Shown here: in pieces, positions 1 to 64,000 of the stretch
How positions within the stretch are numbered: position 1 is the first letter of the stretch
Layout: the number at the start of each line of letters is the position of its first letter
IMG/VR virus record: IMGVR_UViG_3300022468_000539
Span: 30,703-94,702 of that record
Strand: one strand, 5' to 3'
Length of the DNA: 64,000 nucleotides
Source of the DNA: a virus
Taxonomy: Duplodnaviria > Heunggongvirae > Uroviricota > Caudoviricetes
Notes under the pieces: generated by a model
Seen by the model: only the letters and a program-made list of their open reading frames with translations
Told to the model about the DNA's origin: nothing
Database searches by the model: none
Position numbers and translations under genes: made by a program

Positions 1-56
1 TCAACAACTCGTGCAGTGGTTGTTGACTCGATCCGTCGCAAGTACCAACGGGTGTA

Positions 57-452
57 ATGCGAGTAGCTGTAGTTGGCGGTAGAGATTTTACTGACTATGG
101 CTTGTTGAAGACAACATTAGCACCACTCAAAATAAGTCATATTATTTCAGGTGGTGCTAATGGTGCTGATACGTTGGCTGTTCAATATGCTATAGAAAAA
201 AGCATACCATTTACAGAATTTATACCTCAATGGTATGTGAATGGTCGATACGATAACCGTGCAGGATTTGTACGAAATAAACAAATTGTACATGCGTCTG
301 AAGTTGTCTATGCTTTTTGGAATGGTAAATCAAAGGGTACAAAATCAACAATTGATTTTGCCAATAAAATCGGTGTTAAATGTTTTGTGGTAACGTATGA
401 AACATTTTATGAAATAGAAGAGGAAAACGATTTATGGAAAATAACCTTGTAA
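57..452 (+). CDS. SLOG/DUF2493-like Rossmann-fold protein (YspA/DprA-like nucleotide-binding)
   Basis: Motif GGANGADTLAVQYA typical of the SLOG/DUF2493 family; 131 aa. Confidence 0.45.
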   Translation: MRVAVVGGRDFTDYGLLKTTLAPLKISHIISGGANGADTLAVQYAIEKSIPFTEFIPQWYVNGRYDNRAGFVRNKQIVHASEVVYAFWNGKSKGTKSTIDFANKIGVKCFVVTYETFYEIEEENDLWKITL

Positions 453-1123
453 AACGCAGCCGTAACGAAGAAGACGGTGATGAAATTGAAATGATTCAGA
501 TTGGTGCCTCACAATCATCTATGATCCGTGCTTCGCGACACACAATTAACAATTTTCGTGTGTACTTAGATGAAAATATCGGTGAAGCTAAAAAATATCG
601 TGATTTGATTGATGCTTTGGTTTCGGCAGGACAGCATGACGAGTTCAACCTGTTTATCAATAATGGTGGTGGATATCTGTATACTGCACTGGCTATCATC
701 GAAGCAATTAAGGCAAGTCAGGCAACTGTCCGTGCTATTGTGGTTGGTGAATGTCACTCCGCAGCCAGTATTATCACTCTGTCATGCCATGAAATCATGA
801 TCACAGATGCTGCAAATATGATGGTTCACTCCGCATCATTTGGCTCTGGTGGTTTTGCTCACAACGTCAAGCATCATGCAGATTTTTCTGTAGCTCAATT
901 GGGTGTGTTGTTTGATGAAGTTTATGGTGGTTTCCTAACCGAAACCGAAATGAAAGAGTTGAAGAGTGGTCGCGAATTCTGGTTCAATGCAAAAGAAATT
1001 GCAAAACGTGTGGCTAATCGCATGAAACATCAGCAATCAAAAACCAAGGCTTCTATCAAGAAAGCTGGAAGCACTCCAAAACGTACCAAAAAGGTCGTAG
1101 GCGAAGATTTGGTTTCTGATTAA
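434..1123 (+). CDS. ClpP-like serine peptidase (S14 family; possible prohead/maturation protease)
   Basis: FINNGGGYLYTALAIIEAI and GECHSAASIITLS resemble the ClpP fold and catalytic Ser region. Start may be downstream at the internal Met at nt 491. Confidence 0.55.
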   Translation: MENNLVKRSRNEEDGDEIEMIQIGASQSSMIRASRHTINNFRVYLDENIGEAKKYRDLIDALVSAGQHDEFNLFINNGGGYLYTALAIIEAIKASQATVRAIVVGECHSAASIITLSCHEIMITDAANMMVHSASFGSGGFAHNVKHHADFSVAQLGVLFDEVYGGFLTETEMKELKSGREFWFNAKEIAKRVANRMKHQQSKTKASIKKAGSTPKRTKKVVGEDLVSD

Positions 1124-1174
1124 TAGCAACCTAACAATAATTATGGAAAGCGCTCTAACGGGCGCTATTGAATT

Positions 1175-2845
1175 TTGAAGTATCAAACTTTAATTGAGAC
1201 TGTTTTCAAAGATATTCAGCGGGAGCCACGTGGCAATCAAGTAGAGATTGTCAACCAAGTTCTCACTGAATTTTTTGACAACGACAAGCAAAACGTAGTT
1301 TTAAACGCACCAACGGGTATCGGTAAGTCGATCCTTGGTGCTGTCATTGCTGGATGTGTTGAATCACTCTCCGAACAAACAAATGGCTTGTCATCTATTA
1401 TTTTGATGGGCACCAACGGGCTTGCAAAGCAATACAGTGAGTCTTTTGATCATCTTGATCACCACAAATTCTTTCAGATTAAAGGCGCTTCAAATTATCC
1501 CTGCGCCTTCATGGAAGCACAACCAAGCGCCACATCCACAACCGGTGAAGAGTGTTGTAAGCCCCTTCTCCATGAAATGGAAGTATCGAAGTATTGCCGA
1601 GGCTGTGAGTTTGACCATGCTAAGAAGATGGTCAACAAGACAGCGAATCTGATTACCAACTTTTCCTACTTCCTTACTGCCAGTTTGAATTCTGGGCACT
1701 TGGAACCTAGGACACTACACATCTTTGATGAAGCACACACGTTCAATGATGCATATACCAGCTTCACCGAAATTTTGATCACATCCGAATTGCTTGGTAA
1801 GTATGTTTCCGAACTGAGCAATGTGAATGATCGTTGCAACGAAGAAGCTGCTGCTCTGGCTATGCTTAAACAGAAGCTGGAAAACAATGAAGTGCATGAA
1901 TCCAGTTATGAGCAAATCATCAACGTTCTGATGAAGATTTATGAGAGTGCCGCATCCACTTTAACATCACAATCTTCTTTGATTGCGGGACATGATAAGG
2001 TGCTTGCAATGAAGTATGCGAAGATGGCGAAGAAGTACGAAAACAACTATCAACGCATCAAGTTTTTGATTGAAGGTGAGTATGAGCATGTTTTCGATAA
2101 TACTGCTCCAAATTGTGCCGCAATTAAGACTATTTTTGTCTCTGACTCTATCGAAGCATGCTTGGGTAAAAAGAACCTCTTCATGTCTGCTACCATCACC
2201 GAAAATATCGCTTGGAACATCATTGGATTGGATCGGGAGAATAGTGCATTCATCATGCTCGATCCTGTCTTCCCACCAGAGAACAAACCAATCTTTTTCA
2301 TTGGTAAACACTCCCTGAATTTCAACACTCTGAAAGACCCTGAAGTCTTGAACAACTTGAAGACTTCCGTTCAAAAAATTTCTGAGCGGTACCCAGATTC
2401 TAAGGGTCTGTTGATCGCACCATCGTTCTATCTTGGTTCAGTTGTTGCAAAAAATGTGAAGGGTGTTAGACTCTTTGAACATGTGTCTGGTGGAAAGAAA
2501 CTACCTGAGTTGATCAAAGAGTTTAAGGCTTACAAAGGCGGTGCCTTGCTGGTGTCTCCGAGCATCTGGGAAGGTTTCGATATTGCAGAGTCTGACTATC
2601 AGATTTTGCTTAAAGCACCCTACGCATCTTTGGGAGACAAGCGTATCAAGTACATCTGTGATAACTATCCGATTGTCTATCAAGAAATGACACTGCTAAA
2701 GATACTTCAGGGTATTGGTCGTAGTGTTCGTTCCCCTACTGATCGTGCAGACACATACATGCTTGATGCCGGTATTGAGAAGCTGTTTAACAGCAAATCC
2801 AATCTCTGGAAAAACCACTATAAAGTTTTGAGTAAAGGAAAATAA
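1175..2845 (+). CDS. Rad3/XPD/DinG-like ATP-dependent DNA helicase with a putative Fe-S cluster
   Basis: Walker A NAPTGIGKS; DEAH box (HIFDEAHTF); four-Cys cluster C..CC..C-x-C between the motifs. The ORF begins with TTG, so the start is uncertain. Confidence 0.55.
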   Translation: MKYQTLIETVFKDIQREPRGNQVEIVNQVLTEFFDNDKQNVVLNAPTGIGKSILGAVIAGCVESLSEQTNGLSSIILMGTNGLAKQYSESFDHLDHHKFFQIKGASNYPCAFMEAQPSATSTTGEECCKPLLHEMEVSKYCRGCEFDHAKKMVNKTANLITNFSYFLTASLNSGHLEPRTLHIFDEAHTFNDAYTSFTEILITSELLGKYVSELSNVNDRCNEEAAALAMLKQKLENNEVHESSYEQIINVLMKIYESAASTLTSQSSLIAGHDKVLAMKYAKMAKKYENNYQRIKFLIEGEYEHVFDNTAPNCAAIKTIFVSDSIEACLGKKNLFMSATITENIAWNIIGLDRENSAFIMLDPVFPPENKPIFFIGKHSLNFNTLKDPEVLNNLKTSVQKISERYPDSKGLLIAPSFYLGSVVAKNVKGVRLFEHVSGGKKLPELIKEFKAYKGGALLVSPSIWEGFDIAESDYQILLKAPYASLGDKRIKYICDNYPIVYQEMTLLKILQGIGRSVRSPTDRADTYMLDAGIEKLFNSKSNLWKNHYKVLSKGK

Positions 2846-2846
2846 A

Positions 2847-3236
2847 ATGACTGATAAAAATGTAGATACAACGTATCCATACCCAACGGGCGGTGTGCCA
2901 TCGATTAGCGCTGGTGGTGTCAGTTCGCGTGAGTATATCCCAACACGTGACGGTACACCAGTGCATGTTAACGGTTGGGTGGATAATGTGATTAATCTGA
3001 AGACATTCGATAAACGCGCACACAACCACTATTTCAAAGATGTTTCGAAACTGGATTTCATTGATGTGTATCGTGTTCTGCAGTTGTTTGCTGTGAATGA
3101 TCCCTGCATTCAACATGCAGTGAAGAAACTGCTTGTTGCCGGTGGTCGCGGTGCTGGCAAAGACATCAAAAAAGACATTCAAGAAGCTATCGATTCATTG
3201 ACTCGTTGGCAAGAAATGCAAAAAGAAAATGGCTAA
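2847..3236 (+). CDS. hypothetical protein
   Basis: 129-aa ORF tightly packed after the helicase. Confidence 0.35.
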   Translation: MTDKNVDTTYPYPTGGVPSISAGGVSSREYIPTRDGTPVHVNGWVDNVINLKTFDKRAHNHYFKDVSKLDFIDVYRVLQLFAVNDPCIQHAVKKLLVAGGRGAGKDIKKDIQEAIDSLTRWQEMQKENG

Positions 3237-3765
3237 ATTTAACAATGTGATGCTCGACTTGGAAACCCTTAGCGAAGTACCTACTGCTGCAGTAGTCGCT
3301 ATCGGTGCTGTTGCTTTCAATATGGAAAATGACAGCGTTGCCGAGTTCTATATAAACGTCGATCCACGTGACTGTAAAGAGTACGGTATGGATATCTCTG
3401 AGAGTACCGTAGCATGGTGGCGTAAACAGAATCCAGAGGCTACGAAGGCGTGGATAACCGATGCTGTGAGCGTTGTAGAAGCAGGGACAAAGTTTGTAGA
3501 ATTTATGGAGGAACACACCGATAAACAGACCGTAAATGTCTGGGCTAACGGTATCGACTTCGACTTACCTATCCTGAAGAATTTGCTAAAGGTGATTAAA
3601 GCGCAGCCATGGTTATTCTGGAATCAATATGATGCACGAACTATTTTTAAACTGGCAAAGTTTGACACTAAAACTGCTTCACGGGTTGGTAAATATCACA
3701 ATGCTTTGGATGATTGTAATAATCAAATAAGATGGATTAAGAGTATCGTAAATGGAACATCTTGA
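3229..3765 (+). CDS. DEDD-family 3'-5' exonuclease (DnaQ-like)
   Basis: N-terminal MLDLETLS Exo I motif and an overall DnaQ-like layout. Confidence 0.5.
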   Translation: MAKFNNVMLDLETLSEVPTAAVVAIGAVAFNMENDSVAEFYINVDPRDCKEYGMDISESTVAWWRKQNPEATKAWITDAVSVVEAGTKFVEFMEEHTDKQTVNVWANGIDFDLPILKNLLKVIKAQPWLFWNQYDARTIFKLAKFDTKTASRVGKYHNALDDCNNQIRWIKSIVNGTS

Positions 3766-4105
3766 GTCTTACAAAGGCCACTTCGTAAAGATCATAAAGA
3801 ATTCGGCGCAATGTCGTTTATGTGGTGACATTATTACATCTAAACATGTTCATGATTATGAACGTTGTAAATGTGGCGAAATAAGTGTTGATGGGGGTAA
3901 TGAATATCTCCGAAGGTCAGCAAAGGATTTACATAATTTAATTGATTGCAGTGAGAGTCGTAACCTCAGTTTTCAGGAGATTAAAAATTTGAAAACTACC
4001 GCAATGAAACAAATGCGCGAATCTTCTTACTCGGATTCTTACTACAAAAATCTGATTGCTGCTGCAGAGTATTACGCAAACCTTTGGTACTCTTGCAAAA
4101 TTTGA
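3752..4105 (+). CDS. hypothetical protein with a Cys4 zinc-ribbon-like motif
   Basis: CRLCGD..(x17)..CKCGE. Confidence 0.35.
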   Translation: MEHLESYKGHFVKIIKNSAQCRLCGDIITSKHVHDYERCKCGEISVDGGNEYLRRSAKDLHNLIDCSESRNLSFQEIKNLKTTAMKQMRESSYSDSYYKNLIAAAEYYANLWYSCKI

Positions 4106-4150
4106 AACCCGTTATAGAATTGAATTTTTAACCCTAGAAAGATATACATT

Positions 4151-4828
4151 ATGAAATTGAGCAAAGCAACTTTGGCGGTACTGAAGAATTTTTCTTCTAT
4201 CAATGGAAACGTCATGATCGAAGCAGGTAACTATCTGCACACCCGTACCGTGGAGCGTAACATGTACGCATGCGCAACCGTGGAAGACGAATTCCCCAAA
4301 ACCTTTGGTATCTATGATCTGTCACAACTTTTGGGTGTGATCAGTTTGTTCAGTGAACCTGAGTTGGAATTTGGTGAGTCTTCCCTGACCATTAGCCAAG
4401 GTAAGAACCGTGTTGAATACCGTTATGCATCATCAGACATTCTGGCTTTCCCAGACAAGAAACTGACTGAGCCTAGTGTTGATGCGACATTCACTCTGAC
4501 CGAAGAAAACCTGAAGTCTCTGCTGAAAGCCGGTGCTGTTTTGGGATCGCAGATGTTGCGTATCGGTGGTGATGGTAAGACCATCACATGTACACTGTTA
4601 ACACTGGATAAGGACAATAACCCATCCACATCGTTTAACACCTTCAGCGTTGATGTTGGTGACACTGATAGCACTTTTAGTGTAGATATTCGCCTTGAAA
4701 ATATTAAGATGATGTCTGGTAACTATGAAGTGTCTTTATCCAAAAAGAAGATCGCTAAATTTGCAAACACAGGCACATCATATACCCTGTATGTGGCAAA
4801 CGAAAAGTCTTCTAAGTGGGAAGACTAA
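4151..4828 (+). CDS. 45: sliding clamp, T4 gp45-like
   Basis: 225 aa. The N-terminus MKLSKATLAVLKNFSSINGNVM...FGIYDLSQLLGVISLF aligns with T4 gp45 (MKLSKDTTALLKNFATINSGIM...AIYDLNGFLGILSLV). Confidence 0.75.
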   Translation: MKLSKATLAVLKNFSSINGNVMIEAGNYLHTRTVERNMYACATVEDEFPKTFGIYDLSQLLGVISLFSEPELEFGESSLTISQGKNRVEYRYASSDILAFPDKKLTEPSVDATFTLTEENLKSLLKAGAVLGSQMLRIGGDGKTITCTLLTLDKDNNPSTSFNTFSVDVGDTDSTFSVDIRLENIKMMSGNYEVSLSKKKIAKFANTGTSYTLYVANEKSSKWED

Positions 4829-4830
4829 TA

Positions 4831-5037
4831 ATGGCTGAAGTTAAATCTCCACCTACTCTTTTTCGTGTTAACATCATGGAATATGAACGGGGTTGGGGTT
4901 GCAAAGTGGATGGTGTAGAGTATTTCGATACCGAAAAATCAGCCAAAGAATTTTGCACTAACTTCAACTCTCAGAACACATCCGAAAGCGTACCAAGCTG
5001 GTACATGGTTGCTGAATACATTGGACAGGTTTCCTAG
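4831..5037 (+). CDS. hypothetical protein
   Basis: ATG 2 nt after the gp45 stop; 68 aa. The ORF-track start at 4816 overlaps gp45. Confidence 0.3.
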   Translation: MAEVKSPPTLFRVNIMEYERGWGCKVDGVEYFDTEKSAKEFCTNFNSQNTSESVPSWYMVAEYIGQVS

Positions 5038-5158
5038 GGTGGGAAGAGCATCGTAACCGGACACGATGTAAAATAAAAGAAAGCGTGAACTATTTGAATG
5101 TTGACCACGAAAGGGTCAAGACGGACACATAACCGTCACGAATAACTATTGGATAAAT

Positions 5159-5470
5159 ATGACTCTTGTTACATCACAGATATCACGAATTGGTTTTACT
5201 GTAGAACGATTCGACAGTCGTTGGGTTCCATTCGAATACCGCATGTTTTACTGTCGTCAAAACAACGACTTGAAGAACAGCATTTTCTATAAAGAATGGG
5301 CACGTGAGTGCGTCAGTCTGATGTCACAATTTGGTTTCAATCACACTTTCAGAAAAATGGAAGTTGGAGAGAGCAGACGATACTTTGCTCATGTTGAGTT
5401 TTCACATTACCGAGACTATTGGGGTGAGAGTGATTACGACATGGAAATCATAAAAATGCGGCGCGTGTAG
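5159..5470 (+). CDS. hypothetical protein
   Basis: 103-aa ORF. Confidence 0.35.
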   Translation: MTLVTSQISRIGFTVERFDSRWVPFEYRMFYCRQNNDLKNSIFYKEWARECVSLMSQFGFNHTFRKMEVGESRRYFAHVEFSHYRDYWGESDYDMEIIKMRRV

Positions 5471-5475
5471 AAAAC

Positions 5476-5486
5476 TGTGTTATAAT
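5476..5486 (+). promoter_or_regulatory. extended -10 promoter TGTGTTATAAT driving the first tRNA pair
   Basis: TGnTATAAT match 9 nt upstream of the tRNA-like gene. Confidence 0.5.
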
Positions 5487-5495
5487 TTGTCTATT

Positions 5496-5616
5496 GCGAG
5501 GGTGGCGAAATAGGTAGACGCACTGGACTTTTACAGAATATCTTCCTAAGAGGGTATTCGATAAAATCCAACGGGGAGTGATCCTCATACGGGTTCGATC
5601 CCCGTCCCTCGTACCA
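5496..5616 (+). tRNA. tRNA-like gene, 121 nt: type-II (Leu/Ser-like) D-arm, perfect T-arm and acceptor stem, but a ~30-nt extra hairpin at the anticodon loop (intron?)
   Basis: Acceptor GCGAGGG/CCCTCGT with ACCA. D-arm TGGCGAAATAGGTAGACGC. T-arm ACGGG-TTCGATC-CCCGT. Insert hairpin AGAATATC..GGTATTCG. Anticodon-stem halves CTGGA / TCCAA are separated by the insert. Confidence 0.45.
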
Positions 5617-5618
5617 GT

Positions 5619-5692
5619 GGCGCACTGTCAGATTGGTTATGTACGGGATTGCAAATCCTGATAGATCGGTTCGATTCCGGTGTGCGCCTCCA
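5619..5692 (+). tRNA. tRNA-Cys (GCA)
   Basis: Acceptor GGCGCAC/GTGCGCC; anticodon loop TTGCAAA; GGTTATGTA D-loop as in E. coli tRNA-Cys; CCA encoded. Confidence 0.75.
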
Positions 5693-5718
5693 AGTGAAAC
5701 AAAACAGGAGTTATATTA

Positions 5719-6212
5719 TGTCTCAATTTAAAGTAGGTGATAAAGTTCGTCGCACAGAAGAAGGTGGCAGTGACGATAAGTTTGGTATATATGTTGGAAA
5801 AATTTATACTGTCTCCAGTAGCGGATCGTGCGGATCGTTCATTCTTTTAGAAGGTATAGCGGGTTCATGGAACTCCAACTATTTTGAGTTAGTGGATGAT
5901 AACGGTGAGTTTCAATCAAAAAAGCATCCTCACGCTGATCTGATCATTGCATGGGCTAACGGTGCTAGCATTGAGCAACTTGGTCAAGGCAAAAATGGAA
6001 AGTGGGTAGTTGTTTCGCAGCCATCTTGGGCTGTTAACTCTAAATTCCGTGTCAAGCCAAAAGTTGTTGAACCAGTTACCGCGAAGCGTAGAATTGCAGC
6101 AGTTGGATCAGCTATTGGTGATTACCTGACATGGTATACAGATGGTGTTCCCAATGTCGAAGTGACCTACAATCCAGAGACAAAAGAAATTCTGACTATC
6201 AAACAAATCTGA
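5719..6212 (+). CDS. hypothetical protein
   Basis: ATG preceded by AGGAG. The ORF-track start at 5649 lies inside tRNA-Cys, so the start was moved to 5719. Confidence 0.4.
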
Positions 6213-6214
6213 TT

Positions 6215-6556
6215 ATGGAACTAAAAATCAAGAAGGAACTTCGTACTACGAAGTCTGGTCAGCCTGAATTCTCAAATAAATTTATTGAGGTCAAGTATGA
6301 CATGGAACACAGGACAGCAACATTTCATAACCCTTATATTGACGTATACACGCATGAATTAAAAATATTTGCCAAGGGTCAATTTCCATCTGATGGTACA
6401 CCTGATCACAGTATAGCAAGAAATGGCTTGATGTCTTTCCTGTACTCTGATATAATTCATGAGTTGCATCTTTTGGCAAATGATATTTCACCTAGAAATA
6501 CAGATGCAATAAAAAGAATTCGACAAATGCAGCATGATTTGTCCACATGGGAATAA
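6215..6556 (+). CDS. hypothetical protein
   Basis: In-frame ATG 2 nt after the previous stop; 113 aa. Confidence 0.35.
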   Translation: MELKIKKELRTTKSGQPEFSNKFIEVKYDMEHRTATFHNPYIDVYTHELKIFAKGQFPSDGTPDHSIARNGLMSFLYSDIIHELHLLANDISPRNTDAIKRIRQMQHDLSTWE

Positions 6557-6558
6557 AG

Positions 6559-6598
6559 CGTGTTATAATTCAGTCTTCGAAACACAAAAGGAAATCCT
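6559..6598 (+). promoter_or_regulatory. early promoter-leader cassette (CGTGTTATAAT + TCAGTCTTCGAAACACAAAAGGAAAT)
   Basis: Member of the repeated cassette family described under findings. Confidence 0.5.
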
Positions 6599-6754
6599 GT
6601 GAATACTGTGAAAAATGTAATAGTAAATGGGTTTGAGATTGGAAGAGTTGAGGGCAGTCGTTTTTACGGTTGTATTAAAATTGGTGAAAAACGCGGATTT
6701 CTGTTTAATACAAAAAAAGCTGCAGTAAGTTTTGCAAAAAATCAAAAACTGTGA
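6599..6754 (+). CDS. small hypothetical protein (GTG start, 51 aa)
   Basis: Directly follows the cassette; RBS AAAGGAAAT. Confidence 0.25.
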   Translation: MNTVKNVIVNGFEIGRVEGSRFYGCIKIGEKRGFLFNTKKAAVSFAKNQKL

Positions 6755-6946
6755 TATAATTCAGTTATCCTACATACATCGAATGGTTCGGACAAGATAG
6801 CAAGAGTTATCTGCGTAGGATTCTCAACAAAAAAGCCGTGACAGTTGAGAACTTGTTGAGGAACTAAAAATAGTTCCCACATGTAAGCAAAATAGTGATA
6901 TAATGCTTACATGTGACAGCAAACTGACGAGTTTATTGTTGCTATA

Positions 6947-7180
6947 GGAAGTAATTAATCCTAGACCTAGTATAGTGTAGTTGGTAAGCACGTGCCCATT
7001 CGTAGGTTCGAATCCTACCACTTCTGTAATGGAAGTGTAGCCAAGAGGTCTAAGGCGGGTTCGAATCCCCTACATAAGGTCATATATAAATTTGCTTGTA
7101 GACGAAATTAGGTAAAGTCGCCGTGAAAACCGGCAAAAAATATCGAAAGATATTTGGTGGTTCGAATCCACTCCGGCAAA
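6947..7180 (+). ncRNA. three consecutive non-canonical tRNA-like modules (T-arm GGTTCGAATCC plus acceptor-like stems, no canonical anticodon arm)
   Basis: T-loops at 7007-7013, 7060-7066 and 7161-7167. Hairpins CACTTCT-GTAAT-GGAAGTG and AAATATC-GAAA-GATATTT. No ORF. Confidence 0.35.
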
Positions 7181-7213
7181 TTTGTGTTATAATTGATTGA
7201 AGACTAATATGAT

Positions 7214-7430
7214 GAGTGTATACCTTAATAAAACAGAGGCGAAGGAAAGAATCGCCAATGTGGTCTAAAGGGAACACTTCCAACATGGTATCGGAGAATA
7301 GGGCAGTAGTGACATAAGAGTGGTATCTTATGAATCGAAGTCGGGATAAGTACCAATCCCGCTAAACAGGAATCCGAACGATACCGGAGAAGATGTTTGA
7401 TTTTAGGTTCGAATCCTAATGTACTCACCA
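7214..7430 (+). ncRNA. 217-nt structured RNA with a tRNA-like acceptor stem (GAGTGTA/TGTACTC), T-arm and encoded ACCA; may be an intron-containing tRNA
   Basis: Perfect T-arm TTAGG-TTCGAAT-CCTAA. 3' end TGTACTC-A-CCA. Internal hairpins GGCGA..TCGCC, GGGAT..ATCCC, GGTATCG..CGATACC. Confidence 0.35.
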
Positions 7431-7460
7431 TATTAGTTTTAATGTTAATTTGGAGTTATT

Positions 7461-7706
7461 ATGAAAAAGTTTTTGGTTATCGCTGCAGTTGCACTTTTGA
7501 GCGCATGTACAAATACATCCAACGCAGAGCGTGTGTTGGCTGATAATGGATATACCGATATCCAAATGACTGGTTATAGTCTATTTGGTTGTGATAAAAA
7601 CGACACTTTTTCAGATGGCTTTAAAGCAAAAAGCCCAAATGGAAAAATGGTGGAAGGTGTTGTTTGCTCTGGAGTTTTTAAAGGTGCCACCATCCGGTTT
7701 AATTGA
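7461..7706 (+). CDS. small secreted lipoprotein (81 aa)
   Basis: Signal peptide with lipobox LLSAC; Cys-rich mature part; RBS GGAG. Confidence 0.5.
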   Translation: MKKFLVIAAVALLSACTNTSNAERVLADNGYTDIQMTGYSLFGCDKNDTFSDGFKAKSPNGKMVEGVVCSGVFKGATIRFN

Positions 7707-7715
7707 TATAAATAC

Positions 7716-7789
7716 TTACTCGTAGCTCAGTGTAGAGCGCCCTACTTTTAATGGGGAGGTCGGTGGGTCGTTCCCATCCGAGTAAACCA
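7716..7789 (+). tRNA. tRNA-Lys (TTT)
   Basis: Acceptor TTACTCG/CGAGTAA; D-arm GCTC..GAGC; anticodon loop CTTTTAA; ACCA encoded. Confidence 0.75.
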
Positions 7790-7904
7790 AGTTTGTAACC
7801 CTAAACGTCTAAGTAACCGAGACATGACGTTGAATTGCAAGAGAACTGCTGGCAAAGTCGATAAATTCCTTCTCAGGATGTGCAGTTAGCAAAGGGTTCA
7901 TTTA

Positions 7905-8029
7905 TTTTGTTGTGAAGGGGAATTGGTATACCCTACTGGTTGGATAATAGTGGGAAAGCGGTGTTTATCACCTTAAAGTAGCCCTCCTGTAAGCCGGTGC
8001 TTGTTTAGGTTCGAATCCTATCAACAAAA
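7905..8029 (+). ncRNA. 125-nt tRNA-like structured RNA (acceptor TTTTGTT/AACAAAA, T-arm TTCGAAT, extra hairpins)
   Basis: Acceptor complementarity and T-loop at 8010-8016; internal hairpins GGTG-TTTAT-CACC and AAGC-CGGT-GCTT. Confidence 0.3.
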
Positions 8030-8114
8030 AAAGAGCAAGTCGGGTAGCGCCCGAACAACTCAGATCAAGAGTTACATTGTTGATCCTGCGGGTGCAAGAA
8101 GTCCCGACCAAATT

Positions 8115-8204
8115 GGGGTGTTGGCCGAGTGGTCTAAGGCAGCGGTCTTGAAAACCGTCACTGGCGCAAGCTGGTCGTGGGTTCGAATCCTACACGCCCC
8201 GCCA
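8115..8204 (+). tRNA. tRNA-Ser (TGA)
   Basis: Type II: GGGGTGT acceptor, GCC-GAGTGGTCTAA-GGC D-arm, anticodon loop CTTGAAA, long variable arm, CCA encoded. Confidence 0.8.
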
Positions 8205-8325
8205 CTATATTATTAGGAAACAGTATGGCATTGCTAGAGTTTTGTTTTGCAATCTATCTAATTTTCAATGATCATCCAGTCATTGGAATAATTTTGTTGC
8301 TTGATTCTGTTTCACGTACATCTTA

Positions 8326-8359
8326 GTGCTATAATCATTGAAATACAAAAGAGGTAGCT
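8326..8359 (+). promoter_or_regulatory. early promoter-leader cassette (GTGCTATAAT + CATTGAAATACAAAAGAGGTAGCT)
   Basis: Cassette family. Confidence 0.5.
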
Positions 8360-8974
8360 ATGCCAACATTCCGCGAAAAAATGATTGATGCAGTTCAGAC
8401 ACAGGAGGGATTTGATGTAAATCCTGACGATTTCTTTTTTGAAACTGGTATTGGTGGAACTGACATCGATTATGAAAAGTTTGATGCGCGGTTTAAGAAA
8501 TATCCAGTTTATACATGGGTGTGTACCGACACTTCTGTTGGCATCTATGCCATTACACTCGATGGTGTACTCGTCGCATACACAACACAAAATGCCCGTA
8601 AAAACCCTGTAAACGTTTACTACTTTTCAAAGCTCATACAAGATTTGGTTGTTAAGGCGGTTTGCGAATGTGAACTTAACTGTGAATCTGAAAAGAATTA
8701 TAGTCTGGTTGATGAATCAATTCTTGATTCTGACTATGACAAGATCAACGCTTTTGAAAATCGCATGTTGGTAACTGAGTTCCCTGCATTGGTTTCCATG
8801 GGTCTGACTATTGAACAAAATGAAAACAAATTTATTGTGTTGAAAGACAGTGTTCGGATAAACGATTTCTCTCATGAAAGTATGGATACTGTTGAACAAT
8901 GCGCCAAGCATCATGTTAGTTATTCGTCTGATCCAGAATCTTTCATCAAACTATTTCTGTTGCCTGAAATGTAA
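8360..8974 (+). CDS. hypothetical protein
   Basis: 204-aa ORF following the cassette. Confidence 0.45.
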   Translation: MPTFREKMIDAVQTQEGFDVNPDDFFFETGIGGTDIDYEKFDARFKKYPVYTWVCTDTSVGIYAITLDGVLVAYTTQNARKNPVNVYYFSKLIQDLVVKAVCECELNCESEKNYSLVDESILDSDYDKINAFENRMLVTEFPALVSMGLTIEQNENKFIVLKDSVRINDFSHESMDTVEQCAKHHVSYSSDPESFIKLFLLPEM

Positions 8975-8979
8975 TTACT

Positions 8980-9056
8980 GCGACCATAGCTCAATTGGAT
9001 AGAGTTACTGTCTTCTACACAGTCTGTTGGGGGTTCGAATCCCTCTGGTCGCACCA
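8980..9056 (+). tRNA. tRNA-Arg (TCT)
   Basis: Acceptor GCGACCA/TGGTCGC; anticodon loop CTTCTAC; T-arm GGGGG-TTCGAAT-CCCTC; CCA encoded. Confidence 0.8.
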
Positions 9057-9068
9057 ATCAAAAATATT

Positions 9069-9398
9069 ATGACAAAACATCTGTATAGATTTGTTGATTC
9101 TGATTATGGAATTGATCCCATTATTGAGAAATTTCCAATCATCAAAGAAACCCCTTGCGCGTATTGGATTGACCGTTCATACAATGAGCCAAAACTTGTC
9201 TATAAAAATTCCACTCGTGGTTTTGCCAAGCAAACAATCGAAGAAGCTATGGAGAGCTATTATCGAAGAAAATTGCGACAACTATCTATTTTGAATAGTC
9301 ATGTTTCTCGTGTGGAGAGTATTCTTGAAGAAATCAAGACAAAAGAGCAGCGTGGCGATATTGTCAATAAATCATTAGAAAGAGTCAAAGAATGGTAA
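9069..9398 (+). CDS. hypothetical protein
   Basis: The ORF-track start at 9027 overlaps tRNA-Arg, so the internal ATG at 9069 was used. Confidence 0.4.
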   Translation: MTKHLYRFVDSDYGIDPIIEKFPIIKETPCAYWIDRSYNEPKLVYKNSTRGFAKQTIEEAMESYYRRKLRQLSILNSHVSRVESILEEIKTKEQRGDIVNKSLERVKEW

Positions 9399-9679
9399 GA
9401 ATTCTTCATAGTTCATTTGCGGGTTCATACTATCAAGAGTGTACAATTGTTGATCATGTCAAGTTTGACCCTGTAAAACACGGAAGTGACTTGAATAAGG
9501 TTATGATTGCCTTCGGTTATAGTAAAGCAGAAGATCACCCACACTTCGATAAAGATGGTGTCATTGTTTCATATTATGATGATGTTTTGGGTGAGTCTGT
9601 AGAACAATGGGTGGAGTTCAGTCGAATAGAAACCATGCGTGATGGGAGTGGTTTAGCTCGGTTTAACAAGGTGGATTGA
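9392..9679 (+). CDS. hypothetical protein
   Basis: 95-aa ORF. Confidence 0.4.
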   Translation: MVRILHSSFAGSYYQECTIVDHVKFDPVKHGSDLNKVMIAFGYSKAEDHPHFDKDGVIVSYYDDVLGESVEQWVEFSRIETMRDGSGLARFNKVD

Positions 9680-10023
9680 AAATGAGTAATCTGAAACTGT
9701 ATATCGCGGTTCTAGACGAGTTTCCAGACTATATGACACCTACCCTAGTGGCACATGCTGTTCTCGCTGCAGATCGCGAATTTGTAGGAACCAAACTGTA
9801 TGAACAATGGTTTGCTGATTCATTTAAGAAAGTTGTTGTTCGGGTCAACCAAAAAGAGTTTGACAAGATTAGTCAACTATTTGGTGTGCATCTGGCGCAC
9901 GAAAACAAGACACTTGGCGGTAAGAAAGCATGTGCTGTTGTATGCCCTCGCGAAGATGTGCCCAATGTATTGAAATTTGCTAAGACTTGGAAACCACTTC
10001 CGGCATCTAGTGAGGTCAGCTAA
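9676..10023 (+). CDS. hypothetical protein
   Basis: 115-aa ORF. Confidence 0.4.
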   Translation: MKMSNLKLYIAVLDEFPDYMTPTLVAHAVLAADREFVGTKLYEQWFADSFKKVVVRVNQKEFDKISQLFGVHLAHENKTLGGKKACAVVCPREDVPNVLKFAKTWKPLPASSEVS

Positions 10024-10109
10024 AGGTTAAGCTGTTGCCCTCGATATCAGAAAAAGGCGTCACTGATTGGCAACAAATTTTTGGTTCGATTCCAAAATCT
10101 CATACAAAC

Positions 10110-10149
10110 CGTGTTATAATTCAGTCATCGAAATTCAAAAGGTGGTCTT
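10110..10149 (+). promoter_or_regulatory. early promoter-leader cassette (CGTGTTATAAT TCAGTCATCGAAATTCAAAAGGTGGTCTT)
   Basis: Near-identical to the copy at 10725. Confidence 0.55.
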
Positions 10150-10368
10150 ATGAAAAATACAAAATACTTTTGGAAAGAAGTTCCACTCAAAGCTGATATT
10201 GAGCGGCACCGTAAACAAGAAAAAGAAATTCAAGATAAGATTGACTTGCTTGAGTCGATTGTTGAACCAACAGAAATGCAATTGAGAACACTTGCTACAT
10301 ATCGAAATTTTATGTATCAACTGCAACTGTCTAAAGCAGAAGTTGTTTCTAAGATTGGTAAGAAATGA
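10150..10368 (+). CDS. hypothetical protein
   Basis: 72-aa ORF. Confidence 0.4.
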   Translation: MKNTKYFWKEVPLKADIERHRKQEKEIQDKIDLLESIVEPTEMQLRTLATYRNFMYQLQLSKAEVVSKIGKK

Positions 10369-10721
10369 CACCACTGAATAAATCTTTTATTGGTGCCGCG
10401 AACACCAAACGTGCAAGTCTAAACGCTATCTTGATTCGCTCAAAAATTGACAAAATTGTCTATCCATCGTTCCATTTAGTGGAACGTATGGTTGAGCGAA
10501 ATATTGATGTTGTCGATGTTGCACGGATGACTGTGCCAATTGTCAAATACTTTCGAGAAACCACATTCAACGACAGAAGCTGTTTAGTTCTGTGGCGCGA
10601 CCTGAAGCTGGCGGCTGACATTCGGATTGGAACCGTTACTGGTAAACGTTCGATTATTTTGAAAACCATTGTTGATGATGTTTCTCGAAAAACTTTTGAT
10701 GAAACGTTCAAAATCGAATAA
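10365..10721 (+). CDS. hypothetical protein
   Basis: 118-aa ORF. Confidence 0.4.
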   Translation: MTPLNKSFIGAANTKRASLNAILIRSKIDKIVYPSFHLVERMVERNIDVVDVARMTVPIVKYFRETTFNDRSCLVLWRDLKLAADIRIGTVTGKRSIILKTIVDDVSRKTFDETFKIE

Positions 10722-10724
10722 AAC

Positions 10725-10765
10725 CGTGTTATAATTCAGTCATCGAAATTCAAAAGGTAAACAAA
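10725..10765 (+). promoter_or_regulatory. early promoter-leader cassette
   Basis: CGTGTTATAATTCAGTCATCGAAATTCAAAAGGTAAACAAA-ATG. Confidence 0.55.
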
Positions 10766-11002
10766 ATGACTACATTCATCACTTCTTACAGCCAGTTGAA
10801 CAATGGTGATCGTATTTCTTATGAATCTAATTGTGGTACACTAACTGCCACTGTGAGTCACATTCGAATCGGTAAGAATGGTCTTGGTAAGATGGTTCCA
10901 TTTTTGGGCCTGAATGTTGATGCAAAGAATGGTCGCAAGGCACATCGGCTTGAATTGCTTGGTGGTAATTCTTTGCCTATGTACAGAATTCAGAAACTGT
11001 GA
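10766..11002 (+). CDS. hypothetical protein
   Basis: 78-aa ORF. Confidence 0.4.
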   Translation: MTTFITSYSQLNNGDRISYESNCGTLTATVSHIRIGKNGLGKMVPFLGLNVDAKNGRKAHRLELLGGNSLPMYRIQKL

Positions 11003-11017
11003 TAGAATAAAGAAAAC

Positions 11018-11092
11018 GCACCAAGTCATCTAGAGGCAAGGATACGTACCCGTCTTGTGGTCGCAACGTAGGTTCGAATCCTACCTTGGTGC
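11018..11092 (+). tRNA. tRNA-like gene with an 8-bp His-type acceptor stem (GCACCAAG/CTTGGTGC), good D- and T-arms, non-canonical anticodon arm (possible pseudogene)
   Basis: T-arm GTAGG-TTCGAAT-CCTAC. The anticodon region CGTACCCGTCTTGTGGT does not fold canonically. No CCA. Confidence 0.35.
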
Positions 11093-11125
11093 ATTTAACA
11101 AATTGATAATGAAAAGGAAAATATT

Positions 11126-11773
11126 ATGAGCGAAAAACAATTGATCAGTGTGACACGTGCTTTGGCTTTGTTGAAGCAAACCGACGAGCGTATTCAGCGC
11201 GCAATGAGCGACAAGTTCATTGATGTGTCTGTTGGTAAGGGTAAGAACCGCCGTGTTCAGCGTGGCGGTAGCGATACAGTTGATGTGGTCGAAAAGAACA
11301 TTCAGTCTGCTATCGACTCCGTGCGTGATTTGCTGTCTCGCCGTGCAGCTATCAAGGCAGCTATCGTTGCTTCGAACGCAAAGACTGGCCTGACTGTTGC
11401 CGGTGAATATGTGACTGTGGCAGAAGCTATCGAAATGAAGCGTTCTGTTGAGTTCAAGCGTCAACTGGTTAACGCCATGAAGACACAGTATCTTCAGGCT
11501 AACAATACAGTTGCTACTCTGAATGTGAAGGTGGAAGCAAGTATTGATGCTATCATCAATACCATGATGGCTTCTGATAAATCTACAAAGGTCGATCCTT
11601 CGGTTTTGGCTGCGATTGGTGAACCCCAACGCAATCAAAGTGAAGCAGCTTTGATTGATCCTGCAAATCTGTCTACCTTCATCAAGAAGTTGGAAGACGA
11701 GATTTCCGAGATTGACACCGAACTGGATTTCTTGTTGAGTGAAATCAACGCGAAGACACATATTCTGGTATAA
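11126..11773 (+). CDS. hypothetical coiled-coil protein (215 aa)
   Basis: Good RBS AAAAGGAAAA; Ala/Lys/Glu-rich heptad-like sequence. The 260-aa antisense ORF 11081..11863 is taken as spurious. Confidence 0.5.
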   Translation: MSEKQLISVTRALALLKQTDERIQRAMSDKFIDVSVGKGKNRRVQRGGSDTVDVVEKNIQSAIDSVRDLLSRRAAIKAAIVASNAKTGLTVAGEYVTVAEAIEMKRSVEFKRQLVNAMKTQYLQANNTVATLNVKVEASIDAIINTMMASDKSTKVDPSVLAAIGEPQRNQSEAALIDPANLSTFIKKLEDEISEIDTELDFLLSEINAKTHILV

Positions 11774-12044
11774 ATAACATTTCAACGTCCTAGGTGAACA
11801 GTCTAAGATGACCTTTCGAGCAGAGAGAATCAAAACATCTGCAACTTTGCTTAAAAAGTACAAATTAAATCTGGAACTTCAAAATTCAAAGATCAAAGTT
11901 TATGCTTCAAAGTTTAAGTTTTAAGTTTTAGAATATCATGTTTTAAAATTGAAAGTTAAAAGGTCTTCAAATCCTGATCAACGGTTTTATGGTGCTGGAG
12001 TCGCACCTAGATTGTACCGCAGGCTGCTTAGTGGGGTTGAAATT

Positions 12045-12129
12045 GGGAGAGTGGCGGAATAGGTAGACGCGCCGGTTTAAGAAGCCGGTACCGTAAGGTG
12101 TGCAGGTTCGATTCCTGTCTCTCCCACCA
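12045..12129 (+). tRNA. tRNA-Leu, type II (anticodon loop TTAAGAA; AAG or TAA reading ambiguous)
   Basis: GGGAGAG acceptor; GCG-GAATAGGTAGA-CGC D-arm as in E. coli tRNA-Leu; long variable arm; CCA encoded. Confidence 0.65.
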
Positions 12130-12136
12130 AATTTAT

Positions 12137-12207
12137 GCGGGTAAGCTAGAGGTTAGTCGCCAGCCTTCCAAGCTGTGCAGAGTGGAGTTCGATTCTCCCT
12201 ACCCGCT
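12137..12207 (+). tRNA. tRNA-Gly (TCC)
   Basis: Acceptor GCGGGTA/TACCCGC; anticodon loop CTTCCAA; T-loop TTCGATT; no encoded CCA. Confidence 0.6.
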
Positions 12208-12251
12208 CATGATTATAATAATCAGACATCGAAAATACAAAAGAGGTAATT

Positions 12252-12383
12252 ATGGCAAACCATGGATTCAAATTATGTGGTAATTTTCCATACAAATTTA
12301 TGGCATATTCACCATCCGACCCTTCCAAAATGGGATTGGGTTTCACTGATATGTTATCTGCTCAGAGACACTGTAACAAATGA
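12252..12383 (+). CDS. small hypothetical protein (43 aa)
   Basis: Follows the cassette at 12215 (TGATTATAAT..CATCGAAAATACAAAAGAGGTAATT). Confidence 0.2.
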   Translation: MANHGFKLCGNFPYKFMAYSPSDPSKMGLGFTDMLSAQRHCNK

Positions 12384-12594
12384 ACAGTCTTATTGAAACT
12401 GAGCCGGAAATATTTGATGTGCAGCATTGGGGTACTGATAAACCAGAAAAGTGGATTGCAGAACAATTACCGTGAATAAGAGTTCGCATAGCACGATATG
12501 GTGATTATGCGAAAAGTTCCTCAAAAATTCATGTAGAACTGGCAAAATCTATGTTATAATTCATTCATCAAAAACACAAACGAGGTAACGAATT

Positions 12595-12966
12595 ATGGCC
12601 TACATGTCTCAACAACAAAAAGCTGCTATGTCTCCCGCTATCAAGGCTGTGCTGAAGAAGTACAATATGAAGGGTACTATTGCAGTTCAACATAAGTCTA
12701 CTCTTGTTGTGAATATCAAATCCGGTAAACTAGATGTGATGGGTGAAACAACAGGTTGCCAAGGTCGCAAATATATTAGCATCAACCCTTACTACCTGAA
12801 AAATAATCATCAAGGTGACACATACTTCTTTTTGAAAGAGTTGATTGCTGTTATGAATGATGGTAACTACGACAACAGTGATGTCCAGACAGACTATTTT
12901 GACACTGGTTGGTATGTTTCTGTTAACATCGGCTCTTGGGACAAACCTTACACTGTGGTGGCTTGA
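12595..12966 (+). CDS. hypothetical protein
   Basis: Follows the cassette at 12550; 123 aa. Confidence 0.45.
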   Translation: MAYMSQQQKAAMSPAIKAVLKKYNMKGTIAVQHKSTLVVNIKSGKLDVMGETTGCQGRKYISINPYYLKNNHQGDTYFFLKELIAVMNDGNYDNSDVQTDYFDTGWYVSVNIGSWDKPYTVVA

Positions 12967-12968
12967 TC

Positions 12969-13139
12969 ATGGCAAATCAGTACAAATCCAAAACAGAAGC
13001 TGAACTGAGGTTCATCATCAAAGATGCTGGTGAAGCAGCTAAGTGTATGCGGGATATCAATCCTGCTGCAGAAGCAAAATATCTTGATCAGGTGAATGAC
13101 GCCTGTAGTGAACTTTATCGTAGAAAGAACAAGAAATGA
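12969..13139 (+). CDS. hypothetical protein
   Basis: ATG 2 nt after the previous stop; the ORF-track start at 12936 overlaps upstream. Confidence 0.3.
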   Translation: MANQYKSKTEAELRFIIKDAGEAAKCMRDINPAAEAKYLDQVNDACSELYRRKNKK

Positions 13140-13459
13140 TTAGTGCAAAAGAAGCCAAAGAACTATACGACAACTCTGGTGCTGAAGTTGAGGATTTTCT
13201 GGCAAAAACTGTCGAGCCTGCGGTTATTAAAGCAGCCAGGGGTGGTAAGCGACAAGCCACTATTCATATTGGTTGTCAACGTGCCAGTATGCCTTATGAA
13301 ATAAAGTCACTGGATAGTAATGTTCTCGCTAAATTGCGAAATCTTGGATATACTGCTGGAATTCAATGGATTGATGAAGAATATGTACCAAGAGGTCTGC
13401 AAGATGATAACGGTAAAGGTACACTCCATCGTAACTATGGCTATCTCATTAAGTGGTAA
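13136..13459 (+). CDS. hypothetical protein
   Basis: 107-aa ORF. Confidence 0.4.
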   Translation: MISAKEAKELYDNSGAEVEDFLAKTVEPAVIKAARGGKRQATIHIGCQRASMPYEIKSLDSNVLAKLRNLGYTAGIQWIDEEYVPRGLQDDNGKGTLHRNYGYLIKW

Positions 13460-13461
13460 TT

Positions 13462-13932
13462 ATGAAAGTTTTTAAATCTCCCCAAGATACAAGTAACGTA
13501 AAAGATAGTGATTTTTCTATCTTTTTGGCAGGCTCTATTGAAATGGGCGTTGCTGAAGACTGGCAGACTCGACTCACTACCGCAATAGCTCTAGGTGGTA
13601 TTGAAATTACCATTTTTAATCCTCGTCGCGATGATTGGGATTCGTCATGGGTTCAAAGTATTCATGACAAGCAGTTTAATCAGCAAGTGACATGGGAAAT
13701 TGATCATTTGCTACAATCATCATTTATCGTTTTTTACTTTGATCCAAACACTAAATCACCTATCACTTTAATGGAGTTAGGATTGATAGCAGGCCAGTGT
13801 CGGGATGCTGTTGTTTGTTGTCCAGACGGTTTTTGGCGCAAAGGTAACGTGGAAATGATTTGTGACCGTTTCAATATTCCTATGGTTGAAAGTTTGGAAG
13901 AGCTTATTCAGTATGTGAAGCAAATTGTATGA
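13462..13932 (+). CDS. nucleoside 2-deoxyribosyltransferase-like protein (SLOG superfamily)
   Basis: FLAGSIEMG...DW and SPITLMELGLIAG motifs typical of the Nuc_deoxyri_tr2/DUF4406 family. Confidence 0.45.
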   Translation: MKVFKSPQDTSNVKDSDFSIFLAGSIEMGVAEDWQTRLTTAIALGGIEITIFNPRRDDWDSSWVQSIHDKQFNQQVTWEIDHLLQSSFIVFYFDPNTKSPITLMELGLIAGQCRDAVVCCPDGFWRKGNVEMICDRFNIPMVESLEELIQYVKQIV

Positions 13933-14720
13933 AATTTGTAATTCAACACAACCTTATCAATAAGCAATCACTCGAAAAGATTAGGAAGGCCACAGAGCAT
14001 CTTCCTGTTGTTTGGGTAGGTGCTATACCATTCTCTGAAGAAATCGCTTCTAACGATGAACTGGAGGGTCTGGAGTACATTCCTTATGGCTCGAACCTTC
14101 TGGCGCGTGTAGCAGCTAAAAGAGGCTGGAAAGGTCTACATCATGATCTTACAAAGCTGAACTATCGCAACTTTGTTGAACATCGTGCCGATATGCTGAA
14201 TTGTAATGTCATGTCTGCGGAGAGAGTTGTTGACTTTTTGGAAGTTGTCAATGGAATTCCATGGCCCAAAGAATATTTCATTCGGCCTAGTCTAGATGAC
14301 AAGCAATTCTCCGGTACAGTCATGGAACCGAAAGAAATCATTGAGTGGTTTAAATCGATGATGGAGAGTGGGCCGGGCAGCTACTACATGTCTCCAGAGA
14401 CAGATATTGTTATTGCTCTACCAAAGAAAATTCAAGCCGAGTGGCGATGGTTCATTGTTGGTGGTAAGATTATTTCTGGCTCCATGTATCGTGCCCATGA
14501 TCAGATGCAGTTGAAACAAGAAACCGACATCGAAGTCATTAAAGAAGCGCAAGCACTTGCAGACGTTTGGTTGCCATGCGATTGTGTCGTGATGGATACA
14601 GCCTTAGTTGATGACAAGGTTTATGTGTTGGAGTTTAACAACATTAACTCCAGTGGTTTTTATGAACACGATATTGGCGCGGTTTTTAACGCACTGTACG
14701 GATATCATACTAAACTGTGA
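13929..14720 (+). CDS. ATP-grasp domain protein (phage DUF4343-like)
   Basis: C-terminal RWFIVGGKIISGSMYR...VLEFNNINSSGF resembles the ATP-grasp fold. Confidence 0.45.
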   Translation: MKFVIQHNLINKQSLEKIRKATEHLPVVWVGAIPFSEEIASNDELEGLEYIPYGSNLLARVAAKRGWKGLHHDLTKLNYRNFVEHRADMLNCNVMSAERVVDFLEVVNGIPWPKEYFIRPSLDDKQFSGTVMEPKEIIEWFKSMMESGPGSYYMSPETDIVIALPKKIQAEWRWFIVGGKIISGSMYRAHDQMQLKQETDIEVIKEAQALADVWLPCDCVVMDTALVDDKVYVLEFNNINSSGFYEHDIGAVFNALYGYHTKL

Positions 14721-14773
14721 TACAATAATAGTTCGAAATCGAAAGGACAACATGACATTTGAAGTGACACCAT

Positions 14774-14941
14774 ATGGATAACTCAAAAAAAGTACCCATG
14801 AAACCAGAATTCGAAAAATTCTGGAAAGAAGCCCATAAATCGGGAGGCATTATTCATACTTTTGAGTTGAATAAGTTTGCTGAATTGGTTTGGGAAGCTG
14901 GATTTAAAGCTGGTGCAAAAGAAAAAAATAATAATGGCTAA
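14774..14941 (+). CDS. small hypothetical protein (55 aa)
   Basis: Downstream of the cassette-like promoter at 14716 (TGTGATACAAT). Confidence 0.25.
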   Translation: MDNSKKVPMKPEFEKFWKEAHKSGGIIHTFELNKFAELVWEAGFKAGAKEKNNNG

Positions 14942-14958
14942 AGCAATACGAATGGAGT

Positions 14959-15387
14959 TTGAAAATGAGTAAAGAAGTAGAAAAATTGACCCCTATGCAA
15001 GAAGAGTTGTTGAGTCGCGCAGATAGCATTTTTGCTACTATGAAAGAAGCTGCTATGGCAGCTAAAGACTTTGCGATGGATCAATTGCCTGATATTGTTC
15101 ATCAGTTGATCGTGTTCGAGCGTGTCTACTTGACATGTATTGTATTAGCTCCAATTATTTTATTGCCACTATTCATCGCACTGTGGTTTAAAACAACAAA
15201 AATAGATGCTTACGAAAATGATGGTATTATAATTTTATTTGGTGCAGGTACCATAATGCTTGGTGTATCATCGTTTTTGGCATTTATATCTATGTTAGCC
15301 AATTTTAAATCGTTTCTGATGGTTTGGTTTGCTCCTAAGATTTATCTGATCCAGTATTTGACTGAACTGTTGAAGAAAGCGACTTGA
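14959..15387 (+). CDS. hypothetical membrane protein
   Basis: Three hydrophobic segments. Confidence 0.45.
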   Translation: MKMSKEVEKLTPMQEELLSRADSIFATMKEAAMAAKDFAMDQLPDIVHQLIVFERVYLTCIVLAPIILLPLFIALWFKTTKIDAYENDGIIILFGAGTIMLGVSSFLAFISMLANFKSFLMVWFAPKIYLIQYLTELLKKAT

Positions 15388-15578
15388 TATGACATTGCGT
15401 AAATTACGGAAACTTCGAAGCAATCGTGCTGGATGGAACCACTTTTTTATGCAGTCATGTCAATTTTTAAGCGTCTTCGGTGTGGATGATAAACAAAAAT
15501 ATCCCATTTTGACAGTCGGGTGGCGAGAATTGAAAGACTTGTGATATAATACAGCTATCGAAAACAAAAGGTAAAATT

Positions 15579-15728
15579 ATGGCAAATTTAAAAATTGTTA
15601 AGACTTATGTAACAAACAGCAAAGGCACTATGAAAGTTGCTTGGAACGTGGTTGAAAATGATGGTTTTGTTGTGGAAACATTCAGTCTGAAGCGCGATGC
15701 AGCAAAGTGGCTGAAAAATACAAAGTGA
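15579..15728 (+). CDS. small hypothetical protein (49 aa)
   Basis: Follows the cassette at 15539 (TTGTGATATAAT ACAGCTATCGAAAACAAAAGGTAAAATT). Confidence 0.3.
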   Translation: MANLKIVKTYVTNSKGTMKVAWNVVENDGFVVETFSLKRDAAKWLKNTK

Positions 15729-15736
15729 GTCAAACA

Positions 15737-15904
15737 TGAAATACGATGGAACATTTGAAGATTTTGTCAATGAAGCACTCCGCGCTGCGTTTGATGGTTT
15801 GATCACCGGTGGAACAAAGGGTATGAAAACTGTCATCTACCAGTATATCAATATCGCTGTCCAACTTGGTCGTGACGGTTCTCAGTTCAAGACTCGGGAT
15901 TGAG
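15737..15904 (+). CDS. small hypothetical protein (55 aa)
   Basis: ATG 8 nt after the previous stop. Confidence 0.3.
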
Positions 15905-16085
15905 TATGAAAGCTATATATGGAATTTTGAATGCTATTTTTAGTATAATTTTAATAGCTGCTTTCTATACATTTACATTTTTCTGTTATGTATTGGAAGA
16001 AACAAAACGTACATACTATACTGTTTTTGGGATTCCCTATTACACATTCAATGATAAAATGCATAATTACTACAAAAGAAAATGA
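15900..16085 (+). CDS. small hydrophobic protein
   Basis: 61-aa ORF with one TM-like segment. Confidence 0.3.
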   Translation: MSMKAIYGILNAIFSIILIAAFYTFTFFCYVLEETKRTYYTVFGIPYYTFNDKMHNYYKRK

Positions 16086-16117
16086 TATTTGTATGAAATC
16101 CGTGCTATAATAGCACA

Positions 16118-16600
16118 ACAGCAATTAATGATCGAGTTGATTGCTGATAAGTTCTTTAGAAATTACTGTTGGAGGTAGGCTTAGAAGTAGCCATTCTGAT
16201 ACAAGAAAGGTATTACCGAATTAAGTTAGGGTAAGGTTTCTCAAGGTCAGACGCAAGTTAGATGATTCTCATATGAGGATTCTCGTAGTCAACAAGGTAA
16301 GGAAAACTGACTGACTTGTGCCTTTAAAGAGTCGAACAATAGCATGATTGTGACATCTACAATTCTTAGAAGGGCATCAATAAGAATTGGAATTCAAAAG
16401 TGTTTCTGGTGAATATGGGGAAGATCGGAAACATCAGCAAATCAACTTTCGCGGGTTGATGAAGCAATGGGGTAGCGCCCCTGAGAATTGTTGCACATGG
16501 GCCACTTGGTTAAGTACAGAGGCACCCCAGAAATGGTAAGGCTGAAGTTTCGTTTGGTGTAGAAACGCACAACAGTAATTTCTAAAGAATTTCAAAAACT
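16118..16600 (+). ncRNA. candidate large structured non-coding RNA (~480 nt, ORF-free) between two extended -10 promoters
   Basis: Promoter CGTGCTATAAT at 16103-16111. No ORF longer than 22 aa on either strand. 20-bp terminal inverted repeat 16152-16171/16570-16589. Direct repeat GCACAACAGnAATT at both ends. Internal hairpins such as GGGGTAGCGCCCC. Confidence 0.4.
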
Positions 16601-16616
16601 GTGTTATAATAGCTAT

Positions 16617-16859
16617 ATGAAAATTTTTGAAGTACCAAAAAACGAAGCAGAAATCAAGCGTGGCTTGATTCTTATTGGAATTGAAGGTTCAGAGTTTGAA
16701 GTGGAATCGGTTACAAAACTGATTTCAAAATCATATCCTAGTACAAATTGTTCTGATGTGGGTGATAAAGAAGGTTATGTAATTGAATATTTTTGCATAA
16801 ACCGTTCTGATAAGTCTCATTTTGTTAATCTTTACAAAACAGCAAAATCTGGTTTATAA
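16617..16859 (+). CDS. hypothetical protein (likely leaderless mRNA)
   Basis: ATG only 5 nt after the -10 TATAAT of CTGTGTTATAAT (16602-16612). Confidence 0.4.
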   Translation: MKIFEVPKNEAEIKRGLILIGIEGSEFEVESVTKLISKSYPSTNCSDVGDKEGYVIEYFCINRSDKSHFVNLYKTAKSGL

Positions 16860-16935
16860 TAAGGTGAATATATGCAATTCTTATGAAAAGAGGAAGATAG
16901 TTTGACCGAAGCATTTAACAAAGGAACCTACTGAA

Positions 16936-17184
16936 ATGGAAAATTTCTATACAGTTTGGATTGTCGCCAGTGTCATCACTTTTGTTTTGTACATTTTTGA
17001 TTATCGTCATCGTAGTAGCGTCACGGTAGGTGAAGTTTTTGCGCATATTCTTTTAACAGTGTTGCCGACATCCATCCTCGTTGTTGTGATTGTGGCTGTC
17101 GTCTATGTTTGGGAATCGGCACTCGGTGGGTTTTCAAGAATTAGTGATATTCTTGATCGTGAAATAAAATTGAAGGGTAAATAA
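16936..17184 (+). CDS. small membrane protein
   Basis: Two hydrophobic helices; 82 aa. Confidence 0.4.
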   Translation: MENFYTVWIVASVITFVLYIFDYRHRSSVTVGEVFAHILLTVLPTSILVVVIVAVVYVWESALGGFSRISDILDREIKLKGK

Positions 17185-17223
17185 ATGACACGCTGTTAAA
17201 AGTGTGTTATAATTGAGAGATAC

Positions 17224-17309
17224 GGACAGGTGGGTGAGTGGTTAAAACCAGCAGACTGTAAATTTGCCGCCTAACGGCTACGTAGGTTCGAATCCTACCC
17301 TGTCCACCA
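17224..17309 (+). tRNA. tRNA-Tyr (GTA)
   Basis: Type II; acceptor GGACAGG/CCTGTCC; anticodon loop CTGTAAA; CCA encoded; promoter GTGTGTTATAAT 8 nt upstream. Confidence 0.8.
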
Positions 17310-17360
17310 AAAAGTTTAAGGAGTATAAAATGAACGAAGGTTCAGGATACGCATAAATAG

Positions 17361-17388
17361 TTGACACTCTATAAAAGTGTGATAGAAT
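17361..17388 (+). promoter_or_regulatory. full sigma70-type promoter: TTGACA, 16-nt spacer, TGtGATAGAAT
   Basis: Consensus -35 plus extended -10, about 20 nt upstream of the tRNA at 17409. Confidence 0.55.
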
Positions 17389-17408
17389 TAAGTTTTAGAG
17401 TATTGTGT

Positions 17409-17494
17409 CTGGGATTAGCTCAGTCTGGTCAGAGCACCTGATTTGGATTCAGGAGGCGAAGTCGTATACGTAGGTTCGAATCCTACATCCCAGA
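17409..17494 (+). tRNA. tRNA with Pro anticodon (TGG) but a type-II long variable arm (unusual)
   Basis: Acceptor CTGGGAT/ATCCCAG; D-arm GCTC-AGTCTGGTCA-GAGC; anticodon stem CCTGA/TCAGG; loop TTTGGAT; 16-nt variable hairpin; no CCA. Confidence 0.55.
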
Positions 17495-17594
17495 CACAAT
17501 ACTTTGAAGCGATTTCGGAATGAAATACTGAGTTCGAAATCTAACGGTTGTAAGTGACGATGAAAAACGGAACTTCCATTTTAAAGTTCTTTGT

Positions 17595-17671
17595 CAGTGT
17601 GTAGCTCAGTCTGGTAGAGTACCCTCACTGTTCAAGAGGGTTGTCGCTGGTTCGAATCCATGCCGCACTGA
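17595..17671 (+). tRNA. aberrant tRNA-Asn-like gene (9-nt anticodon loop ACTGTTCAA, bulged T-stem)
   Basis: Acceptor CAGTGTG/CGCACTG; canonical D-arm; anticodon stem CCCTC/GAGGG with loop ACTGTTCAA (compare Asn CUGUUAA). Confidence 0.4.
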
Positions 17672-17823
17672 CAAAGAATTTTATAGACATACGGTGGAAC
17701 CTGATACGTCATCCGAAGATCATTGAATCATTAGGCGTCCTGCGGCATCGAAAGTACCCCGCATCAACATGAATTAAGTTTTATGCTCTGTTATAATGCA
17801 GGTTTTCTATAAAATTTTGAAAT

Positions 17824-17900
17824 AGAGCGGTAGTTTAATTGGCAAAATTCAGAACTCCAAATTCTTGAGACTCTAGGTTCGAATCCTAGTCGCTCTGCCA
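17824..17900 (+). tRNA. tRNA-Trp (CCA)
   Basis: Acceptor AGAGCGG/TCGCTCT; anticodon loop CTCCAAA; T-arm CTAGG-TTCGAAT-CCTAG; discriminator G + CCA; promoter CTGTTATAAT upstream. Confidence 0.7.
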
Positions 17901-17909
17901 ATGGTTTAT

Positions 17910-18004
17910 ATGTCGGTAGCTTAAAGAGGTGCGCAACTAAATCCTCAACGTCAGAGCGCCTATTCGCGATAGGAGGTGGGGTTAGATTCCTTCCCGGCAT
18001 GCCA
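17910..18004 (+). tRNA. 95-nt tRNA-like gene of uncertain identity (long extra arm CCTAT-TCGCG-ATAGG, discriminator G + CCA)
   Basis: Acceptor ATGTCGG/CCGGCAT with one G.T pair; T-loop TTAGATT; contains TCA in the candidate anticodon region. The fold was not resolved. Confidence 0.3.
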
Positions 18005-18083
18005 TATTGTTAGTTTTATCGGTGAGTGAAAAGTTGGGAGAGATTGTGTATACCATAAATATATGTATAGTTGAGGTATACAC

Positions 18084-18473
18084 ATGGAAAAAACTTACGA
18101 ATGTCTACACTGTAGTAAAATTTGCATTATGCATCGGGCAAAGGTTAACAAATATTGTTCAAACCAATGTCAAAAAGATTATGAATTCTATAAGTCAGTG
18201 GAATCTGGGACAGCATCGCATAGAGTTATAAAACGGTATTTGATTGAAAAGAATGGATCAAAATGTTTTGAATGCGGGATCAGTGATTGGAATGGTTTAT
18301 CTTTGGTAATGGAGTTGGAGCATATTGATGGCAATTCTGAAAACAATAGTTTAGCCAATGTTAAACTATTGTGTCCAAATTGTCATTCCCAGACGCCAAC
18401 ATATAAGGCTAAAAATGTTGGAAATGGAAGGCATTCGCGTCGAATTCGATATCAAAGTGGAAAAAGTTATTAG
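18084..18473 (+). CDS. HNH homing endonuclease
   Basis: ELEHIDGNSENNSLANVKLLCPNCHSQT (H-N-H with a Zn-binding CxxC pair); N-terminal CxxC..CxxC. Embedded in the tRNA array; the stop abuts the next tRNA. Confidence 0.6.
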   Translation: MEKTYECLHCSKICIMHRAKVNKYCSNQCQKDYEFYKSVESGTASHRVIKRYLIEKNGSKCFECGISDWNGLSLVMELEHIDGNSENNSLANVKLLCPNCHSQTPTYKAKNVGNGRHSRRIRYQSGKSY

Positions 18474-18561
18474 CTGGATTGTCTGAGTGGTTGAAAGAAA
18501 CGGTTTTGTAAGCCGTTGGGTTAACTCCCCATCGCAGGTTCGAATCCTGTGTCCAGCACCA
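18473..18561 (+). tRNA. type-II tRNA (Ser-like TCT-GAGTGGTTGAA-AGA D-arm); anticodon loop TTTGTAA, read as TGT or GTA (ambiguous)
   Basis: Acceptor GCTGGAT/GTCCAGC; long variable arm; T-arm GCAGG-TTCGAAT-CCTGT; CCA encoded. Confidence 0.55.
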
Positions 18562-18638
18562 GTTAGCGTGATAGACCACGCACCAACGTTAGAAGTAACG
18601 TTAATGACTTCAATCAAGTGCGAATCTTGTTAAAATTT

Positions 18639-18714
18639 GGGTCTTTAGCTCAGTTGGGAGAGCCGTGCCCTTGTAGGGCGAAGGTCGGCAGTTCAAGTCT
18701 GTCAAGACCCACCA
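18639..18714 (+). tRNA. tRNA-Thr (TGT)
   Basis: Acceptor GGGTCTT/AAGACCC; anticodon loop CTTGTAG; T-loop TTCAAGT; CCA encoded. Confidence 0.7.
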
Positions 18715-18939
18715 AATTGTGGTATAATGTAGGTATACTAAGTTGCTTGTGATTAGTAGAGTAGATGAAAACCGAGCCAGAGCGCAAAGAACTGGTCTTC
18801 AATCATTAGATTGACGTTTACGGAAGGAAGTCGGTTCAGTAGGGAGTCGAAAGCAAGCAATAGCGGAAAGAGTTGGTTGGACGACAAAAGTTATGAGTTT
18901 GTTCCTCAAATAACGCCGTGTATTCGTTCATAGATTATT

Positions 18940-19014
18940 GGGTTGTTAGTGTAATGGTTAGCACCAGAGATTGTGATTCTCTTAGTTCAAGTTCAAATCT
19001 TGAACAACCCTCCA
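18940..19014 (+). tRNA. tRNA-His (GTG)
   Basis: Acceptor GGGTTGT/ACAACCC; anticodon loop TTGTGAT; T-arm TCAAG-TTCAAAT-CTTGA; CCA encoded; no G-1. Confidence 0.65.
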
Positions 19015-19285
19015 AAGTTGTGGTATAATTGCTTTATCAAAGGATAAATAATTATGTCAGCCTTATCACCTGATAGAAAATAGACACCGAATTATGTGGT
19101 TAGCGTAGTTCTATAGATGTCTGGGGTAAGAATCCTAAGTTAACCACGAATTAATCGATCTGATCAGTCGAAAAGTAAGTAGTAGGGTGTCATGTTACAG
19201 CGGCGCTCTTTGCAGTGATATACTGCGTCAGTCTGAGGAAGATTGAGAAACACTGTGGTAAAAACCCAAACGTAGCTGTAACCTA

Positions 19286-19362
19286 TGCCCCGTTGGACTT
19301 CTGGTTGAGGTCATCACCCTTTCAAGGTGAGCAGGCTCGGTTCGAATCCGGCACGGGGTACC
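19286..19362 (+). tRNA. tRNA-Glu (TTC)
   Basis: Acceptor GCCCCGT/ACGGGGT; anticodon stem TCACC/GGTGA; loop CTTTCAA; CCA encoded; T-stem with a one-nt bulge. Confidence 0.6.
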
Positions 19363-19374
19363 AAGTTTTATTTG

Positions 19375-19453
19375 TTGCGGATTAGAGAAGCCCGATCTAT
19401 CTCACTTGGCTCATAACCAAGAGGTCACTGGTTCAAATCCAGTATCCGCTACC
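19375..19453 (+). tRNA. tRNA-Met/Ile2 (CAT) with a 1:72 T.T mismatch
   Basis: Anticodon stem CTTGG/CCAAG; loop CTCATAA; D-stem GAGA/TCTC; T-arm ACTGG-TTCAAAT-CCAGT; CCA encoded. Confidence 0.65.
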
Positions 19454-19464
19454 AATAAAATTTA

Positions 19465-19544
19465 TTCCACAGAACCCGAGCGTGGTGCATGGGCCGGACT
19501 GTTAATCCGTGGTTAGCTGGGATCGTCACCCAGATGTGGAGCCA
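19465..19544 (+). tRNA. tRNA-Asn (GTT)
   Basis: Anticodon stem-loop CGGA-CTGTTAA-TCCG, identical to the bacterial Asn loop; T-arm CTGGG-ATCGTCA-CCCAG; discriminator G + CCA. Confidence 0.6.
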
Positions 19545-19563
19545 TATTTGAAAGAAAAATATT

Positions 19564-19740
19564 ATGAGTGCAAAACTGATTGGTGAAGATATTCCAAAGA
19601 GCATTGGTAAATACAATATCGCATCTGAGCGAATTCGTACTATGATTCCATTTTTTGCGACCTTTGATGGTGAAAAATGGGTTGATATTCCATCTTTTTT
19701 CCTAAATGAAGGTGGTAAACTCTATTTCTTTGAAGATTGA
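19564..19740 (+). CDS. small hypothetical protein (58 aa)
   Basis: ATG with RBS GAAAGAAAAA; sits between tRNAs. Confidence 0.3.
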   Translation: MSAKLIGEDIPKSIGKYNIASERIRTMIPFFATFDGEKWVDIPSFFLNEGGKLYFFED

Positions 19741-19749
19741 TATATCGGG

Positions 19750-19825
19750 GGGGGTGTAGCTCAGTTGGGAGAGCGGTTGCTTTGCAAGCAATAGGTCGCA
19801 GGTTCGATTCCTGTCACTTCCACCA
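19750..19825 (+). tRNA. tRNA-Ala (TGC)
   Basis: G-run acceptor GGGGGTG/CACTTCC; anticodon loop TTTGCAA; T-loop TTCGATT; CCA encoded. Confidence 0.75.
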
Positions 19826-19958
19826 TATTTGAAGGCCAAATTCTCCTGGTGAGTATTAAAAGGCGTTGCGGCACTCGGAAGAGGCGTTAAACATCGAAGC
19901 GCAAACTAATAGGGTTGTGTCCCTGCCTGCCTTCAAATTATTATTATGAAAGTGAACT

Positions 19959-20102
19959 ATGAAACTTGTTGATATCTTCTTGGTGGATGGTATTCGAGTC
20001 TACGGCTATACACTTGAAGGTCACTCTGGTATTTGGCGTTCCATGACTTACTACCCTGAAACATGGCACATCCCAATGATCAAAGATATCTGGTTCGACT
20101 GA
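19959..20102 (+). CDS. small ORF (47 aa), translationally coupled (TGAcATG) to the AlkB-like fragments
   Basis: Stop-start arrangement; possible N-terminal remnant of the dioxygenase. Confidence 0.25.
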   Translation: MKLVDIFLVDGIRVYGYTLEGHSGIWRSMTYYPETWHIPMIKDIWFD

Positions 20103-20103
20103 C

Positions 20104-20298
20104 ATGACACATCTTCCAATCCAATACATTCCATGTGCCATAGATTACCCTACACAGGCTTTCAAACGGCTTTGGAATGAACTGCAGTGGGATCGTCGTG
20201 GTTCAACTCCACGTAGAGAATACTACTGCAACGATGTCAACGTGTCCCTTACACCTATGGCTCTGGCTCTGGTATCAGAACATATGAACCAAGGCTAA
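20104..20298 (+). CDS. AlkB-like 2OG-Fe(II) dioxygenase, N-terminal fragment
   Basis: LPIQYIP...LWNELQW...PRREYYCNDVNVS matches the N-terminal half of the AlkB (2OG-FeII_Oxy_2) fold; ends TAATG into the next frame. Confidence 0.4.
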   Translation: MTHLPIQYIPCAIDYPTQAFKRLWNELQWDRRGSTPRREYYCNDVNVSLTPMALALVSEHMNQG

Positions 20299-20654
20299 TG
20301 CATCCTGTCATAGCTCAGATCAAATCTGATTGTGAGTTAATCATGAACACAAAATTTGAAGTAGTGTTTTTGAATGGATACGAGAATTCACGTGATCATC
20401 TTGGATGGCATGCTGATGACTCCCCAGAAATGGATGATACCAGACCCATTTGCATTGTTTCTCTTGGTGCAGAGCGTGAGATTTGGTTCAGGCCACAGAA
20501 CGACAAAGACGAAGTGACTAAACTTGTGTTGCAGCATGGAAGCCTTTGTGTGATGGAAGCTGGTATGCAGGATACACACTATCACCGAATTCCCAAAGCC
20601 AGCTTTGAATGTGGGCCTAGAATCAGCATTACACTGCGCGGATACACTGAATAA
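20298..20654 (+). CDS. AlkB-like 2OG-Fe(II) dioxygenase, catalytic C-terminal fragment
   Basis: HxD (GWHADDS), distal H (HYHRIP) and RxS (RISITLR) motifs all present. Confidence 0.55.
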   Translation: MHPVIAQIKSDCELIMNTKFEVVFLNGYENSRDHLGWHADDSPEMDDTRPICIVSLGAEREIWFRPQNDKDEVTKLVLQHGSLCVMEAGMQDTHYHRIPKASFECGPRISITLRGYTE

Positions 20655-20656
20655 TA

Positions 20657-20946
20657 TGCCAGAGCAATACAATACATTTCCAAAATTCCCTGCTATGTCA
20701 CGTGCTTTAGCTGATGTACGTCTTATGTTTGGGCTTACCGACTATCCTATTAGATTTACCAAAGAAGAGCTTGAAATCGCTTCTAGGTTTGATGCTGCTT
20801 TAGAATTACGTAAAGTAATGGAACGTAGAAAAGCTATGAGGGAAGAGCAACAGCTTAATGAATTTGATGTGTCTGAATTCATAGAACAGCAAAAACAACT
20901 ATCTGAATACAATAAAAATAATCCAGATAATCCCGCAAAGTTCTAA
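20657..20946 (+). CDS. hypothetical protein
   Basis: ATG 2 nt after the AlkB stop. The ORF-track start at 20605 overlaps upstream. Confidence 0.35.
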
Positions 20947-20950
20947 ATCT

Positions 20951-20992
20951 TGTGGTATAATTCATTTATCTAAATTCAAAAGGAAATTCAAA
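20951..20992 (+). promoter_or_regulatory. early promoter-leader cassette (TGTGGTATAAT TCATTTATCTAAATTCAAAAGGAAATTCAAA)
   Basis: Cassette family. Confidence 0.5.
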
Positions 20993-21412
20993 ATGAACAC
21001 CACATACGCTATTGCATATGTTTCGAATGGAAATACCTATCATAATTGGAGTGGTCAAATTCAAGACTCTTTTGTGACCAAAACCTACGGATCGCAGCGT
21101 TTTGAGAGTGAAAGCGAAGCAGAGTTTTATATGGAAAAACTCTTCCGCGATTACCATGCAATTAAAAAAACAGAGCAAGAATTGTTTAGTGTTGATAAGA
21201 AACACTCAAATTTTCTTCGCTCTGAGAAAAAGGTTTCGCCTTACTGTGATGAAGTGATCCGCCTTCATGATGAAGTTGAAACGAAAAAACAAGATTTTCA
21301 ACTGGAATATGGAATTCGATTCCAAGATTTGGATTTTCATACGTCAGAAAATCACTTTCAAATCCATAAGCAGTATAACTATGACCCAGACGCATACAAG
21401 GGGTATCCATGA
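20993..21412 (+). CDS. hypothetical protein
   Basis: 139-aa ORF. Confidence 0.4.
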   Translation: MNTTYAIAYVSNGNTYHNWSGQIQDSFVTKTYGSQRFESESEAEFYMEKLFRDYHAIKKTEQELFSVDKKHSNFLRSEKKVSPYCDEVIRLHDEVETKKQDFQLEYGIRFQDLDFHTSENHFQIHKQYNYDPDAYKGYP

Positions 21413-21705
21413 TCACCATTGCTGAAGATAACCACATCCCCTTACTGCATAAGTTATCGATAACCGAAACTAAAAACGCCTTGAAATGGGGTTCTTTAGT
21501 TGATATCGAAGAATTCAAGCGGCAAGTTAATTCAGGGTTAGTCTCATATGACGAATCTGCGTTATGGGCATGCGAACACGAAACCAGAATCTACACTGGT
21601 GAAATGGTTGAATGGGAACTCAGCGAGAACGACAAAGACGAAGAAATTGTTTTACTTTTGAATAAACCCGAGTGGGCCACTATGGTTTACTGGTACGGCA
21701 AGTAA
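21409..21705 (+). CDS. hypothetical protein
   Basis: 98-aa ORF. Confidence 0.4.
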   Translation: MITIAEDNHIPLLHKLSITETKNALKWGSLVDIEEFKRQVNSGLVSYDESALWACEHETRIYTGEMVEWELSENDKDEEIVLLLNKPEWATMVYWYGK

Positions 21706-21723
21706 TGTGCTATAATTCCATTC

Positions 21724-22776
21724 ATGAAAACATCTATCTCTCAACTCAAAACATATTTGGTCGGCGGCGCAGTTCGCGATATCTACATGGGAGAAATCCC
21801 AAAGGATCGTGACTACGTTGTGCTTGGTTCCTCTCCAGAAGAAATGCTTTCTCTGGGCTTCGAACAAGTCGGTGCTGACTTCCCTGTGTTTCTACATCCA
21901 GAGACAAAGGAAGAGTATGCTTTGGCTCGTCGTGAGCGCAAGGTTGGTTCTGGTTACCTTGGTTTTGAGTGTGAGTTTGGTGCTGATGTTACACTTGAAG
22001 AAGACCTGAACCGTCGCGATTTCACTTGCAACTCCATGGCAATGGATTTGGAAACAAACGAAATCTTTGACCCGTTTGATGGTCGCCACGACATCGACAG
22101 AGACACTCTCCGTATTACCTCTCCTGCCTTCAAAGAAGACCCTCTGCGCGTCTTGCGCATGGCACGTTTTGCTGCGCGTTATGATTGGCATATTTCGTCT
22201 GAGTCTGTTGGTATTGCACGAGAAGTTGTACTCTCCGGTGCATTGAATGAACTGCCTGCAGAGCGTTTCTGGAAAGAGATTGAAAAGTCTTTTGATGACG
22301 AATCATTGCGTGATTTTTTTGTTAACTTGGATTACCTTCTGGTTATGAATTTTTCCGAGTTTTTTAAGAATGCACTACCAAAGTGGGCTGTTTATAAATC
22401 ACATTTTGATGATCTTGAAAATGTGGAGTGGCTTTCTGCTCTGCTGTCGAATGAAAATACAACAATCTGGCTATCTGCACGTGCCAAACGCATTGCTAAG
22501 GCTTTGATGCTGGTTACACCGAGGAATGCAGAAACAATGTATAGTTACCTACTTGGATGTGATGCATTCCGCATGAGCAGTATCTTGCGCGATGTTGTAA
22601 GTATCAAAAAAACAGTATATTTTAATACATCAACACAAATCACCATTGGTGCATGTAACCTGTGCAAGACAGTCACTGCAACCGACTTCCCAAATCTGGA
22701 AGGAAAAGCGCTTGGTGATGCTATCAAAGACAAACGCATGCAATTGATCGCATGTCTCTATAACGATTTATTTTAA
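21724..22776 (+). CDS. tRNA nucleotidyltransferase (CCA-adding enzyme), class II
   Basis: N-terminal head YLVGGAVRDIYMG...DRDYVV (GGxVRD..DxD), ERRF..NSMA, and an HD-less short body. Promoter TGTGCTATAAT is 7 nt before the ATG. Confidence 0.65.
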   Translation: MKTSISQLKTYLVGGAVRDIYMGEIPKDRDYVVLGSSPEEMLSLGFEQVGADFPVFLHPETKEEYALARRERKVGSGYLGFECEFGADVTLEEDLNRRDFTCNSMAMDLETNEIFDPFDGRHDIDRDTLRITSPAFKEDPLRVLRMARFAARYDWHISSESVGIAREVVLSGALNELPAERFWKEIEKSFDDESLRDFFVNLDYLLVMNFSEFFKNALPKWAVYKSHFDDLENVEWLSALLSNENTTIWLSARAKRIAKALMLVTPRNAETMYSYLLGCDAFRMSSILRDVVSIKKTVYFNTSTQITIGACNLCKTVTATDFPNLEGKALGDAIKDKRMQLIACLYNDLF

Positions 22777-22779
22777 GGA

Positions 22780-22974
22780 ATGAAAATGTTAAAAGATCGT
22801 AAAGTATTGGTTGAAAATGAAATTGAAAAACTCAAACGTGAATGTGGGCAGGAATATCTATCTATGATCCGTGGAGTGAATATTATTGGATATGATGACA
22901 AGCGTGAAAAGCTAACTTCACTTATGGTTGACCTTTCTTTGATTGAAAAGATGATTTCTGATGGACAAGAATGA
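22780..22974 (+). CDS. hypothetical protein
   Basis: 64-aa ORF. Confidence 0.35.
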   Translation: MKMLKDRKVLVENEIEKLKRECGQEYLSMIRGVNIIGYDDKREKLTSLMVDLSLIEKMISDGQE

Positions 22975-23111
22975 CAAAGAAACACGTGAGTGGCTAACTT
23001 CGTGTTATAATCAGGCCAATGACATTACAGTGAAGAATCCTCCGCTATCTACGGATCGAATCTTTGCTGCAATGTTGTATATGTACGAGCTTGGAAAGAA
23101 AGAAACTCAAA

Positions 23112-23336
23112 ATGGAATTCACCGATCTACTTGACGATTATTTGGCGCAAAAAGAAGTGATCGATAAACTGCGTATAGAATACAGTCAAAATCTATATGC
23201 ATACAGTACAACTTTCAAATCTTTTGATGATTACTATTTCGAGCCTGTAGAAAAATATCAACAGGCTCGAAATCGTTTGAACGAATTTATGAACCGCAAG
23301 TCTCTCAGTGAAATACGCTTCGGCGGGAGTTTATAA
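23112..23336 (+). CDS. hypothetical protein
   Basis: In-frame ATG; the ORF-track TTG start at 23064 is less likely. Confidence 0.35.
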   Translation: MEFTDLLDDYLAQKEVIDKLRIEYSQNLYAYSTTFKSFDDYYFEPVEKYQQARNRLNEFMNRKSLSEIRFGGSL

Positions 23337-23782
23337 TGTACAGCACCACACCACTACCAGACCCGAATCAGGGTCATGTCGGTTTTTATTTCGCAATTGT
23401 AGGTTTGCTACTTCTGGGTATCATTTCTTATATGGTATCACTCCAACATCACTCTACATATGAAGACAAATATGAACCATGGAGTCTTAAAAATTCTCCT
23501 GTGTTTACAACATTTTTTGTGATTTACATCATTTTGTTTTTCGCGGCATTTTATGGTTCATTCATTGATACCAAACCTGTCCCAAAGAACGAAGTCGTTA
23601 TAGCAGAACTGGTTGATTTGGACACTAAGATGGTGCAGAAAAACTTTGGTAGCACTAAGCATCCTGAATGGCGTTCGGTTCAGCAAGGTTTCCTTGTTTA
23701 CAAAACTCCTGATGGCTATTTGACACTACCAAACAGTCATTTACAGATCGTACATCAACGGATTATTTTATACAAGAATTGA
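23336..23782 (+). CDS. hypothetical membrane protein
   Basis: Two TM segments. Confidence 0.4.
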   Translation: MYSTTPLPDPNQGHVGFYFAIVGLLLLGIISYMVSLQHHSTYEDKYEPWSLKNSPVFTTFFVIYIILFFAAFYGSFIDTKPVPKNEVVIAELVDLDTKMVQKNFGSTKHPEWRSVQQGFLVYKTPDGYLTLPNSHLQIVHQRIILYKN

Positions 23783-23848
23783 AAATAAAAGTTGAATATC
23801 TTTATTTCGTGGTATAATTCAGTTATCGAAACACAAAAGGAAAATGAA

Positions 23849-24043
23849 ATGCTACTCTCTATCCAACAACTCGTTTCTTTGAACCTGATTCCAAAGACTG
23901 GCTACAAGATGGGTAAGGCATTCCCTGCCGGTTTTAAGCCTGCTGTTTCTGTCTCTAATGACATTTGGAAGAAGCTGCCTCTGTTTATTCAGGTGCGCTA
24001 CGAATACAATCCTGTCAATGGTAGCCACATCTTTAAGGGATAA
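23849..24043 (+). CDS. hypothetical protein
   Basis: Follows the cassette at 23808 (CGTGGTATAATTCAGTTATCGAAACACAAAAGGAAA). Confidence 0.4.
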   Translation: MLLSIQQLVSLNLIPKTGYKMGKAFPAGFKPAVSVSNDIWKKLPLFIQVRYEYNPVNGSHIFKG

Positions 24044-24082
24044 TTTGACATACTGATCTTTCATAGTAGAATTGATCTTGAT

Positions 24083-24158
24083 GGGAGTTTAGTTAAGCGG
24101 TTATAACACAGAACTCATAATTCTGCAGTCTTGGGTTCGAATCCCGACGCTCCCACCA
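24083..24158 (+). tRNA. tRNA-Met/Ile2 (CAT), second copy
   Basis: Acceptor GGGAGTT/CGCTCCC; D-stem GTTA/TAAC; anticodon stem CAGAA/TTCTG; loop CTCATAA; CCA encoded. Confidence 0.65.
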
Positions 24159-24170
24159 TTTTAATTAACT

Positions 24171-24428
24171 ATGAAAGAAAATATGAACTACACTCCACAA
24201 AATAACTACATCATTGTCCGTAAAGAGGCAGCAACTACAGCTACATCTTCTGGTATCATTCTTACTACAGCACAAGGTGCTGATAACGCTAAGGTTATTG
24301 CCGTTTCCGAAGATATCAAATCTGTTAATGTTGGCGACACACTGCTGATTCGTTGGTCTAATGCTCTTAAAATCGATGGTGATTTGTATGCTGTTGACTT
24401 CAAAGAAGTCGTAACAAAGATTTGGTAA
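24171..24428 (+). CDS. GroES-like co-chaperonin (T4 gp31 analogue)
   Basis: YIIVRKEAATTATSSGIILTT...VGDTLLI matches the GroES mobile-loop and core pattern. Confidence 0.55.
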   Translation: MKENMNYTPQNNYIIVRKEAATTATSSGIILTTAQGADNAKVIAVSEDIKSVNVGDTLLIRWSNALKIDGDLYAVDFKEVVTKIW

Positions 24429-24739
24429 TCATGGGAATTTCAACAAGCGCTAGACTTATGGTTGGTTGTCAATATGACGAATTAACACAAACCCTTGATG
24501 ATGAAGAACTTGAGCAACTGAATACTGATTTAAATGATGGTGTTTTAGATTACGCAAGCCCTTGGTATGATGCTGATCGAGAAGACTGGTTTGTTGGTTA
24601 TTGTGTTTCTAAGCAAACAGATGCTGATAAACTAGGTTTTTTGATTGGTGAGATTAATGTATCCACCAACGATTTTAAGAATCGATTTAAATCCGCATCA
24701 CATCTGATTAAAATTAAGGCATGTGCTAATGTTATGTGA
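24422..24739 (+). CDS. hypothetical protein
   Basis: 105-aa ORF. Confidence 0.4.
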   Translation: MVIMGISTSARLMVGCQYDELTQTLDDEELEQLNTDLNDGVLDYASPWYDADREDWFVGYCVSKQTDADKLGFLIGEINVSTNDFKNRFKSASHLIKIKACANVM

Positions 24740-25236
24740 AGGTTAATATGGCTAAAATATTTTTTGATTCTGATGGCGTAGCTGCAGATATGGATGAATG
24801 GATTGACAATAATATGCCATCCATTCGTGGTATGGATGATGCTAACTTTTGGGGCGCATTATCTGAGGTTCCAAATCTGTTCAGCAATTTTCCGCCACTG
24901 TATGGATTCCAGCAAGTGATTGACGCATGTTTGGATGCTGGTCATGATCTGGAATGGCTGACAGCGACTCCATATCCTACAAAACATTTATGTACTGCAG
25001 GTAATGACAAACGGAAATATCTCCATAAGTATTTCTTCCCTGCTCTTCCGGTTTCTACTATCTCTGGTGGAAAGAACAAGGTAAATTTTCTCCACGTTTA
25101 CCCCAAAGCAGTGTTGATTGATGATTACAAGCGTAACATCGATATGTGGAATGAAGCCGGTGGTATCGGTATTCTGCATGAGACTGGAAACACACAAAAA
25201 ACTTTGGATATGTTGAAGATTCATGGCTTGATCTGA
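24736..25236 (+). CDS. 5'(3')-deoxyribonucleotidase-like HAD hydrolase (NT5C family)
   Basis: N-terminal FFDSDGVAADMDEW (DxDGV HAD motif I). Confidence 0.45.
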   Translation: MKVNMAKIFFDSDGVAADMDEWIDNNMPSIRGMDDANFWGALSEVPNLFSNFPPLYGFQQVIDACLDAGHDLEWLTATPYPTKHLCTAGNDKRKYLHKYFFPALPVSTISGGKNKVNFLHVYPKAVLIDDYKRNIDMWNEAGGIGILHETGNTQKTLDMLKIHGLI

Positions 25237-25249
25237 TATAATTTGTTTC

Positions 25250-25528
25250 ATGCAAATACATGAAATAACCTTTGGTCGATTCACAGATTATGTTTTGTTT
25301 ATCATGGGCTTGAATGCTCGTGGTTACATTCATTTGAATGAGGGATTGACTAGACAAGCTATGAATCGTCTTGAACAAGAGAAAAGTTTTGTGACAAGTT
25401 TTGCAGGTCAAACAACGATGAAAATCAATTTTGTTGATGTATCAATCATCGACATGCATAAAGAATTTAAAACAAGCGATAGAAAGAAATGGGGCCACAA
25501 TGAGCTTAATGGAACAGATCAAGCGTGA
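25250..25528 (+). CDS. questionable ORF
   Basis: Overlaps the better-supported YqeY-like gene start. Confidence 0.2.
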   Translation: MQIHEITFGRFTDYVLFIMGLNARGYIHLNEGLTRQAMNRLEQEKSFVTSFAGQTTMKINFVDVSIIDMHKEFKTSDRKKWGHNELNGTDQA

Positions 25529-25919
25529 TCAATTGGAATTTCGCAAGCAACGTCAATCGGTTGAAGTCAGTGTTCTGACTACACTGATTGGTGAGGCTTC
25601 GGCAATCGGTAAGAACAACGGTAATCGTGAAACTACCGATGCTGAAGTCATCGCACTGGTGAAGAAATTTCTGGATAACAATATTGCTACTATTAAACTA
25701 TTAGCTATTGATAATACTCAGGTTGATGTGTTAAACACAGAAAATGCTGCTTTGCAGGTTTACTTGCCAAAGCAAATGTCTGAGCAAGAAATTCGTGATG
25801 CATTGGCGACATGTAGCAAGGAACTTGGAAAGATCATGGGACACTTTAAGAAGGCGTTCCCTGGCATGTATGATGGTACCCTTGTCTCTCGACTTGCTAA
25901 AGAATATGTAGCGAGTTAA
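25500..25919 (+). CDS. GatB/YqeY-domain protein
   Basis: MSLMEQIKRD...SVLTTLIGEA...AEVIALVKKF...YLPKQMSEQEIRDAL...MGHFKKAFPGMYDGTLV follows the YqeY pattern. Confidence 0.55.
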   Translation: MSLMEQIKRDQLEFRKQRQSVEVSVLTTLIGEASAIGKNNGNRETTDAEVIALVKKFLDNNIATIKLLAIDNTQVDVLNTENAALQVYLPKQMSEQEIRDALATCSKELGKIMGHFKKAFPGMYDGTLVSRLAKEYVAS

Positions 25920-25920
25920 T

Positions 25921-26142
25921 ATGAGTGAAGATGTTGCAATCTATGGGGTTAACAAATCCACAGGTGTTATGGAATTTTTAGGAAAAACATCAACACCACC
26001 AAGTATGAAACAACGAGAAATCGCTGTCGAATATTTTGGGAATTTTGAAGATGATGATGGATCAGACGCAGAAATGATGTTTGGTGCATTGGAACAGTAT
26101 CATAATTGGCTAGTCTCACAAGGTTGGAAAAAAGTTAATTAA
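25921..26142 (+). CDS. hypothetical protein
   Basis: 73-aa ORF. Confidence 0.35.
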   Translation: MSEDVAIYGVNKSTGVMEFLGKTSTPPSMKQREIAVEYFGNFEDDDGSDAEMMFGALEQYHNWLVSQGWKKVN

Positions 26143-26543
26143 TGACCCGAATTAATTCAAATATTCCACCTTCGGAATTGACTAGAGTACATCTAGTTGC
26201 TGAACTGCGTGAAATCACTATGGTGCCTGCCAGTTTGAAACGTTCTTTGCGTACTAAAACACCCAAAGACGTTTTGATTGGCATTCCTAAAAATTTCACA
26301 TTAAATGCAGGTCATGTCAAGTTTTTCCATAACAAGTTAGGCTTTCTCCAGAAGCGCTTCCATGCACTGGCTGATGAAATGGAGCGGCGCGGTTATACAC
26401 CTGATAGAAGCCGTGATGTTGCCTTTACAGGCTTCGATGAAGAGTGGATGAACGACTGGCAATCAACAAAGGTTGACGATGACATAGTTCGCGATAGAAT
26501 AGCTCTTCGCATATCAGAAAAACCGCATCTGTATAAAGATTGA
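26142..26543 (+). CDS. denV: pyrimidine-dimer DNA glycosylase, T4 endonuclease V-like
   Basis: MTRINSNIPPSELTRVHLVAELREI...GHVKFFHNKLGFLQKR aligns with T4 DenV ([24 protein letters not shown]...GHVTFFYDKLEFLRKR). Confidence 0.75.
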   Translation: MTRINSNIPPSELTRVHLVAELREITMVPASLKRSLRTKTPKDVLIGIPKNFTLNAGHVKFFHNKLGFLQKRFHALADEMERRGYTPDRSRDVAFTGFDEEWMNDWQSTKVDDDIVRDRIALRISEKPHLYKD

Positions 26544-26559
26544 CATAAGAAAGAATTAC

Positions 26560-27492
26560 ATGTTTGAAAATTTAGTTTGGGAACAACGCTATAGACCAAA
26601 GACTATTAGCGACACTATTTTGCCGCCATCCACCAAGAAAATGTTGAACGATATTATCAAGACCGGTAATATTCCCAATATGTTGTTTGCTGGCTCCGGT
26701 GGTATCGGTAAGACAACTGCAGCACGTGCTATTGCTGATGAAGTTGATGCAGAAATGCTTTACATTAACGCATCGCTTGAAGGTAATATCGATACGATCC
26801 GCACAACGCTCACACAGTTCGTGAGTACCGTTTCCATGGAAGACCGTCGCAAAATTGTTTTGCTTGATGAATCCGATTATCTCTCGAATTCCGCACAGCC
26901 TGCTTTACGTGGGTTTCTGGATGAATTCTCCAGTAATGCATCTTTCATTTTCACCTGCAACTTCCCACAGCGTATTATTGATCCGTTGATTTCTCGTTTG
27001 CAAGTTATCGACTTCAAATTTGCCAAGACCGAAAAGGTCGATGCAATGAAGCAGATGCTATCACGTGCGGAATATGTTCTCACAACCGAAGGCATCACCT
27101 ATGATAAAAAGGCTGTCGCAACACTGGTTGGTAAGTATTTTCCTGATTTCCGTAAGACTCTGGGCCAACTTCAGAAGTTCTCTACTTCCGGTGAGATTAC
27201 ATCCGATATCCTGAGTTTTGGGGATGGTTCTGACATTGATGAACTGATTGGCTACGTGAAGGATAAAAACTTCTCAAAATGCCGCCAGTGGGTCGCTAAT
27301 AGCTCTCCAGACGCATCAACGTTCTATCGTGCTATCTACGACAAGCTGCTGCCTATTTTGGTACCTGCAAGCATTCCTCCTGTCATTTTGGCTATTGCTG
27401 AATCTCAGTATCGTGCAAGTGCTACAATCGATCCAGAAATCAACACGGTTGCTTTCCTGATCCAACTAATGTCAACAGCACAATTTAAATGA
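26560..27492 (+). CDS. 44: clamp-loader large subunit, T4 gp44-like (AAA+)
   Basis: WEQRYRPKTISD, Walker A GSGGIGKTT, DFRKTLGQL all matching T4 gp44. Confidence 0.75.
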   Translation: MFENLVWEQRYRPKTISDTILPPSTKKMLNDIIKTGNIPNMLFAGSGGIGKTTAARAIADEVDAEMLYINASLEGNIDTIRTTLTQFVSTVSMEDRRKIVLLDESDYLSNSAQPALRGFLDEFSSNASFIFTCNFPQRIIDPLISRLQVIDFKFAKTEKVDAMKQMLSRAEYVLTTEGITYDKKAVATLVGKYFPDFRKTLGQLQKFSTSGEITSDILSFGDGSDIDELIGYVKDKNFSKCRQWVANSSPDASTFYRAIYDKLLPILVPASIPPVILAIAESQYRASATIDPEINTVAFLIQLMSTAQFK

Positions 27493-27941
27493 AATACACT
27501 AGATCGATATTAGGATTTTCTGGCGAGTATCGATTTCTTTCTAACTTCTACCCAATTGAGTTTGAAGTAGATGGTGAGTTGTATACATCATCAGAGCAAT
27601 ACTACATGGCTGCTAAATGTGCAGACCCTCTGGAACGTGCTAAGATAATGGCTTTCGACAAACCAAGTCTAATCAAGAAATTGGGTAGCAAGGTTAAGCT
27701 GGTTGAAGGTTGGGATGATGGATTGCGCGACAAAGCGATGATGACTGCTTTGAAGGCTAAATTCTCGACCCACTTAAAAGGTAGTCTGTATATGACTACC
27801 GGTGCCTATCTAGAAGAAACCAATCATTGGAACGATACCTATTGGGGTGTCTGTGACGGTGTTGGTCAAAATAAATTAGGTCGCATGTTGATGTGGTTGC
27901 GTGACCATCATCTGTTTAAAAATTTCGAGGATTGTCCTTAA
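27489..27941 (+). CDS. NADAR-domain (YbiA-like) protein
   Basis: GEYRFLSNFYPIEFEVDGELYTSSEQYYMAAK is the NADAR/DUF1768 signature. Inserted between the 44 and 62 homologues. Confidence 0.55.
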   Translation: MKYTRSILGFSGEYRFLSNFYPIEFEVDGELYTSSEQYYMAAKCADPLERAKIMAFDKPSLIKKLGSKVKLVEGWDDGLRDKAMMTALKAKFSTHLKGSLYMTTGAYLEETNHWNDTYWGVCDGVGQNKLGRMLMWLRDHHLFKNFEDCP

Positions 27942-28345
27942 TGCCCTCCCCATTTGATTACGTAAAATCATTTACATCCACAAAGGTGAACCTGTATGAG
28001 ACAGAATCACTTTTCATAAAGGATTATGTACCCTTTGTTGTCAATCGTGCCCTGTCAAATGATCCTAGGTGCGCTTTATTCGTGGATGCCATAGCTACCT
28101 ACCCAGACCTAGATAAAAAGCTGCAGCACGACTTCTATTTCTATGGCCTACCCAAGTTGAAGACTGGTAGCATGTGGACAAAGAAACAGGATGCCGAACT
28201 GAATATGGATCATGTCAAGATACTGGCAACTGATCTTAATGTATCGATAGAAAGAGCTATTGAGCTACTACCTTTGATTGACGAAGAAGAATTGGTTAAC
28301 TATGCCAAACTACAGGGTGGCAAAGTGGGTAAGCGCGGGAAATAG
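27932..28345 (+). CDS. 62: clamp-loader small subunit, T4 gp62-like
   Basis: Position between 44 and regA; FVVNRALSNDPRCALFVDAIATYP resembles gp62 [22 protein letters not shown]. Confidence 0.5.
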   Translation: MSLMPSPFDYVKSFTSTKVNLYETESLFIKDYVPFVVNRALSNDPRCALFVDAIATYPDLDKKLQHDFYFYGLPKLKTGSMWTKKQDAELNMDHVKILATDLNVSIERAIELLPLIDEEELVNYAKLQGGKVGKRGK

Positions 28346-28388
28346 TAGCATAAATATGTTCATGTTAAACTCTATATCATGAACTATT

Positions 28389-28784
28389 ATGTCAGAAAAC
28401 TTTGAATACGGTGTTGAAATCACTCTTCCCAAACCAGACTCCTTTGCTATCATTGTCGAGTCATTGACTCGTATCGGCATCAAATCCAAAAAATCCAATA
28501 CCCTGTATCAAAGCTGCAGTTTGCTTCATAGGCGTGGTAAGTATTACATCATGCACTATAAGGAATTTTTCAAGATTGATGGTAAACATGCTGAGATTGA
28601 TGAAGAAGATTTACGTAGGCGGAATGAGATTACCAAGCTACTTGCCAAATGGGGACTCTGTGTTATAGTTGATAAAGATTCGGTTGCACTGGCAACACCA
28701 GAAACTCCGATTGATATTATTCCATTCAAAGTTAAAAAAGAATGGGCATTAATTCCTAAATACACGGTAGGTAAAAAGAAATAA
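28389..28784 (+). CDS. regA: translational repressor RegA
   Basis: VEITLPKPDSF...TLYQSCSLLHRRGKYYIMHYKEF...KKEWALIPKYTVGK aligns with T4 RegA. Confidence 0.75.
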   Translation: MSENFEYGVEITLPKPDSFAIIVESLTRIGIKSKKSNTLYQSCSLLHRRGKYYIMHYKEFFKIDGKHAEIDEEDLRRRNEITKLLAKWGLCVIVDKDSVALATPETPIDIIPFKVKKEWALIPKYTVGKKK

Positions 28785-28799
28785 GGTGAAACAAATATT

Positions 28800-29249
28800 A
28801 TGATTGATGTGAAATTTTTAGAACAGTTTGTCAGTAAATTGGATTTAAAAAACCCAACCTTGGATAACAACTTTTATATATCAAAGGTTCAGAAAATAGC
28901 GTCAACCAGACTTATTGGTATGAATTTACCAAGAATGAGCGGAAAGACTGATGCTCTTGAACAATATGCACTGACTCGATCTGCATTACGTTTTGATGGT
29001 GTTCGGTGTAGATTTGTAACCCGCTTTGGAAATGAAAGTTATTTTGATAATTCTTTCACCATAGGTAGTTTCCGTGGGCAACGTAGCAACGGTTTGAAAT
29101 ATCAATGCTGTGTGGCTGACGAATTCAATCTTCATATGAGAAAAGAAGGGGTTAAAGATTTTTTCTGGCAAACTATCATTGATCTAAATAATGCAAATAT
29201 GTTGACCGATGATTTTTATATCCTATATCTTGGTACTGAATTAGTATGA
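28800..29249 (+). CDS. hypothetical protein
   Basis: 149-aa ORF. Confidence 0.4.
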   Translation: MIDVKFLEQFVSKLDLKNPTLDNNFYISKVQKIASTRLIGMNLPRMSGKTDALEQYALTRSALRFDGVRCRFVTRFGNESYFDNSFTIGSFRGQRSNGLKYQCCVADEFNLHMRKEGVKDFFWQTIIDLNNANMLTDDFYILYLGTELV

Positions 29250-29473
29250 TCGATGACGGAAAAGGCCCCATTAACCAGATGTTAGATTCTGCACCACCAA
29301 GAGTATTCGGTGGTCGGTTTTTAGTCAAAGGCTCGACCTTCGATAATGGTGTTGACAAACCATCTATCATGATTATAGTTACTGATCTGATTGACAAAAA
29401 CTTTAAGATCAAATTCTTTAAGGATGCTGAATCTGCTGCCAGCTACCTTAAACTTCTCGACGCAGCAAAATAA
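29246..29473 (+). CDS. hypothetical protein
   Basis: 75-aa ORF. Confidence 0.35.
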   Translation: MIDDGKGPINQMLDSAPPRVFGGRFLVKGSTFDNGVDKPSIMIIVTDLIDKNFKIKFFKDAESAASYLKLLDAAK

Positions 29474-29487
29474 AAGGAAATATCATT

Positions 29488-29772
29488 ATGAGTATCGTGC
29501 AAACATCCCAAATCAACTTCCCTAACGATCCCGCAACCCTGAAGACCATTAAGGATGCATTGTTTGAAATCAGCGCATCCATGACACGTGTAGAGGGTGA
29601 AAAAGATTTCCAGAAAGAAGCACTGAGTGATCTGGCTGAGAAAACCGAAGTGCCGGTCAAGTTTTTAAAGACATGTGCCTCCATTTACCATCGCCAGAAT
29701 AAAGACCAAGTAGAAGGTGATAAAGAGGCAGTTTTTGAGCTTTATGACGCTATTTTTGGAGAGGCTTCTTAA
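29488..29772 (+). CDS. hypothetical protein
   Basis: 94-aa ORF. Confidence 0.4.
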   Translation: MSIVQTSQINFPNDPATLKTIKDALFEISASMTRVEGEKDFQKEALSDLAEKTEVPVKFLKTCASIYHRQNKDQVEGDKEAVFELYDAIFGEAS

Positions 29773-30694
29773 TAGCGTACCAACCTCTAAAAGGTACAAC
29801 TTTATCTAAATGGTGGTTCATTTTAATAGGTGATCCACCATTTCTATATGATATTCGTAGTGCCGATTCTGGTAGACCATTTTCATTACAGTATTCGATA
29901 AAGTTACCGACTGCAGTGTGACGCAAAATACCAAGTTCATCAAAAATTTCAATAATCGAAGCAGTATTTGAGTTTGAACCTGATACCGCCAGTTTGTGAT
30001 TTTCTTTATGTGTTTCTGACCATTCGTTAGGAATACCTATTTTAGAATCTGAGATTTTTTTTCTATGTTCTTGTGAAAGCGGCACACCTTTATTAGGATT
30101 TGAATATGATGGATTTAAATCAGACATCTTCTGATTTTTATTCCAAACAGGCTTTTCTTTGCGTGTCTTTTTAAATTTTTCGATTGTTTCTTCTGAATGT
30201 TTCTTACCTTTCATTCCAGAAACACGACCTTTGAGTGATGCACTTATCTTTTTCTTTGTTGCTTCCGAAGGCTTTCTACGTTTTTTGACACCTGCGCGAA
30301 TATTTTCTAGTGCTGCTCCAGTTCTTTTTGGGTATTTCTTACCCTTTAATTTTGAAGCAACACCTTTGAGTGGATTATACTTTTCATCATATGCCATTTT
30401 TGATGCAAAGGCTCTGTTAATATAAAGTGGATTATTTGGAGCATTAACTGCTTTCTGCAACTTATTTTCTTTCTCTGTTGCCTCATCTCTCGTTTTAAAT
30501 GTTTTTAAAATGATTGTTTTGAAAAGGTGAGGGCTTGTTGCTCTTTCTGAAGCCCAAATGCTTTTAAACATTTTTGATGAAACACTACCGTTGTAGTTTT
30601 CATTTTGTATCCGGTTTACAGTTGTTGAGCCGATATAAAAAGGTGGAAGTTTGTTACCACTATAGATAGTGAGATAGACGCAATAAATAGACAT
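29750..30694 (-). CDS. GIY-YIG homing endonuclease (Seg-like) with NUMOD3 repeats
   Basis: IYCVYLTIYSGNKLPPFYIGST (GIY..YIG), catalytic R/E region, repeated S.E.R.KIS NUMOD3-like motifs. Antisense to, and immediately upstream of, gene 43. Confidence 0.6.
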   Translation of the reverse strand: MSIYCVYLTIYSGNKLPPFYIGSTTVNRIQNENYNGSVSSKMFKSIWASERATSPHLFKTIILKTFKTRDEATEKENKLQKAVNAPNNPLYINRAFASKMAYDEKYNPLKGVASKLKGKKYPKRTGAALENIRAGVKKRRKPSEATKKKISASLKGRVSGMKGKKHSEETIEKFKKTRKEKPVWNKNQKMSDLNPSYSNPNKGVPLSQEHRKKISDSKIGIPNEWSETHKENHKLAVSGSNSNTASIIEIFDELGILRHTAVGNFIEYCNENGLPESALRISYRNGGSPIKMNHHLDKVVPFRGWYAIKKPLQK

Positions 30695-30817
30695 GCTGAT
30701 AGTTCCTTGTAAACTGTTAGAGGTCTTGGGTATTGGCGTACCGCGAAGACCATTTTTGTTGACTGTAGCGATTAGAGGGCTACAATATTATTTATTGTTT
30801 ACGGAATGTCTACTCTG

Positions 30818-30837
30818 TAAACTTTGTGTAAAGTTTA
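30818..30837 (+). promoter_or_regulatory. perfect hairpin TAAACTTT-GTGT-AAAGTTTA in the gene 43 5'UTR (candidate gp43 translational operator)
   Basis: 8-bp stem and 4-nt loop, 22 nt upstream of the gp43 ATG, just 5' of the SD AAAGGTGA. Confidence 0.4.
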
Positions 30838-30859
30838 TGTAAAGGTGAAATAACTATTA

Positions 30860-33391
30860 ATGATCGAACAACAAATATATACACACGTTTCATCGCGATA
30901 TGGAAAAATATTCTATCGTGGATATGAAATGAAGAATGGTAAAAAGGTTCGTGTACATGGCAAGATTCCATTTTCTCCTACCATCTATCTTGAAACAGGT
31001 GAAGAGTCTGAATACAAGAGTATCTATGGTAAAAATCTGAAGCCAAAAAAGTTTGATACCATTCCTGCAGCACGTGAGTATGTGAAGCAGTATAAGGATG
31101 TTCTCAAGCTGTACGGATATGAACCAAATCGTTGGCAGTATGAATTCATTGCCAAAAACTATCCTAATCCAATGCAATCCATGGTGTCGGATTTGAAGGC
31201 TACAGGGTTCGATATTGAGACTCGTGTTGGGGTGAATGCGCCGCCGGGCGTACCTGATCCCTACCTTGCCCTCGAAGAGATTACCCACATTGCTTTTGAG
31301 GATCATGCGACAGGTGAAATGGTCAGTTACACCACTGCACCTATCACCATCACAGAGCATGAAGGCTGTAAACTGATTCGCTTCGATACTGAGGAAGAAT
31401 TACTCGAAGCCATTATTCAATACATAGAGAAAGAAGACCCTGATATCATCTACGGTTTCTACTCCGAATTCTTTGATGTACCTTATCTTATCAACCGGAT
31501 CAATCGGGTGTTGGGTGATGAAGTTGCAAATCGTCTGTCTCCATTTGGCATGATTGACGAGCGTGAATACGAAGTGGATGAAGAGGTTCGTAAGGAATAT
31601 ACCATTGTTGGTAGAACACATTACGACATTCAAGCCATGTACCGAAAATTCGTTCTTCAGAAAGAAGAAAAGTACAGTTTGGATCATTTGGCAAAGGTGA
31701 ATCTAGGCGTAGGTAAGCTGGAAAATCCATGCACGACATTCAAGCAGTTCAGTGAGTCCCCAGAGCATGTGAATCTGTTTGCACAGTACAACGTGATTGA
31801 CACAAAACGTATGACACAGTTGGATAAGGCGAAGGGTCTGTTGGCTTTGGGTGTGATGCTGGCTTACACAATGAAATGCTCTTTTGAGGATGTGTATTCT
31901 CCGGTGCGGTATTGGGAGTGTAGTATCCAATCGATGCTGTTGAATGAGGGTAAGTTTGTTGCTATCAATCGGCAGAGCAATGGGAATGAGTCGATTCCGG
32001 GCGCGTATGTCTCAGAGCCAATTCCGGGCCTCTACGCATGGCTAATCTCCATCGATGCGGCATCGCTATACCCAAGCATTATGAAGGCTCTAAACCTGTC
32101 TCCCGAGACTCTGGTTGGTGTCAAGGATGGTGTCGATGTTGATCAACTTCTTTTGGGCAAAACACTCAAAGATTTTGGTATCACAGAAGACTATACACTG
32201 GCTGCTAACGGTGCCATGTTTAGAAAAGATGTGAAGGGTATCGTGCCACGTGTTGTTGACTTTGCTCTGGGTGGTCGTAAGATTGCTAAGAACGAAATGT
32301 TGCGATTGAAGCAACTTTACGTTGATACCGGTGATGCGCAATACAAGGTTAAATCTGACATTCAGAACGTGCTTCAGAACGCGCTTAAAACGGGCGCTAA
32401 CAGTTTGTACGGAGTGTTCTTACAGCAAGGCTTCATGTTCTATGATCCTCGCCTTGGAAAGGCTATTACGCTGTCTGGTCAGTACATCATCATGAAGGTA
32501 GGTAGTCACTGTGATAAACGGTTCAATGAATTCTTCAAAACCGATAACCTGACATACACTTTCTACAGCGATACCGATAGCTGCTACTTGAACATGCAGC
32601 CGGTGGTTGATAAGTATTGGAAGGATCAGCCCGACATGAAAATCGTGGATGCTCTGGACAAGTTGATGGAAACAAAACTGCGACCATTTATCAACGAAGC
32701 TACTGATGAAATTGCAAGAGTGCAGAATCACTATGACAAGACCATCCACTTTAAACGTGAAGCAATTTCTTCTTCTGGTTTCTGGTGTGCAAAAAAGAAG
32801 TACGCTATCAAAGTGTATGACAACGAAGGTGTGCGATATCCAGAGGGTGATTACAAGATCATGGGTATCGAAGTGGTGCGATCCAGTACACCACAGCTAG
32901 TGCGTGACAGATTGAAAGAAGCTGTTAAACTGATTATTGATGGCAAGTTGCAAGAGACACGAGATTTTGCAGCGGCTGTTAGAAAAGAGTTTGATGGATG
33001 CTCGGTTGCGGAGATTGCGTTTCCGGGTGGCGCTAACAATCTCGCCAAATGGCGTGATCCTAACAAGATTTACAACAAGGGCACACCAATCGCTGCTAAG
33101 GCTTCTTTGCTCTACAACAAACTGTTGGCAGGTGTGGAGAATGGTCTTGAAAAATACGATGCGATTGGTGAGGGTGACAAAATTAAGTTCATTTACATTG
33201 ATGAACCTAATCCCATTAGAGAAAAAATCATCGGCTTCATAGATGACTTGCCGGTTGAATTTGGTCTACACAAATACATTGATAGAGCAGTTCAATACGA
33301 GAAGACTTTTAAGAATCCGTTGAACAATATTTTTAAGGCTGTTGGTTGGCAATTGGAAGAGCAAGTAACGCTTGACGAGTTTTTTGGGTAG
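30860..33391 (+). CDS. 43: family-B DNA polymerase, T4 gp43-like
   Basis: Exo motifs (FDIETR.., YNVIDT); Pol motif A DAASLYPSIM; motif B KxxxNSxYG (KTGANSLYGV); motif C YSDTDS. Confidence 0.8.
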   Translation: MIEQQIYTHVSSRYGKIFYRGYEMKNGKKVRVHGKIPFSPTIYLETGEESEYKSIYGKNLKPKKFDTIPAAREYVKQYKDVLKLYGYEPNRWQYEFIAKNYPNPMQSMVSDLKATGFDIETRVGVNAPPGVPDPYLALEEITHIAFEDHATGEMVSYTTAPITITEHEGCKLIRFDTEEELLEAIIQYIEKEDPDIIYGFYSEFFDVPYLINRINRVLGDEVANRLSPFGMIDEREYEVDEEVRKEYTIVGRTHYDIQAMYRKFVLQKEEKYSLDHLAKVNLGVGKLENPCTTFKQFSESPEHVNLFAQYNVIDTKRMTQLDKAKGLLALGVMLAYTMKCSFEDVYSPVRYWECSIQSMLLNEGKFVAINRQSNGNESIPGAYVSEPIPGLYAWLISIDAASLYPSIMKALNLSPETLVGVKDGVDVDQLLLGKTLKDFGITEDYTLAANGAMFRKDVKGIVPRVVDFALGGRKIAKNEMLRLKQLYVDTGDAQYKVKSDIQNVLQNALKTGANSLYGVFLQQGFMFYDPRLGKAITLSGQYIIMKVGSHCDKRFNEFFKTDNLTYTFYSDTDSCYLNMQPVVDKYWKDQPDMKIVDALDKLMETKLRPFINEATDEIARVQNHYDKTIHFKREAISSSGFWCAKKKYAIKVYDNEGVRYPEGDYKIMGIEVVRSSTPQLVRDRLKEAVKLIIDGKLQETRDFAAAVRKEFDGCSVAEIAFPGGANNLAKWRDPNKIYNKGTPIAAKASLLYNKLLAGVENGLEKYDAIGEGDKIKFIYIDEPNPIREKIIGFIDDLPVEFGLHKYIDRAVQYEKTFKNPLNNIFKAVGWQLEEQVTLDEFFG

Positions 33392-33457
33392 ACGATAAAT
33401 ATAAGCATGGTTACAGGTAGACCATGCTTATTAATCAACACTACCAAAAGGAAACTT

Positions 33458-34357
33458 ATGTTTAGACTACTCGTTAAAACCCATAACAAAACGGGTTTAA
33501 ATTATCTCTGCGTGACAGAGAAAGAAAATTATGAAAAGTATGCTGGCTCTGGTCTTTACTGGAAGCGTCATATTAAAGAACATGGAAGCGACATAACTAC
33601 TGTTGTTCTTTATGAATCTGAAACTAAAACACAAGATTTTATAGATACATGTCTATACTACTCTACTATTTTAAATGTAGTTGAATCATCCGAATGGGCG
33701 AACCTAATACCTGAAAATGCTAATTCTGTTGGATATAGAAGTTCTTCTAATGAAGAAACTATATTCAAGATAAAAAGTGGTTTAAAAAGATTTTATGAGT
33801 CTGAAGAATCTATCAAAACTCGTGATTCCATTTCCAAAAGAATGAAACATCTATGTTCCGATCCGGTATATAGAGAAGAGATGGCTTTACGTCGATCTGA
33901 ATATGTTGCCAATATCGAAAATCGTGAGACAATATCTAAGCAAATGAAAGATTTTTGGAAAAATGCAGATTCAGAATTTAAACACTCGCATAGCGAGAAA
34001 ACATCTATAGGCCGTTTGCTGATGTCTGAAGATGCTAAGAAATCTAGAGCAGACAAAATCACAAAAAGTTTTGCTAATTCTGAAAAGAGAAAAGAATTTG
34101 AGCTAACGATGAAAACTGACAGATTGGGTGGCAAAAACCCATATGCTAGGCAAGTTTATTATTATGGTAAAATTTTTGATACTCGAACATCTTTTTATGA
34201 CTATATAAAATCAATAGGTGTAAGTAAAAATTCAGTTATTATGAAGCTCAGATATAAAACCGATCCTGAATGCTATTTAGTAGATAGAGTTAACGATAGT
34301 CTCTCCAAAACTATCAACCAAACTAAGGAAATAAAATATGAATCCACTAATGAGTAA
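33458..34357 (+). CDS. GIY-YIG homing endonuclease with NUMOD3 repeats (second copy)
   Basis: KTGLNYLCVTEKENYEKYAGSG...WKRHIKEHG resembles the I-TevI/Seg catalytic core; S.E.R.KIS repeats. Start moved to the RBS-supported ATG at 33458. Confidence 0.55.
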   Translation: MFRLLVKTHNKTGLNYLCVTEKENYEKYAGSGLYWKRHIKEHGSDITTVVLYESETKTQDFIDTCLYYSTILNVVESSEWANLIPENANSVGYRSSSNEETIFKIKSGLKRFYESEESIKTRDSISKRMKHLCSDPVYREEMALRRSEYVANIENRETISKQMKDFWKNADSEFKHSHSEKTSIGRLLMSEDAKKSRADKITKSFANSEKRKEFELTMKTDRLGGKNPYARQVYYYGKIFDTRTSFYDYIKSIGVSKNSVIMKLRYKTDPECYLVDRVNDSLSKTINQTKEIKYESTNE

Positions 34358-35399
34358 ATTAATGAAAGCAACATCAGTTGTTGGAGCGTCTGTTTTAGCA
34401 GACTCTTCATTTTTTAATGCAAAAAATCAGGTCACAACAAGTATGCCGATTTTGAATGCAGCTTTTTCTGGAGAATTGGATGGTGGGTTTGCGCCGGGGA
34501 TTACCGTTATCTCTGGTGAATCAAAAACATTTAAATCTGCATTGACATTGTTTTCTTTGAAAGCATATCTAGACAAATACGAAGACTCTGTTGGTATTAT
34601 CTATGACAATGAATACGGTATTACACCAGCATATATCAAATCTTTTGGTATTGACCCTTCGCGAGTTATCCATATTCCCTTTGAGCATATCGAACAACTT
34701 AAATTTGATTTTGTTAAAAAACTGGAAGAGTTGAAGGCGGGTGATCATGTATTTTTTATGGTTGACTCTATTGGTCAAGCAAGCTCTAAAAAAGAAGTTG
34801 AAGATGCTCATGATGAAAAATCCGTGGCTGATATGACTCGTGCCAAAGCTATTCGATCCTTTTTGCGACTTATTACTGTTCAATTAACAAAGAAAGAATT
34901 GCCTTGTTTCTTGATTAACCACGTGTATGTTGAAATCGGTGCCATGTATCCGAAGACGATTATTCCGGGCGGCACTGCCATGACCTACGTTGCTAACCAA
35001 ATTTTTGTGATTACAAAGTCACAAGAAAAAGGTAGTGATGGTGAAATTGAAGGTTGGCATTTCAATATCAATATTCACAAATCACGAAGTGTAAAGGAAA
35101 AATCTAAGTTCACCTTTACAGTTATGTATGAGCAGGGTATTGTGCGGTATTCTGGTTTGTTAGACTTGGCTTTAGAATCTGGTCTTGTACAAAAACCAAA
35201 ACAGGGTTGGTATGTTCTTGTAAACCCCGAGACAGGTGAATTGGGTGAAAAGAATTTCCGTGCAAAAGAGTTTGATACAGTGTATGCTCCTAAGCTGGTT
35301 AAAGAGACAAAATTTAAAGAATTTGTGAAAAATAGGTTTCAACTCACTGCTATGCACGTAGTAGATGCGGAGCCTGAAGCGGAAGATTTGGAAGACTAA
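34338..35399 (+). CDS. uvsX: RecA-like recombinase UvsX
   Basis: LMSKLMKATS...FFNAKNQVTTSMPILNAAFSGELDGG...ISGESKTFKS...EYGITPAYIKSFGIDPSRVIH aligns with T4 UvsX. Confidence 0.8.
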   Translation: MNPLMSKLMKATSVVGASVLADSSFFNAKNQVTTSMPILNAAFSGELDGGFAPGITVISGESKTFKSALTLFSLKAYLDKYEDSVGIIYDNEYGITPAYIKSFGIDPSRVIHIPFEHIEQLKFDFVKKLEELKAGDHVFFMVDSIGQASSKKEVEDAHDEKSVADMTRAKAIRSFLRLITVQLTKKELPCFLINHVYVEIGAMYPKTIIPGGTAMTYVANQIFVITKSQEKGSDGEIEGWHFNINIHKSRSVKEKSKFTFTVMYEQGIVRYSGLLDLALESGLVQKPKQGWYVLVNPETGELGEKNFRAKEFDTVYAPKLVKETKFKEFVKNRFQLTAMHVVDAEPEAEDLED

Positions 35400-35420
35400 C
35401 CACTTCTTTACAAAATGGGA

Positions 35421-35460
35421 AAGGGGCTTAGAATAAAACACTAAGCCCCCTTGTAGTTTA
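35421..35460 (+). terminator. hairpin GGGGCTTAG..CTAAGCCCC after uvsX (weak T-run)
   Basis: 9-bp stem; followed by CTTGTAGTTTA. Confidence 0.35.
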
Positions 35461-35479
35461 TGCATAAGAAAGATAATGA

Positions 35480-36898
35480 ATGTCAGTTGAAAACTTGATC
35501 TTTTCCCAACTCCTGTCTAACGAAGAATACGCAAGAAAAGTGCTTCCTCATTTGAAAGAGGAATACATGTCCACTAACGAAGCAAAGATTTTTCTGAAAA
35601 TCTATCACCGCTTCTTTTCGAAATACAACAAACCTCCAGCGAAGCAAAGCATGCTTCTGGAAATTGAAAAACTCAAGGCATCGGCTGACACATATCAGGC
35701 CATGGTTGAATTCGTTAACCACAAAGAAGAATTTACAGAAAGCCTCGAATACCTTGTAGATAAAACAGAAGAGTATTGCAAAGAACGTGCTTTGTACAAT
35801 GCTCTGCGCGATAGCGTTTTGATCATGGATGGGTCGAACGCAAAAGAGTCACGCACACCAGAAATGATCCCTAGTTTGCTCACTCAGGCACTGGCTGTCT
35901 GTTTTGATACTACCGTGGGTCACAACTATGGCGAAGATTATGAAGAGCGATATGAATACTACCATGATGATGTAGCACGTATCCCTACAGGCATTCCATA
36001 CATCGACAAGATCACACGTGGTGGATTCCCACGTAAAACATTGAACGTGTTGCTTGCGCCTCCGCACGGTGGTAAATCGTTTGCCATGGTGAACATGGCT
36101 GCTGGTGCATTGAAGCAAGGCCAAAACGTTTTGTACATCACAATGGAAATGGCTGAGAAAGAAATCGGCAAACGTTTCGATGTGAATTTGCTTGATGTTG
36201 ACTTTGATATGCTTGAAGATATCCCGAAAGATATTTACATGAAGAAGATGGCGAAACTCAAAACATCTTCCAATGGCAAGCTGGTGATCAAAGAGTATGG
36301 CACTGGTATGGCTAGTGCGGCTAACTTCCGTCAGCTTTTGAGCGAACTGAAGACCAAGCAGAATTTTGTTCCTGACTTGATTGTCATCGACTACATGAAT
36401 ATCTGCGCATCCGAGTTTTACAAGACTGGTAGCAATCACAATTCATACACAATCGTTGGCTCTGTCGGTAAAGAATTACGCGCACTTGCAAAAGAGGCAG
36501 ATGCTGCTATTCTGACTGCTACACAAACAAACCGTTCTGGTGTTGAATCAAGCGAACTGGACATGACCACAGTTTCTGACTCCGCATCTACAAGTATGAT
36601 TGCTGACTTTTTGTTGGGTGTGATCAATACCGGCGAACTGCGTGATTTGAATCAAATTCTGTTTGTTCAGATCAAGAATCGCTACGATGGTGTAAGCACT
36701 CACACTAAGCACATCATGGGAACCACATATTCGAAAATGCAAATGTATGATTTGGATGAAAACGTTGAGAAATTCACTCCAAAGAAAGCTGCAGCGAATA
36801 AGTTAAATAAGAAACCAGACTCCATACCAGTTGATATGAGTCACACAATTAAACCAACAACAGCGTCATTTGACGACTTCACATACGAAGATGAGTAA
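35480..36898 (+). CDS. 41: replicative DnaB-family helicase, T4 gp41-like
   Basis: GIPYIDKITRGGFPRKTLNVLLAPPHGGKS (Walker A); RecA-like core with the H3/H4 motifs. Confidence 0.75.
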   Translation: MSVENLIFSQLLSNEEYARKVLPHLKEEYMSTNEAKIFLKIYHRFFSKYNKPPAKQSMLLEIEKLKASADTYQAMVEFVNHKEEFTESLEYLVDKTEEYCKERALYNALRDSVLIMDGSNAKESRTPEMIPSLLTQALAVCFDTTVGHNYGEDYEERYEYYHDDVARIPTGIPYIDKITRGGFPRKTLNVLLAPPHGGKSFAMVNMAAGALKQGQNVLYITMEMAEKEIGKRFDVNLLDVDFDMLEDIPKDIYMKKMAKLKTSSNGKLVIKEYGTGMASAANFRQLLSELKTKQNFVPDLIVIDYMNICASEFYKTGSNHNSYTIVGSVGKELRALAKEADAAILTATQTNRSGVESSELDMTTVSDSASTSMIADFLLGVINTGELRDLNQILFVQIKNRYDGVSTHTKHIMGTTYSKMQMYDLDENVEKFTPKKAAANKLNKKPDSIPVDMSHTIKPTTASFDDFTYEDE

Positions 36899-37628
36899 TC
36901 TAGGTACTTTTGCAGAATTAATGCAGCAAGCGGCTAAACAAAAGGCCGATAAATTAGCTGCGGAAAAGGCGCGGAGAGAAAAAGAAGTAGCGCCTTTGCT
37001 TTCGGAATTGTTTAAGACAGTTAAGGAAGCAAAGGATGTTGTCAACAAAGAAGTCGTGGAAAAGCACGAAAAAGTTGTTGAACTGGTTAAGAACCTTGAA
37101 ACTAAGGTCGAGGAAGCCACCAAAACCACTCAGGAAGCGATTTCTGACGAAAGTGATAGCGAGGTACCAGAGCCTGATGAAAACGCTGTAATGCGCGTTA
37201 TAAAGCAGCTTCAAAAAGACTTTGCGGCACTCAAGCAACATGTGGATGCTGCAAAGCAACAGACTGCATCAGTTTCTTTTGGTGGTGGTGGTTCTGGTGA
37301 AGTTCAAATTACCCGAATGGATGACGTTGAAAAGGCCACTCCAAAAACAGGTGACACTCTTGTCTGGGATGAATCCTTGGGTAGGTTTGTTTACAAGCCA
37401 ATAAATACATCAGAGGAAGATATGCCATACGCTAAACGTGTAGATTTTGTTAACGATAGCTTGATTTACAAAGGTGAAGCACCTGTTGGGTCGTTTGAAA
37501 CTGATCCTGTCTGGAGAATTCACCGATTGGTTTTGTCACCGGATGGTGATTTAGTTGAAACATGGGCTAGTGGTGACGCTTCTTTTTCCTATTCATGGTC
37601 AGATAGAGCAACATACCCATATCAATAA
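36891..37628 (+). CDS. hypothetical protein (N-terminal K/E-rich coiled coil, Gly linker, C-terminal globular domain)
   Basis: ATG overlaps the gp41 stop (GATGAGTAA); 245 aa. Confidence 0.4.
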   Translation: MSNLGTFAELMQQAAKQKADKLAAEKARREKEVAPLLSELFKTVKEAKDVVNKEVVEKHEKVVELVKNLETKVEEATKTTQEAISDESDSEVPEPDENAVMRVIKQLQKDFAALKQHVDAAKQQTASVSFGGGGSGEVQITRMDDVEKATPKTGDTLVWDESLGRFVYKPINTSEEDMPYAKRVDFVNDSLIYKGEAPVGSFETDPVWRIHRLVLSPDGDLVETWASGDASFSYSWSDRATYPYQ

Positions 37629-37630
37629 AA

Positions 37631-38638
37631 ATGTCAGATAATATACAATTACCAAATAGCCAGATCGTCGCAGCGACAGACGATGTTAATGGCGTACAGT
37701 TCCAACGAGTCAAGCTGGCTCTTGGTTCTGATGGTGTTCATGATGGTGATGTGAACACATTCAATCCATTACCGGTTAAGCTGGATGCTGCGTCACTTGC
37801 TGCTTTGGAAAATATCACAGTTCACGTTGATAATCCATCAAATGCAGGTTTAACTGATGCACAGTTGAGAGCAGCACCACTCACAGTTTCTGTTGATAAT
37901 CAGTATGGTTTGACCAATACTCAGTTGCGGTCTGCTCCAATCGAAGTGAATGTGATGTCGGTTGAGACACAGCCACTACCATCTGGTGCTTCTACAGAAT
38001 TGACACTTGCTGGTCTGAAAACTGTTGTTGAAAACCTGAAGACAGTTATTGATACATTGAATGGTAAGATAACTGAAGTCAATACAAACGCAGTAACTGT
38101 GACCAATCCTACTGCGTTGGGATTAACAAATACTGAATTACGCTCTGCACCACTGGATTTACCAACTGGCGCATCAACTGAATCAACACTTTCAGCATTG
38201 AAAACTGCTATTGATTCATTAAATGCGAAAGTGACTGCTGTTAATACTGGTGCAGTGACGGTAACCAATCCAACTCCTGCAGGTCTAACGAATACTGAAT
38301 TACGGGCTTCCGAAATTCCGGTTGCTGATATTATCACTCAGAGTATTTTGTATGACATGGCTAATGTGACTGACGCTATTAAAGATATGTCTGATTCTAT
38401 GCTTTACATGCAATCTGCCATTCTTGAAAAGATGGGAAGATTAGATAGATTTGATCGAATGACTGTTCAAGTTTCTGATAGTGGTGGTAATGAAATTAAC
38501 TCACCTTATTATGGTGTTTCATTGAATTTTGCTGGTGAATCAAGTGGCGGTAGATCATATTCAAGAATTTTTGAACCATTTCAATTCTCAAACGTTGGCG
38601 CAAATCATCTTTACAATCAATTAACAATTACAGGCTAA
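37631..38638 (+). CDS. putative structural/fibre protein with ~60-aa internal repeats (GLTNTELRSAPL..)
   Basis: Three repeats of the LTxxQLRxAP...TVTNPT unit. Confidence 0.45.
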   Translation: MSDNIQLPNSQIVAATDDVNGVQFQRVKLALGSDGVHDGDVNTFNPLPVKLDAASLAALENITVHVDNPSNAGLTDAQLRAAPLTVSVDNQYGLTNTQLRSAPIEVNVMSVETQPLPSGASTELTLAGLKTVVENLKTVIDTLNGKITEVNTNAVTVTNPTALGLTNTELRSAPLDLPTGASTESTLSALKTAIDSLNAKVTAVNTGAVTVTNPTPAGLTNTELRASEIPVADIITQSILYDMANVTDAIKDMSDSMLYMQSAILEKMGRLDRFDRMTVQVSDSGGNEINSPYYGVSLNFAGESSGGRSYSRIFEPFQFSNVGANHLYNQLTITG

Positions 38639-38641
38639 GTC

Positions 38642-40339
38642 ATGGCAATCACTAATAATTTAAGAAAACTGGTTCATCGCAAATCTTGGGAACTGGTAAC
38701 ACCAGCTGTTTCAAACACCGGCAATGGATCATTTGTAGACACTATTAAAGACCCGACACATCCATTTTATAATATGGTGTTTTTTGTTAACGGTTCTTCC
38801 GGTATATATTTTTATGATGCCAATGAAGACGCTTGGCAACAGTTAATAAATTCCGGTATCACTGGTGCATTTGCTAGTGGTTCATGTGGTGATATGCATG
38901 AAATTGGAACAATGGGCGGTGTCCCTGTTCAAACTGCTACTGCAGGAACAACTTCTACTATTACAACCAATAGAACAATTGTCCGTTCCTTGGTAAATGC
39001 TAAAGTCCGTGTAATTGCCGGTGCCGGTATGGGTTATGAAGGTAAAGTATCAGCAAATACTATTGGTGCTAACGCTGTACTTACAGTAACTCCAGTATCT
39101 GGAACCGCCTTTAACTCAACAACTATGTTTGAGGTCTATTCTGGATCATTACAATTTTTTAATGCTGGATCAACTGCAGTTGGATATTCAATTTATGACA
39201 TTGCAACCAATACATGGACAGCAAAATCTGTTACAGGGTTACCAACCGCATTCGGAACTGATGGTCAATTAGTCACTACAACAAATATACCCGCTGCAAT
39301 TATAAATGGTACTGCAACTGCTGGTGCATCAACTACAATCACAACCAATAAAACTCTACTTCTCAATCAAGTTTCCAATTTTGCAATCCGTATTGTTTCA
39401 GGTACTGGTGCTGGTCAAACCAGAGTCATTGCATCTAACACTGCTGGTGCCAACTCGGTACTTACAACGTCATCTGCTACAACGGCACTTTCTGCAATGA
39501 CTCGCGCAGCAACTGGTATTGTTACTGCCACTGTTGCTTCTGCGGCAGCACCAAATTTGATCCCCGGTCGTGGCTACACGATTACCGCAGCAACTGACGC
39601 AACTTTCAACGCAACATACACGATCCTTACCATTTCAGGCACAACTGTGACTATGTTGGGTTCCAATACTACAGTTCAAGCCACTGTTCAAACTGGTACT
39701 GGACAAGACACATGGATTACAAACCCTGATGCAACATCTGTGTATGCTATTGAAGGTGATTATAATGCTACATATCTTGGTGGTAATGCTGCAGTAACAC
39801 TTTACAAATATAATATTGGAGCCAATACATGGACAACTGTTGCTCCAAGTGCCGCACGTTCCGGTGCATCGGGTGCAGGGTTTACAATGGATGTTGTTAA
39901 TTCAGTACCTAGTTGGACAGAAAGCACAATCGGAACGTCACTTCTTCAAACTGCCGGTATTGTAAAACAAAATGGTCGCTATATATACTCACTCCGTGGC
40001 TCTGGCAGCGCTATTTTAGATGTATATGATATTGCTCTGAATACTTGGATTTCAAGTGTTTCATATGGTAACCAGACAGAAACATTCAATACTGGTTCTG
40101 TTTCATGGGAAGATGATTCTAAGCTGTATATTCAAAAAGAAGGTACAGGTCGTGTTTTCCAATTTGATATTGATAAAAATGAATTAACACCTTTTGCAAC
40201 ACTGGTTTATCCACAATCAACAACTTCTGCTGGTGACAAAATGTTTACCAAGAAATTTGTTGATGGTGCAAACTCTGTGAACTTCTTCTATTCTATGTTC
40301 CATTCACGTGGTGAAATGGTTCGTATGATGGTGATCTAA
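38642..40339 (+). CDS. putative structural protein (Thr/Ala/Gly-rich, beta-rich)
   Basis: 565 aa with low-complexity T/A/G-rich segments typical of fibre or decoration proteins. Confidence 0.4.
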   Translation: MAITNNLRKLVHRKSWELVTPAVSNTGNGSFVDTIKDPTHPFYNMVFFVNGSSGIYFYDANEDAWQQLINSGITGAFASGSCGDMHEIGTMGGVPVQTATAGTTSTITTNRTIVRSLVNAKVRVIAGAGMGYEGKVSANTIGANAVLTVTPVSGTAFNSTTMFEVYSGSLQFFNAGSTAVGYSIYDIATNTWTAKSVTGLPTAFGTDGQLVTTTNIPAAIINGTATAGASTTITTNKTLLLNQVSNFAIRIVSGTGAGQTRVIASNTAGANSVLTTSSATTALSAMTRAATGIVTATVASAAAPNLIPGRGYTITAATDATFNATYTILTISGTTVTMLGSNTTVQATVQTGTGQDTWITNPDATSVYAIEGDYNATYLGGNAAVTLYKYNIGANTWTTVAPSAARSGASGAGFTMDVVNSVPSWTESTIGTSLLQTAGIVKQNGRYIYSLRGSGSAILDVYDIALNTWISSVSYGNQTETFNTGSVSWEDDSKLYIQKEGTGRVFQFDIDKNELTPFATLVYPQSTTSAGDKMFTKKFVDGANSVNFFYSMFHSRGEMVRMMVI

Positions 40340-40540
40340 TGCTTCTTATTTTACTTCATAGCTTTTTCTCAAAGCCAACAAGAATAGCGAAACAGAGACT
40401 TCTAAAGACATTTTCTAGTCTCTCTATTGTTGTCTCCTATCCTGAAATAAAACTATATAAACAATTTACAAAAAGTGACATAAAAGTGGGCTTGACAAAA
40501 GCCAAAATTGTACAAAAATACACATATATGCGAGTAGAAA

Positions 40541-40825
40541 TTGATTAATACTTTCGAACCAAAATTGGTCGGTAACACGATCACAATGACCACTAAGTTT
40601 TACGATTCTGCGAACACAGAAGTGATTCCAGATAGCGTGACTCTAAAGTACAAGAAACCAGATGGCACAGTGACAACTCAAGGTGTTTTGCTAGTTTCTG
40701 ATAAATACTCTTCATCAGTCTTGCTGAATGTAGCAGGTATTTGGTACTTCAGGTGGGAAAGTTCTGGTAACTACGCATCGGCTGAAGAGTTTAGTGTCAA
40801 CGTCAGACCTTCTGCTTTAGATTAA
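40541..40825 (+). CDS. hypothetical Ig-like small protein
   Basis: 94-aa ORF. Confidence 0.35.
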   Translation: MINTFEPKLVGNTITMTTKFYDSANTEVIPDSVTLKYKKPDGTVTTQGVLLVSDKYSSSVLLNVAGIWYFRWESSGNYASAEEFSVNVRPSALD

Positions 40826-40901
40826 ATAGATCAACATCATATTGTGGGTTTGCGCGATTCACAGTATTTCATAATGCATAGCGCGATTAAAGGAATTAAA
40901 A

Positions 40902-41282
40902 ATGGCCGTAACTTACTCTTCTACTACAAAACAAAACCGCATGAATGCTGTTGTGACTACTATTGGTGCCTCTGGTAAACTGAAGTTGTTCACTGCTGCT
41001 GATGCACTCTTGGCAACTTTCACTTTGGCTGCAACTGCTGGTACCGTTTCTGGTTCCACTTTGACTTTCTCTGATGCTAACGGTGCAACTGCAGGTATCT
41101 TGAATACTACTGCTTCTGCTGCGGGTACAGCAACCAAAGCATCTATTACTACATCGGCTGATGTGGATGTGATTACTGGTTTGACAGTGGGAACTACTGG
41201 TACTGATTTGGTGTTGGATAACAACGTGTTGGCATCTTCACAGGCTATCACAATCAACTCTGCAACTATCACTCACGCTTAA
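40902..41282 (+). CDS. hypothetical Ala/Thr-rich structural protein
   Basis: 126 aa. The antisense ORF 40913..41272 is a compositional mirror. Confidence 0.4.
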   Translation: MAVTYSSTTKQNRMNAVVTTIGASGKLKLFTAADALLATFTLAATAGTVSGSTLTFSDANGATAGILNTTASAAGTATKASITTSADVDVITGLTVGTTGTDLVLDNNVLASSQAITINSATITHA

Positions 41283-41288
41283 TAGATC

Positions 41289-41582
41289 ATGGCGTTTTCT
41301 ACAGGTACAGCAACGATTGATTTTGGGGCCAATCCGGGCTCCAATGAAGCGTCTGTTGCTGTCACTGGTCAGAGTGGTATCTTAGGCACCTCAAAGGTCG
41401 AAGCCTTTGTGATGGCAGACGACACAACTTCAGACCACACAGCAAACGATCATCGTTATCTTCCACAGTTTGTATCTTTCACTTGCTCTTCTCCGGTGGC
41501 AGGTGTTGGTTTCACAATCTATGGGCGTTCTATTCATAAAATGACAGGCACATATCAGATTCGTTTTGTGTGGTCTGACTAA
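41289..41582 (+). CDS. hypothetical protein
   Basis: 97-aa ORF. Confidence 0.35.
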   Translation: MAFSTGTATIDFGANPGSNEASVAVTGQSGILGTSKVEAFVMADDTTSDHTANDHRYLPQFVSFTCSSPVAGVGFTIYGRSIHKMTGTYQIRFVWSD

Positions 41583-41592
41583 GGATTAATAA

Positions 41593-43095
41593 ATGGCATT
41601 AGATTCTAATATTCGTGGTGTATCTTCCGGCGTTGGTGCTGAAGTTGATGCATCAAATCAACTGAAAGTTGCTTTGGGTACAGACCCAACAAAAGCAGGT
41701 TTTATTCGTAACGCTTGGCTGCGCGATTCAACAACTGCACGTGAGATGCGTGTAACAGAAGAGGGAGAAAGTTTCTCTGCGTCTGGTCGTCTTTTGTTCT
41801 ATTCGGATTTCAACGGTGCCACACTTTTGAATAACCAATGGAACACTCAAGCAACTACTATGGCTGTTGCTTTGTCTGGTGGTTTTGTTCGATTAAATTC
41901 AGGTTCTATTGTAACTACCAACACTGGTGTGGCAATTAACTCTGCTCGGACATTTTCATTGGAAGATGGTATTCAGCTACGAATAAAAGCAAAGATTCGA
42001 CATAGTAATGGTGCGATTGCTAATAAGCAGTTTGAATTTGGTGTTGGAATGTATCAAGTTGCCGCTAACCAAGCCGGTGCATCTACTGAATTTATTGGAT
42101 TCCGTTGGACACAGGCTGGTAACTTGATTGGTGTTATTGAGTATTCTACCGGTGGCGCACCTACTGCTCTCACTACTGGAACAACTATCAACGGTGGTGT
42201 ACCTTTGAGTGATAACGTGTCTCGTGAGTATGAGATTGTTATTTCTACATCAAGGGTTGAATTCTATATTGATGGAGTTTATCAATCCACTATTGAAGAA
42301 CCTGCGGATGGGCCAGGTTTACTGAAGGGTGCATCTTATCCTATATTGAATCGCTTGTTTATCACAACTGCGACTGCTCTAGCACCAGTGTTTGATATTA
42401 GTGATGTGACTGTTTTGAAAATCGGTGCTGAAGCTGATATTCCAATCAGCTATCGCCAAGCACTGATGGGTCGTCACTCGGCATATCCACAAACTGGTCT
42501 TACTGGTACTAACGGCAACACTGCTGTCGCTGTTGCTAATGCCACTGCTCCTACTGCCACTGCCGGTTCTAACACTGCTGCTGCATCTACTGGATTGGGT
42601 GGTTACTATGCGCTGACTGCTACTAACATTGGTACAGCAAATAATAACACAATAATCAATGCATTTCAAAATCCTGCAATTCCAATCACTGCTGGTGCAG
42701 GTACTCATGGTCGTAATTTGATTATCACCGGCATTCGTATTAGCCCAATGGTGGTTACTACTGCATTGACTGGTGGCGGTGCTGTTTTGAACTGGTTTGT
42801 GGCTGTTGGTAATACTGCCGTATCATACGCAACAACAGACGCTGCAGGTACTACTGCACTCGGTTCTAAGTCACCACGTATTATTCCATTGTCTGTTGTC
42901 GATAGCATTGCTGCTGCTGCTGCTGTCGGTGTTGTTGCTACTCGTGTGGGTGATAGTTACTATGCTCTGGAAACACCTCTGGTGGTGCATCCGGGCGAGT
43001 TTATTTCCGTTGGTGTTAGAACCATTCAAGCAACTGCTGCCGTGACTGCTGGTGTTATTAGTGGCGGTATCGGTTTCGGCGGTTATTGGGATTAA
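41593..43095 (+). CDS. putative structural protein (lectin/LamG-like middle region, Ala/Thr-rich C-terminus)
   Basis: 500 aa; no similarity to T4 gp23. Confidence 0.4.
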   Translation: MALDSNIRGVSSGVGAEVDASNQLKVALGTDPTKAGFIRNAWLRDSTTAREMRVTEEGESFSASGRLLFYSDFNGATLLNNQWNTQATTMAVALSGGFVRLNSGSIVTTNTGVAINSARTFSLEDGIQLRIKAKIRHSNGAIANKQFEFGVGMYQVAANQAGASTEFIGFRWTQAGNLIGVIEYSTGGAPTALTTGTTINGGVPLSDNVSREYEIVISTSRVEFYIDGVYQSTIEEPADGPGLLKGASYPILNRLFITTATALAPVFDISDVTVLKIGAEADIPISYRQALMGRHSAYPQTGLTGTNGNTAVAVANATAPTATAGSNTAAASTGLGGYYALTATNIGTANNNTIINAFQNPAIPITAGAGTHGRNLIITGIRISPMVVTTALTGGGAVLNWFVAVGNTAVSYATTDAAGTTALGSKSPRIIPLSVVDSIAAAAAVGVVATRVGDSYYALETPLVVHPGEFISVGVRTIQATAAVTAGVISGGIGFGGYWD

Positions 43096-43100
43096 TATAA

Positions 43101-45041
43101 ATGTCCCTGTTACTTGCAGGGTCGCAAGGCGGATCAGGTTCTGCAGTTAACGGGAACCTATCTGGTTTTGAGAGTGGAATAGATGTTTCGGCAATTGCGG
43201 GTAATACTTCAATTGCCGGTTCTTTTTCTGCAACTGAATCTGGTGTCGATTCGTCATCAATATCTGCGACTCTTTTAATATCATCTACAAGTTTCTCTGC
43301 ATCCGAAATTGGTTCGGATAGTTTAACTGCGTCTGTTGCATTGATAGTTGCTGGTAGCACAGTATTGACGGAAACTGGCAACGACACTGCGGTAATTTCT
43401 GCTAATGCAACAGCAACTGCATCAATTGCTATAAATGAAACTGGTTTGGACACAACATCCGGTTCTGGTGTTGCTAACATTACTGGATCATTGATTTCAA
43501 CAGACACTAATGATACTGCGACAATTTCCGGTGTGGTTCCTATTGTAGCAAATTTGGCTTCAAATGAAGCAGGAAATGATACACTTGCAGCTACAGGTTC
43601 GGTATTGATTTCTGCGTCATTGGCTGTATCCGAAGTTGGTTCTGATTCAGTATTAATGAGTGGTTCTGTTCCTGTCTCGGCTACTTTGGTAGCAACTGAA
43701 ACAGGTAACGACACAATTTTTATTTCTGCTTCTCAAGTAGCTGTAGGTGTATTTTCTTCAAGTGAAACTGGTACTGATACTGTTACATCATCTGGTAATG
43801 TCATCATTGTGGGAACAATTACATCTAATGAAACTGGTGTTGATATCAGCACAATTTCTGGTGGTGTTTTAGTTACAGGTTCCGAAATTGGTATTGAAAT
43901 TGGTAATGACACTGCAGCTTCTGGCGGATATGTTACTGCTACAGCTAGTGGAAATTGGCTTGAAACTGGTTCTGATAGTGCTGCTTCAAGTGGTGTGGTA
44001 TTAGCACTTGGTAATATACTGACTAATGAAATCGGAAGTGATGTTGCAGCATTTTCTGGCTCCACTTCACCGGTAGATCGATTCGGTACAATGATCAGTA
44101 ATGAATCTGGTGTTGACACTGCAGTTTCTACTGGTCTGGTATTTGTTTCTGGTTCTGCGGCTGGTACTGAAACTGACAGTGATTTGTTTGGTGTGACTGG
44201 CTCGGTAACTCCTGTTGGTTCGATGATTGCTACTGAAACCGGTAGTGACACATCAACTTTAATTGGCGTGGTTCCTGTGTCAGGAAATATCAATCAACTT
44301 GAAAGTGCTATTGATACACTTATTATTTCTGGTTCAGCTTTAGTCTCTGTTTCTTTTGCAGGTATTGAGACTGGCAATGATGCTATATTTGGTAATGGTA
44401 ATGCATTTGTATTAGCATCAGCTTTCTTAAATGAAACAGGTACTGATACAATTAGTTCTTTTGGTGGTGTTTCTATCACCAGTAGCGGTTCGATGACAGA
44501 GATTGGTTCTGATTCCATTGCGTCATCTGGTTATTCTGTTTCATCTGGTTCTGTTGGTGCCGTTGAATCTGGCTCTGATTCTTCTGGAATTATTGGTGTT
44601 GTTTATACTGTTGGCAATTTGAGTGCTACTGAAACTGGTAGCGACACATTTAGCTTGTCAGGCACATTTACACCAATCAATGGTACAATTGTTGCAGTTT
44701 CTAACGGTGTTGATGGTTTTGTTTCCGTTGGAAATTCCAGAGTCTCAATTACTGCACTTATTCAAGAGTCTGCAAATGACAGTTTTTACTGCGAAGGAAC
44801 ATCTGGTAACTCAGGCAGAATGGAAGTCATCGAAAGTTCTGATACAATATCACCTTTGGAGTTGGCGGATGCCTACTACAGGGATGGTAGATCGATGACG
44901 ATCAATAAATACATAGCAGGCGCGGGTAAGGTTTCTGGTGTTACTGGAACTCCCCACACACCACAGATACAGCAGATTTTGGATGATATTTTCGAAGACC
45001 CAAGATCGTTTACCCCGAAGAAATATATAGGATTGAAATGA
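43101..45041 (+). CDS. repeat protein: ~27 tandem copies of a 22-aa unit (E-T/S-G-x-D-T-x(3)-S-G-x-V-x(7))
   Basis: Periodicity is visible directly in the translation (..ETGNDTIFISASQVAVGVFSSS ETGTDTVTSSGNVIIVGTITSN ETGVDISTISGG..). The C-terminal 90 aa are non-repetitive. Confidence 0.55.
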   Translation: MSLLLAGSQGGSGSAVNGNLSGFESGIDVSAIAGNTSIAGSFSATESGVDSSSISATLLISSTSFSASEIGSDSLTASVALIVAGSTVLTETGNDTAVISANATATASIAINETGLDTTSGSGVANITGSLISTDTNDTATISGVVPIVANLASNEAGNDTLAATGSVLISASLAVSEVGSDSVLMSGSVPVSATLVATETGNDTIFISASQVAVGVFSSSETGTDTVTSSGNVIIVGTITSNETGVDISTISGGVLVTGSEIGIEIGNDTAASGGYVTATASGNWLETGSDSAASSGVVLALGNILTNEIGSDVAAFSGSTSPVDRFGTMISNESGVDTAVSTGLVFVSGSAAGTETDSDLFGVTGSVTPVGSMIATETGSDTSTLIGVVPVSGNINQLESAIDTLIISGSALVSVSFAGIETGNDAIFGNGNAFVLASAFLNETGTDTISSFGGVSITSSGSMTEIGSDSIASSGYSVSSGSVGAVESGSDSSGIIGVVYTVGNLSATETGSDTFSLSGTFTPINGTIVAVSNGVDGFVSVGNSRVSITALIQESANDSFYCEGTSGNSGRMEVIESSDTISPLELADAYYRDGRSMTINKYIAGAGKVSGVTGTPHTPQIQQILDDIFEDPRSFTPKKYIGLK

Positions 45042-45904
45042 CAGTAATTAAAACAGTAACAGAAGCATACATGCAAATGTATCAGATTATTTCTGAGGAA
45101 CTACACCCAGAAATTAAATCTATTCTCGATTCTGAGAGTATTCCTACACATCAAATCTTCAAATCAGTTTCTAAGAAATTGAGTGATTTGGGTAAACAAG
45201 GTCAAGACTCTGGTATCGAGAATAGTAAGCCTAAGAAAGGTTCCTCTCGTGCTGTCTACTTCCCAAAGGATCATAAAGAAATTACAGTTGATGGTACTAA
45301 GACCAAGACTCCAACTGCAATTAAAATTGCCTTTGAAGGTCAATTGGATAAACATCACGGCGAAGATACTTTGTTAGGTCAGGATCAAAACCGTCTTGAA
45401 TCTGATCATTACATCAATCGCCATTATGGTGTTTTGGGTCATGATGAAAATGGCAACTTCAAAACAAATCATGATGGTGTTTTGGCTCCAGTATTTGAAT
45501 CACATGCAGAAGGTCATCATCTGGAAATGGGCCGAGTTGAAAAGTACAACGCTAAAGACTTGGCTAACCATACAAAGAATAAAGAATTTCCAAAGGGTTT
45601 GACACATCATCAAATCATTGATTCAATGGAGTATGAACATAAGTGCGCTCATGGTCAGCATGCATTAGAACCAAAAGATCACGACAAGGTTATTGAACAT
45701 CCATATGTCAGTAACATGGTTAGCATGATGCATGATTCGGGAATGCATCCGGGCGATCTTGATCCACGAAATATGGGTGTGTATGTTCACCCTGTAACTG
45801 GTCATCGTCATCCTGTTATTATCGACTATGGTTTCTCGAACGATATTGCCAAAAAATATCGCAAAGCTCGCCATAATATGGCTTTCGGTAAAAATAACTG
45901 GTAA
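45038..45904 (+). CDS. histidine-rich protein (288 aa)
   Basis: 32 His including HH pairs and H-x-H-G runs (HHGED, HAEGHHLE, HKCAHGQH, HRHP). Confidence 0.45.
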   Translation: MTVIKTVTEAYMQMYQIISEELHPEIKSILDSESIPTHQIFKSVSKKLSDLGKQGQDSGIENSKPKKGSSRAVYFPKDHKEITVDGTKTKTPTAIKIAFEGQLDKHHGEDTLLGQDQNRLESDHYINRHYGVLGHDENGNFKTNHDGVLAPVFESHAEGHHLEMGRVEKYNAKDLANHTKNKEFPKGLTHHQIIDSMEYEHKCAHGQHALEPKDHDKVIEHPYVSNMVSMMHDSGMHPGDLDPRNMGVYVHPVTGHRHPVIIDYGFSNDIAKKYRKARHNMAFGKNNW

Positions 45905-46188
45905 TGAGCGCAGTAGCGTTACTGACATCAATTTGTACAGGTCATGGTGGGTTTCCACCTAGACTTGCTACATCTGCATCCACTAATACTTTCATAGAAG
46001 GTATCGGTGTGCATTGTGTCGGTGATACATGGGCTGAACATAGTGATGGTCATTCATCACATTCTTCTGTACTGGCTACAGGATCGCCCAAAACGTTCCT
46101 CAAAGGGCTTCCAATAGGTCGGGTAGGGGATGCTATAGCATGTGGTAGTTTAGTGGCTACAGGAGCCAATAGGACAGAAATAGGATGA
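45904..46188 (+). CDS. PAAR-repeat protein (spike-tip, T4 gp5.4-like)
   Basis: 94 aa: CTGHGG...GIGVHCVGD...SPKTFLKGLPIGRVGDAIACGS matches the PAAR pattern. Confidence 0.65.
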   Translation: MSAVALLTSICTGHGGFPPRLATSASTNTFIEGIGVHCVGDTWAEHSDGHSSHSSVLATGSPKTFLKGLPIGRVGDAIACGSLVATGANRTEIG

Positions 46189-46889
46189 CTAATTTAGTTT
46201 TAGAAGCGATGCGCGACGGTGGATTGTATAATCCTATTCGATCCGCAGTAACAAGTAAATTGGGTTCATTTAGTATTCCAAGTGTTTCGGAATTACAAAC
46301 CTTGGCTACAGGACAGAATTTGATTACAGGTTTACCAGTTCCACCTGCACCGGAGATTACTGCAGCGCAAGAGGCTATTGTAAACTCATATAACAAAATC
46401 AATGAATTACTTGGTCATACGGATCGTCTGTCCGGTGTTGATTTGACAGGAAACACCACTCTGGCAACGATTGCGAAGACTATGGGTGCAGCGCGTAACG
46501 CAAACGGTGAATTAAGTTGTAGCAGCGTTTTAGCAGCTTTTGGCGCACTTAATAAAGCAACTGAGTTTATCAAGAAAATCGAAGACTACATTCAGATGGT
46601 TGAAGACTTCAAACAGAATGTCGCTGCTAAAATTGTTGAAACTGTTGTTGGTGCTACCGCATTGGCTGCAGCCATAACCGAACAAATTGCTAACGATGTT
46701 GGTGCTTATGCGGCAGCACAGGTAAGACTGGCTGAAGAGTTTGTTGCAAATTCAATCGCATCACTTGTGCAGGATGAATGCACTGGTGCCATTCTAACAA
46801 ATATCATGACGCAACAAATGAAAAATGTTGTTAATACACAAATTGAACAAACTGCTACGGAATTAAGGAAAGCAAGATATGGATACTAA
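46185..46889 (+). CDS. hypothetical protein
   Basis: 234-aa ORF. Confidence 0.4.
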   Translation: MTNLVLEAMRDGGLYNPIRSAVTSKLGSFSIPSVSELQTLATGQNLITGLPVPPAPEITAAQEAIVNSYNKINELLGHTDRLSGVDLTGNTTLATIAKTMGAARNANGELSCSSVLAAFGALNKATEFIKKIEDYIQMVEDFKQNVAAKIVETVVGATALAAAITEQIANDVGAYAAAQVRLAEEFVANSIASLVQDECTGAILTNIMTQQMKNVVNTQIEQTATELRKARYGY

Positions 46890-47211
46890 AGAAAAAGTCT
46901 TTCAGCGATTGGATCAAATCAAAGAAGAATGGGTTGGATTGGATCGCAATCCTGATGCAGAGACTGTCGCCCGTAACGATAAACTGCGTGATATATGGAA
47001 GAAAACTCTTTCAATGTCTCATGGTGAATACATGAAGAAAATGTCTCAACAAGCGAATGCAAAAGACCCAAGTTCACATGCAGCTAAGGCTTTGCGAAGT
47101 GTTGTTGATCAGCATGAGGAAAACCCAGATGCTGATGCCGAAAACAAAAAGAAAGTTGCAAAAGGGTTAAAAGATGGCTCTCTTTCCCCTAAGCAAAACG
47201 TATATCAATAA
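46879..47211 (+). CDS. hypothetical protein
   Basis: 110-aa ORF. Confidence 0.4.
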   Translation: MDTKEKVFQRLDQIKEEWVGLDRNPDAETVARNDKLRDIWKKTLSMSHGEYMKKMSQQANAKDPSSHAAKALRSVVDQHEENPDADAENKKKVAKGLKDGSLSPKQNVYQ

Positions 47212-47372
47212 AGAGGTTTGAACTTTTCGGAGTTCATAACCACCTTCTGGCCTTCTTGGAGATTGTGCATGTACTGTGCATACAACAAGAAGGCTTCATG
47301 CATTTTGGATTCAGGATATGTTGTTGTTACGGAATCTTTTTTGTTGAAGTGCAGGGTTACAGAGATTTCCAT
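47205..47372 (-). CDS. small early protein (55 aa) behind a minus-strand promoter-leader cassette
   Basis: ATG preceded by TCATCGAAATTCAAAAGGTGATTCAA and CTGTGCTATAAT (minus). Converges on, and overlaps by 7 nt, the 46879..47211 gene. Confidence 0.4.
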   Translation of the reverse strand: MEISVTLHFNKKDSVTTTYPESKMHEAFLLYAQYMHNLQEGQKVVMNSEKFKPLY

Positions 47373-47413
47373 TTGAATCACCTTTTGAATTTCGATGATT
47401 GAATTATAGCACA
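47373..47413 (-). promoter_or_regulatory. early promoter-leader cassette on the minus strand
   Basis: Reverse complement reads CTGTGCTATAATTCAATCATCGAAATTCAAAAGGTGATTCAA-ATG. Confidence 0.5.
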
Positions 47414-47417
47414 GTTT

Positions 47418-49079
47418 TTAAGAAAACAACCACTTTATAAATGGGTCGCCACCACCGCCGAATTTATTCAAATCCAGTTCATGTGGTTTTAAATCAATAG
47501 AATCTCTTCCATCATCAATAAAGCCAAATGGCAGCATGTTTTCATCAATGTATTGCTCTGTCCTTTTAGCCAGAATTGCTCGAATGTTTGTATCGGTCAA
47601 TTCGGCAAAAAGAGGGTGCTTTGTCAACCAAGCAAACAGCCACAAACAGGTCATCAAATCATCGTTAATTTGTTCGTCTTCGGCAGCATATGATGCACCT
47701 TTCTGAGCGAAAACACCAAACTCTTGCAGAATTTTGTGGGAGTTGATAATCATCTGATCCAGTTCGACAAGACCTTTCAAAGTTGCGCAGCCGATTGATT
47801 TAACTTTCTTTGTGGTACGAACGCCCGGATACCCTCTCCCCTCATTCAGAACATCCTTGTACGTGAAATACAAATTCTCATACTCAAACTCGTAGAACAA
47901 ATTCGAAGAAACCATCTCACCTAGATCATTCACTTCGATCAACACATATGCATCATTATAGCTCTTCGCCACGGTGTAAATCAGATACGGATAGCTCTCA
48001 GGTGAAATTTCGTTATCCTTGTAGATAGCAACAATCTTATATGGAATTGTAGTGATATCGAACACCACAAACGCAGAATAATCCAAGTGGCGACCACGTG
48101 AAGTATCCACTGTAATAACGTAGCTATGACCTTTTTGAGGCTGTTCGAAATACTCCAATTTATCCTTTACGAAAATTGGTTCTTGTGTTGTCAAACGAGT
48201 TAGTGTAGCACCATTCAAAAGTGTTTTACTCGAACCTTGGAACTGGCATTCAACTTCCTGCAAATACTTCAATTCACCCAATGTCTGAAGCTGATCCACA
48301 CGCCATTTTTCATCACGTGTTGGGTTCTCATACCACTCAGCAGCAACAGGGAAAAATCCGTTGGTACCTTTCTCGGCTTCGACCCACATTTTGTGATAGT
48401 GGTTCAAACCTTTAGGGGTTGATGACAGATATATACGGGTGTCTTTACCAGACGAAATTGTAGGGAAAACGGATGTGAAGAATTCTTCCGCAATGTTTGG
48501 CGGAATGAAGGCTGTTTCATCGATATACAGGGCAGATACGGAGAAACCACGGATCGCGTTTGGAGAGGTTGCTGCAGTGATGATGCCGCTACCGTTGGAG
48601 AGTTCGATGGAGCCTTTGTTCCACTCTTTCACGCCGGGCTGCATCCAGAATGGTAAATTCTCATACGAGAATTGGATACGACTCAAAATTTCACGCGCCA
48701 CCGCAGCCTTGTTAGCCATGATACCGACCAACTTCACATCATTGAAAATAATGAACCACAGGAAGAATGCTGCAGTCGTTTGTGTCTTACCTTGCTGGCG
48801 ACCAATCTTACAGATCACTTTACGGTTATTCACATAAGCGTCAATAATTCGCTCTTGGAATGGATACAACTGGAAAGGGATAACCCCACGATCCACGTGT
48901 ACGATTTTTACATAGGTCTTGATAAAGTAAATTGGATCAGCAGCACATTTAGCCCATTCATCTAATTGCCATTGTGTGTAGTTCATGACTACGCCATGGT
49001 TCTTTAAATTCTTGTTGCCGTTGTAATATAAATTTTGATTCTGAGTTGCCATAAAAAAAGCCCCGAGGCTTTCGACCAA
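47418..49079 (-). CDS. 17: terminase large subunit, T4 gp17-like
   Basis: Walker A KIGRQQGKTQT (T4 SRQLGKT); ATPase core followed by an RNase-H-like nuclease. Confidence 0.75.
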   Translation of the reverse strand: MVESLGAFFMATQNQNLYYNGNKNLKNHGVVMNYTQWQLDEWAKCAADPIYFIKTYVKIVHVDRGVIPFQLYPFQERIIDAYVNNRKVICKIGRQQGKTQTTAAFFLWFIIFNDVKLVGIMANKAAVAREILSRIQFSYENLPFWMQPGVKEWNKGSIELSNGSGIITAATSPNAIRGFSVSALYIDETAFIPPNIAEEFFTSVFPTISSGKDTRIYLSSTPKGLNHYHKMWVEAEKGTNGFFPVAAEWYENPTRDEKWRVDQLQTLGELKYLQEVECQFQGSSKTLLNGATLTRLTTQEPIFVKDKLEYFEQPQKGHSYVITVDTSRGRHLDYSAFVVFDITTIPYKIVAIYKDNEISPESYPYLIYTVAKSYNDAYVLIEVNDLGEMVSSNLFYEFEYENLYFTYKDVLNEGRGYPGVRTTKKVKSIGCATLKGLVELDQMIINSHKILQEFGVFAQKGASYAAEDEQINDDLMTCLWLFAWLTKHPLFAELTDTNIRAILAKRTEQYIDENMLPFGFIDDGRDSIDLKPHELDLNKFGGGGDPFIKWLFS

Positions 49080-49086
49080 GGGGCTT
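49052..49086 (-). terminator. rho-independent terminator after gene 32 (minus strand)
   Basis: Stem AAGCCCC/GGGGCTT followed by an 8-nt U-run on the minus strand. Confidence 0.55.
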
Positions 49087-49115
49087 ACATAGTGAAAGTT
49101 AATAGTATTTAACTA

Positions 49116-50090
49116 TTAATCCTCAATCAGCGATTTAAAAAACTCGTCGTCATCACCAGCATCAGACATTGTTGGTACAGGTGGAGCCGACTTAGCTTTG
49201 GCAGGAGTTTCCTTAGCCTTAGATGGTGCTTCAGAGGCTTGTTTTGCAAGCCCTTCCATTTCATCCAAAACGCCTTCTACGCCTTTTTCTTCAGGTGCAG
49301 CAGCCTTGGCCTTACCTTTACCTTTAGGATTGGATGCTACCTCTCCAGTGACCACCAGATAACGTTGCTTCAGGTCATCGTAAGACTTGAATTTATCAGG
49401 TGCGATTTCAAGGTTAATGTCATACAGACCCTTGAACAATTCTTCAATCTTATCTTCATCGCCTTCAAACAAAGGCTTACGCTTCAGGAATGTAGAACCG
49501 TCAAAGTTAGGAAACTTTTCAACGATGGTTTGCTTCAGAGAGAATGCAGCACCTTCGTAAGGATCGAAAGCATTAACTGCTTCAGCGGTTTCCATTTCTC
49601 CATCTTCGTTTTCTACAGCTTCAGGTTTAGCTGCGGCAACGATCTTGTCAAAAATAGTTTTGCCATATTTGAACAAGAAGACCTTACCGTTATTTTCTGG
49701 GTTTGCAGGGTCTTTCACAACCAGAATGTTGGAAATGTATTGCAGCTTACGCTTTTGACGCTGAACAATTTTCTTGTTTGCATCAATACCAGTGTTCCAA
49801 AGCTCACGGTTCACTTCCGCAATGTAATCGGTTTCACCAATCGTGGAGAGAGAATTTTCGATATACCATTGTTGGGTACTTGGGTCTTTGAACGCATGGG
49901 AGTACATACGCACAAATGGGAAGTCTTCGATATTTTTAGAAGGCAAAAATCGGATAATAGCAGAACCATTTCCTTCTTTGTCTTTGGTCAATTTCCAATA
50001 ATTTTTAGAGTCTTCACTGTAATCCTTTTTCGCATTGACAGTATCAATTTGAGAAAGCAAAGAAGCGAAGTTCATTCCGAATTTAGACAT
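49116..50090 (-). CDS. 32: ssDNA-binding protein, T4 gp32-like
   Basis: GNGSAIIRFLPSK, YISNILVVKDPANPENNGKVFLFKYGKTIFDKI and the acidic tail DDDEFF match T4 gp32. Confidence 0.8.
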   Translation of the reverse strand: MSKFGMNFASLLSQIDTVNAKKDYSEDSKNYWKLTKDKEGNGSAIIRFLPSKNIEDFPFVRMYSHAFKDPSTQQWYIENSLSTIGETDYIAEVNRELWNTGIDANKKIVQRQKRKLQYISNILVVKDPANPENNGKVFLFKYGKTIFDKIVAAAKPEAVENEDGEMETAEAVNAFDPYEGAAFSLKQTIVEKFPNFDGSTFLKRKPLFEGDEDKIEELFKGLYDINLEIAPDKFKSYDDLKQRYLVVTGEVASNPKGKGKAKAAAPEEKGVEGVLDEMEGLAKQASEAPSKAKETPAKAKSAPPVPTMSDAGDDDEFFKSLIED

Positions 50091-50231
50091 GTAATATTTC
50101 CTTAATGTATGTAGTATTAAAAAGTATGTTTAAGTGCCGGTACAATACATACCGGTCACATGTATTTATGGGTAAAAATTTCCCCACAAATTAGTTTACT
50201 ATTGACCTTTTATTTGTCAACAGTGATACAA

Positions 50232-50714
50232 TCACAAAGGTGGATTGCTCAATTCAGTAACGTCGATACCAACAAAGTTTGATAGGTCAGCTTTGTAATA
50301 TGTGTCTGGGTTCTTTGCGATCTTGCCATTTGCATCAAAGACAGCCTTACCATCTTTGAATTTGGAATAGTTAGAGCCATTGATTTCATTCAGGCCACCG
50401 ACGATATCCATACCTTGCAAGAAACCGGTACCGGATGCAGTAACGATTTGATCAACCATGGCGTCAAGGAATTCCTTACGATCAGTGATAATAAATCCAG
50501 TTGCATTTTTCTTCAAGTGGTCGGCAATTCCAGTCAGCAAATCAATAGCTTGTGCGATCTGGGTATCCACACCTTGAACGCGAATTGTTTCAAGCATTTC
50601 GACAAATTCTTCAACATGTACACCGAGTTGCACAGCTTGTTTTTTCTTGGTGATGGTTGATTGTGGGATTGCTTCTGCAAACCAGTTGATGGTGTTGAGT
50701 AGGGTGTTGGTCAT
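50232..50714 (-). CDS. hypothetical protein (possible all-alpha NTP pyrophosphohydrolase-like)
   Basis: Start moved to the RBS-supported ATG (AAGGAAATT-ATG). E-rich helical motif HVEEFVEMLETI. Confidence 0.35.
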   Translation of the reverse strand: MTNTLLNTINWFAEAIPQSTITKKKQAVQLGVHVEEFVEMLETIRVQGVDTQIAQAIDLLTGIADHLKKNATGFIITDRKEFLDAMVDQIVTASGTGFLQGMDIVGGLNEINGSNYSKFKDGKAVFDANGKIAKNPDTYYKADLSNFVGIDVTELSNPPL

Positions 50715-50958
50715 AATTTCCTTAGTTAAAGTTAAAGTTAGCCATATCAGAATAATCCTGATGCAGCAGAGGGGAATCGAAAGGGATATTTGTGAGTTCA
50801 ACCGCTTCAGATTCAGTTCTAACGCTATGAAACGGTACTCGGGTATGATCTGTCCTATTGAAGACAGAAAGGGCGTCTGGAAGGGTTTCACCCTCTTCCA
50901 GAGCATAATATGTTGTGTGAGTTTCTTTTACTACAATCGTGCGTACTTCATTCATTAA

Positions 50959-51243
50959 TCAAAAATTTCTTGGCAGTTGCCACCCTGTCACAGTAAACTG
51001 TGTAGCAGGGTCTTCTTCAAAGCAAAGACCTTTTGATTCTAAGTATGCTTGATTTTCGAGAGCGAGGTTAATAATAGCAGATGATACATCAAGAGGAAAT
51101 CCTTGTCGAGTACCATCACGAGTATCACCCATAAGATGTTCCAGATATTCCTTTAGTCTAACAGTTCCCCACGACATGTCAACAAATTGCTGAATCTTGG
51201 GGTACTTGTCCAGTTTGACAAGCAAATGAGCAGGTGCAAACAT
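50959..51243 (-). CDS. hypothetical protein
   Basis: 94-aa ORF. Confidence 0.4.
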   Translation of the reverse strand: MFAPAHLLVKLDKYPKIQQFVDMSWGTVRLKEYLEHLMGDTRDGTRQGFPLDVSSAIINLALENQAYLESKGLCFEEDPATQFTVTGWQLPRNF

Positions 51244-51244
51244 T

Positions 51245-51625
51245 TCAGGTAAAGATTTCTTTCACTGTAAATGGAGCTAGACCCGACCAATCACGTTCTA
51301 GGTGCTGGATATATTCTTGCGATGGAACATCATTTTCAATAATTTGACCATAGAAACTTTTTGACTTTGGTACAAATGTATATGGTATACCGTCGCGATC
51401 AAGAATAACCCAACCAACAAGAGTGGTTTTATTGGATTCTCTCAGTTCTTCAATTTCTGCCTGCAATTCTTTCACCTTACCAATCGCAATGATAACATCA
51501 GCCAGAGTTTTAGAGAAATTTATGCCTTTGGCAAAAGAACCAGCTTTTACATTGTTTTCTAAGCATTCCGCAGATTTTTCCAGCGTAGCGATTAGAAAAC
51601 TTAATATTTCTTTTTTATTTCCCAT
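51245..51625 (-). CDS. hypothetical protein
   Basis: 126-aa ORF, translationally coupled to the upstream small ORF. Confidence 0.4.
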   Translation of the reverse strand: MGNKKEILSFLIATLEKSAECLENNVKAGSFAKGINFSKTLADVIIAIGKVKELQAEIEELRESNKTTLVGWVILDRDGIPYTFVPKSKSFYGQIIENDVPSQEYIQHLERDWSGLAPFTVKEIFT

Positions 51626-51801
51626 TACCGAGGCTGTGCCAAACGTGTACGCATGTTCGAAGGGTGCAGCAGGTATTTAGAACCCATAGCTTTCTTTGCT
51701 TCTTCAACACGCGCACGGTTGCGTTCCTGCAGTTCCTTCAAAGAGTCTGTATTGATATTCACGTTAACATATTCGCCAAATGCATTGTAAAGAGTGATCA
51801 T
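51625..51801 (-). CDS. small hypothetical protein (58 aa)
   Basis: RBS AGGAAA; stop overlaps the next start (TAATG). Confidence 0.3.
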   Translation of the reverse strand: MITLYNAFGEYVNVNINTDSLKELQERNRARVEEAKKAMGSKYLLHPSNMRTRLAQPR

Positions 51802-51823
51802 TTTGATTTCCTATCTAAAGTTA

Positions 51824-51973
51824 TTACCAGTGTCGGATGACGCCTGCTACGATTACCAAGTTAGTGATTATACTCGAAATAACAATGACTGAACGAATTG
51901 TTGCAATTTTATTTGCTTCGGAGTCATTGTTACCAGACTTCTCACCTAGGGCTTTCGCCCATAGTCTCCACAT
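51824..51973 (-). CDS. small hydrophobic protein (49 aa)
   Basis: ATG 3 nt after the vWA stop (TAATCGATG); single TM-like segment. Confidence 0.3.
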   Translation of the reverse strand: MWRLWAKALGEKSGNNDSEANKIATIRSVIVISSIITNLVIVAGVIRHW

Positions 51974-51976
51974 CGA

Positions 51977-54004
51977 TTAGACTTCCTTGTCAACCAATTC
52001 AGCAGTGGCCTTGATTTTCTTGGACAGACCGAAGTTCATTTCCAGAGTTGTATTTTCATACGAACCCAAATCAGTGAACCACTTGCGACCCAAAATTACA
52101 CCAAACTTGGCCTTGATGATCTTGTCACGCAGTGTAGCGATGTTACCCTTCAGGAGCTTTAGAGCAGTTTCGTTATCGGTCACAGGTGCCAAATCCTTCA
52201 GTACATTAGCAACCACTTCCTTAGAAGGGGTCAGGCTCTTGCCAGCAGCGATATCGGCTTCCACATCGGAGATTTTGGGGATGCTGTTCAGACCAGACAA
52301 ACCAATCTCCAGTGCCTTAGCAACGTATGCATCGACACTTTCGCCTTTGACAGACTTGGGGGAAAACCCGCTTGGCGTCACACCATACTGTTTCAGGAAC
52401 AAAGCACCTTCTGCACCGTACTTCTTAGCGAAGTCTTCGGAGAATTCAGGTTTCTCAATTCGCGAATTCAGAATCTTCTGTGCAACACGCAATTTGTACA
52501 GGTCAAACTGCCATGTAAACATGTCTTTAGCGGTCACAGGAGCCGCCATGGAGCGATTGATGACAGGCATGTTGGATACATCGATCACATACGTTGCATT
52601 GATCTTGAAAGGCTCCAGAGGAATGCCATTTTGAACCAACAGATCGTATGTTGCTTTGGTCAACACCACAGGCAACTTCTTCACATTCACAATACCATCA
52701 CGAATGATAGCATAGTTGCGCCAGATGAAACTTTCCACAGAGTTACCAAAGCCCAATTCATTGTCAGGCAGAGAAACAGTACCATCACGGCGAGTCAGGA
52801 TCGACACGTTAGGCCGGTCTTCATCAAATTTCAATGTGCTGATAGCAGCCTTCACTTCACCTTCTTTGGAAGAGAATTCTGGCTTGAAACCGCCTTCATC
52901 AGCCACCACTTCACGCTTGCCACCGATAGCATTGTAGCTGAATTCGGGGTGAGAAATGTGCAACAGGTTACCTTCGGTGTCTGCCAAATCCATCAACAAA
53001 GTCAGCACGTTGTATGCATTGGGGTCTTGCTTCAGCTTCAGATTGCGTGGCTTATCCTTGAACGGTTCGTAGTCACCAACAAAGGATACCACACGGTTGA
53101 AGTCTTGCTTTGAGAATGCATTCTGTACAACATTGAACAGAGATTCATCACCGATCAGACCAGACAGTTCCAAAGCCTTGTCAGATTCACCACGTTGGAT
53201 CAATGCACCCACCACTTGAACAGCAGCGAATTCATCTTCAACGGTTTCAATATCACCGGAACCTTGGAAGAAAGAGTAAGCAATGCAATTCGAGGGGAAT
53301 GCTGCTTTACCGGATGCGTCAGGCTTGACAGTCACATAGCTTTGATCCATATGACCCACAATCAGGGTGTCCAGAGGCAAACCTTCAACCACTTTGCGCT
53401 TACCAGAAGAACGAGTAGTCAAAGAACGTGTCAGAACGTCAGTATAGGATTGGAAGTCACCAGCACCGATCATTTCACCACCCATTTCTTCAGCCATTTG
53501 GGTCAGGAAAGCATCATCGGCATAGTAGCCATAGGAAACCACCACAGAGCTTGCAACATGGTCAGCGACCTTGGTACACACCTTGATGATTTCGGAGCGT
53601 GAGGATTGGTTTTCGCCACCGTCAGACATGAATGTCATGGATACTGGTCGGTCAGTGCTATCGATAGCCAACTGTACCACCTTTTCCAGAGGGTCTTTGA
53701 AACCGGTCAGGCCACGTGCAACCAAGAAACGGTCAATAGCGGTATTGACGCTTTGCAGGTCTTTGGCAGTCGAGATTTGCAGGTTTTCGAAGATGGTGCC
53801 GCAATCGCCACGTGAAGAGAACCAAATCAGTGTCAGCGTGTCTTCTGGTTCGACCAATGTAGGCAGCTTGTTTTTCAGGTGATTGCGCAGCTTAGGTAGT
53901 TCGCCATACATGCTTCCAGAGCAGTCAACCACCACAATACGATGCATAGGAATGACAACTGCTACTTCAGCCTTGTCTTCGAAATGTTTTGTCACAAGTT
54001 TCAT
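51977..54004 (-). CDS. von Willebrand factor A (vWA) domain protein, 675 aa
   Basis: MIDAS motif VVVVDCSGSM close to the N-terminus. Start moved to the RBS-supported Met (MKLVTKHF). Confidence 0.5.
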   Translation of the reverse strand: MKLVTKHFEDKAEVAVVIPMHRIVVVDCSGSMYGELPKLRNHLKNKLPTLVEPEDTLTLIWFSSRGDCGTIFENLQISTAKDLQSVNTAIDRFLVARGLTGFKDPLEKVVQLAIDSTDRPVSMTFMSDGGENQSSRSEIIKVCTKVADHVASSVVVSYGYYADDAFLTQMAEEMGGEMIGAGDFQSYTDVLTRSLTTRSSGKRKVVEGLPLDTLIVGHMDQSYVTVKPDASGKAAFPSNCIAYSFFQGSGDIETVEDEFAAVQVVGALIQRGESDKALELSGLIGDESLFNVVQNAFSKQDFNRVVSFVGDYEPFKDKPRNLKLKQDPNAYNVLTLLMDLADTEGNLLHISHPEFSYNAIGGKREVVADEGGFKPEFSSKEGEVKAAISTLKFDEDRPNVSILTRRDGTVSLPDNELGFGNSVESFIWRNYAIIRDGIVNVKKLPVVLTKATYDLLVQNGIPLEPFKINATYVIDVSNMPVINRSMAAPVTAKDMFTWQFDLYKLRVAQKILNSRIEKPEFSEDFAKKYGAEGALFLKQYGVTPSGFSPKSVKGESVDAYVAKALEIGLSGLNSIPKISDVEADIAAGKSLTPSKEVVANVLKDLAPVTDNETALKLLKGNIATLRDKIIKAKFGVILGRKWFTDLGSYENTTLEMNFGLSKKIKATAELVDKEV

Positions 54005-54026
54005 AATTAAAGTTTCCTTTGTTGTT

Positions 54027-54035
54027 GAGTTTAAT
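54027..54035 (-). promoter_or_regulatory. extended -10 promoter TGGTAGAAT (minus) for the vWA operon
   Basis: 22-nt leader with AAAGGAAAC RBS. Confidence 0.4.
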
Positions 54036-54235
54036 ATTCTACCACGGTTTTTTGGTTTGTACAGTGCGTTCGTCAAACAGTTTTTAGGTCTATACCAAAA
54101 TGCTTTTCTAGATCATTACTGATGATGTCAACTCCGTAATTATCAGCATGTACAAAAACACATTCCTGAATAAGTAGTTTTGCAAACTCATTTTGTTCAG
54201 GTGTAAATTCGATATTCGCAATTAGAGCAATCTTC

Positions 54236-54664
54236 TCAATTGGTGTCAGCATTTATAACTTCTTTCAAGAAATTATGACCAGTAATACACCCAATCATAA
54301 ACCAATTTTCGCCACTAAAACTCTCCACAGTTGTTTGCTGTAGCAATTTATTAAACATGAAATTAATAGTGATATCGGAAATTTCAGTATTCACTCGACG
54401 CAATTTTGCTTCTGCATTCAATGCTCTTTCGCGTGACCAGTTCGCGTCTTCCCTCCACCGAGATAATTCGGTTTGAGTTTCTTTCAGTTTTGCTTCTGCT
54501 TCGAGGGCACGTTTTTTCCAGATATCCAAATCTTCACGCGCACCTTCATATGCCAGAGACATATCGGGTTTGGTTGCAATGCACCTTTCGCAACTACCAC
54601 AGTTGTTGCCGAGTGCCCAACAGCCTCTGCAGACTGCACCTTTGTATACATTTTGATTAGGCAT
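54236..54664 (-). CDS. hypothetical Cys-rich N-terminal / coiled-coil protein
   Basis: CRGCWALGNNCGSCERC then repeated EAKLKET../EAKLRRV.. segments. Confidence 0.4.
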   Translation of the reverse strand: MPNQNVYKGAVCRGCWALGNNCGSCERCIATKPDMSLAYEGAREDLDIWKKRALEAEAKLKETQTELSRWREDANWSRERALNAEAKLRRVNTEISDITINFMFNKLLQQTTVESFSGENWFMIGCITGHNFLKEVINADTN

Positions 54665-54917
54665 TTTTATCTTCCTGCATTTTGTCTAGAACCAGACGGA
54701 TATCGCTCTGAACACCTATCGGCGCAAAGAATACCCACATGTTATGAGTTTTAGATAGGTTACCGGTGATCCAATCCACATTCTCGCGATAGAAAAAGTT
54801 TTGATTGAGGTAATCAAGACGTTCTTTGTCTCGCTCATACACTCGCACCTTTTCTCGTGGAACGAGCATGGTATTGATATCCTTGATATCACCCGTAATT
54901 TCGTAAAGTGTTTTCAT
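54657..54917 (-). CDS. hypothetical protein
   Basis: 86-aa ORF. Confidence 0.35.
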   Translation of the reverse strand: MKTLYEITGDIKDINTMLVPREKVRVYERDKERLDYLNQNFFYRENVDWITGNLSKTHNMWVFFAPIGVQSDIRLVLDKMQEDKNA

Positions 54918-54943
54918 TTTTCCTCGCTATTTTCTTGTATCAA

Positions 54944-55369
54944 TTACATGCAACGCCACATCATAACACACCATTGTGTATCAGTTACATCGACTGGTGC
55001 ATACAGCGCACCTTCTCCATCCCAACCATCTTGATCATGCAAAGGGTGTTCAAAAGATGCACGTTTGAATTTTACCACAACACCAGTGATGTTGGAAGTG
55101 ATTTCCAATTCATCGGGCCAAGAACCGCCATCATAGTGAAAAGACATCACCTTGATTTTCTTGTTCAGTTTTGCATCAGCCATGTTCAACTTTTCAACAG
55201 TTTTCTTTGGTGCTGATTCAATCATTTTCTGTGCAATCTTTTCCAGTGTACGAATTTCTGTGGAGTAGAAGTCGTTCATCTGATCAACCGAACCAACACG
55301 GACATCTTCACCGTTGATTTTGGCCCAAACTTCGGTTTGCATGTTGGCGGCTGGCTTTTGGAAGATCAT
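54944..55369 (-). CDS. hypothetical protein
   Basis: 141 aa; preceded by a minus-strand cassette. Confidence 0.4.
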   Translation of the reverse strand: MIFQKPAANMQTEVWAKINGEDVRVGSVDQMNDFYSTEIRTLEKIAQKMIESAPKKTVEKLNMADAKLNKKIKVMSFHYDGGSWPDELEITSNITGVVVKFKRASFEHPLHDQDGWDGEGALYAPVDVTDTQWCVMMWRCM

Positions 55370-55412
55370 GTTAATTTACCTCTTTTGCGTTTCGATGGAA
55401 GAATTATAACAT
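55370..55412 (-). promoter_or_regulatory. early promoter-leader cassette on the minus strand
   Basis: Reverse complement reads CTATGTTATAATTCTTCCATCGAAACGCAAAAGAGGTAAATTAAC-ATG. Confidence 0.5.
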
Positions 55413-55437
55413 AGAAAAAGGCCCCGAAGGGCCTTTT
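55409..55437. terminator. hairpin AAAAGGCCC-CGAA-GGGCCTTTT flanked by T/A runs (terminator for the SPFH gene, possibly bidirectional)
   Basis: 9-bp stem with GNRA-like loop; U-run on the minus strand. Confidence 0.5.
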
Positions 55438-55452
55438 GCAATCTTTTTGAGA

Positions 55453-56250
55453 TTATTTGCCAATATTCATTACTGACATACCATGTGGAATCAGAATTGT
55501 CTGAACTTTTCCGTTTGAAACTGCTTCCGCTACCTTCAAATTGGCTTGAGCATTCATGTAAGCAATGCTTTGTCCAGAGTTCGATGCCAGTGCAGCCATA
55601 CGCTCAGATTCCAGCTTTGCCAACTTGACTTCGTTTTCCTTGATCTTCAATTCGTTTTGGCTACGCACAAATTCAGTAGCAGAGGCCAAGATTTGATCAT
55701 TAGGGACAACACTTCGAACTTGAACCACGGTCAGTGTCAATGACGAGTTCAATTTCTCACGACTCAATTGATCATTAACTTCTGCCAAGATTTCTGCTTC
55801 CATCTTTTGGCGATTGTCTGCGACTTCAAGTGACTTGTAGTTACGAACCACTTTGTATGCGGCATTTGTTACCAACACATTCATGTAGTCATACATCAGC
55901 AAGGTGTCACCATCATCACGTGCGTGGAACGACTTGCTCTTGGTCGAATACAACTCAGCAACAGAACTTGGATTGATACTGTAAACAACAGTCATGTCGA
56001 AGTCTTTCAGTGGAGAGTTATCCGCTGTCATGGGAGTTTTGTCATTGATCTTGATGGTCAAGTCTTTGACAGGGAAAGTCAAAACATGTCCAACCAAAGT
56101 TTGATTCCAAGAACCGGGAGGTAGTTCAGCACCTTGAATCTGTTTGGATGCATCTACCCGAACGCCAACCTCGCCTGTTTCGATACGGGTACAACCAGTC
56201 ATCAAGACAGAAGCTGCCATCACCAAACCAATCAAAATTTTCTTCATCAT
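55453..56250 (-). CDS. SPFH (band-7/prohibitin-like) domain lipoprotein
   Basis: Signal peptide + lipobox LMTGC; IETGEVGVRV..TIKIN...DMTVVYSI pattern of SPFH domains; C-terminal coiled coil. Confidence 0.5.
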   Translation of the reverse strand: MMKKILIGLVMAASVLMTGCTRIETGEVGVRVDASKQIQGAELPPGSWNQTLVGHVLTFPVKDLTIKINDKTPMTADNSPLKDFDMTVVYSINPSSVAELYSTKSKSFHARDDGDTLLMYDYMNVLVTNAAYKVVRNYKSLEVADNRQKMEAEILAEVNDQLSREKLNSSLTLTVVQVRSVVPNDQILASATEFVRSQNELKIKENEVKLAKLESERMAALASNSGQSIAYMNAQANLKVAEAVSNGKVQTILIPHGMSVMNIGK

Positions 56251-56262
56251 ATAAATTTTCCT

Positions 56263-56430
56263 TTAAAAAAGAATTACAAAACCACTAACAAAAAGAACCG
56301 CTGCAACGATTGTAAGAATGATCTTAAAGAATCGTTGACCAATGAATTGTAGCACAGTTTTATGGTTGTTGTTCAGAAAAGTGATCAAAAAATAAAAACC
56401 AGCCACAACCAACCCAATAAACACAAACAT
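56263..56430 (-). CDS. small membrane protein (55 aa)
   Basis: Two hydrophobic helices. Contains the minus-strand promoter TGTGCTACAAT for the SPFH gene within its coding sequence. Confidence 0.3.
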   Translation of the reverse strand: MFVFIGLVVAGFYFLITFLNNNHKTVLQFIGQRFFKIILTIVAAVLFVSGFVILF

Positions 56431-56431
56431 C

Positions 56432-56689
56432 TTAATCACTATATTTTCTCCATTTCTTCAAACATGTGTGGCAGGTATAATCCCTCCAATAACTATTACG
56501 TTCAAAATAATTACCTGTATCTGCACCGAATGTATGCGTTTTATTAAAATGTTCGCAAGACTCTTGAATTGTCTTAATCCGATCATTCAGAATAGAAATT
56601 TGAGCCTGCAGTTCAGGGACAGACATCTTTTTAATTTTCATATTCTGATTTCCAATACTCTTCGGGCAGAGGGAATTCCCAGAACCCAT
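56432..56689 (-). CDS. hypothetical Cys-containing small protein
   Basis: CEHF..HTF...C.TC pattern. Confidence 0.35.
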   Translation of the reverse strand: MGSGNSLCPKSIGNQNMKIKKMSVPELQAQISILNDRIKTIQESCEHFNKTHTFGADTGNYFERNSYWRDYTCHTCLKKWRKYSD

Positions 56690-56903
56690 ACTCGCTCACT
56701 TTACCATACCCACATGTTGTATTACCTTCGATATCGGAGCTATAACTTGGGTTGTGTCCACGCTTATAAAGAGAGATAGCAACATTCTTGGCTGTGTCAG
56801 AAACAATACGCCGACCAATCGAGATTTCTTGGCGTAACTCTTTTTCATACAGTTGCCGCGCACGTTCACAAATCAAAGCAACCAACTGTTCTTCTGTCAT
56901 CAT
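56631..56903 (-). CDS. hypothetical protein
   Basis: 90-aa ORF. Confidence 0.35.
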   Translation of the reverse strand: MMTEEQLVALICERARQLYEKELRQEISIGRRIVSDTAKNVAISLYKRGHNPSYSSDIEGNTTCGYGKVSEYGFWEFPLPEEYWKSEYEN

Positions 56904-57346
56904 ACACTTGTTTCCTTGTAATGTTGAAAATAGATAAATTTACCCATCTTGTCTAATACTTCATTATGCAGTCGATATTCTTCTTTGAAGATAGCCTGAC
57001 GGATACCAGCCTGAATCATACGAGAGCAGCATTTAATACATGGTGACAAGGTAGTAATCATTATAGCATGCTCTAGAGGAAGGCCACGCTTCGCAGCATG
57101 TAACATAGCATTTTCTTCTGCATGGATAACAGTGTCCAGAGTTTTAAGTTCTGTCTTATCAGCAGACAGTACAACAACCTCTTCGCAGCAGTTGTCAGCA
57201 CCATTATGCGTACCGTTATATCCTGTAGAGATTATCCGACCAAAGCTGTCAACAATTACTGCACCCACCTTACTTCGAACCGCATGGGATCGTTCGGCGG
57301 ATGCAGATGCTACTTTGAAAAGAAATGGTAGCTCTTTTTCAAGCAT
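56900..57346 (-). CDS. cd: dCMP deaminase
   Basis: Zn-binding HAEENAM...SPCIKC (H-A-E / PC-x2-C). Confidence 0.7.
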   Translation of the reverse strand: MLEKELPFLFKVASASAERSHAVRSKVGAVIVDSFGRIISTGYNGTHNGADNCCEEVVVLSADKTELKTLDTVIHAEENAMLHAAKRGLPLEHAIMITTLSPCIKCCSRMIQAGIRQAIFKEEYRLHNEVLDKMGKFIYFQHYKETSV

Positions 57347-57453
57347 TCTTATTCATTTAAAAATATTTTAGAACACAGGCAACAATAATTGCGATTGCTG
57401 CTATATAAACAATACCCTTTACAAGGGCTTTTGTGGCACGTGCCTCTTCTTCA

Positions 57454-57900
57454 TCATACCAATCCATTTTTATCCTCCCATGGTAATACAGGGTCAGCGA
57501 TCCAGCGCCGACGCATACGATCCATTGCCTCTGCAGGCACATTGTGAATAGAACCGAAAGAGCCATGCACGGAAATCACTTGCGGGATAATTCCAAGTTG
57601 CAGTGCAATTTCAAAGTAAGGGTTCAGTTCACGCTGAGTAGTGAAAGTGTTGGATACAACAACACTCCAACCTTCTTGCAGCTTTTGCGCCACATTAGAC
57701 TCACACCAGTGATGTGCAGCACCGAGCTTATTCAGGTCGAAGTTGTAGTTACCTTGCTTGTCATAGAAGTACATGTCAGCTTCATAATGACGCCATCCAC
57801 CATCCATAGCAATCTTTCGGGCAATGGTACTTTTACCCGAGCCCGGCAAACCCCTCACAATCACAAAGTAGGGTTTGGTCTTACCATCCGATGCTTGCAT
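57454..57900 (-). CDS. P-loop kinase (polynucleotide kinase-like, AAA_33 type)
   Basis: Walker A VRGLPGSGKST. Size and pattern are like the kinase domain of T4 Pnk (CPGSGKST). Start moved to the RBS-supported ATG. Confidence 0.45.
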   Translation of the reverse strand: MQASDGKTKPYFVIVRGLPGSGKSTIARKIAMDGGWRHYEADMYFYDKQGNYNFDLNKLGAAHHWCESNVAQKLQEGWSVVVSNTFTTQRELNPYFEIALQLGIIPQVISVHGSFGSIHNVPAEAMDRMRRRWIADPVLPWEDKNGLV

Positions 57901-58096
57901 AATAAATTTCCTTCTTGTAGTTGAAAGCAGCACGAACTGCTTCTGGATATACGACATACCACAAATTGTCCAATGCAGACATTGTGGTTCCACGAACTGT
58001 GCAACGACCTTTACTGTCTGTCTCACGCATCAACTCTTTGTGCATTGCTTCAATGATTTGTTCGCCAATTTTGATTGCGTCAGACTTAGTGATCAT
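57881..58096 (-). CDS. hypothetical protein
   Basis: 71-aa ORF. Confidence 0.3.
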   Translation of the reverse strand: MITKSDAIKIGEQIIEAMHKELMRETDSKGRCTVRGTTMSALDNLWYVVYPEAVRAAFNYKKEIYYASIGW

Positions 58097-58127
58097 TTTG
58101 AACCTCGTTTGAATTTAGATGTATGGA

Positions 58128-59090
58128 TTATACACCAATTTTGTACGGTTTCAAAATATCTGTCTTATTTTCCACAAACAAGAAGTCATCCAAGAAATCT
58201 CGTTTCACTTCAGACAGTCGCAAATAATTAAGTGACGCATATTCACGAAACCAGCCGGATGTCAGAGTCGTACAAATCTTCTGCAACGCTTTCCGGTACA
58301 GTTCTTGCATGTAATCACCATCAAATCCAACACCATCTTCCCGATAGCGGTTAATTCGAATACTTTTGCGGTAAGGCAAATACCCACGCTCCAAAGCAAT
58401 CACCCAAGCCTCTTCCATGACACATGCATCTTTGACAGCATCAGGTGCATTCTCAAACAGATCACCAGATGATAAAACTTCACCCTTAGCGATATGCATA
58501 TACGCAGGCTTTTCGCCTATAGCAATAGCAGCATGAATTGAGTCATGATCATAGATATATTGTACACCATCATTCGAAAAGAATTCAGATTTACTGACAT
58601 TCAGTTTGATAGGTGGTCGATTATATGTCTCTTTCTCTCGCAACTCCAGAATCTGTTTCAGCGGTTCAGAAACTCTAGACTTGTACTGCTTTGACATGTA
58701 GGTTTTCAGCTTCTCCATATTTTTATGGAAATGCATAGAATCCCGATACCGGTGTGATTCACGGATAACATACATCAAGCTAAGTGGTGCCACATTATAA
58801 AGTTTTTCAGGATTCCCTACAGAATCCATCAAATCAAGAATTGCAGCACCAGAAGAACCTTTGAAAGCCAGTTCAACTTCGATAATACTAATCTTGTTTG
58901 TTTCGTGTTTGACCCGAATAACAAGATGGTTGCTGCTAATCGGATATTGTTCGATGATCTTTCCACCAAAGCCATCGAGTAATTGCTTCACAGCATTAGG
59001 CCGAACAATAAAATCCCAATCCCGATTTTCATCGATATCGAAATAGTTGTATTCAGCACGTGATCCGATTAGAACAGCAGTATTTTTCAT
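58128..59090 (-). CDS. hypothetical protein with a pol-beta-type nucleotidyltransferase-like N-terminus
   Basis: LIGSRAEYNYFDIDENRDWDF (G-S ... D-x-D pattern). Confidence 0.3.
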   Translation of the reverse strand: MKNTAVLIGSRAEYNYFDIDENRDWDFIVRPNAVKQLLDGFGGKIIEQYPISSNHLVIRVKHETNKISIIEVELAFKGSSGAAILDLMDSVGNPEKLYNVAPLSLMYVIRESHRYRDSMHFHKNMEKLKTYMSKQYKSRVSEPLKQILELREKETYNRPPIKLNVSKSEFFSNDGVQYIYDHDSIHAAIAIGEKPAYMHIAKGEVLSSGDLFENAPDAVKDACVMEEAWVIALERGYLPYRKSIRINRYREDGVGFDGDYMQELYRKALQKICTTLTSGWFREYASLNYLRLSEVKRDFLDDFLFVENKTDILKPYKIGV

Positions 59091-59548
59091 TAGTAACCTG
59101 ACGAAGACCAGTATTGATCCGAGTTATTGTAAGAAGATGTAGTGGAGTCACCGAAGTTATAAGAGAAGCCCACATAAACAATTTTTGGATCGACGCTGTT
59201 AACCAGACGCTCAATTTCGCTTTCCAGACTATTCAGTTGGTTGCGAATTTCAGAAAGTCGAACGTTGACTGCAGCAGCCTTTTCTTGTTCTTTATCTTCC
59301 TTGCGCGCCTTTTCTTCAGCAATACGCTGTGCTTCCTTACGGGCTTGCTCTTTGCGCTCTTCTTCCTTACGGGCTTCTTCAGCCTTATCCGCTTCCTGCT
59401 TCAGTTTAGCGCGGCGTTGTTTTTCGGCATTGGCAGTTTTCAACAAAGCAGCAATCGCTTTGTCGTTCAATTGGCTCATATCCAATTCAACATCCTGAAG
59501 AGTAGATGCGGAAGTGGTGAGTTGCGAAGTTGTTCTACGAGTTACCAT
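59090..59548 (-). CDS. K/E/R/A-rich coiled-coil protein
   Basis: AEKQRRAKLKQEADKAEEARKEEERKEQARKEAQRIAEEKARKEDKEQEKAAA low-complexity helix. Confidence 0.4.
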   Translation of the reverse strand: MVTRRTTSQLTTSASTLQDVELDMSQLNDKAIAALLKTANAEKQRRAKLKQEADKAEEARKEEERKEQARKEAQRIAEEKARKEDKEQEKAAAVNVRLSEIRNQLNSLESEIERLVNSVDPKIVYVGFSYNFGDSTTSSYNNSDQYWSSSGY

Positions 59549-59572
59549 TTCAGTTTCCTTAAATTAAATGCA

Positions 59573-60142
59573 TCAGTCTCCGTGATGCGTTGACCTTGTT
59601 TCAAATTGGAGACACTTACGAATTTCTTCCAGAGAATATGGTTTCATATCCCCTGCAGCACGTGTATCAATACCAACATCCATACACTTTCCGGTGTTTG
59701 GCTGTTGATAGTTTGAATGCCGATGACCATGCAGATGTGTTGAACCGTATCTTGACGAATCCCATGATTCAATCGGGAAATGACACAGGATGTAAGAAGT
59801 CTTCCCAATCTTCAATTTCTTGTAGTCTTGGATAGACGCAAACACGCCCATGAATCGCAATTCGCTTTCATCATCATGGTTACCGAGAATCAGATGATGG
59901 TTGCAATGATCAGAAATCCGGCGCAGCAGCTTTTTGGTTTCATCATATTTGCCAAAGGTAATGTCGCCCAGATTCCACAGGTCGCCACCCTCTGGAACGG
60001 TGTTAATCACATTATAAATGATCAGTTCATTCATTTCTTCGAGGGTCGAACCCTTACGCGAGAATGGGCAGAATTGCTGAATTCTTTTATGGAAAAGATG
60101 CCAATCCGAAGTGAAGTATGGTTGTTGTTCAATTTTATTCAT
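59573..60142 (-). CDS. calcineurin-like metallophosphoesterase
   Basis: SDWHLFH (GDxH-like), GDITFG (GDxxDRG-like) and GNHDDE motifs. Leaderless arrangement: TGGTGTATAAT is 6 nt before the ATG. Confidence 0.55.
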   Translation of the reverse strand: MNKIEQQPYFTSDWHLFHKRIQQFCPFSRKGSTLEEMNELIIYNVINTVPEGGDLWNLGDITFGKYDETKKLLRRISDHCNHHLILGNHDDESELRFMGVFASIQDYKKLKIGKTSYILCHFPIESWDSSRYGSTHLHGHRHSNYQQPNTGKCMDVGIDTRAAGDMKPYSLEEIRKCLQFETRSTHHGD

Positions 60143-60149
60143 ATGTTGA

Positions 60150-60455
60150 TTATACACCAAAAATCTTGTTGTATTCACTTTTTGAAATTTTTTTGTAGTA
60201 GCCATGTTCAGAAAGTGATACATATTCCCCATTTAAAATTTTCTCTCTTAGGGGTTTAAACAATTCCTCAACAGTGAATTCCTCATATGCGCGATATTGT
60301 ACCATATCATGAGCATCCTGTAATGTTATCTCATTTTTTGCCATACATTCTCGCGTTAAAGCACCAATAAATGATTGAACAATTAGTAATGTAGTTTGAT
60401 CTAAACGTGATCCAACAACCTTTTTGTCAAATTCTTCGCGGAGTCTTGACTCCAT
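60150..60455 (-). CDS. hypothetical protein
   Basis: 101-aa ORF. Confidence 0.35.
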   Translation of the reverse strand: MESRLREEFDKKVVGSRLDQTTLLIVQSFIGALTRECMAKNEITLQDAHDMVQYRAYEEFTVEELFKPLREKILNGEYVSLSEHGYYKKISKSEYNKIFGV

Positions 60456-60456
60456 T

Positions 60457-60774
60457 TCAAGACTCCAAAACTTTAATCATGTGATCAACCCAAGCGTGGC
60501 GGTATGCTTGACGCTTTTCATACGTGCTAAGGTCGATATCTTTATTAAGATATAACCATCCAGTAATAAACATTTCACCTTTAAGTTGTTTTCGAATCCA
60601 ACCTTTAACCAATGCCTTTGATATTACATCACAATCCGTGTCATCAACTGCCCAACATACATATATTTGCTTGTCACTTTTTATGTCGAAGAAATTTCCA
60701 GATAATAGTTTTTTCTTCGCTTCCTTCAAGCATTGAGCCATAGCCAAATGTTGTTCACGTGTTAAATTTGCCAT
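60457..60774 (-). CDS. hypothetical protein
   Basis: 105-aa ORF. Confidence 0.35.
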   Translation of the reverse strand: MANLTREQHLAMAQCLKEAKKKLLSGNFFDIKSDKQIYVCWAVDDTDCDVISKALVKGWIRKQLKGEMFITGWLYLNKDIDLSTYEKRQAYRHAWVDHMIKVLES

Positions 60775-60781
60775 AATAGCC

Positions 60782-61717
60782 TCACAGAGTAGAGTTCAAC
60801 AGATTGCGCATGTATTCCAGACGGTCTTGCTCAGGCATTACCTTAAACAATTCATCATTACGCAGTTTTTCAATCAGAGGATAAAATTCTTCCTCAACAC
60901 GAGCCATGTTCAGTGCCATGATATCAGCCTTACGAGCCACCATCTTTTGGAACAGGTAAGCCTTAGACTTGATCTTGATCATTTCACCTTTAGTGTAGTT
61001 GAAGATCACATAACCTTCATGTGGTGCCTCACGTGCCATTTTCACAGCATCTACGAACCGCATATCAGGAATAGGGTCATACCACTCAGACACTTCAGCA
61101 TACTTTGCAATTTCTTGAAAAGCAGAATCACCATAGGTCAGCATCAATCGTGCATTGTCGAACGAATAGAATTCGGTACCTTGGTAAATAATTGAGAGTA
61201 GATAAGCACCATACTTTTCAGGAATGATGTGTGGATCGTCAGGATGGCAAATCTCAAACATATAGGTAGTTTCAGGGCACAGGGTTGATGGATCAATATC
61301 CTTCAGATACGTTTCGGCATATCCAACAAAATCAGAATCCAGAGAGCCAGTAGTACCAATGAGCAGCTTACCGTTGTAAACACTCAAGGATGCCATGAAT
61401 CCATTCACCTTGCGAGAAACACCCACAAATGTCCGTGGATGCCAGTCTACACCAGCACCGTTTTCTTGGTAGTTGTAGATTTTCTTGAATGGTAATTGAA
61501 CCACATTGAAATCAGCATCCACAACCAAACCACGGCAGTGACGCAGCATTTCGTTTTGATCCCACAAATTGTTGAAAAATACACGACGAGTGTACTTCAG
61601 TACAGACAGACCTTGATAGCGCTTAGACTCTTTACGAGTCACCAGACGAGGATTGTTCAGAACGAATTCTTTGAGATTTTCACGGTCAATACCGTAGTTG
61701 TGCGAAGTGAGTTCCAT
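60782..61717 (-). CDS. rnlA: RNA ligase 1 (T4 RnlA-like)
   Basis: HCRGLVV (T4 ECRGIMF), KIYNYQEN (KFFNLNEN), nucleotidyl-lysine motif RKVNGFMAS (TKEDGSLVS), EGYVIF..IKIKS (EGYVAV..FKIKS). Confidence 0.7.
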   Translation of the reverse strand: MELTSHNYGIDRENLKEFVLNNPRLVTRKESKRYQGLSVLKYTRRVFFNNLWDQNEMLRHCRGLVVDADFNVVQLPFKKIYNYQENGAGVDWHPRTFVGVSRKVNGFMASLSVYNGKLLIGTTGSLDSDFVGYAETYLKDIDPSTLCPETTYMFEICHPDDPHIIPEKYGAYLLSIIYQGTEFYSFDNARLMLTYGDSAFQEIAKYAEVSEWYDPIPDMRFVDAVKMAREAPHEGYVIFNYTKGEMIKIKSKAYLFQKMVARKADIMALNMARVEEEFYPLIEKLRNDELFKVMPEQDRLEYMRNLLNSTL

Positions 61718-61757
61718 GATTTACCTTTCGAGTTTCGATAAACGAATTATAACACAT
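61718..61757 (-). promoter_or_regulatory. early promoter-leader cassette on the minus strand driving rnlA
   Basis: Reverse complement reads CATGTGTTATAATTCGTTTATCGAAACTCGAAAGGTAAATC-ATG. Confidence 0.5.
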
Positions 61758-61930
61758 GTTTCTAGCGTTTTACAACGGGGACACAAAATTCCTCAGTTTG
61801 CCTCTTTGCTAAAAACTGAGACTGTCCAGCAGGAATTTTTGTTTCGCATTCTTGCTTTGTTGGGTATATCTCTACATAAGTCGGTACACAAAATCGTGTA
61901 CATGCAACAAAAATAAGTGCCCAACCCATA

Positions 61931-62515
61931 TCAGAACAGAAACTTGTCTGGTGAACCGTTTTTGTAATCATTCCAATTTGTGGGAGTTACTTGAATGGAA
62001 TGCTTACGTTTATACCAAACGTTGTCGAGTTCGCGCCATGCAGGAACATCCAGTTGATAGAAAACACGTTCACCGGCAAATACCTTGTCTTCAACGATTT
62101 GCATCCGTGGCTTCTCCACAAGACCAAGCAATTCAATCACCACTTCCTTCGGAATATTGATTTTGACATCACCGAATTTATTGGTAATCTGAAGGTTTCC
62201 GCCATCAAGAGCTACAGTTGCTTTAGACACTCCATAAAAATCCGACTCAACTTCAACTTCAAATGTCTTGACTGTAGCATCGTCATAAACAATTTCCGGT
62301 TCTGGTTCGACATAATCTTCGAACATCACAGAATTGTAGTAACCATTAATACCTTGGAAGTATACATCGGTACTGCTACTATGAACTACCGTGTGATCCA
62401 CTGTGTAAACTTGACCTTTTACAAATCCGTTTGCACGTGCATAGTCTTTTTCACACTTGTATCCACCTTCATCAAGGTAGACAACCTTGTCACCACTTTT
62501 TGCCCAGATGTTCAT
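61931..62515 (-). CDS. hypothetical protein
   Basis: 194-aa ORF. Confidence 0.4.
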   Translation of the reverse strand: MNIWAKSGDKVVYLDEGGYKCEKDYARANGFVKGQVYTVDHTVVHSSSTDVYFQGINGYYNSVMFEDYVEPEPEIVYDDATVKTFEVEVESDFYGVSKATVALDGGNLQITNKFGDVKINIPKEVVIELLGLVEKPRMQIVEDKVFAGERVFYQLDVPAWRELDNVWYKRKHSIQVTPTNWNDYKNGSPDKFLF

Positions 62516-62656
62516 ATTTTTTACTCCATTTTGTTAATTTCAGAAACAGACCTTCTACCAAGACGATAGCGAGAATCCAGAAAGCCATAAAGACCGACAC
62601 AAAGCCGACAACAATTATGCCAACGATAAAATAAACCAGATCAAACAATGTTCGCA

Positions 62657-62917
62657 TCATACCACACGTTTACTGAATGGTTTTGAATTTGAAGTTTTGA
62701 ATAATTCGAGTCGAGTTTTTGCCTCTTCCAAAGTTGCGAAAGATGCGAATTCATGTATATAGGATTTTCCGTACCACCAATAATTATCGTTCTGAGACAT
62801 CTTGGAAGTCAGATAACTCCACCCAATATCGTTCAATTTTCGAATAACAAATTCACCACTCCGCAACTGTGCGATATGTGGCTTGAATGGGTTGTAAAAG
62901 AATTTAAATAATTTCAT
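62657..62917 (-). CDS. hypothetical protein
   Basis: 86-aa ORF. Confidence 0.35.
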   Translation of the reverse strand: MKLFKFFYNPFKPHIAQLRSGEFVIRKLNDIGWSYLTSKMSQNDNYWWYGKSYIHEFASFATLEEAKTRLELFKTSNSKPFSKRVV

Positions 62918-62918
62918 C

Positions 62919-63164
62919 TTAACCGCTCTTTAAAAGTTGTTCATGATAGGCTTCGCGCAAAAGTTTTTGACCCTTCTTAGTCACTCTCCATGTCTTTTCG
63001 CCAATTAGCCCCAATTGTACCATAATCATTGTGATAGTGTGACCACAATGATATCCGACAGCACGTTTAAACACTGAAGCATTCAAAAGTTCGCGTTTAT
63101 CAGCACCACCAAAGTTTGTGTTGCGGAAAGCTAATTCCAATTCTTCGTCAGAGACTATAGACAT
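62919..63164 (-). CDS. hypothetical protein
   Basis: 81-aa ORF. Confidence 0.35.
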   Translation of the reverse strand: MSIVSDEELELAFRNTNFGGADKRELLNASVFKRAVGYHCGHTITMIMVQLGLIGEKTWRVTKKGQKLLREAYHEQLLKSG

Positions 63165-63600
63165 AAATTTTTAAATCCTGTTTTTGCCACTTATCAAACA
63201 TTGGTTCGATCTTACTCCAATCACACCCACCAAGACCGCACCCGATTTTAGGAATGACAATTGTATTGAACATCTTCATGACGAATGCGAGATTACTTTC
63301 AATAGCTTCATAAGAAGCATACTGCTTTCCATCTTTTCCGTAGAATTCCTGAGTGATTGCAGACGCGAGATAGATGTCTGTTTTATAGTCTTTTGATAAA
63401 GAGCAGTCTCCGAGTCCAAGACCTGAAGCAAGATCGTCCACGTAATGTTTGAATGCTTTTGGATATCTTTCTTTAAACTCTTTAGCAACACCGCTACCCA
63501 TGACACCTTGTTTGTTGCAACCATGCATGAATACTTTTCTTCCGTGGTCTTTGGAAAAATCATGATCAAACATGTTACCTTTACGATATTCAATCTGCAT
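63148..63600 (-). CDS. macro-domain protein, TARG1/C6orf130-like (ADP-ribose hydrolase family)
   Basis: HGCNKQGVMGSGVAKEFKERYP and IPKIGCGLGGCDW...KIYVYSL parallel human TARG1 ([21 protein letters not shown] ... MPRIGCGLDRLQW ... ITVYTL). Confidence 0.5.
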   Translation of the reverse strand: MQIEYRKGNMFDHDFSKDHGRKVFMHGCNKQGVMGSGVAKEFKERYPKAFKHYVDDLASGLGLGDCSLSKDYKTDIYLASAITQEFYGKDGKQYASYEAIESNLAFVMKMFNTIVIPKIGCGLGGCDWSKIEPMFDKWQKQDLKIYVYSL

Positions 63601-64000
63601 AATCTTCGTCTGTGTATTCTTGAATAGCTCGGTTAATTTCAGCCTGCAAATTGCGCAGTCGTTTCATTACCGATTCGTTTACCAAATCTTCAAGTGGTTT
63701 ATCCATTTTCTTGAATACGGTATCATTGACCATGCTACGAACTGTCTGTTCGCTAACCTTTGTCAACTCTTCCCGCACGGCTGCTTCGATACCATCGACA
63801 CCCGCAAAATGATGTGCCATTGTGTAATTTTTTGCCTGTAAGTTGGCTTCATTCTTTACAGCGTCTTGGAAAGCTGTGAATGTCTCATTCTGCGCAATAG
63901 CAGTAATCATCTTATGCAACAGACGATTTGCGATATCTTCTTTATCCTTATCGGACAATTCAATTTGAATGTTCATTTTTATACCTCTTAAACAATACAC
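63590..64000 (-). CDS. hypothetical protein (N-terminus beyond the window edge)
   Basis: ORF runs off the window. Confidence 0.3.
   Translation of the reverse strand: MYCLRGIKMNIQIELSDKDKEDIANRLLHKMITAIAQNETFTAFQDAVKNEANLQAKNYTMAHHFAGVDGIEAAVREELTKVSEQTVRSMVNDTVFKKMDKPLEDLVNESVMKRLRNLQAEINRAIQEYTDEDYAD

Follow-up and report, generated by a model that had tools for sequence, protein, structure and literature searches.

A predicted phage RNA family from tRNA gene arrays with a core that copies the GTPase-associated centre of 23S rRNA

[quoted passage not shown] The family to which the element belongs is apparently undescribed and is widespread across very different phages, the window RNA being among its largest members. 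We put at roughly 55% the probability that the phage GAC replica acts in trans, capturing ribosomal protein uL11 or another ligand of the GAC (a factor, RelA-related machinery or an rRNA-directed toxin). The original prediction for this locus was a large structured non-coding RNA, closed by repeats, beside the phage tRNA array and possibly of a new class; this reading is upheld by covariation across >200 relatives and by the lack of a coding signal. The key point, namely that the core copies the GAC, had been missed by that first reading.

The region 16086–16616 (531 nt) is the longest gap in the window without ORFs of ≥60 aa or tRNAs, the second-longest such stretch measuring 296 nt. As predicted, no ATG-initiated ORF within 16118–16600 is longer than 22 aa (16344–16412). 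When GTG and TTG starts are allowed, ORFs of 50 aa (+ strand, 16387–16539) and 53 aa (− strand, 16434–16595) appear in the same interval. A coding signal is nonetheless absent both from the window element, where the longest ORF of 50 aa compares with a shuffled mean of 50.9, and from 37 large relatives, where the median is 56 vs 53 in shuffled sequences and the ORFs are not conserved. The sequence 16149–16592 folds at −130.5 kcal/mol (z = −4.66), a value equalled by none of 100 dinucleotide shuffles, and its GC content (0.38–0.445) exceeds that of the immediate flanks (0.245–0.35). The terminal inverted repeat, originally described as 20 bp, turned out to be slightly longer (23 nt, 96% complementary, 16149–16171 and 16570–16592) and is the 23-bp closing helix of the RNA, hereafter P1. 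A direct repeat is likewise present, TATAATAGCACAACAGCAATT at 16106–16126 and TAGAAACGCACAACAGTAATT at 16560–16580 (81%), 1–2 nt away from where it had been placed.

In a blastn comparison, positions 16171–16215 of the window align with nt 1055–1098 of Escherichia coli 23S rRNA (rrlH). Over H43 plus the junction the window sequence is 76% identical to that of E. coli, and the copies of pf16 and an Aeromonas phage share 93–94% identity with nt 1055/1059–1088 (E = 1e-6 and 3e-8). One relative scores 31.4 bits, below the threshold, on the Rfam model LSU_rRNA_bacteria (model positions 1084–1153). The elements follow each other as in the GAC: closing helix, H43 hairpin with the A1067 loop, UUUAAAGAGU junction and H44 hairpin with the A1095 loop. 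The P1 5′ strand (16149–16171, G1055 = 16171), the equivalent of 23S helix 42, leads into the H43-like segment (16172–16194, nt 1056–1078), which occurs once in the window and has the loop UUAGAAGU (A1067 = 16183, G1071 = 16187, U1072 = 16188). Together with 16321–16323 this segment forms a GGC/GCC stem with a 7-nt UAGAAGC-type loop. The 3′ base of H43 (C1079–U1081) and the junction UUAAAGAGU (1082–1090; A1088 = 16330) occupy 16321–16332, in agreement with both the 23S junction and the family consensus. The UUUG linker and the H44-like hairpin follow at 16553–16570 with the sequence UUUGGUGUAGAAACGCAC (G1091 = 16557, U1092 = 16558, A1095 = 16561, A1099 = 16565, C1104 = 16570; loop GUAGAA); here a GUAAUA-type hexaloop is closed by G1091–C1100 and 1092:1099 (16557–16566, GU-GUAGAA-AC). 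The P1 3′ strand (16570–16592) completes the element.

What the phage RNAs do not form is a simple H42/H43/H44 three-way junction with an uninterrupted H44. In every family member a helix or domain of 22–350 nt (within a 350-nt search window) plus UUUG lies between U1090 and G1091, and the window copy has an additional domain at 1078/1079 that has homologues in three relatives. This latter domain, D1 (16195–16320), is inserted between U1078 and C1079; the homologous insertion (AGCCAU-yGGUACAA ... CAGGGCCrAC) of relatives L174, L186 and L201 has a helix UGGU/GCCA that covaries with UGAU/GUCA of the window, and at the base of H43 the window AGG/CCU covaries with CAG/CUG of L186. The domain at 1090/1091, D2 (16333–16552), is closed by a 4-bp helix CGAA/UUCG (16333–36/16549–52) that is 90% paired and covaries in the family. 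It further comprises a long-range helix GCAUG/CAUG (16342–46/16496–99), hairpins with the loops GAAGGGCAUCAA (16360–16389) and UUUCGCG (16441–16460), an element GCAAU-[GGGGUAGCGCCCC]-...-UUGC (16464–16494), a hairpin at 16503–16516 and a terminal irregular hairpin CAGAGGC-ACC-CCA-GAAA-UGG-UAA-GCUGAAG (16517–16547), all on the + strand. An alignment of 13 window-like members reveals covarying helices in D2; in the terminal hairpin, compared among 115 distinct sequences, the first stem pair is GC in 61, UA in 41, AU in 9 and CG in 4, with conservation of the internal loops. D2 also holds a 60-nt stretch that blastn matches to phages pf16 and 4_4572. No similarity above noise was found between D1 or D2 and the rest of E. 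coli 23S, 16S or 5S rRNA. A string in the window, AAGUACAGAGGCACC, resembles AGUACGAGAGGACC of the sarcin-ricin loop; it is not conserved in relatives and is regarded as a coincidence. Of the individual hairpins in the original prediction, CAGCAATTAA/TTGATTGCTG (16119–16146) and GGGGTAGCGCCCC (16469–16481) are present, the second being conserved in relatives, and GTTTC..GAAAC probably forms no helix; in the family model one half of it is part of the helix closing the insert and the other part of the H44 hairpin.

With the GAC of 23S rRNA (E. coli nt 1051–1108, a domain of 58 nt) the family shares the loop UUAGAAGC, the junction, the GUAAUA loop and their order, as well as the non-canonical U1060/U1078 and N1061/A1077, the covariation of 1072 with 1092:1099 and the L11-CTD contacts. 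In contrast to it, the phage element, presumably transcribed on its own, stands outside 23S rRNA; the inserted helix or domain, with UUUG after it, always splits H44 behind U1090; position 1101 has A in place of U; the closing helix is free in sequence and has no kink-turn 42; and A1067 is not invariant. Nothing in rRNA corresponds to the obligatory helix at 1090/1091 or to the U1101A change, either of which may affect the fold. A true 23S gene or fragment was rejected: at 117 viral sites with H43 plus junction the true H44 GAGUGCGUAAUAGCUCAC never comes next, and the similarity of the window to rrlH is limited to nt 1055–1098. Paenibacillus phage Pd_22F, considered as a Gram-positive member, carries a genuine 23S fragment and was set aside. 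It is very unlikely that the RNA is a trans-acting piece of rRNA, built into or docking on host ribosomes to replace or supplement the host GAC. Small GAC-containing RNAs are reported to work in fragmented mitochondrial rRNAs (PMC3382252), and the phage element is self-contained, with a stem like helix 42 closing it; however, host 23S rRNA already includes a GAC as part of its own chain, no further piece of rRNA is encoded, the sequence of P1 is arbitrary and has neither Kt-42 nor helix 42 determinants, and D1 and D2 at the base would be expected to clash with the ribosome body.

Pattern scans retrieved >200 distinct relatives from viral, metagenomic and MAG contigs. The H43-plus-junction pattern was found in 115 viral contig stretches, and all 89 distinct elements have the motif UUUGGYGUAAYARCACAC 22–350 nt downstream (350-nt search window); there are at least 120 further metagenome loci, and of 44 genome/MAG hits, 29 have the H43 motif upstream. 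Nine cultured carriers were confirmed, pf16, GAP32, XacN1, RSP15 and ME3 among them. Sizes range from ~95–100 nt in minimal members (e.g. L033 and L075) to ~440 nt in ornate ones, and there is always at least a hairpin inserted at 1090/1091, after which comes the family motif UUUGG(C/U)GUAAYA(G/A)CACAC. The window RNA conforms to this plan: its insert-closing helix directly follows GAGU and precedes a UUUGG(Y)GUA..(R)CACAC-type segment, and its covarying P1 joins the sequence 5′ of G1055 to that 3′ of C1104, with 23 bp vs a family median of 9 bp. No description of the family was found in Rfam 15 or in full-text literature searches, which covered the motif sequence as well.

A megablast search with 12000–22000 returned tRNA matches only, with no syntenic locus in close phage relatives; therefore, the comparative alignment that had been suggested as a check was made with family-level relatives, and compensatory base changes are present. 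In 66 non-redundant cores, 92.7% of cells are paired vs 64.6% in shuffles, and both partners change in 18 of the 21 pairs. Covariation scores 0.724 vs 0.183 for shuffled alignments; none of 500 shuffles attains the observed value, and sliding the partners gives 0.13–0.16. The first nine pairs of P1 are 88% paired with all pair types across the family, H43 pairs are 99% paired, and 1058:1080 covaries (GC in 36, AU in 21, UA in 21 and CG in 6). A single covariance model would be uninformative for the window copy because of the 22–350-nt inserts and the second insertion of the window.

Covariation extends to a tertiary contact. The triple 1072/(1092:1099), which comparative analysis of rRNA and crystallography have established, joins the two hairpins of the GAC. 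In 84 family sequences it is C/C-G in 65 and U/U-A in 18, with one exception (Fisher p = 2e-17), the pair 1092:1099 being C-G in 65 and U-A in 19. The window belongs to the U class, combining U1072 (16188) with U1092–A1099 (16558/16565); members of this class are otherwise unrelated in variable columns and have several insert types. These data bear on whether the element is a non-functional remnant, be it a captured rRNA fragment, a spacer or processing signal in a tRNA operon, or a non-ATG coding region. Real 23S fragments do occur in phage records, as in Pd_22F, and the region holds the 50–53-aa ORFs with TTG starts, yet the lengths of these ORFs match shuffled sequence and the frames are not conserved. 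The derived characters that members share (the obligatory 1090/1091 helix, the UUUG linker and A1101) indicate that the family arose once, and massive compensatory changes, the covarying triple and the spread over very different phages weigh against a remnant as well. This explanation is effectively refuted by covariation and we give it almost no credence.

Conservation of individual positions has to be read with the search patterns in mind. Columns 1065–1071 and 1081–1090 were fixed in one scan, and parts of H44 and D2 in others; such columns cannot count as evidence of conservation, and sampling is biased towards canonical members. In scans with the respective columns left free, A1095 is kept in 80 of 84 sequences, A1067 in 133 of 143 (93%, hence varying in ~7%) and G1071 in 143 of 143. 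In the H44 loop G1093 is found in 83, U1094 in 82 and A1098 in all of 84 sequences; 75 of the 84 have U.U at 1060/1078, and A1077 never varies. The nucleotides contacted by the L11 C-terminal domain (1058–1060, 1062–1065, 1075–1083 and 1088; PMC1802607) are either invariant in the family or covary as pairs.

GOLLD and ROOL are large, multi-domain RNAs of unknown function that are often located by tRNA genes in phages and prophages. The analogy drawn originally holds as far as size, domain structure and tRNA adjacency are concerned, whereas membership in GOLLD, ROOL, HEARO or the introns does not: Rfam 15 gives no match to them even at E ≤ 10, and the rRNA-replica core is absent from GOLLD and ROOL. 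The covariance-model search that had been suggested for the locus thus found no known large-RNA or intron family. With cmscan at Rfam 15 gathering thresholds the whole window yields tRNAs only; at E ≤ 10, 15900–16900 yields three chance-level snoRNA/miRNA hits only; and 11 relatives at E ≤ 1 yield only tRNA, tmRNA and one sub-threshold LSU fragment. OLE and raiA likewise have no Rfam 15 covariance-model match, and group I and group II introns were dismissed in the same way, the element not lying inside a gene. The T4 species 1 and species 2 RNAs (rnaC and rnaD) resemble the element in being stable small RNAs, co-oriented in a T4-type tRNA cluster; they lack a GAC-like motif, T4 is unmatched by the family consensus, and they were not accepted as members.

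A candidate sigma-70-type promoter (ATGATA, 18 nt, TATAAT with a TG extension; scan 10/12) is called on the + strand at 16082–16111. The RNA would be transcribed from it, with a start expected near 16117–16120. Its motif AAA.C.GTGYTATAATAGC is repeated at 16595–16613, where the promoter-like AAAACTGTGTTATAATAGC (+ strand) precedes an 80-aa ORF (16617–16859), which it would serve, and sets the downstream boundary of the locus. Of the two extended −10 elements predicted to flank the region, the upstream one was thus called; the downstream one, TGTGTTATAAT (16600–16610), exists in the sequence and was left uncalled by the consensus promoter scan because its −35 is poor. Since promoter-like sites in the region are at chance level (7 vs 5.0 ± 2.1) and no intrinsic terminator was found in the region scan, the proposal that the RNA has its own promoter is plausible but unproven. 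The hairpin at 16119–16146 (+ strand) forms a 5′ leader upstream of the closing helix and is specific to the window, not being seen in relatives. Its 5′ arm resembles the P1 3′ strand and could pair alternatively with the P1 5′ strand; its role may be 5′-end protection or aiding folding.

Family members are normally embedded in tRNA gene arrays in the same orientation. All 307 tRNAs within 2 kb of an element are co-oriented with it, the distance to a tRNA is no more than 100 nt for 49 of 89 elements, and in several loci tmRNA genes adjoin the element. The 16 tRNAs found in the window all share the + strand with the element; the closest of them, tRNA-Tyr, follows 632 nt after the end of P1. Elements with a P1 of ≥17 bp all lack an adjacent tRNA (9 of 9 vs 36 of 80 with a shorter P1; p = 0.0025); over the whole range of P1 lengths the rank test against tRNA adjacency is not significant (p = 0.13), so that only the ≥17-bp class differs. 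All-against-all clustering of 1,735 flanking ORFs revealed no conserved neighbouring protein (L11, L10, bL12, toxin or ART), the best cluster being an HNH endonuclease at 7 of 89 loci, which points to a universal host partner. Around the window element, neither the downstream 80-aa ORF nor an upstream 61-aa ORF has a Pfam match.

This setting would also suit a platform for a translational GTPase (EF-G, EF-Tu ternary complex, RF3 or IF2), RelA or the tRNA elbow, alone or with uL11. Co-oriented placement in tRNA arrays with tmRNA genes close by, the conservation of the factor- and tRNA-contacting A1067 and A1095, and the conserved D2 end hairpin, which might offer a second binding site through its GNRA-like loop and two conserved internal loops, speak for it. 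On the other hand, isolated GAC RNA off the ribosome has weak affinity for factors, the sarcin-ricin-like string is not conserved, which leaves a factor-binding site without its other half, and D2 has no rRNA similarity. We regard it as improbable that the RNA is such a platform and thereby serves phage tRNAs or the stringent response as a sink, chaperone or regulator.

We favour instead the view that the replica of the GAC is a decoy for GAC ligands, most likely uL11; for the window RNA we rate this at slightly better than even. Following transcription, the RNA would be released by RNase III-like cleavage in the long P1 duplex, and short-P1, tRNA-embedded relatives by tRNA-processing enzymes instead; it would then accumulate like a tRNA and act in trans, displaying the GAC surface away from the ribosome. 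The host ribosomal protein uL11 would be the likeliest ligand, because isolated GAC RNA binds uL11 tightly and the uL11-contacting nucleotides are conserved. Its titration would alter L11-dependent steps, i.e. RelA activation, RF1 termination and stimulation of factor GTPases. L11 binding by the GAC requires nothing beyond the folded GAC RNA (PMC6239185, PMC1802607), and phages encode the stalk protein bL12 and, in rare cases, uL11 (PMC6375957, PMC13157829). Against the model, a free RNA may be unable to strip or out-compete ribosome-bound uL11. D1 at 1078/1079 falls within the strand contacted by the L11 C-terminal domain, and L11 binding by the window copy may be hindered.

Although A1067 and A1095 are dispensable for binding of the L11 C-terminal domain, they are conserved, which hints at selection on the 1067/1095 cleft, the surface that factors, thiopeptides and toxins use. 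A possible, clearly less probable reading is that the RNA is bait for attackers of the GAC, whether rRNA-directed toxins and defence effectors (ADP-ribosyltransferases, nucleases, methyltransferases) or thiopeptides, and protects host ribosomes while the phage infects. The exposed loops of A1067 and A1095 are conserved beyond the needs of the fold, there is no conserved phage protein partner, and the toxin Tre23 ADP-ribosylates 23S nt 1095–1098 (PMC8661411). Effectors cleaving rRNA as well as tRNA exist, as described in the retron-Kva2 preprint and for the HEPN-MNT systems cited there, and the element resides in tRNA arrays, for which a role in countering tRNA-targeting defences is proposed (PMC10264068). 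Against this, a literature search found no anti-phage system specific to the GAC, A1067 differs in ~7% of members, and a stoichiometric RNA must compete with 10^4–10^5 ribosomes for a catalytic enzyme.

A decoy that binds uL11 would have parallels. In the autoregulatory leaders of ribosomal proteins (L10, L1, L20, S8) an off-ribosome RNA also imitates the rRNA binding site of a protein, and capture of the free ribosomal protein is a likely consequence in both cases. Those leaders, however, are cis-acting 5′ UTRs of cellular ribosomal protein operons and usually partial mimics, whereas the phage element lies among tRNA genes, has no ribosomal protein gene downstream or conserved nearby and reproduces the whole domain including its tertiary contacts; an L11-binding leader of the mimic kind is not found in Rfam 15. 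Phage nucleic-acid decoys (RNA anti-CRISPRs mimicking CRISPR repeats; tRNA arrays that substitute for targeted host tRNAs or evade such targeting) similarly imitate a host or immune RNA and divert a protein, the difference being that here an rRNA domain is imitated and the decoy function is a proposal.

If the anatomy reflects function, phages would manipulate the factor-binding centre of the ribosome by an RNA decoy, besides proteins and tRNAs, a mode of host takeover or counter-defence not described before. The family would then represent a new class of viral RNA for host takeover and the first decoy in nature made of a free-standing rRNA domain, by which host translation or stringent control would be reprogrammed or ribosome-directed immunity defused. 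It provides >200 natural variants, from ~95 to ~440 nt, of a textbook tertiary fold, the L11-binding domain, useful for RNA folding, for thiopeptide and L11 biology and for engineering. Several of the hosts and phages are cultured, which makes the family open to direct experiment. An identity is given to unannotated gaps in the tRNA regions of pf16, GAP32, XacN1, RSP15, ME3, Serratia BF and other phages, and the finding bears on the long-standing question of what purpose the non-tRNA stable RNAs in phage tRNA clusters serve.

The region between an ORF of 61 aa ending at 16085 and one of 80 aa starting at 16617 had been proposed, in the original prediction, to be free of ORFs, bounded by a 20-bp inverted repeat and flanked by two extended −10 motifs. 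The longest ATG-initiated ORF in this gap is indeed 22 aa, and the only longer ones, two TTG-initiated ORFs of 50 and 53 aa, have the lengths expected from shuffled sequence. With a threshold of 60 aa applied to both strands of the whole 64-kb window, 16086–16616 (531 nt) is the longest stretch without an ORF or tRNA, the runner-up measuring 296 nt. The inverted repeat is longer than proposed (16149–16171 and 16570–16592; 23 nt, 22 of 23 complementary), and 16149–16592 folds far better than shuffled sequences (z = −4.66) and exceeds its flanks in GC content. Both −10 motifs were also found, one within a promoter-like site at 16082–16111 and a similar one at 16600–16610. Because no intrinsic terminator was found in the region and its promoter-like sites are no more frequent than expected by chance, we consider it only plausible that the candidate promoter at 16082–16111 serves the RNA. 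An extended −10 motif, AAAnCnGTGYTATAAT(AGC), recurs in the window (5473–5487, 16096–16114, 16595–16613, 16826–16861 and 17185–17213) ahead of small ORFs, the non-coding RNA and the tRNA array, and probably represents the early or host-type promoter family of this phage.

A sensitive blastn search with the region returned a 60-nt match (16512–16573) in Pseudomonas phage pf16 and Aeromonas phage 4_4572, falling in both within unannotated DNA between or beside tRNA genes. The three sequences have a second motif in common, GGnnGGCUUAGAAGYAGCCAU, which we took to be helix 43 (H43) of 23S rRNA, as blastn against E. coli rrlH later confirmed. The window sequence aligns to nt 1055–1098 of rrlH with 76% identity, and those of pf16 and the Aeromonas phage match nt 1055/1059–1088 at 93–94% identity (E = 1e-6 and 3e-8). 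These nucleotides form the GTPase-associated centre (GAC), the domain to which L11 and thiostrepton bind.

Further members were gathered by motif-pattern scans of viral contigs (three scans, one of which added just one new locus), genomes (one) and metagenomes (one). Since the patterns demand exact matches, divergent members are under-sampled; columns fixed by a pattern were not counted as conservation, and conservation figures were taken only from scans leaving the column free. For the H43-loop set, members were still located by fuzzy matching with up to 3 substitutions. Scanning with the 3′ motif retrieved 14 viral loci, 11 of which carry the H43 motif 100–340 nt upstream (12 after manual inspection of locus L011). 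The H43-plus-junction pattern matched 115 viral stretches, none continuing into a real 23S H44, and all 89 distinct elements possess UUUGG(C/U)GUAAYA(G/A)CACAC, an H44-like hairpin with the A1095 loop, 22–350 nt downstream (350 in the window). The H44-like motif occurs 44 times in 185,579 species genomes, mostly on tRNA-dense MAG contigs, with the H43 motif upstream in 29 cases; the metagenome scan yielded at least 120 loci. Pooled, the viral, genome and metagenome loci comprise at least 115 distinct window-type elements. Cultured carriers, checked by inspection, are phages pf16, Aeromonas 4_4572, Cronobacter GAP32, Acinetobacter ME3, Ralstonia RSP15, Xanthomonas XacN1, Vibrio 2.275.O, Serratia BF and Pseudomonas UNO-G1W1, in whose records the elements are unannotated. 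T4 and its rnaC/rnaD RNAs are not family members. A BLAST match in Paenibacillus phage Pd_22F (L290) was removed as a genuine 23S fragment; that record (MZ092003.1) has at least 580 nt of genuine 23S at about 83.4–84.1 kb, where H44 is contiguous with the GAC and downstream domain II follows. More likely than a phage gene, this is host DNA or a product of misassembly.

All members share one order of elements: the closing helix P1, the H43 hairpin, a UUUAAAGAGU junction, domain D2 (inserted at 1090/1091), a UUUG linker, the H44 hairpin and the 3′ strand of P1, with P1 taking up the position of helix 42. D2 is closed by a covarying helix of 3–4 bp, and its size varies from a 22-nt hairpin to over 300 nt. 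In an alignment of 66 non-redundant cores (window included, inserts trimmed and replaced by a linker), 92.7% of cells are paired versus 64.6% in shuffled controls, and 18 of 21 pairs have changed on both sides, the compensatory pattern looked for in relatives. The covariation score is 0.724, against 0.183 for shuffled alignments (reached by 0 of 500) and 0.13–0.16 with partners slid by 1–3 columns; separate counts on 84 sequences agree. Covariation rules out both a defunct rRNA fragment and a protein-coding region, and the proposal of a structured non-coding RNA beside the tRNA array, possibly of a new class, is borne out.

Conservation extends to the tertiary level. Position 1072 in the H43 loop varies in concert with the 1092:1099 pair of H44 (C with C-G in 65 sequences, U with U-A in 18, one exception; p = 2e-17), and members of the U class are unrelated in their variable columns and carry several insert types. 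This is presumably the base triple by which H43 and H44 are linked in the rRNA GAC, reportedly identified by Conn, Gutell and Draper in 1998 and seen in the crystal structures of 1999. Base triples staple the GAC hairpins together, and L11 requires the folded RNA (PMC6239185). The nucleotides contacted by the L11 C-terminal domain (1058–1060, 1062–1065, 1075–1083 and 1088; PMC1802607) are invariant or covary as pairs in the family, and A1095 is retained in 80 of 84 sequences, G1071 in 143 of 143 and A1067 in 133 of 143. The H43 loop of ME3 (CUGAAGGU) has G at 1067. The object is shown to be a conserved structured non-coding RNA copying both secondary and tertiary determinants of the GAC. Three derived characters present in all members and absent from rRNA, namely the obligatory 1090/1091 helix, the UUUG linker and A1101, indicate that the family arose once and not through host rRNA being captured repeatedly.

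In the window copy, P1 (16149–16171/16570–16592) leads into G1055 (16171), A1067 (16183), U1072 (16188) and U1078 (16194), after which domain D1 (16195–16320) interrupts H43 before C1079–U1090 (16321–16332). D2, closed by CGAA/UUCG, spans 16333–16552 and is followed by the UUUG linker (16553–16556) and G1091–C1104 (16557–16570; A1095 at 16561). The first nucleotides of the transcript (GCACAACAGCAAUU, 16113–16126) nearly repeat the H44/P1 3′ strand (16567–16580) and could pair with the P1 5′ strand (16157–16171) instead of forming the leader hairpin; the resemblance may be fortuitous or may assist folding during transcription. D1 recurs as a module at the same place in three other loci (L174, L186 and L201), and among these four sequences its first helix and the three H43 base pairs below show compensatory changes. 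The ornate D2 is common to at least a dozen other members. Its long-range helix covaries (GCAUG/CAUG, CACG/CGUG, CAAA/UUUG, CAUA/UAUG, CCUAU/AUAGG), it has hairpins with conserved loops (GAAGGGCAUCAA and UUCGCU), and one of the internal hairpins originally noted, GGGRUAGCNYCCC, belongs to it and is shared with other members. The stem of its terminal irregular hairpin covaries through all four pair types (115 sequences), with both internal loops and the GNRA-like tetraloop conserved. A second ornate D2 class, unrelated in sequence, is found in jumbo or large phages (ME3, L291; RSP15, L292; XacN1, L293; Serratia BF, L295; GAP32, L041) and in loci L023, L025, L063, L085 and L098, with conserved ...GAUCCGU...CAGGGGAAGGAC...GGGCGAAGCC...AGACCCUUAGAGCA ahead of UUUGG. 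Neither D1 nor D2 has detectable similarity to rRNA.

Membership in GOLLD, ROOL, HEARO or an intron class, suggested originally, found no match among Rfam 15 covariance models: the whole window gave only tRNAs at gathering thresholds, and 15900–16900 only three chance-level matches at E ≤ 10. As far as these models tell, OLE, RNase P and tmRNA are ruled out as well. No Rfam 15 family covers the elements and no published description was found in the literature outside subscription-only sources, including by motif sequence; the family is apparently new, and a prior description cannot be wholly ruled out. The nearest concepts, rRNA-mimicking ribosomal protein leaders, tRNA-adjacent large ornate phage RNAs, T4 stable RNAs and phage RNA decoys, all lack its defining features.

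tRNAs occur in the fetched locus of 74 of the 89 distinct viral elements. For 49 the nearest lies no more than 100 nt away, and its distance from the P1 terminus is often just 1–15 nt; every one of the 307 tRNAs within 2 kb is on the same strand as its element. The family would be expressed from the tRNA operons in which it sits. P1 has a median of 9 bp. An adjacent tRNA is missing from all nine elements whose P1 reaches 17 bp or more, the window copy (23 bp) among them, but present at 44 of the 80 with a shorter P1 (p = 0.0025). RNase III cuts long duplexes of rRNA precursors; by analogy, stand-alone copies may be freed by RNase III-like cleavage within the long duplex, and tRNA-embedded copies by tRNA-processing enzymes. 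tmRNA genes adjoin several loci (L071, L089 and L153 among them), and a CUA-anticodon tRNA (called 'Pyl') lies close to the element in L023, L113 and L148.

The phage, a distant member of the T4 type, encodes a gp43-like DNA polymerase with 41% identity to cyanophage homologues; no close sequenced relative was found. Its tRNA regions hold further peculiarities. An Rfam tRNA at 5496–5613 (+) (118 nt, 41.6 bits), absent from the ARAGORN output and adjoining tRNA-Cys (5619–5692) on its upstream side, is normal in its acceptor stem, D-arm, T-arm and encoded CCA but has ∼45 extra nt around the anticodon/variable region, and could be intron-containing or otherwise interrupted. Two other tRNAs are unusually long for their isoacceptors: tRNA-Pro at 17409–17495 (+), with 87 nt and, as aligned by Rfam, a 13-nt extra segment in the variable region, and tRNA-Thr at 18473–18561 (+), one of two such genes, with 89 nt. 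Six stretches of 180–295 nt free of ORFs (≥60 aa), tRNAs and Rfam matches (19455–19749, 19015–19286, 18715–18939, 12347–12594, 7790–8000 and 11864–12044) contain no second GAC-like motif and could hold other small RNAs. An HNH-endonuclease-like ORF with a weak Pfam match lies within the array (18084–18473, +), and a gene for an R2K-clade ATP-grasp protein (13929–14720, +) just upstream of the non-coding RNA region.

No protein family is conserved beside the elements, the best cluster, an HNH endonuclease, occurring at 7 of 89 loci, a pattern suggesting that the partner is one every host provides. We infer that the RNA acts off the ribosome as a mimic displaying the GAC surface, with uL11 as the best-supported putative ligand: L11 binds isolated GAC RNA with high affinity, its contact nucleotides are conserved, and the accessory domains leave from the base of the fold, so that the L11 and 1067/1095 faces stay free in most members. 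Yet uL11 may not be the whole story: D1 of the window copy breaks the 1075–1083 contact strand, and A1067 and A1095 are conserved although the L11 C-terminal domain does not need them. In the main rival reading, the RNA would be a decoy for toxins directed at the GAC. Defence effectors that cleave rRNA are known, and Tre23, which ADP-ribosylates nt 1095–1098 (PMC8661411), demonstrates that GAC-directed enzymes exist; however, no GAC-specific anti-phage system has been reported in the literature. Binding of translation factors or tRNA, or incorporation of the RNA into ribosomes, is less likely.

The identification is secure: the element mimics the ribosomal GTPase-associated centre as a decorated, stand-alone molecule, and is as such a new kind of phage RNA. 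L11 is linked to RelA activation. It also has roles in EF-G GTPase activity and RF1-dependent termination (PMC1802607), and phages alter this ribosome region through bL12 homologues (PMC6375957). Given the effect of L11 on RF1-dependent termination, the tmRNA and amber-suppressor-like tRNA neighbours may be relevant. Sequestration of uL11 by the RNA could weaken RelA activation and alter RF1-dependent termination and the stimulation of factor GTPases.

Follow-up and report, generated by a model that had tools for sequence, protein, structure and literature searches.

A NADAR gene within the clamp-loader operon of a distant T4 relative and its probable role in removing ADP-ribose from phage DNA

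Introduction

It was only in 2024 that phage NADAR proteins were found to act as 'orphan antitoxins' against DarTG1; macro-domain proteins acting against DarTG2 followed in 2026. AdfN (T4 gp30.3), a DNA ADP-ribosylglycohydrolase of the NADAR superfamily, counters DarTG1 and is both necessary and sufficient for this (Johannesman, Carlson and LeRoux 2024, PMC11257639), and Cihlova et al. 2024 (PMC11125620) likewise demonstrated activity of T4 gp30.3 in vitro. NADAR counter-defence has been published for T4-type phages (AdfN), for T5-like Bas32 and for Bas60; in the case of NADAR-Bas32, plaquing of DarTG1-sensitive phages was restored and DarT1 was neutralised (PMC11257639). All of the NADARs tested, namely DarT1-linked and sigma70-linked proteins, E. 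coli YbiA and T4 gp30.3, remove guanine-ADPr and none removes thymine-ADPr, with activity in vitro recorded for both YbiA and the sigma70-linked NADAR (PMC11125620), so that reversal of guanine ADP-ribosylation, ascribed to this family in an original prediction made from the DNA sequence described here, is well founded in published work. For E. coli YbiA and T4 gp30.3, hydrolysis of guanine-ADPr in vitro is not matched by any rescue of cells from DarT1 (PMC11125620), and in vitro chemistry is therefore no guarantee of a counter-defence role.

Among macro-domain proteins, SCO6735 of Streptomyces coelicolor removes ADP-ribose from thymidine on ssDNA and protects cells against DarT (PMC9411070), and AdfM (PhiKZ gp104) was published in 2026 as a macro anti-DarT2 factor (PMC13309987). 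T4 itself carries both a NADAR-superfamily gene (30.3) and a macro gene (tk.4); our literature search found no study that treats Tk.4 as a macrodomain enzyme. Iyer et al. 2022 had already described the co-occurrence of the two families as general among large phages.

Results

Genomic setting of the NADAR gene

The DNA analysed here is a stretch of 64,000 nucleotides (hereafter the window; positions 30,703 to 94,702 of IMG/VR record IMGVR_UViG_3300022468_000539) that is part of a genome of about 198 kb. No close DNA relative was found among GenBank phages by megablast, so that placement of the phage relies on protein similarity alone; its best gp44 protein match, in Synechococcus phage BUCT-ZZ01, reaches 50%, and judged by its proteins the phage is a distant relative of T4. 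The open reading frames at 27489-27941 (+) and 63148-63600 (-), in which the original prediction had recognised a NADAR and a macro gene, are both present exactly at these coordinates. The features of the first region are as follows.

26473..26500, + strand: sigma-70-like promoter match (TTGACG-16-TAGAAT, 10/12), just upstream of gene 44; weak evidence
26560..27492, + strand: gene 44, clamp-loader large (AAA+) subunit (Pfam Gp44_lid, AAA and DNA_pol3_delta2; PHROG 168, E 3e-100)
27489..27941, + strand: NADAR-domain gene, bare YbiA-type core, 150 aa (Pfam, PDB sequence matches, AlphaFold model)
27594-27596, + strand: codon of predicted catalytic residue E36, from alignment
27615-27617, + strand: codon of predicted catalytic residue K43, from alignment
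27816-27818, + strand: codon of predicted catalytic residue E110, from alignment
27927..27931, + strand: GAGGA Shine-Dalgarno of gene 62, inside the 3' end of the NADAR gene and 9 nt upstream of the ATG, from sequence
27941..28345, + strand: gene 62, clamp-loader small subunit (Pfam Phage_clamp_A, 34.7 bits; PHROG 225)
28389..28784, + strand: regA translational repressor, next in the gene string (Pfam Translat_reg, 127.7 bits)

The predicted location of the NADAR gene between clamp-loader genes 44 and 62 is borne out by the coordinates, by the Pfam and PHROG assignments and by the overlapping codons: the NADAR start overlaps the gp44 stop in the ATGA at 27489-27492, and the gp62 ATG overlaps the NADAR stop in the TAATG at 27939-27943. 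Terminator-like sites were not found on the + strand from 26560 to 30010, and promoter-like sites are no more numerous in the region than shuffling would predict. An internal promoter or terminator separating the NADAR gene from genes 44 and 62 was considered and rejected, since nothing convincing emerged and the promoter scan performed no better than on shuffled sequence.

The gene order 44-62-regA is kept around the insertion, as predicted, but the view that an otherwise conserved order is interrupted here was overstated because the 44/62 slot is a common cargo site. Of the 91 loci compared, 62 have the junction occupied by inserts of about 0.2 to 2.9 kb, with the gene order retained; these inserts are mostly DNA methyltransferases and homing endonucleases, and the enzymes occupying the slot in other T4-like lineages are mostly DNA-acting (Dam-type and N6/N4 methyltransferases, DenV). 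T4-like phages repeatedly carry DNA-protecting or DNA-modifying enzymes at the 44/62 junction. The arrangement 44-NADAR-62-regA is common to the related loci L001, L002, L003, L094 (82%) and L093 (74%), and the operon position of the NADAR gene is thus kept clade-wide, down to 74% identity. In a homologue with 61% identity (P0006) the context is different and the gene adjoins a Thg1-like gene.

Family, fold and active site of the NADAR protein

The product of 27489-27941 was confirmed as a NADAR protein encoded by a real open reading frame, the profile match being too strong to be due to chance: it matches PF08719 with 69.9 bits (cut-off 35.1; E 4e-19) over profile positions 9-160 of 163, and falls into PHROG 1017. 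PDB sequence matches include YbiA (2b3w, E 2e-15) and PnNADAR (8bau, E 2.5e-10). The AlphaFold model has a pLDDT of 95.4 and shows the YbiA-like alpha-helical core with two flanking small beta-sheets; in a Foldseek comparison with the PDB it superimposes with a TM score of 0.82 on YbiA 2b3w and of 0.81 on ADP-ribose-bound PnNADAR 8bau, and Foldseek returned no further significant PDB fold match.

In the alignments, E36 and K43 are equivalent to E36/K43 of AdfN and to E43/K50 of PnNADAR, residues whose mutation abolishes activity, and E110, D116 and W119 are equivalent to E125, D130 and W133 of PnNADAR, where E125 is the acid that binds the distal ribose. Across 62 NADAR homologues E36 and E110 are invariant and K43 is nearly so (at least 90%). 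From the fold and the catalytic residues, the enzyme is predicted to be intact and catalytically competent.

The NADAR protein changes at a lower rate than its neighbours gp44, gp62 and regA and is under purifying selection. It is 93% identical to its counterpart in L001 (gp44 87%, gp62 80%, regA 92%) and 74% identical to that in L093 (gp44 71%, gp62 62%, regA 67%), and its dN is 0.043 (gp44 0.096, gp62 0.130, regA 0.057). We used dN and amino-acid identity rather than dN/dS because synonymous sites are saturated and the ratios are mostly not computable. The GC content of the gene equals that of its flanks, and recent horizontal acquisition was rejected as there is no compositional signal for it.

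Comparison with described NADAR proteins

Like AdfN, the window protein is a single-domain NADAR-superfamily protein of about 150 aa from a T4-type phage, with Glu36 and Lys43 at identical positions, no N-terminal extension and a presumed activity in removing guanine-linked ADP-ribose from phage DNA. The two differ in several respects. The window protein matches only PF08719 whereas T4 gp30.3 matches PF08010 (Phage_30_3) at 237.5 bits, AdfN has a His in the column occupied here by the otherwise conserved Glu110, and the AdfN gene is found near alt and gene 30 rather than in the clamp-loader operon. A BLASTP comparison with gp30.3 gave an E-value of 0.023 at 20% identity, and together with the different Pfam family this led us to reject the window protein as an AdfN orthologue. 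It has instead a Glu-type, YbiA-like core, a type new relative to AdfN, and a second gene of the AdfN type was not found in the window.

The closest validated relative is NADAR-Bas32 (bas32_0066 of the T5-like phage IrisVonRoten), with 39-40% identity over 137 residues (E 3e-27) and a shared Glu/Lys/Glu set; its gene likewise lies among replication and nucleotide-metabolism genes. In contrast to the window gene, that of Bas32, from a member of the Demerecviridae, is free-standing and adjoins RNase H without overlapping essential genes. The best structural match, E. coli YbiA, is also a bare core with the Glu and shares 32-35% identity, and the sigma70-linked NADAR gene of pathogenic E. coli lies within the rpsU-dnaG-rpoD operon, an arrangement that parallels the embedding seen here (PMC11125620). 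Both of these proteins are cellular, and YbiA gives no in vivo protection from DarT1 and has a documented N-glycosidase activity on riboflavin intermediates. DarG1, the NADAR antitoxin associated with DarT1 (Schuller et al. 2023, PMC11543638), belongs to the same superfamily, and its chemistry, the hydrolysis of guanine-N2-linked ADP-ribose, is the one that we assign by analogy to the window protein. The latter adjoins gp44 and gp62 with no DarT1 gene adjacent, has Glu110 where DarG1 has the catalytic Asp, and begins directly with the core instead of the basic N-terminal beta1-beta2-alpha1 extension of DarG1.

Two observations speak against a counter-defence role: this extension is the proposed ssDNA binder of DarT1-linked NADARs, and the window protein is 35% identical to E. 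coli YbiA, which is nearly as near as Bas32.

The macro-domain protein

The second gene lies 35 kb away.

63148..63600, - strand: macro-domain gene, ALC1-like class, 150 aa, with a Gln-type active site (H26, N29, Q84, K89, G120, G122)

Its product matches Pfam Macro PF01661 with 42.6 bits (cut-off 22), so that both profile searches are above their cut-offs and neither protein is directed to an unrelated family. PDB sequence matches are Poa1p (the best), SCO6735, DarG and TARG1. The model has a pLDDT of 94.1, with a strand at 76-84 that ends at Q84, and the top 21 PDB matches in the fold search all belong to the ALC1-like class (TARG1, DarG, SCO6735, Poa1p; TM 0.74-0.82), of which the protein is, by sequence and model, a member. 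The original description of the protein as TARG1-like holds for this class. It does not extend to mechanism: Gln84 replaces TARG1 Lys84 and the loop reads GCGLGG in place of GCGLDR, the Lys84/Asp125 dyad is thus absent, and with the Gln found in SCO6735 at this position a TARG1 mechanism cannot be assumed. The C-terminal part of the TARG1 sequence used in this comparison is confirmed by PDB alignment. As for DarG, the protein carries a Gln where DarG has its catalytic Lys (Taq K80) and, at only 150 aa, lacks the C-terminal DarT-binding domain; it scores 56.6 bits on NCBIfam antitoxin_DarG (cut-off 250) and 59.4 bits on the PADLOC DarG model, through the macro part only. Catalysis of the TARG1 or DarG type was rejected on these residues. 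K89, to which BLASTP had pointed as the equivalent of the catalytic lysine, was also rejected, since the model and the SCO6735 alignment place Q84 there and K89 in a mobile loop.

The active site resembles that of SCO6735 (5e3b, PMC9411070), whose Gln85, Asn27, His24, Gly126, Gly128 and Lys89 correspond to Q84, N29, H26, G120, G122 and K89, and both have a long mobile loop carrying a Lys, which in the window protein is about 4 residues longer than that of TARG1. Val25 (or Ile) and the DNA-binding Lys34 of SCO6735, a DNA-damage-inducible cellular gene product, are however replaced by Gly27 and Ser36, both invariant across the 62-member phage-type macro family. T4 Tk.4 is a homologue (28.9% identity, E 3e-7). 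AdfM is likewise a stand-alone phage macro domain of the DarG/TARG1 class (BLASTP E 6e-13, 26% identity), but it keeps the DarG catalytic lysine (Lys78), scores 132.9 bits on the PADLOC DarG model and is imported into the phage nucleus.

The original prediction had joined the two genes into an anti-ADP-ribosylation toolkit. What stands of this is their co-occurrence, because they belong to different transcription units 35 kb apart. Matching contig counts and sizes in a cluster look-up indirectly suggest that the genes are inherited together; the IMG/VR contigs themselves stop short of the macro region.

Discussion

The NADAR protein is probably an ADP-ribosylglycohydrolase made with the clamp loader, which would remove guanine-ADPr from phage ssDNA against a host transferase of the DarT1 type. 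The protein would be made from one mRNA with gp44 and gp62, translationally coupled to both, and would in consequence appear as phage DNA replication starts. In this role of 'orphan antitoxin' it would break the N-glycosidic link that joins ADP-ribose to guanine, and possibly to cytosine, in phage ssDNA, the modification having been made by a host DarT1-type or similar ADP-ribosyltransferase, and removal of the ADP-ribose would restore a template that the replisome can copy. The family, fold, catalytic residues, operon embedding, clade-wide conservation and purifying selection are properties of the locus itself; we infer the substrate and the counter-defence role from homologues. Countering a DarTG-like defence, as originally suggested, is the best-supported function because NADAR-Bas32, the closest tested relative, rescues phages from DarTG1. 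The principle had already been shown in T4 and other phages, and the accompanying claim that such a function is undescribed for T4-type phages is contradicted by AdfN; AdfM too has been published, and T4 carries tk.4.

Three other readings of the NADAR protein were weighed. As a YbiA-like N-glycosidase it might destroy reactive riboflavin-pathway intermediates or similar ribosylamine metabolites and have no role on DNA. E. coli YbiA is its best PDB match by both sequence and fold, it is a bare YbiA core with no extension, JGI labels its close homologues 'ribA/ribD-fused uncharacterized protein' or 'N-glycosidase YbiA', and NCBIfam TIGR02464 scores it at 71.3 bits. That score is however narrowly below the curated cut-off of 73.7, a scan of window ORFs turned up no riboflavin genes, guanine-ADPr is removed by E. 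coli YbiA itself and cytidine-ADPr by YbiA-type enzymes, and on this reading the placement in the clamp-loader operon and a conservation above that of essential neighbours would be hard to explain; we regard it as very unlikely. Degradation of small ADP-ribose-derived immune signals or toxins, or removal of ADP-ribose from guanosine on RNA and not DNA, is unlikely as well, if less readily dismissed. In the proposal of Iyer et al. 2022, small ADP-ribose derivatives are the targets of most phage NADAR and Macro domains, and of SLOG domains too; these authors also note that the three co-occur, and the window encodes a SLOG protein (57-452) in addition to the macro protein. Reversal of RNA guanosine ADP-ribosylation is known, among the hydrolases, for NADARs alone, and the P0006 neighbour mentioned above is a tRNA repair gene. 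Since that proposal, three phage NADARs of different clades have been shown to act on DNA against DarTG1 (PMC11257639), and the window gene is co-translated with replication proteins rather than with the RNA-repair genes of the window (ligase, phosphoesterase and kinase; 57.4-61.7 kb). It is extremely improbable that the NADAR protein, the macro protein or both reverse the marks of the phage's own Alt/Mod-like ADP-ribosyltransferases and so limit collateral damage: T4 gene 30.3 is close to alt, and Iyer et al. 2022 note early expression of T4-like NADARs together with ARTs, but tblastn detected no Alt-like gene in the window, and protein arginine, the target of the T4 ARTs, is not among the known NADAR substrates.

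For the macro protein taken separately, the chance is close to even that it is an ADP-ribose-1''-phosphate phosphatase or O-acetyl-ADP-ribose deacetylase of NAD or RNA-repair metabolism and not a DNA de-ADP-ribosylase. Yeast Poa1p is its best PDB match by fold as well as sequence, PHROG 335 and many phage records carry the label 'phosphatase' and T4 Tk.4 is annotated 'A1pp phosphatase motif', the gene shares a leftward string with an RnlA-type RNA ligase, a phosphoesterase and a PNK-like kinase, and in Acinetobacter phages the homologue adjoins a nicotinamide phosphoribosyltransferase. The SCO6735-like residues and long mobile loop described above and the score on the PADLOC DarG model point the other way, as does the Ser that Poa1p carries at the Gln position, and Tpt1/KptA, which produces ADP-ribose-1''-phosphate, was not found among the ORFs scanned. 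As a separate, unlinked protein of the Tk.4/SCO6735 Gln-type, it may instead do the matching job on thymine-linked ADP-ribose, which is less certain than the role proposed for the NADAR protein.

By analogy with these systems, the two proteins, the macro protein with less certainty, most likely strip ADP-ribose from phage DNA to defeat DarT-type toxins, a new example rather than a new principle. We think it decidedly unlikely, taken as a whole, that the placement of the NADAR gene is itself functional, with the protein made in step with the clamp loader, possibly riding with it and clearing ADP-ribosylated guanines from ssDNA at the fork (replisome-coupled repair), and with the companion Gln-type Tk.4-family macro protein being the factor behind the DarTG2 resistance of T4-type phages. 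What is new here is a NADAR that is not orthologous to AdfN, an operon position kept throughout a clade and a rate of change below that of the neighbouring genes. With this locus the T4 superfamily gains a third NADAR type, acquired independently; its fixation in the clade together with slower evolution than that of essential neighbours is an argument for strong and widespread selection by DNA ADP-ribosylation beyond enterobacterial models. The macro protein, for its part, carries a glutamine as in SCO6735 where TARG1 and DarG have the lysine.

Genomic setting of the NADAR gene

No near-identical DNA to the window was present in the GenBank phage collection, and among deposited phages no gp44 exceeds 50% identity to the window protein, the top matches being those of Synechococcus phage BUCT-ZZ01 and Acidovorax phage ACP17. 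It is an undescribed, distant T4-type myovirus. Both predicted open reading frames lie at the coordinates first given, and profile searches agreed with their assignments, the NADAR protein scoring 69.9 bits against Pfam PF08719 (cut-off 35.1) and the macrodomain protein 42.6 bits against PF01661 (cut-off 22). The genes concerned are:

26560–27492, gp44, clamp-loader large subunit, upstream of the NADAR gene
27489–27941 (+), NADAR gene, 150 aa, Pfam NADAR PF08719
27941–28345, gp62, clamp-loader small subunit, downstream of the NADAR gene
28389–28784, RegA, after gp62
63148–63600 (−), macro gene, 150 aa, Pfam Macro PF01661

Direct reading of the sequence shows that the NADAR start codon overlaps the gp44 stop (ATGA), that the NADAR stop overlaps the gp62 ATG (TAATG), and that the gp62 ribosome-binding site, GAGGA, lies within the 3' end of the NADAR gene. 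GC content does not differ between the NADAR gene and its flanks, and no terminator-like site was found between the gp44, NADAR and gp62 genes. Physically as well as in its translation, the NADAR gene is thus part of the clamp-loader unit.

About 21.7 kb, filled mostly with small accessory ORFs, separate the sliding-clamp gene 45 (4151–4828) from gene 44 downstream of it (26560), whereas in BUCT-ZZ01 and ACP17 gene 45 directly precedes gene 44, so that the canonical 45-44-62 cluster is split in the window phage. Directly upstream of gene 44 is a DenV-type pyrimidine-dimer glycosylase gene (26142–26543, +), which is not found at the corresponding place in the related loci L001 and L093. The regA region and DNA polymerase gene 43 have between them a GIY-YIG/NUMOD3 homing-endonuclease gene (29750–30694, −). 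L001 has this gene too, and a second GIY-YIG-like ORF where the window has a 5'-nucleotidase-like gene (L001 coordinates 7266–8228 and 2146–2991).

The 44/62 junction and conservation of the insert

The original prediction held that the NADAR gene interrupts an otherwise conserved 44-62-regA order. In order to survey this junction, gp44, gp62 and regA were located in 80 IMG/VR loci carrying relatives of the window gp44 and in GenBank examples. The insertion is real, but 62 of the 91 loci covered carry an insert, of about 0.2 to 2.9 kb, and the junction is therefore a recurrent cargo slot in which NADAR is one more cargo. Other cargo comprises a D12-class Dam methyltransferase (a cluster in 29 loci, confirmed), an N6/N4 DNA methyltransferase (three loci of a near sister lineage, confirmed), HNH endonucleases, a RimK-type ATP-grasp enzyme, a DenV-type glycosylase (locus L062) and several small conserved ORFs without an assigned function. 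Genes 44 and 62 are directly adjacent in the nearest sister group (gp44 58–61% identical), and in ACP17 the slot is occupied by a 79-aa ORF, the NADAR gene lying elsewhere in that genome. Across the marine and freshwater T4-like phages of L012–L089 the slot is hypervariable.

Within its own clade the 44-NADAR-62-regA arrangement is stable, being kept in the contigs of L001, L002 and L003 (NADAR identity 91–93%), in L094 (82%) and in L093 (74%). Synonymous sites are saturated, and dN and identity were used for comparison. NADAR equals or exceeds its essential neighbours gp44, gp62 and RegA in conservation, and is vertically inherited under strong purifying selection. Its fixation and translational coupling in the clamp-loader unit, under a constraint stronger than that on the flanking essential genes, is a modest novelty. 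A 61%-identical NADAR homologue (P0006) has a different context (L096, 1149–2760): a Thg1-like gene, of the tRNA-His guanylyltransferase family, precedes it by a few hundred bases.

Conservation of window proteins (identity to L001; identity to L093; dN, window vs L001)
NADAR: 93%; 74%; 0.043
gp44: 87%; 71%; 0.096
gp62: 80%; 62%; 0.130
RegA: 92%; 67%; 0.057

Fold, active site and class of the NADAR protein

The closest solved structures by sequence are E. coli YbiA (E 2e-15) and a Phytophthora NADAR crystallised with ADP-ribose (PnNADAR; E 2.5e-10), and these are also the only PDB fold matches (TM 0.82 and 0.81, respectively) of a confident AlphaFold model (pLDDT 95.4) built on 62 homologues. 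Mapped onto the published active site, residues E36, K43, E110, D116 and W119 correspond to E43, K50, E125, D130 and W133 of PnNADAR; across the 62 homologues E36 and E110 are invariant and K43 is nearly so. Because position 110 is Glu, the protein is assigned by sequence to the broad "YbiA family" of de Souza and Aravind, and the same residue rules out both the Asp-type DarT1-linked group and the His-type T4 "phage NADAR" group. The DarT1-linked antitoxins have an N-terminal extension, whereas the window NADAR is a bare core.

The function had been called undescribed for T4-type phages. This was wrong, since T4 gp30.3 (AdfN) is a NADAR-superfamily DNA ADP-ribosylglycohydrolase; it is both required for DarTG1 resistance and enough to confer it, and is inactive as the E36A and K43A mutants (PMC11257639). 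The window NADAR was rejected as an AdfN orthologue: gp30.3 belongs to Pfam PF08010, alignment of the two is limited to the surroundings of the LSNF motif (BLASTP E 0.023; 20% identity), and AdfN has His in place of Glu110. The window protein adds, modestly, a third, independently acquired NADAR type to the T4 superfamily.

Proposed role of the NADAR protein

Among experimentally tested relatives, NADAR-Bas32 from the T5-like phage IrisVonRoten is the nearest (39–40% identity, E 3e-27); it neutralises DarT1 and gives DarTG1-sensitive phages back their plaquing (PMC11257639). All NADAR types tested to date remove guanine-linked ADP-ribose in vitro and never the thymine-linked form (PMC11125620); YbiA-type enzymes also remove cytidine-linked ADP-ribose. 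What is observed directly is the family and fold of the protein, its complete set of catalytic residues, its embedding in the operon, its retention across the clade and the purifying selection on it. Beyond this, analogy with the tested enzymes makes it rather probable that the protein counters a host DarT1-like transferase. Such a transferase would place ADP-ribose on guanine (perhaps cytosine too) of phage ssDNA, and NADAR would strip it from these bases as replication begins.

NADARs also reverse guanosine ADP-ribosylation on RNA, and a role on RNA or on small ADP-ribose signals is conceivable, if unlikely. E. coli YbiA is almost as near to the window protein as Bas32 (35% identity), and the NCBIfam riboflavin-intermediate N-glycosidase model is narrowly missed (71.3 bits, cut-off 73.7); we nevertheless regard a YbiA-like metabolite N-glycosidase as improbable, and reversal of the phage's own transferases as very improbable. 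Both the window NADAR and NADAR-Bas32 match the PADLOC candidate defence component PDC-M42C, and the former scores weakly (26 bits) with the NCBIfam "NADAR family anti-phage protein" model, so that NADARs occur on the defence side too.

The macrodomain protein and T4 Tk.4

Sequence searches of solved structures rank yeast Poa1p, Streptomyces SCO6735, the DarG macrodomains and human TARG1 as closest, and the top 21 PDB fold matches, effectively tied, are all of the ALC1-like class. "TARG1-like", as originally proposed, is therefore right at class level, but not at residue level: in the model, the last residue of strand 76–84 is Gln84, at the position of Lys84 in TARG1 and Lys80 in DarG, and the PB-loop, which in TARG1 holds the catalytic Asp125, has the sequence GCGLGG. 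TARG1- or DarG-type catalysis was accordingly rejected on residues. The predicted active-site pattern is instead that of SCO6735, in which Asn27 holds Gln85, an essential residue, alongside glycines in the PB-loop and a mobile loop with Lys89 that is five residues longer than the TARG1/DarG loop (PMC9411070). Matching positions are H26, N29, Q84, K89, G120 and G122, whereas Val25 and Lys34 of SCO6735 are Gly27 and Ser36 in the window protein; an alignment of 62 family members shows all of these residues to be conserved.

SCO6735 rescues cells from DarT and cleaves thymidine-linked ADP-ribose on ssDNA (PMC9411070). The macro gene belongs to a string of leftward genes that also codes for a phosphoesterase, a PNK-like kinase and an RNA ligase of the RnlA type, which makes action on ADP-ribose metabolites tied to RNA repair or NAD turnover a serious rival. 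Between this role and thymine de-ADP-ribosylation of DNA the balance is roughly even. The RNA-repair-type string downstream of the macro gene spans 57454–61717 (−); a CCA-adding-enzyme-like nucleotidyltransferase gene lies elsewhere (21724–22776, +).

The T4 homologue is Tk.4, annotated "A1pp phosphatase motif" (T4 tk.4, L103 4423–4890), which has in common with the window protein two motifs of the Gln-type active site, HGCN and TQ. AdfM of PhiKZ, the published anti-DarT2 macrodomain, is Lys-type and far nearer to DarG (PMC13309987); on the PADLOC DarG model AdfM scores 132.9 bits, the window protein 59.4 and Tk.4 36. [quoted passage not shown] No paper in the literature searched links Tk.4 to a macrodomain function or to DarTG2 resistance.

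Co-occurrence of the two genes

The NADAR and macro genes had been proposed to form an anti-ADP-ribosylation toolkit. They lie 35 kb apart on opposite strands, which leaves no operon link. Each is recorded on 10 contigs by cluster look-up (largest 198,204 bp), and a sister genome (198,322 bp, 4 contigs) has a macro protein with 83% identity and a NADAR that falls into the window NADAR's 90% cluster; the matching contig counts and lengths suggest, indirectly, that the two travel together. Iyer et al. 2022 found SLOG domains together with Macro and NADAR in large phages, and a NADAR in 27% of myoviruses; T4 has its own pair, gp30.3 and Tk.4. The co-occurrence thus stands, but as a common state of T4-type phages and not a new one. 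A gene for a SLOG-family protein is present in the window too, at 57–452 (+; Pfam YAcAr 42.5 bits, cpYpsA). At 13453–14720 (+), a nucleoside 2-deoxyribosyltransferase-like gene (Pfam 116 bits) overlaps the next gene, an R2K-clade ATP-grasp, and this pair could be a nucleotide or DNA-modification module.
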